A DNA stretch of 64,000 nucleotides from Phyllobates terribilis (taxonomy: Eukaryota): positions 6,758,001-6,822,000 of the forward strand of contig NW_027362776.1 of NCBI RefSeq assembly GCF_046119375.1, in the 5' to 3' direction. How positions within the stretch are numbered: the first letter of the stretch is position 1; each line of letters starts with the position of its first letter. The notes beneath the pieces are model-generated. The model made no database searches. It saw only the letters and a program-made list of their open reading frames with translations, and was not told where the DNA came from. The translations under genes were made by a program, and so were the position numbers. Of this stretch, positions 1-64,000 are shown one piece after another.

Positions 1-186
1 AGATGAGCGCCTCGCGCCGCTCATCTCCCGGCTGCATCTCCGTCCCGCAGATGGGTCCGGCGGTCGGGGTCCTTCTGCCGGTACCGGCCACTGAGCTCCG
101 TCCCGCAGATGAGCCGCTAACGGCCGCCATTTTTTTTCTGAAATCCCGCGGCGCTGATTGGCCGCTGGCGGACCAATGAGCGACGC
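1..186. promoter_or_regulatory. CpG-rich promoter-like segment (possibly the 5' region of an upstream DIRS element)
   Basis: GC/CpG-rich. YY1-type CCGCCATTTT at 124-133; ATTGG 157-161 and CCAAT 173-177 (opposite-strand CCAAT boxes); 16-nt direct repeat CTCCGTCCCGCAGATG at 38-53 and 96-111. Truncated by the N gap, so function is inferred only. Confidence 0.3.
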
Positions 187-336
187 NNNNNNNNNNNNNN
201 NNNNNNNNNNNNNNNNNNNNNNNNNNNNNNNNNNNNNNNNNNNNNNNNNNNNNNNNNNNNNNNNNNNNNNNNNNNNNNNNNNNNNNNNNNNNNNNNNNNN
301 NNNNNNNNNNNNNNNNNNNNNNNNNNNNNNNNNNNN
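187..336. other. Assembly gap (150 N)
   Basis: Run of N; the true length is unknown. Confidence 0.97.
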
Positions 337-540
337 TTATATAGTAGATGTTGAGGTGGCGGTTATGTATTAACCGGTTTTCGGAGGCCCTCTCATGCTC
401 TAAAACAAAAACTGATGCGGAAGAGAGGTACCGCCTTTTTATTCAGTAGGTTCCTGTCCTTGGTGGGCGGATACCCTCTCTCAGGTGGTGCTGTCATGGG
501 CTCTGTAAAATCCCGTTACCGGTAAGTAACTAGGATCTTT
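337..540 (+). mobile_element. Right terminus of a second, divergent DIRS-family element
   Basis: Same ordered motifs as the right end at 5517-5612: TTCCTGTCC(T/C)TGG 451-463, TGGTGCTGTCA 486-496, TTACCGGTAAGT 516-527, then a T run. The intervening sequence differs. Confidence 0.6.
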
Positions 541-643
541 TTCCAGGACGTGCCCCTGACAGCTCCATGGGGGACGTCCTCCTAATCCTTCCAGGGACAG
601 GAAACATGAGAGGTTAAAAGCCCCCCATCCTCCTGTGCTTTTC
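540..643 (+). repeat. DIRS left inverted terminal repeat
   Basis: TTTCCAGGA...CCTGACAGC.CCATGG.GGACGTCCTCCTAA.CCTTCCAGGGACAGGAAACA..AGAGGTTAAAAGCCCCC is the reverse complement of 5462-5580, with about 11 mismatches over the first ~86 nt. Confidence 0.9.
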
Positions 644-891
644 CTGTCCGTGGGAGGATAGGAACAGGAGAGGAGCAAAGGGTCTGTGGACCCGAAGATC
701 TTACCGGATGGCGGACCCAGGGGGATCGGGTGGCCTAGCTTCTCCTTCCCCCTGAGAAGATGTCCGTAGCTGACTGGCCCCCTCAGCCGGGCCAGTGTAT
801 CGCTGCTCCTGGCCTCGGAGCCGCTTCCCTCTGGCGAGGGCTGATGGCTCCAGCGCAGCCCTCCTGAGCGCGATGCCTCCAGGACCCGATG

Positions 892-905
892 TGACGCACT
901 TCCGG
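892..905. promoter_or_regulatory. CRE half-site plus ETS motif in the DIRS CpG-rich leader
   Basis: TGACGCA 892-898 overlaps ACTTCCGG 898-905 within a CpG-rich stretch upstream of ORF1. Motif match only. Confidence 0.3.
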
Positions 906-1053
906 CGGGAGCGCGCGCTTTTTTTTCAAATTTAAAGGTGCAGTCGGCGTGCGTTTCAGGCTGGAACGCATGAAGCAGAGAAGACAACAGGACAGGTAGT
1001 ATAAAAAGGCTTGCCTGTGTTCTGTGTATCTGCTGTGCTGGTGACTGTTAAGG

Positions 1054-2228
1054 ATGGAGGACTCTGGTAAAACTGAGACCCCATCTGAGCCTTCCATGGT
1101 GCACGTGAGTAGGGATGGTCCTATGGAACAGGGTATTCTGGGGATACTGGCTATAGTTTTTCCCCCTTAAATAAATTATATATTCCTCCCTGTCCCTCTA
1201 TGTCTTATAGGACAGGGTTCCCACTAATCCACTAATGACAGTTAAGAAGGATAATAAAAAGGATACTGGGAAGCCTAAGAGATGTGTCATCTGTAACACT
1301 AAGTTGCCCCTAGCATGTGGAAAATACTTATGTGAGAGATGCACTTCCAGGATAGTTTGGGAGGAACAGCTGTCCATCCTGGCAGACATGAGGTGCAGGA
1401 TCAGGGAAGAGGTTCAAGCCTCCATTTCTGGCCTAGTTTCATCCCAGGCCCTGAGCAAAGAGGCCTAGGTGGGAGATGGAACTTAGTTCAGAGGATGAGC
1501 CACAATCCTACGTGTCTGAGGACGACGAGGAAGATGACACGGCTTCTAACCCGCCAGAAGAAAGAAAGAGATACCTGTTTTTGTCAGAGTATACGGACGA
1601 ACTCTTGAGGTCTGTCAGAAACACCATGCAGGTGGAAGAGACTCCTAAATCTCATTCCGTACAGCATGAGATGTTCGGAGGCCTCAGGTCACAGAGAAAC
1701 AGAGTTTTCCTGGTTAACAACCATATCTGGGCTATGATCCTGGAAGAGTGGGAAGACGCTGAAAAGAGACTAGTCGTCCCACGAGACTTTAGACTCCATC
1801 TACCATTTGACCCTGAGGACATTAAAACATGGGAGGAGATTCCCAAGATTGACGTCCCGGTAGCCAAGATAGCTAAAAAATCTTCAATCCCCTTTGAGAA
1901 CTCTTCTAGACTGATGACCCGATTGACAGGAAGGCGGATGGCCTTTTAAAAAGGACCTGGGAGACTTCAGCAGCTATCATTAAAACTAATATTGCGGCAA
2001 CATCTGTTGCCAGGTCTATGTACATTTGGGTCGACGATCTTGAAGAACAGTTGAGATCTAAGACTCCTAGGGATACTATCCTAAAATCACTTCCCTTACT
2101 GAGATTGGCGACAGGTTTCATGGCTGACACTTCAGCAGAATCCGTCAGATTTGCAGCCACAAATAGTGTGTTATCAAACACAACTAGACAGGCTATCTGG
2201 TTAAAGACATGGTCAGGGGATAGTCAGT
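1054..2228 (+). pseudogene. DIRS ORF1 (gag-like; N-terminal C2-C2 zinc-finger-like motif and LAP2alpha-like region), frameshifted
   Basis: RCVICNTKLP...LCERC; acidic linker SEDDEEDD; IDVPVAKIAKK, DPIDRKADGLLK, ARSMYIWV, GFMADTSAESVR, RQAIWLKTWSGD. Frame changes near 1470 and 1915. Start ATG 1054 assumes the intron at 1105-1210. Confidence 0.85.
1105..1210 (+). other. Putative 106-nt GT-AG intron in DIRS ORF1
   Basis: CAC|GTGAGT donor at 1105; pyrimidine tract TTCCTCCCTGTCCCTCTATGTCTTATAG| ending at 1210. Removing it joins AGGATGG (ATG 1054, A at -3, G at +4) in frame to the zinc-finger ORF; the unspliced frame hits TAA. Confidence 0.65.
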
Positions 2229-4080
2229 CAGGCGACTTAGTAAGCTCATCTCAGGCTGGCAGTCCATAACTCCAAATCAGTGGGTGTTAAATACTCTGAG
2301 TACAGGGTACAGGATAGAATTTTTCCAGTACCCACCCGAAAGGTTCATTTTAACCGAGTCCCAACCTACAGTAAAAATTTCCCCCCATGTGGTCAAAAGT
2401 TCAGAACTTTCTGCAAATAATTGCGGTTTCCCAAAACGAGCAGTTTCAGGGCCACTACTCGAGACTGTTTTCCATAAAAAAGCCATCAGGGGAAACGTGG
2501 ATAATTATAAACCTAAAACCATTAAATCTGTGGGTAACATACAAGTGTTTCAAGATGGAGTTGATCAAGTCGACAATCCCTCTAATAGACAAATACGCAG
2601 TAATGTGCACCTTGGATCTAAAAAAAGGCATACTATCATGTTCCCATTCATCAACAGTATCAAAAATATCTTAGTTTCGCTGTCAGGTACGGTGATCATG
2701 TTCACCACTTCCAGTTCTGTTGCCTACCCTTCGGCCTAGCCTCTGCCCCGCGGGTCTTTACCAAGTTAGTAGCAGAGATTGTATCTTACCTGAGGAAAAC
2801 AGGAGTCATCATGGTCCCTTACCTAGATAACTTTTTATTTGTGGCCGGTTCTCATTTAGAGCTACAGGAACACATACAATTTACAGTGTCCACCCTAAAA
2901 AATCTAGGTTGGTTGACAAATTGGGAAAAGTCGGACCTAGTCCCGGGAACCAGAAAGATCTTCTTAGAGGTCACTTTAGACTCCCGTCTAAGAACCTTGT
3001 TTCTACCAACGGTGAAACAAAAAGCGATAATAGACAAGGTATTTCAATTTTCAAGAAGTCGTTGCTCGATCAGGTCAGCAATGAAGATTCTCGGATTGAT
3101 GACAGCCTGCATTCCTTGTGGGAGGTGGAGTCATTTTCATTTAAGGGAACTGTAAAAAGCATTTTTATCTCGTTGAAACAAAAAGCAATTGTCCCTAGAC
3201 AAGTTAATGCCTCTGTCAGGGATAACAAAAGAGAGTCTGGGGTGGTGGACAGTCCCAGAAATTCTTCAGCTGGGGTTAGACTGGGTTCCCTCTCCAGTTG
3301 TAGTCATCACGACCGACGCAAGTCAGTCAGGTTGGGGTGGCCACATAGAGGAAAATATTTTCAAGGGGCTTGGTCTCTAGAGGTTCAGGCTATGTCATCA
3401 GACTACCGGGAACTTATCGCTGCGTGGGAAGTTCTTCGGCGTAATGGTTACCTGGTATGAAACAAACACATAAAGATACTGTCGGACAATACGACGATGG
3501 TATGTTTTTTGCGACATCAGGGAGGCCCGAGACACACAATACTTCAAAGTCTGGCATCGAAAATATTTGTCCGGTTAGAAAAGTTTGCCCTATCAATCTC
3601 GGCAGTCCACTTAAAATTGCTCACAATCAGCAGATTTGCTAAGCAGACCAGAAGTTCTACCTTCAGAATAGGAAATAAATGGGGAGGTTTTCCACACTTT
3701 GTGTCACTGATGGGGTGTCCCACAGATAGACCTGTTCGTAACGAGAAAAAATGGAAAGACCAAGAAATTTAACTCCCCAGGACAACCCAACGGGAATTGA
3801 TGCGTTATCCCAGGCATGGTCAGAAAGTCTCTATTACTCCTTCCCTCCCTTACTCTTGATTCCAAGGGTCCTAAGGAAAATACAGGAAGATCAGATAAAG
3901 ATAATTCTGATAGTCCCTTTCTGGCCAAGAAGGAGTTGGTTCCCCCCTTTGTCCAAGATGGCCCTGGATGATTCAATATTGCTTCCCTTAAGGAAAGATC
4001 TCCTTTTCCAGGGACCAGTCTTATATCAGAACTTGGGCTGATTACACCTCTTGGCTTGGATCCTGAGAGGCAGATTTTGA
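2229..4080 (+). pseudogene. DIRS ORF2: reverse transcriptase, RNase H and Dam-like methyltransferase domain, disrupted
   Basis: RRL...WQSITPNQWVL...GYRIEF; LDLK.AYYHVPI (frameshifted); LPFGLASAPRVFTK; YLDN in place of YLDD (~2820-2831). RNase H: TTDASQSGWG, RELIAA, ILSDN, HQGG. MT: PQIDLF, DALSQAW...YSFPPLLLIPRVLRKI...VPFWPRRSWF. Confidence 0.92.
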
Positions 4081-5260
4081 AATCCCAAGGCCTATCAGAT
4101 CAGGTCATAACTATGATACTGGCAAGTCGAAAACCAGTCACCTTAGCTATTTATAGGAAAATCTGTTTATAAAGTGGAAGCTCTGCAGTGGAACAACCCT
4201 CTAGCTTCACATCCATGGATAGCCAGGTTTGCAAAGGCAGTTCAGAGGCTAAGGCCTTGGGTAAAAAGATCTGTTCCACCGTGGGATCTTAATTTAGTGT
4301 TTAATGCCCTATGCAAGCAGCCATACAAGCCAGCCAAGGAAATAAATATCATTAGGCTTAGCCTTAAGACAGCCTTTCTAGTTGCTATCAACACTGCTAA
4401 GAGGGTGGGGGAACTACAGGCATTATTCATGGAAAATCCATATTTGCAGATTTATGACGATAGAATCATGCTGAGGTTAAAGCCAGGGTTTCTCCCTAAG
4501 GTAGTCTCTACAAAAAATATCAATCAAGACATTGTCCTGTCGTCATTTTGCCAATTCCCCAAAAAATCCGAAAGAACAGTTTTTCCATTCCTTAGATATG
4601 AGACAGTCGGTCATTAGTTACCTTGAGACCACTCGTGATTGGAGAATAGATCATAACTAGTGTTGAGCGAGTAAGTTCTATTAACCCTTTCGCCGAGTAT
4701 GCTCGGGCCCAGCTCCGAATATTTATAGCTACTCGGTGATAAGGTTAAATCGCTCCCGTGTGCATGATTTGCCACTGTTTGACAGTTTTATTACATGGGA
4801 GGAATGTACACATTCCTCACGTGTAATAAAGCTGTCAAACAGTTGCAAATCATGCACACGGGAGCGATTCAACCATATCACCGAGCAGCTATAAATATTC
4901 GGAGCTCGGCCCGAGCATACTCGAACAGAACATACTCGCTCAACACTAATCATAACATGTTCATCCAGTATGCTGGTAGGAAAAAGGGGAAAAAAAGCAT
5001 CTAAGAAGACCACCCCCAGGTGGATTAGATCCACGATAGGGCTCGCCTATTCAGCAGAGGGGAACAGTCCCCCGGAAGGGTTGAAAGCCCACTCTACTCG
5101 TTCAGTCTCAGAAAAAGGTGGGGCCTCTTTAGAACAAATATGCGCTGCAGCAACATGGGCAAGTCTGAGTACCTTTTCTAGGCACTATAAAATGGATGTC
5201 CTGGCAGGACAGGGAGTAGCTTTTGGCAGGAAGGTTCTCCATGTGGTAGTCCCACCCTAG
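4077..5260 (+). pseudogene. DIRS ORF3 tyrosine recombinase, disrupted and MITE-interrupted
   Basis: LKSQGLSDQVI..SRK; HPWIARF; VPPWDLNLV; AKRVGELQAL (catalytic R); HSTRS (HxxR); AATW; FSRHY (catalytic Y); ends HVVVPP* at 5260. Confidence 0.92.
4658..4948. mobile_element. hAT-type non-autonomous MITE (291 bp, almost fully palindromic)
   Basis: TIRs TAGTGTTGAGCGAGTA / TACTCGCTCAACACTA; perfect 8-bp TSD ATCATAAC (4650-4657 and 4949-4956); arms pair inward to GAGGAATGT-AC-ACATTCCTC. Excision restores YR codons WRIDHNMFIQYAG. Confidence 0.92.
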
Positions 5261-5277
5261 GGAAATACTTTGGTATT

Positions 5278-5364
5278 CTCCATGGTGCTGTCAGGGAGAC
5301 ATCCTCTAAAGCGGTAATTAGACTTACCGGTAATTGTGTTTCCAGGAGTCCATCCTGACAGCAC
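5278..5364 (+). repeat. DIRS internal complementary region (ICR)
   Basis: 5311-5364 is the reverse complement of the right end 5555-5608 (52/54). 5278-5310 is the reverse complement of the left tip 540-572 (26/33). The two parts join across AAA, matching the TTT circle junction. Confidence 0.92.
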
Positions 5365-5461
5365 AGTTAGTTTCTCTCCCTCCTTGAATGTCTATACATT
5401 GTGAAGTTACATGTGTATGTAGAGATTAATAAGTGTTGCATCCATCCAGTTGTGGTACTTA

Positions 5462-5612
5462 GAAAAAACACAGGATGGGAGGGGGGGGGGGGGGGGGGGC
5501 TTTTAACCTCTTGTGTTTCCTGTCCCTGGAAGGCTTAGGAGGACGTCCTCCATGGTGCTGTCAGGATGGTCTCCTGGAAACACAATTACCGGTAAGTCTA
5601 ATTACCACTTTT
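5462..5612 (-). repeat. DIRS right ITR plus right extension, ending in TTT
   Basis: Inverted copy of 540-643, followed by CACAATTACCGGTAAGTCTAATTACCAC-TTTT; contains a 19-G run at 5481-5499. Confidence 0.9.
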
Positions 5613-5828
5613 GTAGTAATCCGATGAGCCAGAAATCATGAGATATGCATATGAAAATTAGCCTGGAAATGCCACCACTTGCAGGCAAATTTACAAAGCT
5701 TAATTTGTCAACGGCGGCTCATCAGATTACGGTACTATAAAACATGAATCCTGTTTACTGTTGTACTAAAGCCTATTAAGCCTTACCACTAGTTTTATAT
5801 CAGTAAAATCGCCCTGGCAAGTTCCCCT
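5613..5828. mobile_element. Degenerate palindromic MITE remnant (T2/Kolobok-like right end)
   Basis: Inverted pair GTAATCCGATGAGCC 5616-5630 / GGCTCATCAGATTAC 5716-5730; the end TGGCAAGTTCCCCT resembles the T2 end at 6687-6699. Confidence 0.35.
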
Positions 5829-5894
5829 TATAGATCCCCTGTGATTAGGATTTCCATATAGAAGCCATTGCTTCCACTTTCTCTAGTCTTTTAA

Positions 5895-6281
5895 AGGGAA
5901 CCTGTCACCATGAAAAAGCAGTTTAATGTGCAGGCACCATGTTATAGAGCGAGGAGCTGGGCAGATTGATATATAGTTTTGTGAGAAAAGATTCAGTATA
6001 ACCTGTATTTCCATCATTGAATCCTCTGCTCTTTCTGGGATTTTTGGCACAGTGGGCTTTCCTATCCGTGACTGACAGCTATCTCTGCATGCACACCTAT
6101 ACAAATAAAGCTGTCAGTCACTGATAGGATCGCCCATCTTCCATAGGGAGGATTAAATGATTAAAAACCCAGGTTATTTTGAATCTTTCCCCCCTAAACT
6201 ATACATTAATCTGCTCATCTCCCCCTGCTATATGACATGGTGCTTGCAAATTGGACTTCTTTTTCATGGTGACGGTTCACT
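5895..6281. mobile_element. T2/Kolobok-type MITE
   Basis: TTAA|AGGGAACCTGTCACCATGAAAAAG ... CTTTTTCATGGTGAC-GGTTCACT|TCAA. Inverted arms extend more than 100 nt inward (GCACCATG..ATAG / CTATATGACATGGTGC; GATTCAGTATAACCTG / CAGGTTATTTTGAATC). Confidence 0.78.
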
Positions 6282-6679
6282 TCAATACATTTCTAACAAG
6301 CCTACTATTCTCTATAGGCACTGCCTTGTGGCTCACAAAAATCTTTAAAGTTTTCCAGCGCTGTACTGTAATATGCACTGTGATCTGCCTTGTATGAATG
6401 ATGCGGATAACATATTCTACTTCATCCACACAGGCGGCAAAGCATCAGCCTCTTTGATGGATGTGTGCATCAAACATAAATGGAGGGGCAGCATTACAAG
6501 GCAGAGAGGGGGCACTATGCATGATCTGGGATCGCCCATCAGACCGCTTGGTGCCCATTAGAACATTAGAATGTAGTGATGAACAACTTCAAAGATTTTT
6601 TTTCGAAGGTATTCAGGGCTGTCCGGGGAATATTGTGTGCTTGTTAGTAATGTATTGGGACTGTGGCCATTATAGGTAA

Positions 6680-6703
6680 AACCTAGTGGCAGGTTCCCTT
6701 TAA
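6680..6703. mobile_element. Isolated T2/Kolobok-type right terminus
   Basis: GTGGCAGGTTCCCT|TTAA matches the TIR of the 5895 element; no partner left end was recognised. Confidence 0.4.
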
Positions 6704-7449
6704 ACTTCAGTGGGTTTCTAAAAAGCTTACTCATAGTAGCTCTGTGTCATTACTGTAATTTGTAGATCCGCATAGGCATTGGGTGTTTGACCTGGGTCTA
6801 TCGTCCAGAATGCCGTCATCTGCAAGGCTAAATTCACACATCCCTGTGACACATCTTGGAGAGATCCTTTTTTTTTTCTTGAACAACACAGTGACCCATA
6901 GACTTTTATTGATCCATACACACATCAGTTTTAAAAACAGCTCAGTGTTTCCGGACCGTGAGACTCAGAGCATTTCCTATTCTCATCCATTTTGCAGATG
7001 AGACATGGCTATTAAAGCCTATGGGGATCCATGAGATGAAACTAGGAAAACATAATTGTACTTCAGCTTTTCTTCCTAGTTTCTAATGCAACTAGGGTGA
7101 AAAAAATCAGTAATTTTTTTGGGATGGTAACAGTCACACGTACTGTATGTGAATCTTGCCATAGAAGTAGGAAGTTGATGGAGTTGAAATGAATTCAGTC
7201 TGATAGTAAATATTCATTCGGTTCTTCCACTCTAATTAATGATGGTGTTCAAGCTGCCAGTGAAGACCCTTCACTCTGATTCACATTTTTGGAAGAAATG
7301 CTGTAAAGGGGGTAGATATGCTGCAGGGAGGATTGATGTTCTGCAAGCGCATGGTAGCAATAGACCTAAATAGAAATCTCTTTAGAGAGGTCATCTAGAG
7401 CTGGAGGGACTGTATACAGAGAAATCATTAACTGAGATTAATGGGATGC

Positions 7450-7455
7450 TATAAA
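7450..7455 (+). promoter_or_regulatory. Candidate TATA box for the UPP-like gene
   Basis: TATAAA ~50 nt upstream of the candidate ATG at 7506. Motif only; an acceptor-like TTTTTCCAG at 7482-7490 offers an alternative reading as an internal exon. Confidence 0.25.
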
Positions 7456-7505
7456 TTGCAGAGGACTTGGTAGATACCTGATTTTTCCAGTCACACACAA
7501 CTTGC

Positions 7506-7525
7506 ATGTCTTCACCCATAAGTAG
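7506..7525 (+). CDS. Candidate first coding exon of the uridine phosphorylase (MSSPIS-R)
   Basis: ATG TCT TCA CCC ATA AGT AG|GTGAGT: consensus donor, phase 2, which fits the 1-nt overhang of the exon at 12509 (AG+A = Arg). No homology support; weak Kozak context. Confidence 0.4.
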
Positions 7526-7836
7526 GTGAGTGGGTGAGTTCTTATGCCCATAGTAAAAAAGTAAAACAGTCTGAGAAATCCCCTTTAATCTTGCATGGAA
7601 ACAGCTAATTCACCTGCAAGACTGTGTGATCGATAGTAATGGCTGCACAGTCTTGCAAGTAAAACAGCTGTAATCCTGCAAGACTAAGCTATTGTGCTGG
7701 AACAGTGGAAAGACCAGAGCGGCACAGTGCTGCCGTGGTGTAAAATTGTGGCATGACTGCTGCATGTGAATGCAGCCTAAGAAACACAGGCAAGCCAAGA
7801 AACTTACAAGAAACAATTACAGCTTAATTGAGTCCT

Positions 7837-8089
7837 TAATATGAGATTGGTGGGGATTCGACATTCAGAACCTTCACCAATCGGCTCATTTCTGCTGCAT
7901 CTCCAGTGAAAGGAAGATAAACTGCAGTAATTGGCAGTAACCACAAAACTATGTACAGAGCTGCGTATTCTGACCCATACACTCTTTACATCTGGCCACT
8001 GCAGGAGCAAATATCAGCAGATCGGAGAGGGTGCTGGGTGTTGGACCCCTACCGATCTCATATTAAATAGGTCATCAATATGCAAGTCC
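7837..8089. mobile_element. Degenerate T2-type MITE remnant
   Basis: Inverted arms TAATATGAGATTGGTGGGG (7837) / CCCCTACCGATCTCATATTA (to 8065), followed by ATAGGTCATCAATATGCAAGTCC. Confidence 0.5.
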
Positions 8090-8484
8090 TTAAATGAGTC
8101 AAATATGTTCCAGGACACCATTGAGGGTTATTACATCAATTATAGATTCAAAATCAAACACAAGCTGTGTGTTTTACATTGTTCCATTTCTTTGTATAGC
8201 CACCTGGTTGCTGCGTCTCGGTGGTTGATCATGCTGCAAACTCTGGGGTGCTTCCCTACTACAATAGAATTAATGATTCTTTTAATGATCAGCCAACTAT
8301 CCTGCTGGAGTTAAGTGATTGAGGTCAGAGGGGTTATAACATGAAAAGCCTGGTTGGAAGCAATAAAAAAAAGCTTTGAAAATTATATTCCCTTGGTGGG
8401 TGAGGTGTCCATCCAGTAGAACTTTGGTCCACAAGTCGGAGATATAATGTGATAATTTCACAGGCATACAGACATTGAATAAAA

Positions 8485-9285
8485 TGTGACATGCAGAAGT
8501 ACTGCTGTTGCTTTAAAAGCATTCAGCAACTATTAGAAGTAACACAAGCACAGGAGACAGGAAGTGTTGTGCTCCAGAAACATCCAGCAACTAGAGGGGT
8601 TAACACAGTCACAGGAGAAGGGGAGCATTTTAGCAGAGCCCCAGGGGGATCGTGGGGAAGTTGTTTACTGTCTGGCTGGAGCTGAAGAGAAAGGTGGTGT
8701 GTGTGTTCTGTATCTCACAGAAGCGCCCCTGCAAGTGAAAAGGATTCAAGTCAGGAGTGAAGCTAAGCAGAGGTCAGGTAGAGTTTCTGAACTAACAGTG
8801 CAGAGTATTGTCAGGCAGAAAGATAAGGACTGGAAGAAATGGTGTCACAGGGGTCATCTCCCTCAGCAAACCCCCCCCCCCCCTCCATCTCACTGAGCTG
8901 TAAAAAATGCTGTGTTCATTAATGTGCCTTTGCATTACAACTGTGCTGTCCTGTACTACTGGGAAGACTGTGAACTGCTGTGCTGCTAAGGAAACTGTAC
9001 TGTTTGTTACTGGAGCCTGTTGCTCATAAGACTTAACTTGCACTGGCTGTGCGGCTTCTTATTAAATGCTACTGTTCTACTGTTTATGAGGACTCTTGTC
9101 AAGTGTGTCTGGTCAGCCAGTGAAACAACCTACGTGTCTGTGCCTGAGGGTCAATACCCCTGTGTGCCTGAGAGAAGCTGCAGCACATGGTCTGTGGTCA
9201 CCCTGAGTAACGGTTCCCCCAGGATTCCAAAGAATTCATGTAACCTGTCTCGCCTCTATCTGAACCTAGCGGTGTGCGTGTAACA
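8485..9285. mobile_element. Probable solo LTR (801 bp, Gypsy-like)
   Basis: TGTGACA...TGTAACA termini (TG...CA, 6/7 inverted match); flanked by AAAA on both sides (8481-8484 and 9286-9289; low-complexity, so a weak TSD); ATTAAA at 9061; no PBS or internal region adjoining. Confidence 0.6.
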
Positions 9286-10236
9286 AAAACTCAATGTCTT
9301 AAAAGCAACCAAGAAAACCTATTTGTCATATTATTTTCTACATTTAGCCAATGGAAAATAAGTTGTTGGTGCCAAACTCCTGTACAGGAAATAGGCTACG
9401 CCACTGAATTCTGAAGTTTTATTGTACTCCTTAACTATAAATGTTAAGTGTGGGAATATTCAGAAATTGCTTTTCCTGTGAAGCTATTTCCCAGTCATGC
9501 AAGTCAAAGGTTGGCAGCTTGCTGCTTTCTTTTCTTGAAAGAAATGTTTTTGTTACTTGAGCCAGTAGACTAGTTATCTTACAGTTTAAAGTAATTGTCT
9601 ACTAAAGGGCAAACCCTTTTCAATTCCCACAATGTGCGGAATAAAATAAGAAAAAAGCCATTTCCCACCTGGATCGGGACCCCCACGTTGTGTGCTGTGT
9701 TCCCCAGGCGATCTCATAACATTGTTAATGTTACGTAAGTGCTGCAGCTTTCACAATTCCTTCTGATGAGACCGTAGTTCTGTTTGATAGACCTGTGAAT
9801 GTTTTAGCTACACCTGATAAGCAGAAGTGCCCATGTGATATTTACAACGTCACAAGATCGCTGGGGGTCAAGGTGCTTGGACCCGATAAGCAGCATAGGT
9901 ACAGGAGGTACTGTGTGTATCCAAGAAAAACCAATAGATGTACAATGTAAAAGTAGTCAAAAAATAGTAAAAGCCGATGGCATGTGTGAAGACTTGCCTA
10001 TCAAGAACTCCCAATGCGAGGAGTTTCACAACTGTTTCTTATGAGGTCAAATGAAATAAAAACCTCTAAAATGACCTATCGGATAGACGCTATTCTTCTG
10101 GTCTCAGCACCAGACACCTGACACATGCTACCAATTGGCAGCCATTGATCAGTTGCAGTCTTTACTTTCCTTTTTTCTTTACTTTTCCGTCAGAAGTTGT
10201 TAGTATATAGTAGTAAATAAATTGGCTGCATTATAA

Positions 10237-11912
10237 GGCTGTGTTCACACGATGCGTTTTTAATGCTCTTCCGCGGCGTTTTTGCAGCTGCGTAAACGCT
10301 GCGGAAACGCATTAAAAACGCATGGTAGAAGGGCAGCAATGTTCCCCAATTGAAATCCGCATGTGCTGTGCCCATGATGCGGATTTTTCCGCAGCGTAAA
10401 CGCTGCGCTCAAAAATCCGCAGCATGTCAATTAATTTTGCGTAAACGCTGCGTTTTCGCCGCCATTGACTTGCATTAGAACGCGCCAATTCCGCTAAACT
10501 GCATTTGTACTTGCGTTATTGGCACGTTCTAATATGCGGATGGTACCCGGGTGTGGAGGAGAGGAGAGTCTCATCCACACCCAGGTACCATTAAAAAAGC
10601 TGTAAGGCTGAGTTCACACGATGCGTTTTTCATGCGTTTCCGCGGCGTTTTTGCAGTTGCGTAAACGCCGCGGAAACGCATGAAAAACGCATGGTAGAAG
10701 GGAAGCAATGTTCCCCAATGGAAATCCGCATGTGCTGTGCCCATGATGCGGATTTTTCCGCAGCGTAAACGCTGCGGTCAAAAATCCGCAGCATGTCAAT
10801 TAATTTTGCGGAAACGCTGCTCTTTTGCCGCCATTGACTTGCATTAGACCGCATGGAATCCGCATCACTGTATATGTTGATGCGCTTTTCATGCGGTCTA
10901 ATGTGCGGATGGTACCCGGGTGTGGATGAGAGGACTCTCATGCAGACCCAGGTACCATTAAAAAAAAAAGAATAAAATAAAAAATATATATATTCTCACC
11001 TTCTGACGGCCCGCGCTGCGTCCTGCCGGCTTCCCGGGCACTTCGCGGTTGAATGAAGAAGGACCTTCGCTGACGTCAGAGTCATGTGACGGGTCACGTG
11101 ACGCTGACGTCGGAAGGTCCTACAGTCTTCACTGCCGGCAGCCGGGACCGATGAAGCAGGACACCGGGGGCCATCAGAGGGTAAAGTATAGATTTATTTT
11201 TTGACATCACACACTATATAAATCCATGCCGGCTGCATGGATTTATATAGTGTGAAGTTGACAAGCACTTTCCAAGTGATGCTAAAATCGCTTGGGAAGC
11301 GCTTGTCAACCCGCATGCGGAAATGAAAGTGAAGACCGCTTCATTTCCGCATGTCCCTGGCAGGAAACCGCATGTACAATCCGCATGCGTTTTTTCCTGC
11401 CAGAGAGATGCAGAAACGCTCAGGAAAAAATCCTGAGCATTTCTGCATCGTGTGCACATACCCTAAAAAAAGAATAAAATAAAAAATAAATGTATACTTA
11501 CCTACTGTCGGCCCGCGCACCGCTCCTGCTTGGTTCCCGGCACCAACTGAGTTGAAGGACCTGCGCTGACGTCGGCAGTTGCCGTCAAGGGAGAACTGAG
11601 CAGGACACCGGGGGCCATCAGAGGGTAAAGTATACATGTATTTTTTATTTTTACCATTCTCTCGGGTCACACTATATAAATCCATGCTGGTTGCATGGAT
11701 TTATATAGTGTGACCTAGCTGTCAAGCACTTTCCAAGTGATGCTAAAATCGCCTGGAAAGCGCTTGTCAATCCGCATGCGGAAACGCATGTGAATCCGCA
11801 TGTATTCCGCAGGAAAAAAGCATGTACAATCCGCATGCGTTTTTTCTGCCAGGGAGATGCAGAAATGATGCAGAAATTTTCTGCTTCATTTCTGCATCGT
11901 GTGCACATACCC
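10237..11912. mobile_element. PIF/Harbinger-like MITE, outer copy (split by the inner copy)
   Basis: TAA|GGCTGTGTTCACACGATGC ... GCATCGTGTGCACATACCC|TTA; TWA flanks; left half 10237-10602 and right half 11467-11912. Confidence 0.75.
10606..11463. mobile_element. PIF/Harbinger-like MITE, inner copy of the same family
   Basis: TAA|GGCTGAGTTCACACGATGC ... GCATCGTGTGCACATACCC|TAA, an identical 3-bp TSD. Both halves align with the outer copy (left-half offset ~368 nt). Confidence 0.8.
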
Positions 11913-12500
11913 TTAGACTACTCTTAGCTATGTCCTATTTTACGCTTGTATTTGGTAAGACAAATTACAGGGATAAAACACATAATAATCTGGTTCACTT
12001 TTGGGCACAATTTGTGCCAGAAATATGCTCAGTAAATCTTCGCCTCTTCTGTATCAAATTTTAAGATCTTTGTTTGTTGTCTTGAAAATGTGTTGAGATC
12101 CACTGACAAACACCAGTAATTGGTGAAGAAGCATTCACCACAATCCAATCTTGGGCCTGTGTAAGCATGGCTGCAAACGGGCATCTCGTTCGTCGGCTGT
12201 TTGGATCGTTGTCAGTCACACCTCGGGCACGTAATTAGGAGATGTGCTGCCAGAACAATCCTGGTACCAATTGTTCTGTCCTCCTATAGTTTGTATCGAG
12301 CTGTGAATACCAGGCCACAAATGGTGCCATTGACGAAGACATTTGATTCGACTTGTGTATGGCTCATTGAGAGTGTCAGATCTTGGAGCCATACATGTAA
12401 GGACAGGGTTTTTTCAACTGTTTATGATATAATGAATAATTGTTATGAATATAAAATGGTAAAATCCCTTTATTAACATCAGTTACTGTTTCTGCTTTGA

Positions 12501-12641
<141 letters not shown>

Positions 12642-12819
12642 TAGAGCAGGGGGAAATAAACAAATGAGCAATAGTCGGTTTAAAGGTACATTCTGGACTC
12701 ACAGTATTGGCATATAGTAGGGATCAGTGAGGGGGTAACGCTGTCATCAGTCCGCTGTCTGTCCGCATCCGGTGAACTCTGCATTATTTACCTACTTACC
12801 GTAATCACAGTACTAATAG

Positions 12820-13119
<300 letters not shown>

Positions 13120-13193
13120 TAAACCAAGGATTTGCCCAATTACAACTATTGTATGTCTTTGGATTTTCAGGAGTTATAGAGTACCACAATTTA

Positions 13194-13458
13194 CAGCCTC
13201 CTTCACATGTCCATGTTTGCAGTACTTTTCTTTCAGGGATGCCACACGAATAAGTTATAACCTATGCTGCTGTGCACATCTGTGTTTTTACACGGACTGT
13301 ATGTCCATCTAAACCACACAGACACATGTCCATTTTTTACCGGCATCACTGATGACAAGAGGGAATACAAGTCTCTTCATCCTTGTAAAACACGTACAGC
13401 ACACGGAGGGCATTCATGTACTGTACATGTTTAACATTGCAAAGTATAGGAGAAGCTT
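13194..13458. mobile_element. Left part of a Harbinger-like MITE running directly into the tandem array
   Basis: TTA|CAGCCTCCTTCACATGTCCATG resembles a GGC..TTCACAC TIR (compare 10237) with CpG-type decay. Internal GGATGCCACACG, TTTTACACGGAC and GGCATCACTGATGAC resemble the array monomer. Family identity is from pattern recall. Confidence 0.5.
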
Positions 13459-16400
13459 TGTCACACTGATCAGAACACTGATGGAATACTGCTGGCACAC
13501 TGATCACAACACTGCTGGCACACTGATCACAACACTGCTGGCACACTGATCACAACACTGCTGGCACACTGATCACAACACTGCTAGCACACTGATCACA
13601 ACACTGCTGGCACACTGATCACAACACTGCTGGCACACTGATCAGAACACTGCTGGCACATTGATCAGAACACTGCTGGCACATTGATCAGAACACTGCT
13701 GGCACATTGATCAGAACACTGCTGGCACACTGATCACAACACTGCTGGCACACTGATCACAACACTGCTGGCACACTGATCACAACACTGCTGGCACACT
13801 GATCACAACACTGCTGTCACACTGATCACAACACTGCTGTCACACTGATCACAACACTGCTGTCACACTGATCACAACACTGCTGTCACACTGATCACAA
13901 CACTGCTGGCACACTGATCACAACACTGCTGGCACACTGATCACAACACTGCTGGCACACTGATCACAACACTGCTAGCACATTGATCAGAACACTGCTG
14001 GCACACTGATCAGAACACTGCTGGCACACTGATCAGAACACTGCTGGCACACTGATCAGAACACTGATCAGAACATTGATGACACACTGATCAGAACACT
14101 ACTGGCACACTGATCAGAGCACTGCTAGCACACTGATCAGAACAATGCTGGCACACTGATCAGAATACTGCTGGCACACTGATCAGAATACTGCTGGCAC
14201 ACTGATCAGAATACTGCTGGCACACTGATCAGAACACTGATCAGAACATTGATGACACACTGATCAGAACACTACTGGCACACTGATCAGAACACTGATC
14301 AGAACATTGATGGCACACTGATCAGAACATTGATGGCACACTGATCCGAATACTGCTGGCACACTGATCCGAATACTGCTGGCACACTGATCCGAATACT
14401 GCTGGCACACTGATCCGAATACTGCTGGCACACTGATCAGAACACTGATCAGAACATACATGGCACACTAATCAGAACACTGCTGGCACACTGATCCGAA
14501 TACTGCTGGCACACTGATCAGAACACTGATCAGAACATAGATGGCACACTGATCAGAATACTGCTAGCACACTGATCAGAACACTGCTGGCACACTGATC
14601 AGAACACTGCTGGCACACTGATCAGAACACTGCTGGCACACTGATCAGAACATTGATGATACACTGATCAGAACACTGCTGGCACACTGATCAGAACACT
14701 GATCAGAACATAGATGGCACACTGATCCGAATACTGCTGGCACACTGATCCGAATACTGCTGGCACACTGATCAGAATACTGCTGGCACACTGATCAGAA
14801 CATAGATGGCACACTGATCAGAATACTGCTGGCACACTGATCAGAACATTGATGGCACACTGATCAGAACACTGCTGGCACACTGATCAGAATACTGCTG
14901 GCACACTGATCAGAATACTGCTGGCACACTGATCAGAACATACATGGCACACTGATCAGAACATTGATGGCACACTAATCAGAACACTGCTGGCACACTG
15001 ATCAGAATACTGCTGGCACACTGATCCGAATACTGCTGGCACACTGATCCGAATACTGCTGGCACACTGATCCGAATACTGCTGTCACACTGACCAGAAC
15101 ACTGCTGTCACACTGACCAGAACACTGCTGTCACACTGACCAGAACACTGCTGTCACACTGACCAGAACACTGCTGTCACACTGACCAGAACACTGCTGT
15201 CACACTGACCAGAACACTGCTGTCACACTGACCAGAACACTGCTGTCACACTGACCAGAATACTGCTGTCACACTGACCAGAATACTGCTGGCACACTGA
15301 TCCGAATACTGCTGGCACACTGATCCGAATACTGCTGGCACACTGATCCGAATACTGCTGGCACACTGATCCGAATACTGCTGGCACACTGATCAGAACA
15401 CTGATCAGAACATAGATGGCACACTAATCAGAACACTGCTGGCACACTGATCCGAATACTGCTGGCACACTGATCCGAATACTGCTGGCACACTGATCCG
15501 AATACTGCTGGCACACTGATCCGAATACTGCTGGCACACTGATCCGAATACTGCTGGCACACTGATCCGAATACTGCTGGCACACTGATCAGAACACTGA
15601 TCAGAACACTGCTGGCACACTGATCCGAATACTGCTGGCACACTGATCCGAATACTGCTGGCACACTGATCAGAATACTGCTGGCACACTGATCAGAACA
15701 CTGATCAGAACATAGATGGCACACTGATCAGAATACTGCTGGCACACTGATCAGAACATTGATGGCACACTGATCAGAACACTGCTGGCACACTGATCAG
15801 AATACTGCTGGCACACTGATCAGAACATTGCTGGCACACTGATCAGAACATACATGGCACACTGATCAGAATACTGCTGGCACACTGATCAGAACATTGA
15901 TGGCACACTAATCAGAACACTGCTGGCACACTGATCAGAATACTGCTGGCACACTGATCAGAACATTGATGATACACTGATCAGAACACTGCTGGCACAC
16001 TGATCAGCACACTGCTGGCACACTGATCAGAACACTGCTGGCACACTGATCAGAACACTGCTGGCACACTGATCAGAACACTGCTGGCACACTGATCAGA
16101 ACACTGCTGGCACACTGATGGCACACTGATCAGAACACTGCTGGCACACTGAACAGAATACTGCTGGCACACTGATCAAAACATTGATGGCACACTGATC
16201 AGAACATTGATGGCACACTGATCAGAACATTGATGGCACACTAATCAGAACACTGCTGGCACACTGATCAGAATACTGCTGGCACACTGATCAGAACATT
16301 GATGATACACTGATCAGAACACTGCTGGCACACTGATCAGAACACTGCTGGCACACTGATCAGAACACTGCTGGCACACTGATCAGAACACTGCTGGCAC

Positions 16401-19400
16401 ACTGATCAGAACACTGCTGGCACACTGATCAGAACACTGCTGGCACACTGATCAGAACACTGCTGGCACACTGATCAGAACACTGCTGGCACACTGATCA
16501 GAACACTGCTGGCACACTGATCGGCACACTGCTGGCACACTGATCGGCACACTGCTGGCACACTGATCAGAACACTGCTGGCACACTGAACAGAATACTG
16601 CTGGCACACTGATCAGAACATTGATGGCACACTGATCAGAACATTGATGGCACACTGATCAAAACATGGATGGCACACTAATCAGAACACTGCTAGCACA
16701 CTGATCAGAACACTGATCAGAGCACTGCTGGCACACTGATCAGAACACTGCTGGCACACTGATCAGAACACTGCTGGCACACTGATCAGAACACTGCTGG
16801 CACACTGATCAGAACACTGATGGTATTCTGCTGGCACACTGATCAGAACACTGCTGGCACACTGATCAGAACACTGCTGGCACACTGATCAGAACACTGC
16901 TGGCACACTGATCAGAACACTGCTGGCACACTGATCAGACTACTGCTGGCACACTGATCAGAACACTAACCGGAACATTGATGGCACAATGATCAGAACA
17001 CTGCTGGCACACTGATCAGAACACTACTGGCACACTGATCAGAACACTACTGGCACACTGATCAGAACACTGATCAGAAGACTTCTGGCACACTGATCAG
17101 AACACTACTGGCACACTGATGGCACAATGATCGGAACTCTGGCACGCTGCTAGCACACTGATCAGAACACTGCTGGCACACTGATCAGAACACTGCTGGC
17201 ACACTGATCAGAACACTGATCGGCACACTGATCAAAACACTGATCAGAACACTGATGGCACACTGATCGGAACACTGCTGGCACACTGATCAGAACACTA
17301 CTGGCACACTGATCAGGACACTACTGGCACACTGATCAGGACACTACTGGCACACTGATCAGGACACTACTGGCACACTGATGGCACAATGATCGGAACT
17401 CTGGCACGCTGCTAGCACATTGATCAGAACACTGATGACACACTGATCAAAACACTGATCAGAACACTGATGACACACTGATGGGATCACTGATGGCACA
17501 CTGATGGGATCACTGCTGGCAAACTGATCAAAACACTGATCAGAACTCTGACAGCACACTGATCAGAAGACTTCTGGCACACTGATCAGAACACTACTGG
17601 CACACTGATCAGGACACTCATGGCACACTGATCAGAACACTGCTGGCACACTGATCAGAACACTGATCAGAAGACTTCTGGCACACTGATCAGAACACTA
17701 CTGGCACACTGATGGCACAATGATCGGAACTCTGGCACGCTGCTAGCACACTGATCAGAACACTGCTGGCACACTGATCAGAACACTGCTGGCACACTGA
17801 TCAGAACACTGATGGCACACTGATCAAAACACTAATCAGAACACTGATGGCACACTGATTGGATCACTGCTGGCACACTGATCGGAACACTGCTGGCACA
17901 CTGATCAGAACACTACTGGCACACTGATCAGGACACTCATGGCACACTGATGGCACAATGATCGGAACTCTGGCACGCTGCTAGCACACTGATCAGAACA
18001 CTGATGGCACACTGATCAGAACACTGATGGCACAGTGATCAGAACACTGATGGCACACTGATCAAAACACTGATCAGAACACTGATGGGATCACTGATGG
18101 CACACTGATGGGATCACTGCTGGCAAACTGATCAAAACACTGATCAGAACTCTGACAGCACACTGATCAGAAGACTTCTGGCACACTGATCAGAACACTA
18201 CTGGCACACTGATCAGGACACTCATGGCACACTGATCAGAACACTGATGGCACACTGATGGGATCACTGCTGGCACACTGATGGGATCACTGCTGGCACA
18301 CTGATGGGATCACTGCTGGCACACTGATGGGATCACTGCTGGCACACTGATGGGATCACTGCTGGCACACTGATGGGATCACTGCTGGCACACTGATGGG
18401 ATCACTGCTGGCACACTGATGGGATCACTGCTGGCACACTGATGGGATCACTGCTGGCACACTGATGGGATCACTGCTGGCACACTGATGGGATCACTGC
18501 TGGCACACTGATGGGATCACTGCTGGCACACTGATGGGATCACTGCTGGCACACTGATGGGATCACTGCTGGCACACTGATGGGATCACTGCTGGCACAC
18601 TGATGGGATCACTGCTGGCACACTGATCGGAACACTGCTGGCACACTGATCGGAACACTGCTGGCACGCTGATCGGAACACTGCTGGCACGCTGATCGGA
18701 ACACTGCTGGCACGCTGATCGGAACACTGATCAGAACACTGATCAAAACACTGATCAGAACACTGCTGGCACACTGATCAAAACACTGATCAGGACACTG
18801 ATCAAAACACTGATGGCACACTGATCAGAACACTGCTGGGACACTGATCCGAACACTGATCAGAACACTGATGGTAAACTGCTGGCACACTTATCAGAAC
18901 ACTGATGGCACACTGATCAGAACACTGTTGGCACACTGATCAGAACACTGATGGAACACTGATCAGAACACTGCTGGCACACTGATCAGAACATGGATGG
19001 CACACTGATCAGAACACTGATCGTAACACTGATCAGAACACTGATCGGAACACTGATGGCACATTGATCAGAACACTGCTGGCACACTAATCAGTACACT
19101 GATGGCACACTGATCAGAACACTGATGGCACACTGATCAGAACACTGATGGCACACTGATCAGAACACTGATCGGAACACTGATCAGAACACTGATCGGA
19201 ACACTGATGGCACACTGATCAGAACACTGATGGCACACTGATCAGAACACTACTGGCACACTGATCAGAACACTGCTGGCACACTGATCAGAGCACTGAT
19301 CAGAACACTGATGGCACACTGATCAGAACACTGATCAGAACATGGATGGCACACTGATCAGAACAGTGCTGGCACACTGATCAGAACACTACTGGCACAC

Positions 19401-22400
19401 TGATGGAACACTGCTGGCACACTGATGGGATCACTGCTGGCACACTGATGGGATCACTGCTGGCACACTGATGGGATCACTGCTGGCACACTGATGGGAT
19501 CACTGCTGGCACACTGATGGGATCACTGCTGGCACACTGATCGGAACACTGCTGGCACACTGATCGGAACACTGTTGGCACGCTGATCGGAACACTGTTG
19601 GCACGCTGATCGGAACACTGTTGGCACGCTGATCGGAACACTGTTGGCACGCTGATCGGAACACTGCTGGCACGCTGATCAGAACACTGCTGGCACGCTG
19701 ATCAGAACCCTGCTGGCACGCTGATCAGAACCCTGCTGGCACGCTGATCAGAACCCTGCTGGCACGCTGATCAGAACCCTGCTGGCACGCTGATCAGAAC
19801 CCTGCTGGCACGCTGATCAGAACCCTGCTGGCACACTGATCAGAACCCTGCTGGCACACTGATCAGAACCCTGCTGGCACACTGATCAGAACCCTGCTGG
19901 CACACTGATCAGAACCCTGCTGGCACACTGATCAAAACACTGATCAGGACACTGATCAAAACACTGATCAGAACACTGATCAAAACACTGATCAGAACAC
20001 TGCTGGCACACTGATCAAAACACTGATCAGCACACTGATCAAAACACTGATGGCACACTGATCAGAACACTGCTGGGACACTGATCCGAACACTGATCAG
20101 AACACTGATGGTAAACTGCTGGCACACTTATCAGAACACTGATGGCACACTGATCAAAACACTGATCAGAACACTGTTGGCACACTGATCAGAACACTGA
20201 TGGAACACTGATCAGAACACTGCTGGCACACTGATCAGAACATGGATGGCACACTGATCAGAACACTGATCAGAACACTGATCGGAACACTGATGGCACA
20301 TTGATCAGAACACTGCTGGCACACTAATCAGTACACTGATGGCACACTGATCAGAACACTGATGGCACACTGATCAGAACACTGCTGGCACACTAATCAG
20401 TACACTGATGGCACACTGATCAGAACACTGATGGCACACTGATCAGAACACTGATGGCACACTGATCAGAACACTGATCGTAACACTGATCAGAACACTG
20501 ATCGGAACACTGATGGCACACTAATCAGTACACTGATGGCACACTGATCAGAACACTACTGGCGCACTGATCAGAACACTGATGGCACACTGATCAGAAC
20601 ACTGATCAGAACATGGATGGCACACTGATCAGAACAGTGCTGGCACACTGATCAGAACACTACTGGCACAATGATGGAACACTGCTGGCACACTGATCAG
20701 AACACTGTTGGCATACTGATCAGAACATTGATGGCACACTGATCAGAACACTGCTGGCACACTGATCAGAACATGGATGGCACACTGATCAGAACACTGA
20801 TAATACACTGCTGGTACACTGATCAGAACACTGCTGGGACTCTGATCAGAACACTGATCAGAACACTGATGGTACACTGCTTGCACACTGATCAGAACAC
20901 TGATCAGAACACGGATGGCACACTGATCAGAACACTGATGGCACACGGATCAGAACACTGATGGCACACGGATCAAAACACTGATGGCACACTGATCAGA
21001 ACACTGCTGGGACACTGATCCGAACACTGATCAGAACACTGATGGTAAACTGCTGGCACACTTATCAGAACACTGATGGCACACTGATCAAAACACTGAT
21101 CAGAACACTGTTGGCACACTGATCAGAACACTGATGGAACACTGATCAGAACACTGCTGGCACACTGATCAGAACACTGCTGGCACACTGATCAGAACAC
21201 TGCTGGCACACTGATCAGAACACTGCTGGCACACTGATCAGAACACTGCTGGCACACTGACCAGAACACTGCTGGCACACTGACCAGAACACTGCTGGCA
21301 CACTGACCAGAACACTGCTGGCACACTGACCAGAACACTGCTGGCACACTGACCAGAACACTGCTGGCACACTGACCAGAACACTGCTGGCACACTGACC
21401 AGAACACTGCTGGCACACTGACCAGAACACTGCTGTCACACTGACCAGAACACTGCTGTCACACTGACCAGAACACTGCTGTCACACTGACCAGAACACT
21501 GCTGTCACACTGACCAGAACACTGCTGTCACACTGACCAGAACACTGCTGTCACACTGACCAGAACACTGCTGTCACACTGACCAGAACACTGCTGTCAC
21601 ACTGACCAGAACACTGCTGTCACACTGATCAAAACACTGTTGGCACACTGATCAGAACACTGCTGTCACACTGATCAAAACACTGATCAGAACACTGTTG
21701 GCACACTGATCAGAACACTGCTGGCACACTGATCAGAACACTGCTGGCACACTGATCAGAACACTGCTGGCACACTGATCAGAACACTGCTGGCACACTG
21801 ATCAGAACACTGTTGGCACACTGATCAGAACACTGCTGGCACACTGATCAGAACACTGCTGGCACACTGATCAGAACACTGCTGGCACATTGATCAGAAC
21901 ACTGCTGGCACACTGATCAGAACACTGCTGGCGCACTGATCAGAACACTGCTGGCGCACTGATCAGAACACTGCTGGCGCACTGATCAGAACACTGCTGG
22001 CGCACTGATCAGAACACTGCTGGCGCACTGATCAGAACACTGCTGGCACACTGATCAGAACACTGCTGGCACACTGATCAGAACACTGCTGGCACACTGA
22101 TCAGAACACTGCTGGCACACTGATCAGAACACTGCTGGCACACTGATCAGAACACTGCTGGCACACTGATCAGAACACTGCTGGCACACTGATCAGAACA
22201 CTGCTGGCACACTGATCAGAACACTGATCAGAACATGGATGGCACACTGATCAGAACAGTGCTGGCACACTGATCAGAACACTACTGGCACACTGATGGA
22301 ACACTGCTGGCACACTGATCAGAACACTGCTGTCACACTGATCAAAACACTGATCAGAACACTGTTGGCACACTGATCAGAACACTGCTGGCACACTGAT

Positions 22401-25400
22401 CAGAACACTGCTGGCACACTGATCAGAACACTGTTGGCACACTGATCAGAACACTGCTGGCACACTGATCAGAACACTGCTGGCACACTGATCAGAACAC
22501 TGCTGGCATATTGATCAGAACACTGCTGGCACACTGATCAGAACACTGCTGGCACACTGATCAGAACACTGCTGGCACACTGATCAGAACACTGCTGGCG
22601 CACTGATCAGAACACTGCTGGCGCACTGATCAGAACACTGCTGGCGCACTGATCAGAACACTGCTGGCGCACTGATCAGAACACTGCTGGCGCACTGATC
22701 AGAACACTGCTGGCGCACTGATCAGAACACTGCTGGCACACTGATCAGAACACTGCTGGCACACTGATCAGAACACTGCTGGCACACTGATCAGAACACT
22801 GCTGGCACACTGATCAGAACACTGCTGGCACACTGATCAGAACACTGCTGGCACACTGATCAGAACACTGCTGGCACACTGATCAGAACACTGCTGGCAC
22901 ACTGATCAGAACACTGCTGGCACACTGATCAGAACACTGCTGGCACACTGATCAGAACACTGATCAGAACATGGATGGCACACTGATCAGAACAGTGCTG
23001 GCACACTGATCAGAACACTACTGGCACACTGATGGAACACTGCTGGCACACTGATGAGAACACTGCTGGCGCACTGATCAGAACACTGCTGGCGCACTGA
23101 TCAGAACACTGCTGGCGCACTGATCAGAACACTGCTGGCACACTGATCAGAACACTGCTGGCACACTGATCAGAACACTGCTGGCACACTGATCAGAACA
23201 CTGCTGGCACACTGATCAGAACACTGCTGGCACACTGATCAGAACACTGCTGGCACACTGATCAGAACACTGCTGGCATGCTGGCACACTGATCAGAACA
23301 CTGATCAGATCATGGATGGCACACTGATCAGAACAGTGCTGGCACACTGATCAGAACACTGCTGGCACACTGATCAGAACACTGCTGGCACACTGATCAG
23401 AACACTGCTGGCACACTGATCAGAACACTGCTGGCACACTGATCAGAACACTGCTGGCATGCTGGCACACTGATCAGAACACTGATCAGATCATGGATGG
23501 CACACTGATCAGAACAGTGCTGGCACACTGATCAGAACACTACTGGCACACTGATGGAACACTGCTGGCACACTGATGAGAACACTGTTGGCACACTGAT
23601 GAGAACACTGTTGGCACACTGATCAGAACACTGCTGGCACACTGATCAGAACACTTCTGGCACACTGATCAGAACATTGATGGCATATTGATCAGAACAC
23701 TGCTGGCACACTGATCAGAACACTGCTGTCACACTGATCAAAACACTGTTGGCACACTGATCAGAACACTGCTGTCACACTGATCAAAACACTGATCAGA
23801 ACACTGTTGGCACACTGATCAGAACACTGCTGGCACACTGATCAGAACACTTCTGGCACACTGATCAGAACACTTATGGCACACTGATCAGAACATTGAT
23901 GGCATATTGATCAGAACACTGCTGGCACACTGATCAGAACACTGCTGGCACACTGATCAGAACACTGCTGGCACACTGATCAGAACACTGCTGGCGCACT
24001 GATCAGAACACTGCTGGCGCACTGATCAGAACACTGCTGGCGCACTGATCAGAACACTGCTGGCGCACTGATCAGAACACTGCTGGCACACTGATCAGAA
24101 CACTGCTGGCACACTGATCAGAACACTGCTGGCACACTGATCAGAACACTGCTGGCACACTGATCAGAACACTGCTGGCACACTGATCAGAACACTGCTG
24201 GCATGCTGGCACACTGATCAGAACACTGATCAGATCATGGATGGCACACTGATCAGAACAGTGCTGGCACACTGATCAGAACACTACTGGCACACTGATG
24301 GAACACTACTGGCACACTGATGGAACACTGCTGGCACACTGATCAGAACACTGCTGGCACACTGATCAGAACACTGATCAGAACACTGCTGGCACACTGA
24401 TCAGAACACTGCTGGCACACTGATCAGTACACTGCTGGCACACTGATCAGTACACTGCTGTCACACTGATCAGTACACTGCTGTCACACTGATCAGTACA
24501 CTGCTGTCACACTGATCAGTACACTGATGGCACACTGATCAGAACAGTGCTGGCACACTGATCAGAACACTGATCAGAACACTGCTGGCACACTGATCAG
24601 AACACTGATCAGAACACTGCTGGCACACTGATCAGAACACTGATCAGAACACTGCTGGCACACTGATCAGAACACTGATCAGAACACTGCTGGCACACTG
24701 ATCAGAACACTGCTGGCACACTGATCAGAACACTGCTGGCACACTGATCAGAACACTGCTGGCACACTGATCAGAACACTGCTGGCACACTGATGAGAAC
24801 ACTGTTGGCACACTGATGAGAACACTGTTGGCACACTGATGAGAACACTGTTGGCACACTGATCAAAACACTGATCAGAACACTGTTGGCACACTGATCA
24901 GAACACTGCTGGCACACTGATCAGAACACTTCTGGCACACTGATGAGAACACTGCTGTCACACTGATCAAAACACTGTTGGCACACTGATCAGAACACTG
25001 CTGTCACACTGATCAAAACACTGATCAGAACACTGTTGGCACACTGATCAGAACACTGCTGGCACACTGATCAGAACACTTCTGGCACACTGATCAGAAC
25101 ATTGATGGCATATTGATCAGAACACTGCTGGCACACTGATCAGAACACTGCTGGCACACTGATCAGAACACTGCTGGCGCACTGATCAGAACACTGCTGG
25201 CGCACTGATCAGAACACTGCTGGCGCACTGATCAGAACACTGCTGGCGCACTGATCAGAACACTGCTGGCACACTGATCAGAACACTGCTGGCACACTGA
25301 TCAGAACACTGCTGGCACACTGATCAGAACACTGCTGGCACACTGATCAGAACACTGCTGGCACACTGATCAGAACACTGCTGGCACACTGATCAGAACA

Positions 25401-28400
25401 CTGCTGGCACACTGATCAGAACACTGCTGGCACACTGATCAGAACACTGCTGGCACACTGATCAGAACACTGCTGGCACACTGATCAGAACACTGCTGGC
25501 ACACTGATCAGAACACTGCTGGCACACTGATCAGAACACTGCTGGCACACTGATCAGAACACTGCTGGCACACTGATCAGAACACTGCTGGCACACTGAT
25601 CAGAACACTGCTGGCACACTGATCAGAACACTGCTGGCACACTGATCAGAACATGGATGGCACACTGATCAGAACAGTGCTGGCACACTGATCAGAACAC
25701 TACTGGCACACTGATGGAACACTGCTGGCACACTGATGAGAACACTGTTGGCACACTGATGAGAACACTGTTGGCACACTGATCAGAACACTGTTGGCAC
25801 ACTGATCAGAACACTGCTGTCACACTGATCAAAACACTGATCAGAACACTGTTGGCACACTGATCACAACACTGCTGGCACACTGATCAGAACACTTCTG
25901 GCACACTGATCAGAACACTTCTGGCACACTGATCAGAACATTGATGGCATATTGATCAGAACACTGCTGGCACACTGATCAGAACACTGCTGGCACACTG
26001 ATCAGAACACTGCTGGCACACTGATCAGAACACTGCTGGCACACTGATCAGAACACTGCTGGCGCACTGATCAGAACACTGCTGGCACACTGATCAGAAC
26101 ACTGCTGGCACACTGATCAGAACACTGCTGGCACACTGATCAGAACACTGCTGGCACACTGATCAGAACACTGCTGGCACACTGATCAGAACACTGCTGG
26201 CACACTGATCAGAACACTGCTGGCACACTGATCAGAACACTGCTGGCACACTGATCAGAACACTGCTGGCACACTGATCAGAACACTGCTGGCACACTGA
26301 TCAGAACACTGCTGGCACACTGATCAGAACACTGCTGGCACACTGATCAGAACACTGATCAGAACATGGATGGCACACTGATCAGAACAGTGCTGGCACA
26401 CTGATCAGAACACTACTGGCACACTGATGGAACACTGCTGGCACACTGATCAGAACACTGCTGGCACACTGATCAGAACACTGCTGGCACACTGATCAGT
26501 ACACTGCTGTCACACTGATCAGTACACTGCTGTCACACTGATCAGTACACTGCTGTCACACTGATCAGTACACTGCTGTCACACTGATCAGTACACTGAT
26601 GGCACACTGATCAGAACAGTGCTGGCACACTGATCAGAACACTGATCAGAACACTGCTGGCACACTGATCAGAACACTGATCAGAACACTGCTGGCACAC
26701 TGATCAGAACACTGATCAGAACACTGCTGGCACACTGATCAGAACACTGATCAGAACACTGCTGGCACACTGATCAGAACACTGCTGGCACACTGATGAG
26801 AACACTGTTGGCACACTGATGAGAACACTGTTGGCACACTGATGAGAACACTGTTGGCACACTGATGAGAACACTGCTGGCACACTGATCAGAACACTGC
26901 TGGCACACTGATCAGAACACTTCTGGCACACTGATCAGAACATTGATGGCATATTGATCAGAACACTGCTGGCACACTGATCAGAACACTGCTGGCACAC
27001 TGATCAGAACACTGCTGGCACACTGATCAGAACACTGGCACACTGATCAGAACACTGATCAGAACATGGATGGCACACTGATCAGAACAGTGCTGGCACA
27101 CTGATCAGAACACTGCTGGCACACTGATCAGTACACTGCTGGCACACTGATCAGTACACTGCTGGCACACTGATCAGTACACTGCTGTCACACTGATCAG
27201 TACACTGCTGTCACACTGATCAGTACACTGATGGCACACTGATCAGAACAGTGCTGGCACACTGATCAGAACACTGATCAGAACACTGCTGGCACACTGA
27301 TGGGATCACTGCTGGCACACTGATGGGATCACTGCTGGCACACTGATGGGATCACTGCTGGCACGCTGATGGGATCACTGCTGGCACGCTGATCAGAACA
27401 CTGCTGGCACGCTGATCAGAACCCTGCTGGCACGCTGATCAGAACCCTGCTGGCACGCTGATCAGAACCCTGCTGGCACGCTGATCAGAACCCTGCTGGC
27501 ACGCTGATCAGAACCCTGCTGGCACACTGATCAGAACCCTGCTGGCACACTGATCAGAACCCTGCTGGCACACTGATCAGAACCCTGCTGGCACACTGAT
27601 CAGAACCCTGCTGGCACACTGATCAGAACCCTGCTGGCACACTGATCAGAACCCTGCTGGCACACTGATCAGAACCCTGCTGGCACACTGATCAAAACAC
27701 TGATCAGGACACTGATCAAAACACTGATCAGAACACTGATCAAAACACTGATCAGAACACTGCTGGCACACTGATCAAAACACTGATCAGGACACTGATC
27801 AAAACACTGATCAGAACACTGCTGGCACACTGATGAGAACACTGATGGCACACTGATCAGAACACTGATGGCACACGGATCAAATACTGATCAGAACACT
27901 GATGGCACACTGATCAGAATACTGATGGCACACTGATCTGAACACTGACACACTGATCAGAACACTGATGGCACACTGATCAGAACACTGATCAGAACAC
28001 TGATGGCACACTGATCAAAACACTAATGGCACACTGATCAGAACAATGATGGCACACTGATCAGAACACTGATGGCACACTGATCAGAACACTGCTGGCA
28101 CACTGATCAGAACACTGCTGGCACACTGACCAGAACACTGCTGGCACACTGATCAGAACACTGCTGGCACACTGACCAGAACACTGCTGGCACACTGACC
28201 AGAACACTGCTGGCACACTGACCAGAACACTGCTGGCACACTGACCAGAACACTGCTGGCACACTGACCAGAACACTGCTGGCACACTGACCAGAACACT
28301 GCTGTCACACTGACCAGAACACTGCTGTCACACTGACCAGAACACTGCTGTCACACTGACCAGAACACTGCTGTCACACTGACCAGAACACTGCTGTCAC

Positions 28401-31400
28401 ACTGACCAGAACACTGCTGTCACACTGACCAGAACACTGCTGGCACACTGATCAGAACATGGATGGCACACTGATCAGAACACTGATCGTAACACTGATC
28501 AGAACACTGATCGGAACACTGATGGCACATTGATCAGAACACTGATGGCACACTAATCAGTACACTGATGGCACACTGATCAGAACACTGATGGCACACT
28601 GATCAGAACACTACTGGCACACTGATCAGAACACTACTGGCACACTGATCAGAACACTGCTGGCACACTGATCAGAGCACTGATCAGAACACTGATGGCA
28701 CACTGATCAGAACACTGATCAGAACATGGATGGCACACTGATCAGAACAGTGCTGGCACACTGATCAGAACACTACTGGCACACTGATGGAACACTGCTG
28801 GCACACTGATCAGAACACTGTTGGCATACTGATCAGAACATTGATGGCACACTGATCAGAACACTGCTGGCACACTGATCAGAACACTGATCAGAACATG
28901 GATGGCACACTGATCAGAACACTGATAATACACTGCTGGTACACTGATCAGAACACTGCTGGGACTCTGATCACAACACTGATCAGAACACTGATGGTAC
29001 ACTGCTTGCACACTGATCAGAACACTGATCAGAACACGGATGGCACACTGATCAGAACACGGATGGCACACTGATCAGAACACGGATGGCACACTGATCA
29101 GAACACTGATGGCACACGGATCAGAACACTGATGGCACACGGATCAGAACACTGATGGCACACGGATCAGAACACTGATGGCACACTGATCAGAACACTG
29201 CTGGGACACTGATCCGAACACTGATCAGAACACTGATGGCACACTGATCAGAACGCTGATGGTAAACTGCTGGCACACTTATCAGAAAACTGATGGCACA
29301 CTGATCAAAACACTGATCAGAACACTGTTGGCACACTGATCAGAACACTGCTGGCACACTGATCAGAACACTGCTGGCACACTGATCAGAACACTGCTGG
29401 CACACTGACCAGAACACTGTTGGCACACTGATGAGAACACTGTTGGCACACTGATGAGAACACTGTTGGCACACTGATCAGAACACTGCTGGCACACTGA
29501 TCAGAACACTTCTGGCACACTGATCAGAACATTGATGGCATATTGATCAGAACACTGCTGGCACACTGATCAGAACACTGCTGTCACACTGATCAAAACA
29601 CTGATCAGAACACTGTTGGCACACTGATCAGAACACTGCTGGCACACTGATCAGAACACTTCTGGCACATTGATCAGAACACTTCTGGCACACTGATCAG
29701 AACATTGATGGCATATTGATCAGAACACTGCTGGCACACTGATCAGAACACTGCTGGCACACTGATCAGAACACTGCTGGCACACTGATCAGAACACTGC
29801 TGGCGCACTGATCAGAACACTGCTGGCGCACTGATCAGAACACTGCTGGCACACTGATCAGAACACTGCTGGCACACTGATCAGAACACTGCTGGCACAC
29901 TGATCAGAACACTGCTGGCACACTGATCAGAACACTGCTGGCACACTGATCAGAACACTGCTGGCACACTGATCAGAACACTGCTGGCACACTGATCAGA
30001 ACACTGCTGGCACACTGATCAGAACACTGCTGGCACACTGATCAGTACACTGCTGTCACACTGATCAGTACACTGATGGCACACTGATCAGTACACTGCT
30101 GTCACACTGATCAGTACACTGATGGCACACTGATCAGAACAGTGCTGGCACACTGATCAGAACACTGATCAGAACACTGCTGGCACACTGATCAGAACAC
30201 TGCTGGCACACTGATCAGAACACTGCTGGCACACTGATCAGAACACTGCTGGCACACTGATCAGAACACTGCTGGCACACTGATCAGAACACTGCTGGCA
30301 CACTGATCAGAACACTGGCACACTGATCAGAACACTGATCAGAACATGGATGGCACACTGATCAGAACAGTGCTGGCACACTGATCAGAACACTGCTGGC
30401 ACACTGATCAGAACACTGTTGGCATACTGATCAGAACATTGATGGCACACTGATCAGAACACTGCTGGCACACTGATCAGAACACTGATCAGAACATGGA
30501 TGGCACACTGATCAGAACACTGATAATACACTGCTGGTACACTGATCAGAACACTGCTGGGACTCTGATCAGAACACTGATCAGAACACTGATGGTACAC
30601 TGCTTGCACACTGATCAGAACACTGATCAGAACACGGATGGCACACGGATCAAAACACTGATGGCACACTGATCAGAACACTGCTGGGACACTGATCCGA
30701 ACACTGATCAGAACACTGATGGCACACTGATCAGAACACTGATGGTAAACTGCTGGCACACTTATCAGAACACTGATGGCACACTGATCAGAACACTGTT
30801 GGCACACTGATCAGAACACTGCTGGCACACTGATCAGAACACTGCTGGCACACTGATCAGAACACTGATCAGAACACTGCTGGCACACTGATCAGAACAC
30901 TGATCAGAACACTGCTGGCACACTGATCAGAACACTGCTGGCACACTGATCAGAACACTGCTGGCACACTGATCAGAACACTGCTGGCACACTGATCAGA
31001 ACACTGGCACACTGATCAGAACACTGATCAGAACATGGATGGCACACTGATCAGAACAGTGCTGGCACACTGATCAGAACACTACTGGCACACTGATGGA
31101 ACACTGCTGGCATACTGATCAGAACATTGATGGCACACTGATCAGAACACTGCTGGCACACTGATCAGAACACTGATCAGAACATGGATGGCACACTGAT
31201 AAGAACACTGATAATACACTGCTGGGACTCTGATCAGAACACTGATCAGAACACTGATGGTACACTGCTTGCACACTGATCAGAACACTGATCAGAACAC
31301 GGATGGCACACTGATCAGAACACTGATGGCACACGGATCAGAACACTGATGGCACACGGATCAAAACACTGATGGCACACTGATCAGAACACTGCTGGGA

Positions 31401-34400
31401 CACTGATCCGAACACTGATCAGAACACTGATGGCACACTGATCAGAACACTGATGGTAAACTGCTGGCACACTTATCAGAACACTGATGGCACACTGATC
31501 AGAACACTGTTGGCACACTGATCAGAACACTGTTGGCACACTGATCAGAACACTGCTGGCACACTGATCAGAACACTGCTGGCACACTGATGAGAACACT
31601 GTTGGCACACTGATGAGAACACTGTTGGCACACTGATGAGAACACTGTTGGCACACTGATGAGAACACTGTTGGCACACTGATCAGAACACTGCTGTCAC
31701 ACTGATCAAAACACTGATCAGAACACTGTTGGCACCCTGATCAGAACACTGTTGGCACCCTGATCAGAACACTGCTGGCACACTGATCAGAACACTTCTG
31801 GCACACTGATCAGAACACTTCTGGCACACTGATCAGAACATTGATGGCATATTGATCAGAACACTGCTGGCACACTGATCAGAACACTGCTGGCACACTG
31901 ATCAGAACACTGCTGGCACACTGATCAGAACACTGCTGGCACACTGATCAGAACACTGCTGGCGCACTGATCAGAACACTGCTGGCGCACTGATCAGAAC
32001 ACTGCTGGCACACTGATCAGAACACTGCTGGCACACTGATCAGAACACTGCTGGCACACTGATCAGAACACTGCTGGCACACTGATCAGAACACTGCTGG
32101 CACACTGATCAGAACACTGCTGGCATACTGATCAGAACACTGCTGGCACACTGATCAGAACACTGCTGGCACACTGATCAGAACACTGATCAGAACATGG
32201 ATGGCACACTGATCAGAACAGTGCTGGCACACTGATGGAACACTGCTGGCACACTGATCAGAACACTGCTGGCACACTGATCAGAACACTGATCAGAACA
32301 CTGCTGGCACACTGATCAGAACACTGCTGGCACACTGATCAGTACACTGCTGTCACACTGATCAGTACACTGCTGTCACACTGATCAGTACACTGATGGC
32401 ACACTGATCAGTACACTGCTGTCACACTGATCAGTACACTGATGGCACACTGATCAGAACAGTGCTGGCACACTGATCAGAACACTGATCAGAACACTGC
32501 TGGCACACTGATCAGAACACTGATCAGAACACTGCTGGCACACTGATCAGAACACTGATCAGAACACTGCTGGCACACTGATCAGAACACTGATCAGAAC
32601 ACTGCTGGCACACTGATCAGAACACTGATCAGAACACTGCTGGCACACTGATCAGAACACTGCTGGCACACTGATCAGAACACTGCTGGCACACTGATCA
32701 GAACACTGCTGGCACACTGATCAGAACACTGGCACACTGATCAGAACACTGATCAGAACATGGATGGCACACTGATCAGAACAGTGCTGGCACACTGATC
32801 AGAACACTACTGGCACACTGATGGAACACTGCTGGCACACTGATCAGAACACTGCTGGCACACTGATCAGAACACTGATCAGAACACTGCTGGCACACTG
32901 ATCAGAACACTGCTGGCACACTGATCAGAACACTGCTGGCACACTGATCAGAACACTGCTGGCACACTGATCAGTACACTGCTGGCACACTGATCAGTAC
33001 ACTGCTGGCACACTGATCAGTACACTGCTGTCACACTGATGAGTACACTGCTGTCACACTGATCAGTACACTGCTGTCACACTGATCAGTACACTGATGG
33101 CACACTGATCAGAACACTGCTGGCACACTGATCAGAACACTGATGAGAACACTGTTGGCACACTGATCAGAACACTGCTGGCACACTGATCAGAACACTG
33201 CTGGCACACTGATCAGAACACTGCTGTCACACTGATCAAAACACTGATCAGAACACTGTTGGCACACTGATCAGAACACTGCTGTCACACTCATCAAAAC
33301 ACTGATCAGAACACTGTTGGCACACTGATCAGAACACTGTTGGCACACTGATCAGAACACTGCTGGCACACTGATCAGAACACTTCTGGCACACTGATCA
33401 GAACACTGCTGGCATATTGATCAGAACACTGCTGGCACACTGATCAGAACACTGCTGGCACACTGATCAGAACACTAATGGCACACTGATCAGAACACTA
33501 ATGGCACACTGATCAGAACACTGATGGCACACTGATCAGAACACTAATGGCACACTGATCAGAACACTGATCAGAACACTGATGGCACACTGATCAGAAC
33601 ACTGCTGGGACACTGATCAGAACACTGATCAGAACACTGATCAGAACACTGATCAGAACACTGATCAGAACACTGATGGTACGCTGCTGGCACACTGATC
33701 AGAACACTGATGGCACACTGATCAGAGCACTGATCAGAACACTGATCAGAACACTGATGGCACACTGATCAGAGCACTGTTCAGAACACTGTTCAGAACA
33801 CTGATGGCACACTGATCAGAGCACTGATCAGAACACTGTTCAGAACACTGATGGCACACTGATCAGAGCACTGCTGGGACACTGATCAGAACACTGATCA
33901 GAACACTGCTGGCACACTGATCGGAACACTGATGGCGCACTGATCAGAACACTGATGGTACGCTGCTGGCACACTGATCAGAACACTGATGGCACACTGA
34001 TCAGAACACTGATGGCACACTGATCAGAACACTGATGGCACACTGATCAGAACACTGGCACACTGATCAGAACACTGATGGCACACTGATCAGAACACTG
34101 ATGGCACACTGATCAGAACACTGATGGCACACTGATCAGAACACTGATGGCACACTGATCAGAACACTGATGGCACACTGATCAGAACACTGATGGCACA
34201 CTGATCAGAACACTGATGGCACACTGATCAGAACACTGATCAGAACACTGATGGCACACTGATCAGAACACTGATGGCACACTGATCAGAACACTGATCA
34301 GAACACTGATGGCACACTGATCAGATCACTGTTGGTACACTGCTGGCACACTGATCAGAACACTGATGGCACACTTATCAGAGCACTGATCAGAACACTG

Positions 34401-37400
34401 ATGGCACACTGATCAGAACACTGATGGCACACTGATCAGAACACTGATGGCACACTGATCAGAACATTGCTGGCACACTGATCAGAACATTGCTGGCACA
34501 CTGATCAGAACATTGATGGCACACTTATCAGAACACTGCTGGGACACTGATCAGAACACTGATCAGAACACTGATCAGAACACTGATCAGAACACTGATC
34601 AGAACACTGATCAGAACACTGATCAGAACACTGCTGGGACACTGATCAGAACACTGCTGGGACACTGATCAGAACACTGATCAGAACACTGATCAGAACA
34701 CTGATGGTACACTGCTGGCACACTGATCAGAACAATGATGGCACACTGATCAGAACACTGATGGCACACTGATCAGAACACTGTTGGCACACTGATCAGA
34801 ACACTGTTGGCACACTGATCAGAACACTATTGGCACACTGATCAGAACACTGCTGGCTCACTGATCAGAACACTGCTGGCTCACTGATCAGAATACTGAT
34901 GGCACACTGATCAGAACACTGATGGCACACTGATCAGAACACTGATCAGAACACTGATGGCACACTGATCAGAACACTGCTGGGACACTGATCAGAACAC
35001 TGATCAGAACACTGATCAGAACACTGATCAGAACACTGATGGTACGCTGCTGGCACACTGATCAGAACACTGATGGCACACTGATCAGGGCACTGATCAG
35101 AACACTGATCAGAACACTGATGGCACACTGATCAGAGCACTGATCAGAACACTGTTCAGAACACTGATGGCACACTGATCAGAGCACTGATCAGAACACT
35201 GTTCAGAACACTGATGGCACACTGATCAGAGCACTGCTGGGACACTGATCAGAACACTGATCAGAACACTGCTGGCACACTGATCGGAACACTGATGGCG
35301 CACTGATCAGAACACTGATGGTACGCTGCTGGCACACTGATTAGAACACTGATGGCACACTGATCAGAACACTGATGGCACACTGATCAGAACACTGATG
35401 GCACACTGATCAGAACACTGTTGTCACACTGATCAGAACACTGATGGCACACTGATCAGAACACTGATGGCACACTGATCAGAACACTGATCAGAACACT
35501 GATCAGAACACTGATCGGCACACTGATCAGAACACTGCTGGCACACTGATCAGAACACTGCTGGCACACTGATCAGAACACTGCTGGCACACTGATCAGA
35601 ACACTGCTGGCACACTGATCAGAACACTGCTGGCACACTGATCAGAACACTGCTGGCACATTGATCAGTACACTGCTGGCACACTGATCAGAACACTGCT
35701 GGCACACTGATCAGAACACTGCTGGCACACTGATCAGAACACTGCTGGCACACTGATCAGAACACTGCTGGCACACTGATCAGAACACTGATCATAACAC
35801 TAATGGCACACTGATCAGAACACTAATGGCACACTGATCAGAACACTGCTGGGACACTGATCAGAACACTGATCAGAACACTGATGGCACACTTATCAGA
35901 TCACTGTTGGTACACTGCTGGCACACTGATCAGAACACTGATCAGAACACTGATGGCACACTGATCAGAGCACTGATCAGAACACTGATCAGAACACTGA
36001 TGGCACACTGATCAGAACACTGATGGCACACTGATCAGAACACTGATCAGAACACTGATCAGAACACTGATGGCACACTGATCAGAACACTGATCAGAAC
36101 ACTGATGGTACGCTGCTGGCACACTTATCAGAACACTGATGGCACACTGATCAAAACACTGATCAGAACACTGCTGGGACACTGATCAGAACACTGATGG
36201 CACACTGATCAGAACATTGCTGGCACACTGATCAGAACACTGATGGCACACTGATCAGAACACTGATCAGAACACTGATCAGAACACTGATGGCACACTG
36301 ATCAGAACACTGATCAGAACACTGATGGTACGCTGCTGGCACACTTATCAGAACACTGATGGCACACTGATCAAAACACTGATCAGAACACTGCTGGGAC
36401 ACTGATCCGAACACTGATCAGAACACTGCTGGCACACTGATCAAAACACTGATCAGAACACTAATGTTACACTGCTGGCACACTGATCAGAACACTGATC
36501 AGAACACTGATGGCACACTGATCAGAACACTGATGGCACACTGATCAGAACACTGATGGCACACTGATCAGAACACTGATGGCACACTGATCAGAACACT
36601 GATGGCACACTGATCAGAACACTGATCAGAACACTGATGGCACACTGATCAGAACACTGATGGCACACTGATCAGAACACTGATGGCACACTGATCAGAA
36701 CACTGATGGCACACTGATCAGAACACTGATGGCACACTGATCAGAACACTGATGGCACACTGATCAGAACACTGATCAGAACACTGATGGCACACTGATC
36801 AGAACACTGATGGCACACTGATCAGAACACTGATCAGAACACTGATGGCACACTGATCAGATCACTGTTGGTACACTGCTGGCACACTGATCAGAACACT
36901 GATGGCACACTTATCAGAGCACTGATCAGAACACTGATGGCACACTGATCAGAACACTGATGGCACACTGATCAGAACACTGATGGCACACTGATCAGAA
37001 CATTGCTGGCACACTGATCAGAACATTGATGGCACACTTATCAGAACACTGCTGGGACACTGATCAGAACACTGATCAGAACACTGATCAGAACACTGAT
37101 CAGAACACTGATCAGAACACTGATCAGAACACTGCTGGGACACTGATCAGAACACTGATCAGAACACTGATGGTACACTGCTGGCACACTGATCAGAACA
37201 ATGATGGCACACTGATCAGAACACTGCTGGCACACTGATCAGAACACTGCTGGCACACTGATCAGAACACTGTTGGCACACTGATCAGAACACTATTGGC
37301 ACACTGATCAGAACACTGCTGGCTCACTGATCAGAACACTGCTGGCTCACTGATCAGAATACTGATGGCACACTGATCAGAACACTGATGGCACACTGAT

Positions 37401-40400
37401 CAGAACACTGATCAGAACACTGATGGCACACTGATCAGAACACTGCTAGGACACTGATCAGAACACTGATCAGAACACTGATCAGAACACTGATCAGAAC
37501 ACTGATCAGAACACTGATCAGAACACTGATCAGAACACTGATCAGAACACTGATGGTACGCTGCTGGCACACTGATCAGAACACTGATGGCAGACTGATC
37601 AGAGCACTGATCAGAACACTGATCAGAACACTGATGGCACACTGATCAGAGCACTGATCAGAACACTGTTCAGAACACTGATGGCACACTGATCAGAGCA
37701 CTGATCAGAACACTGTTCAGAACACTGATGGCACACTGATCAGAGCACTGCTGGGACACTGATCAGAACACTGATCAGAACACTGCTGGCACACTGATCG
37801 GAACACTGATGGCGCACTGATCAGAACACTGATGGTACACTGATCAGAACACTGCTGGCACACTGATCAGAACACTGCTGGCACACTGATCAGAACACTG
37901 CTGGCACACTGATCAGAACACTGATCATAACACTAATGGCACACTGATCAGAACACTAATGGCACACTGATCAGAACACTGCTGGGACACTGATCAGAAC
38001 ACTGATCAGAACACTGATGGCACACTTATCAGATCACTGTTGGTACACTGCTGGCACACTGATCAGAACACTGATGGCACACTGATCAGAACACTGATGG
38101 CACACTGATCAGAACACTGATGGCACACTGATCAGAACACTGTTGTCACACTGATCAGAACACTGATGGCACACTGATCAGAACACTGATGGCACACTGA
38201 TCAGAACACTGATGGCACACTGATCAGAACACTGATCAGAACACTGATCGGCACACTGATCAGAACACTGATGGCACACTGATCAGAACACAGATGGCAC
38301 ACTGATCAGAACACTGCTGGCACACTGATCAGAACACTGCTGGCACACTGATCAGAACACTGCTGGCACACTGATCAGAACACTGCTGGCACACTGATCA
38401 GAACACTGCTGGCACACTGATCAGAACACTGCTGGCACACTGATCAGAACACTGCTGGCACACTGATCAGAACACTGCTGGCACACTGATCAGAACACTG
38501 ATCATAACACTAATGGCACACTGATCAGAACACTAATGGCACACTGATCAGAACACTGCTGGGACACTGATCAGAACACTGATCAGAACACTGATGGCAC
38601 ACTTATCAGATCACTGTTGGTACACTGCTGGCACACTGATCAGAACACTGATGGCACACTGATCAGAGCACTGATCAGAACACTGATCAGAACACTGATG
38701 TCACACTGATCAGAACACTGATGTCACACTGATCAGAACACTGATGGCACACTGATCAGAACATTGCTGGCACACTGATCAGAACACTGATGGCACACTG
38801 ATCAGAACACTGATCAGAACACTGATGGTACGCTGCTGGCACACTTATCAGAACACTGATGGCACACTGATCAAAACACTGATCAGAACACTGCTGGGAC
38901 ACTGATCCGAACACTGATCAGAACACTGCTGGCACACTGATCAAAACACTGATCAGAACACTAATGTTACACTGCTGGCACACTGATCAGAACACTGATG
39001 GCACACTGATCAGAACACTGATGGCACACTGATCAGAACACTGATGGCACACTGATCAGAACACTGCTGGGACACTGATCAGAACACTGATCAGAACACT
39101 GATGGCACACTGATCAGATCACTGTTGGTACACTGCTGGCACACTGATCAGAACACTGATGGCACACTTATCAGAGCACTGATCAGAACACTGATGGCAC
39201 ACTGATCAGAACACTGATGGCACACTGATCAGAACACTGATGGCACACTGATCAGAACACTGATGGCACACTGATCAGAACATTGCTGGCACACTGATCA
39301 GAACATTGATGGCACACTTATCAGAACACTGATCAGAACACTGATCAGAACACTGATCAGAACACTGATCAGAACACTGATCAGAACACTGCTGGGACAC
39401 TGATCAGAACACTGATCAGAACACTGATGGTACACTGCTGGCACACTGATCAGAACAATGATGGCACACTGATCAGAACACTGATGGCACACTGATCAGA
39501 ACACTGTTGGCACACTGATCAGAACACTGTTGGCACACTGATCAGAACACTATTGGCACACTGATCAGAACACTGCTGGCTCACTGATCAGAACACTGCT
39601 GGCTCACTGATCAGAACACTGCTGGCTCACTGATCAGAACACTGCTGGCTCACTGATCAGAACACTGCTGGCTCACTGATCAGAATACTGATGGCACACT
39701 GATCAGAACACTAATGGTACACTGCTGGTACACTGCTAGCACGCTGATCAGAACACTGATCAGAACACTGATGGCACACTGATCAGAACACTGATCAGAA
39801 CACTGATCAGAACACTGTTCAGAACACTGTTCAGAACACTGATCAGAACACTGTTCAGAACACTGATGGCACACTGATCAGAGCACTGCTGGGACACTGA
39901 TCAGAACACTGATGGCACACTGATCGGAACACTGATGGCGCACTGATCAGAACACTGATGGTACACTGATGGTACACTGATGGCACACTGATCAGAACAC
40001 TGATGGCACACTGATCAGAACACTGATGGCACACTGATCAGAACACTGATGGCACACTGATCAGAACACTGATGGCACACTGATCAGAACACTGCTGGGA
40101 CACTGATCAGAACACTAATGGCACACTGATCAGAACACTAATGGCACACTGATCAGAACACTAATGGCACACTGATCAGAACACTAATGGCACACTGATC
40201 AGAACACTGATCAGAACACTGATCAGAACACTGATCAGAACACTGATCAGAACACTGATCAGAACACTGATGGTTCGCTGCTGGCACACTGATCAGAACA
40301 CTGATGGCACACTGATCAGAACACTGATCAGAACACTGATGGCACACTGATCAGAACACTGATGGCACACTGATCAGAACACTGATGGCACACTGATCAG

Positions 40401-43400
40401 AACACTGATGGCACACTGATCAGAACACTGATGGCACACTGATCAAAACACTGATCAGAACACTGATGGCACACTGATCAGAACACTGATGGCACACTGA
40501 TCAGAACACTGATCAGAACACTGATGGCACACTGATCAGATCACTGTTGGTACACTGCTGGCACACTGATCAGAACACTGATGGCACACTTATCAGAGCA
40601 CTGATCAGAACACTGATGGCACACTGATCAGAACACTGATGGCACACTGATCAGAACATTGCTGGCACACTGATCAGAACATTGATGGCACACTTATCAG
40701 AACACTGCTGGGACACTGATCAGAACACTGATCAGAACACTGATCAGAACACTGATCAGAACACTGCTGGGACACTGATCAGAACACTGATCAGAACACT
40801 GATCGGTACACTGCTAGCACACTGATCAGAACAATGATGGCACACTGATCAGAACACTGATGGCACACTGATCAGAACACTGCTGGCACACTGATCAGAA
40901 CACTGCTGGCACACTGATCAGAACACTGTTGGCACACTGATCAGAACACTATTGGCACACTGATCAGAACACTGCTGGCTCACTGATCAGAACACTGCTG
41001 GCTCACTGATCAGAATACTGATGGCACACTGATCAGAACACTGATGGCACACTGATCAGAACACTGATCAGAACACTGATGGCACACTGATCAGAACACT
41101 GCTGGGACACTGATCAGAACACTGATCAGAACACTGATCAGAACACTGATGGTACGCTGCTGGCACACTGATCAGAACACTGATGGCACACTGATCAGAG
41201 CACTGATCAGAACACTGATCAGAACACTGATGGCACACTGATCAGAGCACTGATCAGAACACTGTTCAGAACACTGATGGCACACTGATCAGAGCACTGA
41301 TCAGAACACTGTTCAGAACACTGATGGCACACTGATCAGAGCACTGCTGGCACACTGATCAGAACACTGTTGGCACACTGATGAGAGCACTGCTGGCACA
41401 CTGATGAGAACACTGTTGGCACACTGATCAGAACACTGCTGGCACACTGATCAGAACACTGATGGCACACTGATCAGAACATTGATGGCATATTGATCAG
41501 AACACTGCTGGCACACTGATCAGAACACTGCTGTCACACTGATCAGAACACTGCTGTCACACTGATCAAAACACTGTTGGCACACTGATCAGAACACTGC
41601 TGTCACACTGATCAAAACACTGATCAGAACACTGTTGGCACCCTGATCAGAACACTGCTGGCACACTGATCAGAACACTTCTGGCACACTGATCAGAACA
41701 CTTCTGGCACACTGATCAGAACATTGATGGCATATTGATCAGAACACTGCTGGCACACTGATCAGAACACTGCTGGCACACTGATCAGAACACTGCTGGC
41801 ACACTGATCAGAACACTGCTGGCGCACTGATCAGAACACTGCTGGCGCACTGATCAGAACACTGCTGGCGCACTGATCAGAACACTGCTGGCACACTGAT
41901 CAGAACACTGCTGGCACACTGATCAGAACACTGCTGGCACACTGATCAGAACACTGCTGGCACACTGATCAGAACACTGCTGGCACACTGATCAGAACAC
42001 TGCTGGCACACTGATCAGAACACTGCTGGCACACTGATCAGAACACTGCTGGCACACTGATCAGAACACTGCTGGCACACTGATCAGAACACTGCTGGCA
42101 CACTGATCAGAACACTGCTGGCACACTGATCAGAACACTGATCAGAACATGGATGGCACACTGATCAGAACAGTGCTGGCACACTGATCGGAACACTACT
42201 GGCACACTGATGGAACACTGCTGGCACACTGATCAGAACACTGCTGGCACACTGATCAGAACACTGATCAGAACACTGCTGGCACACTGATCAGAACACT
42301 GCTGGCACACTGATCAGAACACTGCTGTCACACTGATCAGTACACTGCTGTCACACTGATCAGTACACTGCTGTCACACTGATCAGTACACTGATGGCAC
42401 ACTGATCAGTACACTGCTGTCACACTGATCAGTACACTGATGGCACACTGATCAGAACAGTGCTGGCACACTGATCAGAACACTGATCAGAACACTGCTG
42501 GCACACTGATCAGAACACTGATCAGAACACTGCTGGCACACTGATCAGAACACTGATCAGAACACTGCTGGCACACTGATCAGAACACTGATCAGAACAC
42601 TGCTGGCACACTGATCAGAACACTGCTGGCACACTGATCAGAACACTGCTGGCACACTGATCAGAACACTGCTGGCACACTGATCAGAACACTGCTGGCA
42701 CACTGATCAGAACACTGATCAGAACATGGATGGCACACTGATCAGAACAGTGCTGGCACACTGATCAGAACACTGCTGGCACACTGATCAGAACACTGCT
42801 GGCACACTGATCAGAACACTGCTGGCACACTGATCAGAACACTGCTGTCACACTGATCAAAACACTGATCAGAACACTGTTGGCACACTGATCAGAACAC
42901 TGTTGGCACACTGATCAGAACACTGCTGGCACACTGATCAGAACACTTCTGGCACACTGATCAGAACATTGATGGCATATTGATCAGAACACTGCTGGCA
43001 CACTGATCAGAACACTGCTGGCACACTGATCAGAACACTAATGGCACACTGATCAGAACACTAATGGCACACTGATCAGAACACTGATGGCACACTGATC
43101 AGAACACTAATGGCACACTGATCAGAACACTGATCAGAACACTGATGGCACACTGATCAGAACACTGCTGGGACACTGATCAGAACACTGATCAGAACAC
43201 TGATCAGAACACTGATCAGAACACTGATGGTACGCTGCTGGCACACTGATCAGAACACTGATGGCACACTGATCAGAGCACTGATCAGAACACTGATCAG
43301 AACACTGATGGCACACTGATCAGAGCACTGATCAGAACACTGTTCAGAACACTGATGGCACACTGATCAGAGCACTGATCAGAACACTGTTCAGAACACT

Positions 43401-44989
43401 GATGGCACACTGATCAGAGCACTGCTGGGACACTGATCAGAACACTGATCAGAACACTGCTGGCACACTGATCGGAACACTGATGGCGCACTGATCAGAA
43501 CACTGATGGTACGCTGCTGGCACACTGATCAGAACACTGATGGCACACTGATCAGAACACTGATGGCACACTGATCAGAACACTGATGGCACACTGATCA
43601 GAACACTGGCACACTGATCAGAACACTGATGGCACACTGATCAGAACACTGATGGCACACTGATCAGAACACTGATGGCACACTGATCAGAACACTGATG
43701 GCACACTGATCAGAACACTGATGGCACACTGATCAGAACACTGATGGCACACTGATCAGAACACTGATCAGAACACTGATCGGCACACTGATCAGAACAC
43801 TGATGGCACACTGATCAGAACACTGATGGCACACTGATCAGAACACTGATGGCACACTGATCAGAACACTGATGGCACACTGATCAGAACACTGATGGCA
43901 CACTGATCAGAACACTGATGGCACACTGATCAGAACACTGATCAGAACACTGATGGCACACTGATCAGAACACTGATGGCACACTGATCAGAACACTGAT
44001 CAGAACACTGATGGCACACTGATCAGATCACTGTTGGTACACTGCTGGCACACTGATCAGAACACTGATGGCACACTTATCAGAGCACTGATCAGAACAC
44101 TGATGGCACACTGATCAGAACACTGATGGCACACTGATCAGAACATTGCTGGCACACTGATCAGAACATTGATGGCACACTTATCAGAACACTGCTGGGA
44201 CACTGATCAGAACACTGATCAGAACACTGATCAGAACACTGATCAGAACACTGCTGGGACACTGATCAGAACACTGATCAGAACACTGATGGTACACTGC
44301 TGGCACACTGATCAGAATACTGATGGCACACTGATCAGAACACTGATGGCACACTGATCAGAACACTGATCAGAACACTGATGGCACACTGATCAGAACA
44401 CTGCTGGGACACTGATCAGAACACTGATCAGAACACTGATCAGAACACTGATGGTACGCTGCTGGCACACTGATCAGAGCACTGATCAGAACACTGATGG
44501 CACACTGATCAGAGCACTGATCAGAACACTGTTCAGAACACTGATGGCACACTGATCAGAGCACTGATCAGAACACTGTTCAGAACACTGATGGCACACT
44601 GATCAGAGCACTGCTGGGACACTGATCAGAACACTGATCAGAACACTGCTGGCACACTGATCGGAACACTGATGGCGCACTGATCAGAACACTGATGGTA
44701 CGCTGCTGGCACACTGATTAGAACACTGATGGCACACTGATCAGAACACTGATGGCACACTGATCAGAACACTGATGGCACACTGATCAGAACACTGCTG
44801 GCACACTGATCAGAACACTGCTGGCACACTGATCAGAACACTGCTGGCACACTGATCAGAACACTGCTGGCACACTGATCAGAACACTGCTGGCACACTG
44901 ATCAGAACACTGCTGGCACACTGATCAGAACACTGCTGGCACACTGATCAGAACACTGCTGGCACACTGATCAGAACACTGCTGGCACA

Positions 44990-47900
44990 CTGATCAGAAC
45001 ACTGATCAGAACACTAATGGCACACTGATCAGAACACTAATGGCACACTGATCAGAACACTGCTGGGACACTGATCAGAACACTGATCAGAACACTGATG
45101 GCACACTTATCAGATCACTGTTGGTACACTGCTGGCACACTGATCAGAACACTGATGGCACACTGATCAGAGCACTGATCAGAACACTGATCAGAACACT
45201 GATGTCACACTGATCAGAACACTGATGGCACACTGATCAGAACACTGATGGCACACTGATCAGAACACTGATGGTACGCTGCTGGCACACTTATCAGAAC
45301 ACTGATGGCACACTGATCAGAGCACTGATCAGAACACTGATCAGAACACTGATGTCACACTGATCAGAACACTGATGGCACACTGATCAGAACACTGATG
45401 GCACACTGATCAGAACACTGATGGTACGCTGCTGGCACACTTATCAGAACACTGATGGCACACTGATCAGATCACTGTTGGTACACTGCTGGCACACTGA
45501 TCAGAACACTGATGGCACACTTATCAGAGCACTGATCAGAACACTGATGGCACACTGATCAGAACACTGATGGCACACTGATCAGAACACTGATGGCACA
45601 CTGATCAGAACACTGATGGCACACTGATCAGAACATTGCTGGCACACTGATCAGAACATTGATGGCACACTAATCAGAACACTGCTGGGACACTGATCAG
45701 AACACTGATCAGAACACTGATCAGAACACTGATCAGAACACTGATCAGAACACTGATCAGAACACTGATCAGAACACTGCTGGGACACTGATCAGAACTC
45801 TGATCAGAACACTGATGGTACACTGCTGGCACACTGATCAGAACAATGATGGCACACTGATCAGAACACTGATGGCACACTGATCAGAACACTGTTGGCA
45901 CACTGATCAGAACACTGTTGGCACACTGATCAGAACACTATTGGCACACTGATCAGAACACTGCTGGCTCACTGATCAGAACACTGCTGGCTCACTGATC
46001 AGAACACTGCTGGCTCACTGATCAGAACACTGCTGGCTCACTGATCAGAATACTGATGGCACACTGATCAGAACACTGATGGTACACTGCTGGTACACTG
46101 CTAGCACGCTGATCAGAACACTGATCAGAACACTGATGGCACACTGATCAGAACACTGATCAGAACACTGTTCAGAACACTGTTCAGAACACTGATGGCA
46201 CACTGATCAGAGCACTGCTGGGACACTGATCAGAACACTGATGGCACACTGATCGGAACACTGATGGCGCACTGATCAGAACACTGATGGTACTCTGATG
46301 GCACACTGATCAGAACACTGATGGCACACTGATCAGAACACTGATGGCACACTGATCAGAACACTGATGGCACACTGATCAGAACACTGATGGCACACTG
46401 ATCAGAACACTGATGGCACACTGATCAGAACACTGCTGGGACACTGATCAGAACACTAATGGCACACTGATCAGAACACTAATGGCACACTGATCAGAAC
46501 ACTAATGGCACACTGATCAGAACACTGATCAGAACACTGATCAGAACACTGATCAGAACACTGATCAGAACACTGATGGTTCGCTGCTGGCACACTGATC
46601 AGAACACTGATGGCACACTGATCAGAACACTGATCAGAACACTGATCAGAACACTGATGGCACACTGATCAGAACACTGATGGCACACTGATCAGAACAC
46701 TGATGGCACACTGATCAGAACACTGATGGCACACTGATCAGAACACTGATGGCACACTGATCAGAACACTGATGGCACACTGATCAGAACACTGATGGCA
46801 CACTGATCAGAACACTGATGGCACACTGATCAGAACACTGATCAGAACACTGATGGCACACTGATCAGATCACTGTTGGTACACTGCTGGCACACTGATC
46901 AGAACACTGATGGCACACTTATCAGAGCACTGATCAGAACACTGATGGCACACTGATCAGAACACTGATGGCACACTGATCAGAACATTGATGGCACACT
47001 TATCAGAACACTGATCAGAACACTGATCAGAACACTGCTGGGACACTGATCAGAACACTGATCAGAACACTGATCAGAACACTGATCAGAACACTGATCA
47101 GAACACTGCTGGGACACTGATCAGAACACTGATCAGAACACTGATGGTACACTGCTGGCACACTGATCAGAACACTGATGGCACACTGATCAGAACACTG
47201 CTGGCACAGTGATCAGAACACTGTTGGCACACTGATCAGAACACTGATGGCACACTGATCAGAACACTGTTGTCACACTGATCAGAACACTGTTGTCACA
47301 CTGATCAGAACACTGATGGCACACTGATCAGAACACTGATGGCACACTGATCAGAACACTGATGGCACACTGATCAGAACACTGATGGCACACTGATCAG
47401 AACACTGTTGTCACACTGATCAGAACACTGATGGCACACTGATCAGAACACTGATGGCACACTGATCAGAACACTGATGGCACACTGATCAGAACACTGA
47501 TCAGAACACTGATCGGCACACTGATCAGAACACTGATGGCACACTGATCAGAACACTGATGGCACACTGATCAGAACACTGATGGCACACTGATCAGAAC
47601 ACTGATGGCACACTGATCAGAACACTGCTGGCACACTGATCAGAACACTGCTGGCACACTGATCAGAACACTATTGGCACACTGATCAGAACACTGCTGG
47701 CTCACTGATCAGAACACTGCTGGCTCACTGATCAGAACACTGCTGGCTCACTGATCAGAACACTGCTGGCTCACTGATCAGAACACTGCTGGCTCACTGA
47801 TCAGAATACTGATGGCACACTGATCAGAACACTGATGGTACACTGCTGGTACACTGCTAGCACGCTGATCAGAACACTGATCAGAACACTGATGGCACAC

Positions 47901-50900
47901 AGATCAGAACACTGATCAGAACACTGTTCAGAACACTGATCAGAACACTGTTCAGAACACTGATGGCACACTGATCAGAGCACTGCTGGGACACTGATCA
48001 GAACACTGATGGCACACTGATCGGAACACTGATGGCGCACTGATCAGAACACTGATGGCACACTGATCAGAACACTGATGGCACACTGATCAGAACACTG
48101 ATGGCACACTGATCAGAACACTGATGGCACACTGATCAGAACACTGATGGCACACTGATCAGAACACTGCTGGGACACTGATCAGAACACTAATGGCACA
48201 CTGATCAGAACACTAATGGCACACTGATCAGAACACTAATGGCACACTGATCAGAACACTGATCAGAACACTGATCAGAACACTGATCAGAACACTGATG
48301 GTTCGCTGCTGGCACACTGATCAGAACACTGATGGCACACTGATCAGAACACTGATCAGAACACTGATCGGCACACTGATCAGAACACTGATGGCACACT
48401 GATCAGAACACTGATGGCACACTGATCAGAACACTGATGGCACACTGATCAGAACACTGATGGCACACTGATCAGAACACTGATGGCACACTGATCAGAA
48501 CACTGATGGCACACTGATCAGAACACTGATGGCACACTGATCAGAACACTGATCAGAACACTGATGGCACACTGATCAGATCACTGTTGGTACACTGCTG
48601 GCACACTGATCAGAACACTGATGGCACACTTATCAGAGCACTGATCAGAACACTGATGGCACACTGATCAGAACACTGATGGCACACTGATCAGAACACT
48701 GATGGCACACTGATCAGAACATTGATGGCACACTTATCAGAACACTGATCAGAACACTGATCAGAACACTGCTGGGACACTGATCAGAACACTGATCAGA
48801 ACACTGATCAGAACACTGATCAGAACACTGCTGGGACACTGATCAGAACACTGATCAGAACACTGATGGTACACTGCTGGCACACTGATCAGAACAATGA
48901 TGGCACACTGATCAGAACACTGATGGCACACTGATCAGAACACTGCTGGCACACTGATCAGAACACTGTTGGCACACTGATCAGAACACTGATGGCACAC
49001 TGATCAGAACACTGTTGTCACACTGATCAGAACACTGTTGTCACACTGATCAGAACACTGATGGCACACTGATCAGAACACTGATGGCACACTGATCAGA
49101 ACACTGATGGCACACTGATCAGAACACTGTTGTCACACTGATCAGAACACTGATGGCACACTGATCAGAACACTGATGGCACACTGATCAGAACACTGAT
49201 GGCACACTGATCAGAACACTGATCAGAACACTGATCGGCACACTGATCAGAACACTGATGGCACACTGATCAGAACACTGATGGCACACTGATCAGAACA
49301 CTGATGGCACACTGATCAGAACACTGCTGGCACACTGATCAGAACACTGCTGGCACACTGATCAGAACACTGCTGGCACACTGATCAGAACACTGCTGGC
49401 ACACTGATCAGAACACTGCTGGCACACTGATCAGAACACTGATGGCGCACTGATCAGAGCACTGATCAGAACACTGATCAGAACACTGATGTCACACTGA
49501 TCAGAACACTGATGTCACACTGATCAGAACACTGATGGCACACTGATCAGAACATTGCTGGCACACTGATCAGAACACTGATGGCACACTGATCAGAACA
49601 CTGATCAGAACACTGATGGTACGCTGCTGGCACACTTATCAGAACACTGATGGCACACTGATCAAAACACTGATCAGAACACTGCTGGGACACTGATCCG
49701 AACACTGATCAGAACACTGCTGGCACACTGATCAAAACACTGATCAGAACACTAATGTTACACTGCTGGCACACTGATCAGAACACTGATCAGAACACTG
49801 ATGGCACACTGATCAGAACACTGATGGCACACTGATCAGAACACTGATGGCACACTGATCAGAACACTGCTGGGACACTGATCAGAACACTGATCAGAAC
49901 ACTGATGGCACACTGATCAGATCACTGTTGGTACACTGCTGGCACACTGATCAGAACACTGATGGCACACTTATCAGAGCACTGATCAGAACACTGATGG
50001 CACACTGATCAGAACACTGATGGCACACTGATCAGAACACTGATGGCACACTGATCAGAACACTGATGGCACACTGATCAGAACATTGCTGGCACACTGA
50101 TCAGAACATTGATGGCACACTTATCAGAACACTGCTGGGACACTGATCAGAACACTGATCAGAACACTGATCAGAACACTGATCAGAACACTGATCAGAA
50201 CACTGATCAGAACACTGCTGGGACACTGATCAGAACACTGATCAGAACACTGATGGTACACTGCTGGCACACTGATCAGAACACTGATGGTACACTGCTG
50301 GCACACTGATCAGAACACTGATGGCACACTGATCAGAACACTGATGGCACACTGATCAGAACACTGTTGGCACACTGATCAGAACACTGTTAGCACACTG
50401 ATCAGAACACTATTGGCACACTGATCAGAACACTGCTGGCTCACTGATCAGAACACTGCTGGCTCACTGATCAGAACACTGCTGGCTCACTGATCAGAAT
50501 ACTGATGGCACACTGATCAGAACACTGATGGTACACTGCTGGTACACTGCTAGCACGCTGATCAGAACACTGATCAGAACACTGATGGCACACTGATCAG
50601 AACACTGATCAGAACACTGTTCAGAACACTGATCAGAACACTGTTCAGAACACTGATGGCACACTGATCAGAGCACTGCTGGGACACTGATCAGAACGCT
50701 GATGGCACACTGATCGGAACACTGATGGCGCACTGATCAGAACACTGATGGTACACTGATGGCACACTGATCAGAACACTGATGGCACACTGATCAGAAC
50801 ACTGATGGCACACTGATCAGAACACTGATGGCACACTGATCAGAACACTGCTGGGACACTGATCAGAACACTAATGGCACACTGATCAGAACACTAATGG

Positions 50901-53900
50901 CACACTGATCAGAACACTAATGGCACACTGATCAGAACACTGATCAGAACACTGATCAGAACACTGATCAGAACACTGATCAGAACACTGATCAGAACAC
51001 TGATCAGAACACTGATCAGAACACTGATGGTTCGCTGCTGGCACACTGATCAGAACACTGATGGCACACTGATCAGAGCACTGATCAGAGCACTGATCAG
51101 AGCACTGATCAGAGCACTGATGGCACACTGATCAGAACACTGATGGCACACTGATCAGAACACTGATGGCACACTGATCAGAACACTGCTGGCACACTGA
51201 TCAGAACACTGCTGGGACACTGATCAGAACACTGCTGGGACACTGATCAGAACACTGCTGGCACACTGATCAGAACACTGCTGGCACACTGATCAGAACA
51301 CTGCTGGCACACTGATCAGAACACTGCTGGCACACTGATCAGAACACTGCTGGCACACTGATCAGAACACTGCTGGCACACTGATCAGAACACTGCTGGC
51401 ACACTGATCAGAACACTGCTGGCACACTGATCAGAACACTGCTGGCACACTGATCAGAACACTGCTGGCACACTGATCAGAACACTGCTGGGACACTGAT
51501 CAGAACACTGATCAGAACACTGCTGGCACACTGATCAGAACACTGATGGCGCACTGATCAGAACACTGATGGCACACTGCTGGCACACTGATCAGAACAC
51601 TGATGGCACACTGATCAGAACACTGATGGCACACTGATCAGAACACTGCTGGCACACTGATCAGAACACTGTTGGCACACTGATCAGAACACTATTGGCA
51701 CACTTATCAGAACACTGCTGGGACACTGATCAGAACACTGATCAGAATACTGATGGCACACTGATCAGAACACTGATGGTACACTGCTGGTACACTGCTA
51801 GCACGCTGATCAGAACACTGATCAGAACACTGATGGCACACTGATCAGAACACTGATGGCACACTGATCGGAACACTGATGGCGCACTGATCAGAACACT
51901 GATGGTACGCTGCTGGCACACTGATCAGAACACTGATGGCACACTGATCAGAACACTGATGGCACACTGATGGCACACTGATCAGAACACTGATGGCACA
52001 CTGATCAGAACACTGATGGCACACTGATCAGAACACTGATGGCACACTGATCAGAACACTGATGGCACACTGATCAGAACACTGATGGCACACTGATCAG
52101 AACACTGATGGCACACTGATCAGAACACTGATGGCACACTTATCAGAACACTGATGGGACACTGATCAGAACACTGATGGGACACTGATCAGAACACTGA
52201 TGGCCCACTGATCAGAACACTGATCAGAACACTGATGGCACACTGATCAGAACACTGATGGTATGCTTCTGGCACACTTAACAGAACACTGATGGCACAC
52301 TGATCAAAACACTGATCAGAACACTGCTGGGACACTGATCAGAACACTGATGGCACACTGATCAGAACACTGCTGGCACACTGATCAGAACACTGATGGC
52401 ACACTGATCAGAACACTGCTGGCACACTGATCAGAACACTGCTGGCACACTGATCAGAACACTGATCAGAACACTAATGGCACACTGATCAGAACACTAA
52501 TGGCACACTGATCAGAACACTGCTGGGACACTGATCAGAACACTGATCAGAACACTGATGGCACACTTATCAGAACACTGATGGGACACTGATCAGAACA
52601 CTGATGGGACACTGATCAGAACACTGATGGCCCACTGATCAGAACACTGATCAGAACACTGATGGCACACTGATCAGAACACTGATGGTATGCTTCTGGC
52701 ACACTTAACAGAACACTGATGGCACACTGATCAAAACACTGATCAGAACACTGCTGGGACACTGATCAGAACACTGATGGCACACTGATCAGAACACTGC
52801 TGGCACACTGATCAGAACACTGATGGCACACTGATCAGAACACTGCTGGCACACTGATCAGAACACTGCTGGCACACTGATCAGAACACTGATCAGAACA
52901 CTAATGGCACACTGATCAGAACACTAATGGCACACTGATCAGAACACTGCTGGGACACTGATCAGAACACTGATCAGAACACTGATGGCACACTTATCAG
53001 ATCACTGTTGGTACACTGCTGGCACACTGATCAGAACACTGATGGCACACTGATCAGAGCACTGATCAGAACACTGATCAGAACACTGATGTCACACTGA
53101 TCAGAACACTGATGGCACACTGATCAGAACACTGATGGCACACTGATCAGAACACTGATGGTACGCTGCTGGCACACTTATCAGAACACTGATGGCACAC
53201 TGATCAGAGCACTGATCAGAACACTGATCAGAACACTGATGTCACACTGATCAGAACACTGATGGCACACTGATCAGAACACTGATGGCACACTGATCAG
53301 AACACTGATGGTACGCTGCTGGCACACTTATCAGAACACTGATGGCACACTGATCAGATCACTGTTGGTACACTGCTGGCACACTGATCAGAACACTGAT
53401 GGCACACTTATCAGAGCACTGATCAGAACACTGATGGCACACTGATCAGAACACTGATGGCACACTGATCAGAACACTGATGGCACACTGATCAGAACAC
53501 TGATGGCACACTGATCAGAACATTGCTGGCACACTGATCAGAACATTGATGGCACACTAATCAGAACACTGCTGGGACACTGATCAGAACACTGATCAGA
53601 ACACTGATCAGAACACTGATCAGAACACTGATCAGAACACTGATCAGAACACTGATCAGAACACTGATCAGAACACTGCTGGGACACTGATCAGAACTCT
53701 GATCAGAACACTGATGGTACACTGCTGGCACACTGATCAGAACAATGATGGCACACTGATCAGAACACTGATGGCACACTGATCAGAACACTGTTGGCAC
53801 ACTGATCAGAACACTGTTGGCACACTGATCAGAACACTATTGGCACACTGATCAGAACACTGCTGGCTCACTGATCAGAACACTGCTGGCTCACTGATCA

Positions 53901-56900
53901 GAACACTGCTGGCTCACTGATCAGAACACTGCTGGCTCACTGATCAGAATACTGATGGCACACTGATCAGAACACTGATGGTACACTGCTGGTACACTGC
54001 TAGCACGCTGATCAGAACACTGATCAGAACACTGATGGCACACTGATCAGAACACTGTTCAGAACACTGATCAGAACACTGTTCAGAACACTGATGGCAC
54101 ACTGATCAGAGCACTGCTGGGACACTGATCAGAACACTGATGGCACACTGATCGGAACACTGATGGCGCACTGATCAGAACACTGATGGTACTCTGATGG
54201 CACACTGATCAGAACACTGATGGCACACTGATCAGAACACTGATGGCACACTGATCAGAACACTGATGGCACACTGATCAGAACACTGATGGCACACTGA
54301 TCAGAACACTGATGGCACACTGATCAGAACACTGCTGGGACACTGATCAGAACACTAATGGCACACTGATCAGAACACTAATGGCACACTGATCAGAACA
54401 CTAATGGCACACTGATCAGAACACTGATCAGAACACTGATCAGAACACTGATCAGAACACTGATCAGAACACTGATCAGAACACTGATGGTTCGCTGCTG
54501 GCACACTGATCAGAACACTGATGGCACACTGATCAGAACACTGATCAGAACACTGATCGGCACACTGATCAGAACACTGATGGCACACTGATCAGAACAC
54601 TGATGGCACACTGATCAGAACACTGATGGCACACTGATCAGAACACTGATGGCACACTGATCAGAACACTGATGGCACACTGATCAGAACACTGATGGCA
54701 CACTGATCAGAACACTGATGGCACACTGATCAGAACACTGATGGCACACTGATCAGAACACTGATGGCACACTGATCAGAACACTGATCAGAACACTGAT
54801 GGCACACTGATCAGATCACTGTTGGTACACTGCTGGCACACTGATCAGAACACTGATGGCACACTTATCAGAGCACTGATCAGAACACTGATGGCACACT
54901 GATCAGAACACTGATGGCACACTGATCAGAACACTGATGGCACACTGATCAGAACATTGATGGCACACTTATCAGAACACTGATCAGAACACTGATCAGA
55001 ACACTGCTGGGACACTGATCAGAACACTGATCAGAACACTGATCAGAACACTGATCAGAACACTGCTGGGACACTGATCAGAACACTGATCAGAACACTG
55101 ATGGTACACTGCTGGCACACTGATCAGAACAATGATGGCACACTGATCAGAACACTGATGGCACACTGATCAGAACACTGCTGGCACACTGATCAGAACA
55201 CTGTTGGCACACTGATCAGAACACTGATGGCACACTGATCAGAACACTGTTGTCACACTGATCAGAACACTGTTGTCACACTGATCAGAACACTGATGGC
55301 ACACTGATCAGAACACTGATGGCACACTGATCAGAACACTGATGGCACACTGATCAGAACACTGATGGCACACTGATCAGAACACTGTTGTCACACTGAT
55401 CAGAACACTGATGGCACACTGATCAGAACACTGATGGCACACTGATCAGAACACTGATGGCACACTGATCAGAACACTGATCAGAACACTGATCGGCACA
55501 CTGATCAGAACACTGATGGCACACTGATCAGAACACTGATGGCACACTGATCAGAACACTGATGGCACACTGATCAGAACACTATTGGCACACTGATCAG
55601 AACACTGCTGGCTCACTGATCAGAACACTGCTGGCTCACTGATCAGAACACTGCTGGCTCACTGATCAGAACACTGCTGGCTCACTGATCAGAATACTGA
55701 TGGCACACTGATCAGAACACTGATGGTACACTGCTAGTACACTGCTAGCACGCTGATCAGAACACTGATCAGAACACTGATGGCACACTGATCAGAACAC
55801 TGATCAGAACACTGTTCAGAACACTGATCAGAACACTGTTCAGAACACTGATGGCACACTGATCAGAGCACTGCTGGGACACTGATCAGAACACTGATGG
55901 CACACTGATCGGAACACTGATGGCGCACTGATCAGAACACTGATGGTACTCTGATGGCACACTGATCAGAACACTGATGGCACACTGATCAGAACACTGA
56001 TGGCACACTGATCAGAACACTGATGGCACACTGATCAGAACACTGATGGCACACTGATCAGAACACTGCTGGGACACTGATCAGAACACTAATGGCACAC
56101 TGATCAGAACACTAATGGCACACTGATCAGAACACTAATGGCACACTGATCAGAACACTGATCAGAACACTGATCAGAACACTGATCAGAACACTGATCA
56201 GAACACTGATCAGAACACTGATGGTTCGCTGCTGGCACACTGATCAGAACACTGATGGCACACTGATCAGAACACTGATCAGAACACTGATCGGCACACT
56301 GATCAGAACACTGATGGCACACTGATCAGAACACTGATGGCACACTGATCAGAACACTGATGGCACACTGATCAGAACACTGATGGCACACTGATCAGAA
56401 CACTGATGGCACACTGATCAGAACACTGATGGCACACTGATCAGAACACTGATCAGAACACTGATGGCACACTGATCAGATCACTGTTGGTACACTGCTG
56501 GCACACTGATCAGAACACTGATGGCACACTTATCAGAGCACTGATCAGAACACTGATGGCACACTGATCAGAACACTGATGGCACACTGATCAGAACACT
56601 GATGGCACACTGATCAGAACATTGATGGCACACTTATCAGAACACTGATCAGAACACTGATCAGAACACTGCTGGGACACTGATCAGAACACTGATCAGA
56701 ACACTGATCAGAACACTGATCAGAACACTGCTGGGACACTGATCAGAACACTGATCAGAACACTGATGGTACACTGCTGGCACACTGATCAGAACAATGA
56801 TGGCACACTGATCAGAACACTGATGGCACACTGATCAGAACACTGCTGGCACACTGATCAGAACACTGTTGGCACACTGATCAGAACACTGATGGCACAC

Positions 56901-59900
56901 TGATCAGAACACTGTTGTCACACTGATCAGAACACTGTTGTCACACTGATCAGAACACTGATGGCACACTGATCAGAACACTGATGGCACACTGATCAGA
57001 ACACTGATGGCACACTGATCAGAACACTGTTGTCACACTGATCAGAACACTGATGGCACACTGATCAGAACACTGATGGCACACTGATCAGAACACTGAT
57101 CAGAACACTGATCGGCACACTGATCAGAACACTGATGGCACACTGATCAGAACACTGATGGCACACTGATCAGAACACTGATGGCACACTGATCAGAACA
57201 CTGCTGGCACACTGATCAGAACACTGCTGGCACACTGATCAGAACACTGCTGGCACACTGATCAGAACACTGCTGGCACACTGATCAGAACACTGCTGGC
57301 ACACTGATCAGAACACTGATGGCGCACTGATCAGAGCACTGATCAGAACACTGATCAGAACACTGATGTCACACTGATCAGAACACTGATGTCACACTGA
57401 TCAGAACACTGATGGCACACTGATCAGAACATTGCTGGCACACTGATCAGAACACTGATGGCACACTGATCAGAACACTGATCAGAACACTGATGGTACG
57501 CTGCTGGCACACTTATCAGAACACTGATGGCACACTGATCAAAACACTGATCAGAACACTGCTGGGACACTGATCCGAACACTGATCAGAACACTGCTGG
57601 CACACTGATCAAAACACTGATCAGAACACTAATGTTACACTGCTGGCACACTGATCAGAACACTGATCAGAACACTGATGGCACACTGATCAGAACACTG
57701 CTGGGACACTGATCAGAACACTGATCAGAACACTGATGGCACACTGATCAGATCACTGTTGGTACACTGCTGGCACACTGATCAGAACACTGATGGCACA
57801 CTTATCAGAGCACTGATCAGAACACTGATGGCACACTGATCAGAACACTGATGGCACACTGATCAGAACACTGATGGCACACTGATCAGAACACTGATGG
57901 CACACTGATCAGAACATTGCTGGCACACTGATCAGAACATTGATGGCACACTTATCAGAACACTGCTGGGACACTGATCAGAACACTGATCAGAACACTG
58001 ATCAGAACACTGATCAGAACACTGATCAGAACACTGCTGGGACACTGATCAGAACACTGATCAGAACACTGATGGTACACTGCTGGCACACTGATCAGAA
58101 CACTGATGGTACACTGCTGGCACACTGATCAGAACAATGATGGCACACTGATCAGAACACTGATGGCACACTGATCAGAACACTGTTGGCACACTGATCA
58201 GAACACTGTTGGCACACTGATCAGAACACTATTGGCACACTGATCAGAACACTGCTGGCTCACTGATCAGAACACTGCTGGCTCACTGATCAGAACACTG
58301 CTGGCTCACTGATCAGAATACTGATGGCACACTGATCAGAACACTGATGGTACACTGCTGGTACACTGCTAGCACGCTGATCAGAACACTGATCAGAACA
58401 CTGATGGCACACTGATCAGAACACTGATCAGAACACTGTTCAGAACACTGATCAGAACACTGTTCAGAACACTGATGGCACACTGATCAGAGCACTGCTG
58501 GGACACTGATCAGAACGCTGATGGCACACTGATCGGAACACTGATGGCGCACTGATCAGAACACTGATGGTACACTGATGGCACACTGATCAGAACACTG
58601 ATGGCACACTGATCAGAACACTGATGGCACACTGATCAGAACACTGATGGCACACTGATCAGAACACTGATGGCACACTGATCAGAACACTGCTGGGACA
58701 CTGATCAGAACACTAATGGCACACTGATCAGAACACTAATGGCACACTGATCAGAACACTAATGGCACACTGATCAGAACACTGATCAGAACACTGATCA
58801 GAACACTGATCAGAACACTGATCAGAACACTGATCAGAACACTGATCAGAACACTGATCAGAACACTGATCAGAACACTGATCAGAACACTGATGGTTCG
58901 CTGCTGGCACACTGATCAGAACACTGATGGCACACTGATCAGAGCACTGATCAGAGCACTGATGGCACACTGATCAGAACACTGATGGCACACTGATCAG
59001 AACACTGCTGGGACACTGATCAGAACACTGCTGGGACACTGATCAGAACACTGCTGGCACACTGATCAGAACACTGCTGGCACACTGATCAGAACACTGC
59101 TGGCACACTGATCAGAACACTGCTGGCACACTGATCAGAACACTGCTGGCACACTGATCAGAACACTGCTGGCACACTGATCAGAACACTGCTGGCACAC
59201 TGATCAGAACACTGCTGGCACACTGATCAGAACACTGCTGGCACACTGATCAGAACACTGCTGGGACACTGATCAGAACACTGATCAGAACACTGCTGGC
59301 ACACTGATCAGAACACTGATGGCGCACTGATCAGAACACTGATGGCACACTGCTGGCACACTGATCAGAACACTGATGGCACACTGATCAGAACACTGAT
59401 GGCACACTGATCAGAACACTGCTGGCACACTGATCAGAACACTGTTGGCACACTGATCAGAACACTATTGGCACACTTATCAGAACACTGCTGGGACACT
59501 GATCAGAACACTGATCAGAATACTGATGGCACACTGATCAGAACACTGATGGTACACTGCTGGTACACTGCTAGCACGCTGATCAGAACACTGATCAGAA
59601 CACTGATGGCACACTGATCAGAACACTGATGGCACACTGATCGGAACACTGATGGCGCACTGATCAGAACACTGATGGTACGCTGCTGGCACACTGATCA
59701 GAACACTGATGGCACACTGATCAGAACACTGATGGCACACTGATGGCACACTGATCAGAACACTGATGGCACACTGATCAGAACACTGATGGCACACTGA
59801 TCAGAACACTGATGGCACACTGATCAGAACACTGATGGCACACTGATCAGAACACTGATGGCACACTGATCAGAACACTGATGGCACACTGATCAGAACA

Positions 59901-60600
59901 CTGATGGCACACTGATCAGAACACTGATGGCACACTTATCAGAACACTGATGGGACACTGATCAGAACACTGATGGGACACTGATCAGAACACTGATGGC
60001 CCACTGATCAGAACACTGATCAGAACACTGATGGCACACTGATCAGAACACTGATGGTATGCTTCTGGCACACTTAACAGAACACTGATGGCACACTGAT
60101 CAAAACACTGATCAGAACACTGCTGGGACACTGATCAGAACACTGATGGCACACTGATCAGAACACTGATGGCACACTGATCAGAACACTGATGGCACAC
60201 TGATCAGAACACTGATGGCACACTGATCAGAACATTGCTGGCACACTGATCAGAACACTGATGGCACACTGATCAGAACACTGATGGCACACTTATCAGA
60301 ACACTGATGGGACACTCATCAGAACACTGATGGGACACTCATCAGAACACTGATGGGACACTGATCAGAACACTGATGGCCCACTGATCAGAACACTGAT
60401 CAGAACACTGATGGCACACTGATCAGAACACTGATGGTATGCTTCTGGCACACTTAACAGAACACTGATGGCACACTGATCAAAACACTGATCAGAACAC
60501 TGCTGGGACACTCATCAGAACACTGATGGCACACTGATCAGAACACTGATGGCACACTGATCAGAACACTGATGGCACACTGATCAGAACATTGCTGGCA
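44990..60600. repeat. ~7.8-7.9-kb tandem higher-order duplication inside the array
   Basis: Rare markers recur at a near-constant offset: GGTTCGC 46578/54489, 48300/56223, 51029/58895; GTATGCTTC 52261/60057; CTAATGG 45014/52901. Boundaries are approximate. Confidence 0.8.
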
Positions 60601-60834
60601 CACTGATCAGAACACTGATGGCACACTTATCAGAACACTGATGGGACACTGATCAGAACACTGATGGCCCACTGATCAGAACACTGATCAGAACACTGAT
60701 GGTATGCTTCTGGCACACTTAACAGAACACTGATGGCACACTGATCAAAACACTGATCAGAACACTGCTGGGACACTGATCCGAACACTGATCAGAACAC
60801 TGCTGGCACACTGATCAAAACACTGATCAGAACA

Positions 60835-61760
60835 CTAATGTTACACTGCTGGCACACTGATCAGAACACTGATCAGAACACTGATGGCACACTGATCAGT
60901 AAACTGATGTCACACTGATCAGAACACTGATGGCACACTGATCAGAACACTGATGGCACACTGATCAGAACACTGATGGCACACTGATCAGAACACTGAT
61001 GGCACACTGATCAGATCACTGTTGGTACACTGCTGGCACACTGATCAGAACACTGATGGCACACTTATCAGAGCACTGATCAGAACACTGATGTCACACT
61101 GATCAGAACACTGATGGCACACTGATCAAAACACTGATCAGAACACTAATGTTACACTGCTGGCACACTGATCAGAACACTGATCAGAACACTGATGGCA
61201 CACTGATCAGTAAACTGATGTCACACTGATCAGAACACTGATGGCACACTGATCAGAACACTGATGGCACACTGATCAGAACACTGATGGCACACTGATC
61301 AGAACACTGATGGCACACTGATCAGATCACTGTTGGTACACTGCTGGCACACTGATCAGAACACTGATGGCACACTTATCAGAGCACTGATCAGAACACT
61401 GATGTCACACTGATCAGAACACTGATGGCACACTGATCAAAACACTGATCAGAACACTAATGTTACACTGCTGGCACACTGATCAGAACACTGATCAGAA
61501 CACTGATGGCACACTGATCAGTAAACTGATGTCACACTGATCAGAACACTGATGGCACACTGATCAGAACACTGATGGCACACTGATCAGAACACTGATG
61601 GCACACTGATCAGAACACTGATGGCACACTGATCAGATCACTGTTGGTACACTGCTGGCACACTGATCAGAACACTGATGGCACACTTATCAGAGCACTG
61701 ATCAGAACACTGATGTCACACTGATCAGAACACTGATGGCACACTGATCAGAACACTGAT
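60835..61760. repeat. 311-bp higher-order repeat, 3 copies
   Basis: CTAATGTTAC at 60835, 61146 and 61457; CAGTAAACTG and CAGATCACTGTTGG recur with the same period. Confidence 0.85.
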
Positions 61761-64000
61761 GGCACACTGATCAGAACATTGCTGGCACACTGATCAGAAC
61801 ATTGATGGCACACTGATCAGAACACTGATCAGAACACTGATCAGAACACTGATGGCACACTGATGGCACACTGATGGCACACTGATGGCACACTGATCAG
61901 AACACTGATCAGAACACTGCTGGGACACTGATCAGAACACTGATCAGAACACTGATCGGTACACTGCTGGCACACTGATCAGAACACTGCTGGCACACTG
62001 ATCAGAATACTGCTGGCACACTGATCAGAACACTGCTGGCACACTGATCAGAACACTGATGGCACACTGATCAGAACACTGATGGCACACTGATCAGAAC
62101 ACTGATCAGAACACTGATGGCACACTGATCAGAACACTGATGGCACACTGATCAGAACACTGATGGCACACTGATCAGAACACTGCTGGCACACTGATCA
62201 GAACACTGCTGGCACACTGATCAGAACATTGATGGCACACTGATCAGAACACTGATCAGAACACTGATCAGAACACTGATCAGAACACTGATCAGAACAC
62301 TGATCGGCACACTGATGGCACACTGATCAGAACACTGATCAGAACACTGTTCAGAACACTGATGGCACACTGATCGGAACACTGATGGCGCACTGATCAG
62401 AACACTGATGGTACGCTGCTGGCACACTGATCAGAACACTGATGGCACACTGATGGCACACTGATCAGAACACTGATGGCACACTGATCAGAACACTGCT
62501 GGCACACTGATCAGAACACTGCTGGCACACTGATCAGAACACTGCTGGCACACTGATCAGAACACTGATGGCACACTGATCAGAACACTGATGGCACACT
62601 GATCAGAACACTGATGGCACACTGATCAGAACACTGATGGCACACTGATCAGAACACTGATCAGAACACTGATCAGAACACTGATCAGAACACTGATCAG
62701 AACACTGATCAGAACACTGCTGGCACACTGATCAGAACACTGCTGGCACACTGATCAGAACACTGCTGGCACACTGATCAGAACACTGCTGGCACACTGA
62801 TCAGAACACTGATGGCACACTGATCAGAACACTGATGGCACACTGATCAGAACACTGCTGGCACACTGATCAGAACAGTGCTGGCACACTGATCAGAACA
62901 CTGCTGGCACACTGATCAGAACACTGCTGGCACACTGATCAGAACAGTGCTGGCACACTGATCAGAACAGTGCTGGCACACTGATCAGAACAGTGCTGGC
63001 ACACTGATCAGAACACTGCTGGGACACTGATCAGAACACTGATCAGAATACTGATGGCACACTGATCAGAACACTGATCAGAACACTGATGGCACACTGA
63101 TCAGAACACTGTTCAGAACACTGATGGCACACTGATCAGAGCACTGATGGCACACTGATCAGAACACTGATGGCACACTTATCAGAACACTGATGGCACA
63201 CTTATCAGAACACTGATGGGACACTGATCAGAACACTGATGGGACACTGATCAGAACACTGATGGGACACTGATCAGAACACTGATGGGACACTGATCAG
63301 AACACTGATGGGACACTGATCAGAACACTGATAGCCCACTGATCAGAACACTGATCAGAACACTGATGGCACACTGATCAGAACACTGATGGTATGCTTC
63401 TGGCACACTTAACAGAACACTGATGGCACACTGATCAAAACACTGATCAGAACACTGCTGGGACACTGATCCGAACACTGATCAGAACACTGCTGGCACA
63501 CTGATCAAAACACTGATCAGAACACTAATGTTACACTGCTGGCACACTGATCAGAACACTGATCAGAACACTGATGGCACACTGATCAGTACACTGATGG
63601 CACACTGATCAGAACACTGATGGCACACTGATCAGAACACTGATGGCACACTGATCAGAACACTGATGGCACACTGATCAGAACACTGATGGCACACTGA
63701 TCAGAACACTGATCAGAACACTGATGGCACACTGATCAGATCACTGTTGGTACACTGCTGGCACACTGATCAGAACACTGATGGCACACTTATCAGAGCA
63801 CTGATCAGAACACTGATGGCACACTGATCAGAACACTGATGGCACACTGATCAGAACACTGATCAGAACACTGATGGCACACTGATCAGAACATTGCTGG
63901 CACACTGATCTGAACATTGATGGCACACTGATCAGAACACTGATCAGAACACTGATCAGAACACTGATGGCACACTGATGGCACACTGATGGCACACTGA

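Follow-up and report, generated by a model that had tools for sequence, protein, structure and literature searches.

Amphibian DIRS elements are reported to carry TTT at both ends, to create no target duplication and to integrate by exchange of a 3-bp junction with an identical trinucleotide of the genome (PMC3266345). No experiment has yet addressed which targets DIRS recombinases prefer, and the binding site is undefined for any of them (PMC7192593), even though the clustering of these elements shapes the centromeres of Dictyostelium, and chromosome rearrangement in fish has been tied to it (PMC5941688). The locus described here raises the question of whether the end of a resident DIRS element can itself serve as a target for another. 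It lies at the beginning of a 64,000-nt window of frog DNA (the window being the whole stretch analysed), where the left end of a decayed DIRS1-like retrotransposon (element A, 540–5611, + strand, 5.07 kb) is directly preceded by 203 nt (337–539, + strand) that form the right terminal region of a second DIRS1-like family (B). As judged from the order and spacing of terminal motifs, the pairing of inverted repeats and contig depth, two DIRS tips of different families are joined head to tail here within one T run. How this came about is a question of probabilities, and the reading preferred below is that the tyrosine-recombinase pathway of DIRS elements made the join by acting on a resident DIRS tip.

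Element A is recognized by its inverted repeats, its internal complementary region (ICR) and remnants of its pol and recombinase genes. Its left inverted terminal repeat (540–633, + strand) pairs over 94 nt with 5487–5580 at 85% complementarity, rising to 93% in the 72-nt core (555–626), and starts where the sequence-only reading of this DNA had placed it. The right terminal region (5487–5611, + strand) is made up of the right inverted repeat (5487–5580) and a 31-nt right extension (5581–5611) that ends in TTT. Both halves of the ICR (5278–5364, + strand) share the AAA at 5308–5310, and the tips of the element carry TTT at 540–542 and 5609–5611. The right half (5308–5364) is complementary to the right tip (5555–5611) at 55 of 57 positions (96%), whereas the left half (5278–5310) fits the left tip (540–572) poorly, at 26 of 33 positions (79%; Fisher p = 0.011 for the two proportions). 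The left tip of intact DIRS in other tetrapods matches its own ICR at 93–100%. Contigs matching 547–576 are about 10-fold fewer than those matching 577–636, and the left tip of A looks atypical or recombinant. The flanks of the element have nothing in common beyond T, and there is no target-site duplication. Directly right of the right tip, a 14-nt inverted repeat (approximately 5616–5629 and 5717–5730) brackets some 90 nt and may be a small MITE in the flank.

The coding part of A is broken in every reading frame into many short frames, and its ancestry is nonetheless legible. The segment 2233–4068, in the place of the reverse transcriptase/RNase H region upstream of the recombinase, is colinear with the pol open reading frame of an intact DIRS of Anolis sagrei (E = 2.7e-52), and the recombinase region (4207–5254) with the frames of intact DIRS of Anolis and of Chelydra serpentina. 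Two recombinase remnants (4174–4614 and 4970–5257) match proteins annotated as ‘Tyr recombinase domain-containing’ and DIRS recombinase frames (E = 1.8e-13, and values down to 5e-43). Searches of the open reading frame fragments against Pfam gave only a weak match to RVT_1 in the reverse transcriptase region, below the cut-off, and no domain in the recombinase fragments. Used as a protein query, a recombinase fragment of A retrieved only four distant proteins, and a turtle recombinase retrieved many vertebrate DIRS recombinases. The protein closest to A (P0096) is represented by seven short Logan contigs, which end about 100 nt past the recombinase gene, before any terminus. The recombinase gene of A is split by a near-perfect palindrome of 230 nt (4694–4923) with 114-nt arms that are 93% complementary around a 2-nt centre; it may be a foldback or MITE-like element.

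The closest published counterparts in design are XtDIRS2 and XtDIRS3 of Xenopus tropicalis (Piednoel et al. 2011, PMC3266345), a likeness that is drawn from their published description. They share with A the size of 5–6 kb, inverted terminal repeats of about 100 nt with a divergent outer part, a right extension of some 30 nt, an ICR whose two halves join at AAA, TTT tips and the lack of a target duplication. A differs from them in its decay, with all frames broken, in the palindrome within its recombinase gene and in the poor fit of its left tip to the ICR. Taken with the evidence on B below, A and B are ordinary members of the DIRS1-like superfamily.

The DNA upstream of A carries the terminal motifs of a right end. 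As the sequence-only reading had claimed, three right-end motifs precede the left inverted repeat on the + strand, namely TTCCTGTCCTTGG of the right repeat at 440–452, TGGTGCTGTCA at 486–496 and TTACCGGTAAGT of the right extension at 516–527, and a T run follows them (538–542, + strand), beginning 10 nt after TTACCGGTAAGT. The right end of A itself has the same motifs in the same order (5517–5529, 5553–5563 and 5586–5597), with a gap of 11 nt before its T run (5609–5612), and the spacings from motif to motif are 46, 30 and 22 nt in the upstream piece versus 36, 33 and 23 nt in A. A and B agree letter for letter in TGGTGCTGTCA and TTACCGGTAAGT. By chance, TTACCGGTAAGT is expected 0.00 times in the window. 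The 11-mer TGGTGCTGTCA, which taken alone is not significant, occurs at 486, 557 (minus strand), 5283 and 5553, so that it is common to both inverted repeats and the left half of the ICR, and in part to the right half; a short motif of this type, common to inverted repeats and ICR, has been described (PMC3266345).

The resemblance extends beyond the motifs. Local alignment of 397–542 with the right end of A (5470–5613) scores 37, about 9 standard deviations above 1000 dinucleotide shuffles (16.0 ± 2.4, maximum 28). The piece 337–539, which comprises an inner flank, a right inverted repeat and a right extension of 31 nt, the same length as in A, is approximately 70–75% alike to the right end of A, whereas the ICR of A reaches 96%, and for this reason the label of a different family, given to the upstream piece from the outset, is fair. 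Comparison with other tetrapods points the same way. A core GGT.AG is invariant in all eight DIRS right ends aligned (516–527 and 5586–5597 of the frog window, together with those of Xenopus laevis, a turtle, three lizards and a snake); in most of them it follows TTAC, and it stands 6–13 nt from the end of the element wherever that end is clear. The resulting right-end signature, TTAC.GGTRAG, is correctly placed in the upstream piece. The DIRS of X. laevis has only the general plan and the right-end motif TTA.CGGTRAGT in common with the elements of the window. As a side observation, the core, in the form GGTRAGT or GGTRAGC, resembles the consensus of a 5′ splice donor. By these sequence features, 337–539 is a true right end from another DIRS family, oriented as A is and complete up to the T run.

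The body of the B element would lie in or beyond the 150 N read at 187–336 (an assembly gap or masked DNA) and the start of the window. The GC-rich stretch before the gap (1–186) contains a hairpin (1–26, with a 9-bp stem), a T8 run, CCAAT-like boxes and a 16-nt perfect direct repeat (38–53 and 96–111). It has no significant similarity to A, nor to any other part of the 64,000-nt window. It is a candidate, of uncertain membership, for the leader of a DIRS that would extend over the gap.

Family boundaries were read from Logan contigs of four runs, representing three individuals and two studies, aligned to 337–1236 at 80% likeness. Summed contig depth is 57,000–350,000 over 397–546 versus 50–5,000 over 547–1236, and contigs identical to the locus have a depth of about 8–11. 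Accordingly placed, 397–532 belongs to a DIRS right-end group (B) about 1000 times more abundant than the A family, with the qualification that summed depth is not copy number and that the 100 nt of strongest conservation probably draw contigs from several families. Alignments of the B group end at 529–532 and continue into diverse sequence with an agreement of about 0.5, a stop that marks the family boundary at the T run. Within B, the depth roughly doubles from position 487 on, and the large class of contigs that diverges before 487 resembles the flank of the ICR of A. Such a doubling is expected of a right extension that is present again in the ICR of each element, which supports B as a true DIRS1-like family. 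The window itself follows the right-repeat class of contigs over 440–486, not the class diverging before 487, so that A does not sit in an ICR of B, and that arrangement was rejected. The nesting of A inside B was likewise rejected, since nothing B-like follows the right end of A.

One way of dissolving the problem would be to read 337–539 as a longer left terminus within the consensus of the A family itself. Adjacency to A is all that speaks for this, and the contigs speak against it: those of the A family start to align at 540 (records 1 and 7) or at 547 (record 22) and carry 44 to 540 unlike letters upstream, so that 337–539 is not part of the consensus of the A family, and at least two other copies of the family are without a B-like piece upstream. 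The depth also falls approximately 300-fold from bin 517–546 to bin 547–576, and the architecture of 337–539 is that of a right end and not of a left end. The sequence-only reading had itself named such a consensus as the finding that would overturn it; the contigs refute this possibility.

An assembly artefact is a more serious alternative, and still an improbable one. According to it, the first 203 nt next to the gap were wrongly attached to A, as B-type tips are near-identical and extremely numerous. In keeping with this, the junction lies only 203 nt from the N run, the depth is lowest in bin 547–576, and among the contig pieces displayed from the four runs (a minority of all pieces) none bridges 532–547. 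However, contigs built from short words are expected to break at a repeat boundary of this kind, so that a missing bridge proves nothing, and for a misjoin to fall exactly at the true tips of both elements, correctly oriented, would be a coincidence too.

The letters of the junction bear on the mechanism. The reverse complement of an ICR is the template of the circle junction, and the segment 470–600 is colinear with the reverse complement of the ICR of A (score 45), which bears out the claim that the junction mimics that of a DIRS circle. The T run counts 5 T, whereas a shared TTT predicts 3. With equal extensions of 31 nt, the terminal TTT would be 538–540 for B and 540–542 for A, an offset of 2 nt. 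A change in homopolymer length may account for 5 T instead of 3; junction consensuses of the B group range from T3 to T9, and one of them reads T5 followed by CC, the same letters as at the junction of the window.

The preferred explanation, to which we give a probability of about 0.45, is that the tyrosine-recombinase pathway of DIRS elements made the join, with a resident DIRS tip as its target. One of the elements, in circular form, would have recombined with the resident one at its terminal T run or next to it; the resident tip would retain half of a circle junction, with one conserved arm and the core formed by the T run. Against this reading count the single junction, the absence of a B-like piece upstream of at least two other copies of the A family and the lack of such joins among the six left ends delimited in other tetrapods. 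As an analogue, a further prophage or ICE may integrate at the attL or attR of one already in place. In these bacterial systems, a tyrosine recombinase joins a circle to a hybrid site in which one arm and the core of the att site persist, and accretion at attL or attR yields head-to-tail arrays, including arrays of different but related elements. The proposed likeness is that a circle meets a half-site of a resident related element. Prophages and ICEs differ in being DNA elements of bacteria, for which the att sites are defined and the biochemistry is proven; we deal here with one eukaryotic junction with an offset of 2 nt.

Which of the two elements was the resident is a separate matter. The sequence-only reading had A arriving at the right tip of B, and the opposite order, in which B arrived at the left tip of A, is no less likely. 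The piece of B is close to the majority of its group, from which it differs at three listed places (379, 402 and 422, within 379–532), whereas A is divergent from its relatives (at least 30 of 690 places) and broken, a contrast that favours the later arrival of B but is weakened by the conservation of tips. The left tip of A, with its 26 of 33 matches to its own ICR, also fits badly with a freshly made circle of A, in which the left tip should be templated by the ICR.

The same contrast weighs on the possibility that the two families were united before integration. Here, cDNAs or circles of both families would have been joined, be it that an ICR splinted a foreign end or that the recombinase carried out an exchange between two circle junctions, and the heterodimer would then have integrated through its other junction. 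The junction that reads as a circle junction, the terminal motifs common to both families and the requirement for the ICR in DIRS-1 retrotransposition, in which it restores the ends (PMC7192593), would all suit such an origin, as would the state of A, which, being defective, could move only with the help of another element. Against it, a heterodimer predicts equal ages, and the few differences in B set beside the many in A, together with its broken frames, suggest unequal ones (weakly so, given the conserved tips); the window moreover starts inside or beside B, which puts the second hybrid junction out of reach. We regard this origin as quite unlikely.

Chance adjacency deserves more weight, although it too is judged unlikely. 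Two independent insertions at ordinary T-rich sites would simply abut in a genome packed with DIRS, and the resident tip would have no role. Much of the genome of poison frogs consists of DIRS and Ty3-type elements (PMC11152451), tips of the B type abound, and DIRS cluster and nest, as at the X. laevis locus described below. The 5-T run, with its terminal TTTs offset by 2 nt, is less exact than a shared TTT would be, and the join is a single junction picked post hoc among 773 windows (approximately 50 Mb). On the other side stands the geometry, since the join is exact to at most 2 nt at the true tips of both elements, which have the same orientation. A rough estimate can be made: some 10^4 B-type tips and 3 × 10^8 TTT sites yield about one chance tip-to-tip join per genome and, assuming random insertion, approximately 0.02–0.06 such joins in 50 Mb. 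Well below 0.1 event is thus expected in the DNA scanned, unless local clustering lifts the rate at least 10-fold, and the clustering of DIRS does raise the chance rate of end-to-end joins.

Other tetrapods offer a modest comparison. DIRS were delimited in seven loci; a DIRS right terminus was found upstream of none of the six clear left ends (from Xenopus, a turtle, three lizards and a snake), which have ordinary left flanks, and a left end was found after none of the seven right ends. With its six left ends, this sample is much too small to set a limit on how often tip-to-tip joins occur, and what it does display is clustering and nesting. In X. laevis (locus L002, 8940–12535), an internally deleted DIRS of 2.3 kb (9128–11433) sits at a T run within the reverse-transcriptase coding sequence of another DIRS, older and 81% similar to it, whose right end lies at approximately 12402–12535. 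A Sceloporus locus has three DIRS 3′ ends within 21 kb. In Sceloporus undulatus (L003), a DIRS lies between two 85%-identical copies of a segment (1284–4175 and 17766–21038) that itself holds a DIRS 3′ end, and inside the element a stretch of 481 nt is duplicated at 99.8% (11142–11622 and 16085–16565) around an insert of 4.5 kb. Scans of metagenomes with the right end of B and with the two-motif pattern returned nothing beyond one chance match in a bacterial open reading frame.

A broader proposal can be derived from the preferred reading of the junction, and it is more doubtful than that reading: DIRS recombinases in general may use resident DIRS tips, those of other families included, as att-like half-sites, so that circles would accrete into mixed-family head-to-tail arrays. 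If resident tips are attachment half-sites, two families precisely joined tip to tip are the footprint to be expected; being one junction only, the present case is a lead and not a result. If true, the proposal would explain at the level of sequence why DIRS cluster and ‘home’, as has long been known, and ICRs, which contain the whole junction, would be predicted to be the hottest targets of all. Preferential insertion into pre-existing DIRS copies is on record for DIRS-1 of Dictyostelium (Cappello et al. 1984) and for zebrafish, in the form in which these reports are cited in PMC7192593 and PMC5941688. The likeness to the present case is that one DIRS is found in or at another, as is also true of the nested X. 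laevis locus. The difference is that, in those citing accounts, insertion is into copies at large, with no mention of their exact tip, and within one family, whereas here the join is tip to tip and between different families. A search of full-text literature for head-to-tail or tandem arrays of DIRS gave nothing to the point; it extended to papers other than the primary reports (Cappello 1984; Goodwin and Poulter 2001; Poulter and Butler 2015), and tip-directed insertion of DIRS may already have been described somewhere.

The remainder of the window, to the right of A, is of a different nature. Two pairs of direct repeats (10234–10902 and 11155–11913), with a spacing of 370–460 nt and internal palindromes, look like short tandem duplications of another repeat family. 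From 14000 to 64000, the 50 kb that complete the window have a constant strong strand skew (AT skew of about +0.27 and GC skew of about −0.12) and form a giant tandem-repeat block.

What the first reader, a model, noticed from the sequence alone, without database searches (positions are those of the whole stretch)
13191..13520. The array appears to have grown out of the interior of a Harbinger-like MITE
Seen: a TTA-flanked TIR-like start (CAGCCTCCTTCACATGTCCATG), ~265 nt of MITE-like sequence with proto-monomers (GGATGCCACACG, GGCATCACTGATGAC, GTCACACTGAT), then a seamless transition into the array. Inference: a short internal repeat of a mobile element underwent runaway expansion. If so, this MITE family is a mobile seed for satellites, and sister copies should carry arrays from a few units to tens of kb.
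Basis: inference. Interest (0 to 1): 0.75.

Follow-up and report, generated by a model that had tools for sequence, protein, structure and literature searches.

The report
Giant intron satellite, MITE origin unproven
A tandem repeat block of more than 50,000 bases fills an intron of a poison-frog uridine phosphorylase gene, but nothing I could test shows that it grew out of a small transposon: the supposed transposon has no second copy, no matching end, and its repeat-like "seeds" are no better than chance.

Summary
The quoted strings are at the stated coordinates. A pure satellite runs from 13463 to the window end (more than 50.5 kb, about 2,190 units of 23 nt, each a 12-nt ACACTGATCAGA plus an 11-nt ACACTG(A/C)TGGC). 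It starts 424 nt into the intron after a uridine phosphorylase exon (12880-13038, + strand).

The MITE reading could not be verified.
- The window holds no second copy of 13194-13458.
- It holds no inverted partner of the "TIR", even at 3-5 mismatches.
- The "proto-monomers" share no more k-mers with the array than 13 kb of control flank does. A profile of the array finds nothing in the flank. One permissive alignment test is borderline (2 of 97 controls as good).
- TTA before CAG fits a Tc1-type TA site as well as a Harbinger TWA site.

One point favours an inserted element. An orthologous contig from another frog aligns at 84% from the exon to about 13170. Detectable homology then stops, about 20 nt before the proposed end.

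The far end of the array lies outside the window. Verdict: real satellite, flank probably lineage-specific and perhaps transposon-derived, MITE origin open (about 15%). Transposon-seeded satellites are already known in Xenopus. This scan's earlier notes on other DNA of this genome report the same.

The parts
12509..12629 (+). Upstream coding exon of a uridine phosphorylase gene (AG acceptor at 12507-12508, GTGAG donor at 12630)
   Evidence: tblastn of uridine phosphorylase fragments hits 12522-12635. Splice sites read.
12880..13038 (+). Coding exon (53 codons, [14 protein letters not shown]...GPVLAIS) of the same gene, with GTAAGT donor at 13039
   Evidence: 90 protein hits, several named uridine phosphorylase 1 or carrying PF01048; tblastn; about 95% identical to L001 across the exon. 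Pfam alone gives nothing for so short a piece.
13039..13170 (+). Start of the intron, still alignable with the orthologous intron of another frog (L001)
   Evidence: blastn gives 84% identity over window 12867-13170 against L001 210-515; alignments.
13171..13462 (.). Lineage-specific flank with no detectable homology to L001.
   Evidence: Homology with L001 beyond 13175 is at shuffle level (p 0.28-0.66). There is no other copy in the window. It has an internal motif CACATGTCCAT x2 and two copies of a near-palindromic 16-mer at 13390-13405 and 13415-13430.
13463..64000 (+). Satellite array, open-ended at the window edge. The 23-nt unit is ACACTGATCAGA (12 nt) plus ACACTG(A/C)TGGC (11 nt), about 2,190 units. 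It is pure, with no foreign insert and no N.
   Evidence: TRF period 23/46/69; motif spacing and gap inspection; subunit census; about 7.8-kb super-periodicity in the distal half; the proximal 8 kb is more variant-rich.

Best explanation
This is an ordinary but very large intronic satellite. A short 11-12-nt motif became a 12+11 = 23-nt unit and was amplified in place by replication slippage and unequal exchange, to more than 50 kb. The structure shows amplification at several scales. There are runs of up to about 17 identical variant units. There are repeated blocks of about 7.8 kb in the distal half. The proximal edge is more variant-rich and less homogenised. The 290 nt to its left (13171-13462) is lineage-specific sequence, probably a decayed transposon fragment, as most of this genome is. 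It merely adjoins the array, and no sequence relation between it and the monomer is detectable. The structure, the purity, the gene context and the lack of similarity are shown directly. The amplification mechanism and the 'unrelated neighbour' status of the flank are inferred.
For: Array anatomy. Intron context on the sense strand of a uridine phosphorylase gene. No array-like sequence in the flank: common array k-mers occur in 13194-13455 at the same density as in 13 kb of control flank (one 9-mer hit against 0.42 expected), nhmmer with an array profile gives no hit there at E up to 100, and there is no 11/12/23 periodicity. No inverted partner of the proposed TIR in the window. No second copy of the flank. 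No relatives by translated search.
Against: The far end of the array was not seen, so a matching right half cannot be excluded. One permissive alignment of 13341-13439 to the array scores above 98% of controls. Homology with the other frog's intron breaks near the proposed terminus, as a transposon insertion predicts.
Confidence: 0.5

Rival explanations
1. One reading: 13194-13458 is the left half of a short non-autonomous DNA transposon (Harbinger-like or Tc1-like), and a short internal repeat of it expanded into the array. The right half and the second TIR would then lie beyond the window.
For: A discontinuity in orthologous homology lies about 20 nt before the proposed end. The flank has an internal repeated motif and a near-palindrome typical of such elements. 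The mechanism is documented in Xenopus (Xstir, miDNA4; review PMC12628747) and reported in earlier notes on this genome.
Against: No TIR partner, no second copy and no TSD pair can be seen. The quoted proto-monomers are at chance level. The only two-unit array-like stretch (13390-13411) is separated from the array by about 50 nt of unrelated sequence, is out of phase with it, and 9-of-11 matches of that kind are expected about three times by chance in 265 nt (my calculation). The homology break is at about 13170-13175, not at 13194.
Confidence: 0.15
2. The array is cargo of a larger transposon, for example a hAT- or Helitron-type element with internal tandem repeats. Its left terminus would lie at about 13171-13194, and the 270-nt flank would be its subterminal region, not a MITE.
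For: The same homology break applies. Earlier notes on this genome describe hAT families that carry internal tandem repeats blown up to 16-21 kb. The CAG start is compatible with several DNA-transposon superfamilies (my knowledge).
Against: No transposase or other coding signal is visible (one search lists only short stop-free stretches; the one tested, 13261-13431, found no homologue). No terminus pair is seen. No other copy is available.
Confidence: 0.15
3. The array arose elsewhere and reached this intron by a rearrangement or by reintegration of extrachromosomal repeat DNA. The sharp left junction would be a breakpoint and the flank would be plain intron.
For: The junction is abrupt, with near-consensus units at the very edge and no decayed monomers in the flank.
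Against: The proximal 8 kb is more variant-rich than the rest, as expected for a long-standing array edge. There is no evidence that this satellite exists at other loci (blank but uninformative).
Confidence: 0.1

Closest known systems
Xstir MITE-derived tandem repeats of Xenopus (Hikosaka and Kawahara 2004, as summarised in PMC12628747)
   Same: It is a frog genome with a tandem array next to a MITE-like sequence. The proposed origin of the monomers is internal MITE sequence.
   Different: In Xstir the MITE, the array and composite forms were all observed, and the monomers align to the MITE interior. Here no alignment above chance exists and no other copy was seen.
miDNA4, a Tc1/mariner MITE of Xenopus carrying a variable internal satellite (Scalvenzi and Pollet, summarised in PMC12628747)
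   Same: TA|CAG-type start; the idea that copies carry from one monomer to long arrays, and that long arrays lose their ends.
   Different: The copy-number series among sister copies defines miDNA4 and could not be examined here.
DTC84 tandem-repeat-containing MITE of the clam Donax trunculus (PMC3879986) and the Tetris foldback element of Drosophila virilis (PMC4079207)
   Same: These are transposons whose internal tandem repeats supply building blocks for satellite DNA.
   Different: Those elements have both termini and many copies documented. Their monomers are about 150-220 bp, not 23 nt.
Earlier notes of this scan on the same genome: hAT elements with 16-21 kb internal arrays, and an array grown from a hairpin-repeat arm
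   Same: Same genome, same size class of array, same general claim.
   Different: Those follow-ups reported flanking parts of the source element on both sides, or sister copies. Here only one flank is visible and it shows no similarity to the monomer. I did not re-test those notes.

Membership tests
PIF/Harbinger-type MITE | Terminal inverted repeats at both ends | tested here: inconclusive
   No inverted match to 13194-13215 anywhere in the 64-kb window. Pairing with the 30 nt before the array is at chance (p 0.06). The expected partner would lie beyond the window.
PIF/Harbinger-type MITE | 3-bp TWA target-site duplication on both sides | tested here: inconclusive
Only the left TTA (13191-13193) is visible. 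The same letters also read as a TA site followed by CAG (Tc1/mariner style).
PIF/Harbinger-type MITE | Many dispersed copies in the genome | tested here: inconclusive
   None in the window. The translated search was blank. The metagenome scan gave only a chance 22-nt hit in a 71% G+C bacterial contig. The findings index by sequence was blank (said to mean nothing).
Transposon-derived satellite (Xstir / miDNA4 type) | Monomer alignable to internal sequence of the element | tested here: not met
   K-mer sharing equals the control flank. The nhmmer array profile gives no hit in 13194-13462. No matching periodicity. Only a borderline permissive alignment.
Transposon-derived satellite (Xstir / miDNA4 type) | Composite copies with element ends on both sides of the array, and sister copies with few units | not testable with these tools
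   The array runs off the window at 64000, and no access to other parts of this genome was available.
Satellite DNA | Long head-to-tail array of a short unit, with runs of variants and higher-order periodicity | tested here: met
   More than 50.5 kb, period 23/46/69; variant runs; subunit census; about 7.8-kb super-period.

The most novel reading that the evidence does not exclude
13194-13458 really is the left half of a mobile MITE family of the golden poison frog that carries the 11/12-nt ACACTGAT repeat as internal cargo. Its copies would then seed arrays from a few units to more than 50 kb across the genome, including inside genes, and so contribute measurably to the gigantism of this genome.
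Probability: 0.12. Interest if true: 0.45.

Novelty: new member of a known kind. Interest (0 to 1): 0.2.

Why it matters
If the MITE origin held, it would add a poison-frog case to the known Xenopus, bivalve and Drosophila examples of transposons seeding satellites. It would also give a mobile explanation for how very large arrays get into gene introns of a giant genome. As it stands, the solid result is narrower. A satellite of more than 50 kb begins 424 nt after a splice donor of an apparently intact uridine phosphorylase gene and lies on its sense strand. This is a useful example of intron gigantism caused by a satellite. It could also serve to test whether such introns are still transcribed and spliced.

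Tried and rejected
1. Search for the TIR or its reverse complement in the window with mismatches: only the original site.
2. Direct and inverted repeat scan, and a word-7 blastn of 13191-13462 against the left 13 kb, against itself and against the array: nothing above chance.
3. Fold of the flank as single-stranded DNA: z -1.67, not foldback-like.
4. A short TIR between the two ends of the 270-nt flank, which would make it a complete element beside the array: p 0.06, rejected.
5. Decayed monomers in the flank: nhmmer, k-mers and autocorrelation are all negative. The two-unit stretch ACACGTACAGC ACACGGAGGGC (13390-13411) looked tempting as a CpG-decayed proto-dimer, but matches of that quality are expected by chance.
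6. Apparent continuation of L001 homology across the 'TIR' in a permissive global alignment: not significant against shuffles.
7. Translated search of a stop-free stretch of the flank, to catch spurious ORFs from sister copies: blank.
8. Metagenome scans for the satellite unit (blank) and for the TIR (one chance hit in a bacterial contig).
9. Rfam and tRNA scans of 12300-14300: nothing.
11. I ran no further search on a long-shot route to the annotated gene.
12. The spliced gene model was not joined; exons were searched separately by reference. The N run at 187-336 was left untouched.

Full report
**What is there**

Tandem Repeats Finder reports one array from 13463 to the end of the window, with periods 23, 46 and 69 and about 2,190 copies of the 23-nt unit.

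The unit is a 12-nt subunit followed by an 11-nt subunit:
- ACACTGATCAGA: 1,542 exact copies.
- ACACTGATGGC: 503 exact copies.
- ACACTGCTGGC: 477 exact copies.

Every stretch that lacks the core motif turned out to be a run of variant units, up to about 17 identical units in a row. There is no foreign insert and no N inside the array. The distal half carries repeated blocks about 7.8 kb apart. Exact consensus subunits cover 40-56% of the proximal 8 kb and 65-77% of the rest. The left edge is therefore the least homogenised part, which is usual for satellite arrays.

**Context**

The window's + strand carries two exons of a uridine phosphorylase gene, at about 12509-12629 and at 12880-13038, the latter with a GTAAGT donor at 13039. 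By my memory of the human sequences the residues look more UPP2-like. The database names say uridine phosphorylase 1. The array begins 424 nt into the following intron, on the sense strand. Earlier notes of this scan call this genome the golden poison frog. I did not verify the species.

**Is the flank a MITE?**

- *Copies and ends.* There is no second copy of 13194-13458 in the window, direct or inverted. The proposed TIR has no partner at up to 3 of 16 or 5 of 22 mismatches. Treating the 270 nt as a complete small element beside the array also fails, because the end-to-end inverted similarity has p about 0.06. The strand does not fold unusually well (z -1.67).
- *Internal repeats.* The flank contains CACATGTCCAT twice and ATGTCCAT three times, against one ATGTCCAT in 12.8 kb of control. 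It also holds two copies of a near-palindromic 16-mer at 13390-13405 and 13415-13430. This exceeds shuffles (p 0.007), but 18% of control windows in this transposon-rich region do as well.
- *Superfamily.* With one end only, no superfamily can be assigned. TTA followed by CAG fits a TWA Harbinger site no better than a TA site with a CAG-starting Tc1/mariner end (my knowledge of these families).

**An orthologous contig**

A protein-word search with the exon ORF found a 958-nt Logan contig from another frog (L001, run SRR32377442). It aligns with the window at 84% identity from the exon through the intron to about 13170. Beyond 13175 the similarity is indistinguishable from shuffles (p 0.28-0.66) under three scoring schemes. 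A permissive global alignment made the homology appear to run across the 'TIR', but that did not survive the shuffle test. So lineage-specific sequence starts at about 13171-13194 in one of the two lineages. An insertion there would produce this. The result does not say which lineage changed, what the insert is, or whether it is related to the array.

**Are there proto-monomers?**

| Test | Result |
|---|---|
| K-mers common in the array (20 or more copies) | 13194-13455 has one 9-mer hit; the control flank gives 21 hits in 13.2 kb, so 0.42 expected. No 10-mer or longer. |
| nhmmer profile of 300 three-unit pieces of the array | No hit in 13194-13462 at E up to 100; the six weak hits lie elsewhere. 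|
| Autocorrelation over 13194-13459 | No signal at lags 11, 12, 23 or 46. The last 80 nt shows z about 2-2.9 at lags 11, 44 and 45 among 47 lags tested. |
| Permissive Smith-Waterman against ten array samples | Score 18 against 12.7 +/- 2.2; 2 of 97 overlapping controls reach it. |

It lies 50 nt from the array and is out of phase with it. Matches of 9 of 11 are expected about three times by chance in 265 nt, both strands and all rotations counted (my calculation). I conclude that the proto-monomer argument is at chance level, with at most a weak hint.

**What could not be done**

- The far end of the array is outside the window.
- A translated search of the flank was blank.
- A metagenome scan for the satellite was blank. 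The scan for the TIR gave one 22-nt hit in a 71% G+C bacterial contig with no extension, which is a chance match.
- The findings index holds nothing for the adjoining DNA.

**Explanation and odds**

| Reading | Probability |
|---|---|
| Ordinary satellite amplified in place by slippage and unequal exchange; left neighbour is unrelated, lineage-specific, possibly transposon-derived sequence | 0.5 |
| Array is cargo of a larger transposon whose left terminus lies at 13171-13194 | 0.15 |
| Import of the array by rearrangement | 0.1 |

**Comparison with what is known**

Transposon interiors seeding satellites is established. Xstir and miDNA4 in Xenopus are both summarised in PMC12628747. Other cases are DTC84 in a clam (PMC3879986) and Tetris in Drosophila virilis (PMC4079207). 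Earlier notes of this scan report such cases on other DNA of this same genome. Even if the reading is true, this would be a new member of a known kind.

**Verdict**

- Observation: partly confirmed.
- Interpretation: cannot tell, and its one testable leg failed.
- Interest: low.

Noticed in passing
window 10234-10965: Two tandem copies (369-nt period, 88% identical) of a repeat that starts TAAGGCTG(A/T)GTTCACACG and is full of internal palindromes. It is a head-to-tail dimer of a MITE-like unit, i.e. a possible two-copy proto-satellite.
   Followed up: no
window 10963-11913: A second tandem duplication (spacing about 444-502 nt, 80-96% identical blocks) of a unit that contains a 23-nt perfect hairpin (11665-11687 / 11693-11715).
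   Followed up: no
window 4694-4923: A 114-nt inverted repeat, 93% complementary, with only 2 nt between the arms: a foldback or hairpin element.
   Followed up: no
window 33000-64000: The distal half of the satellite has a super-periodicity of about 7.8 kb: rare 60-mers recur at 7,773-7,899 nt. This points to segmental duplication inside the array.
   Followed up: partly
window 13463-64000: Copies of the commonest 12-nt subunit (ACACTGATCAGA) contain the 8-nt palindrome CTGATCAG, so the array carries well over a thousand copies of it. The + (sense) strand is strongly A- and C-rich (AT skew about +0.27, GC skew about -0.11).
   Followed up: no
window 540-633 and 5487-5580: A 94-nt inverted repeat, 85% complementary, with arms 4.85 kb apart. 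It probably marks the ends of the DIRS-type elements that other notes mention for this window.
   Followed up: no
L001 1-130: The other frog's contig carries, upstream of the exon, a piece of a typical anuran palindromic repeat (…CATTATAGTGAATGGGGTCCG…) that is absent from the window at that position.
   Followed up: no
This explains its exact 22-nt chance match in a 71% G+C metagenome contig.
   Followed up: yes
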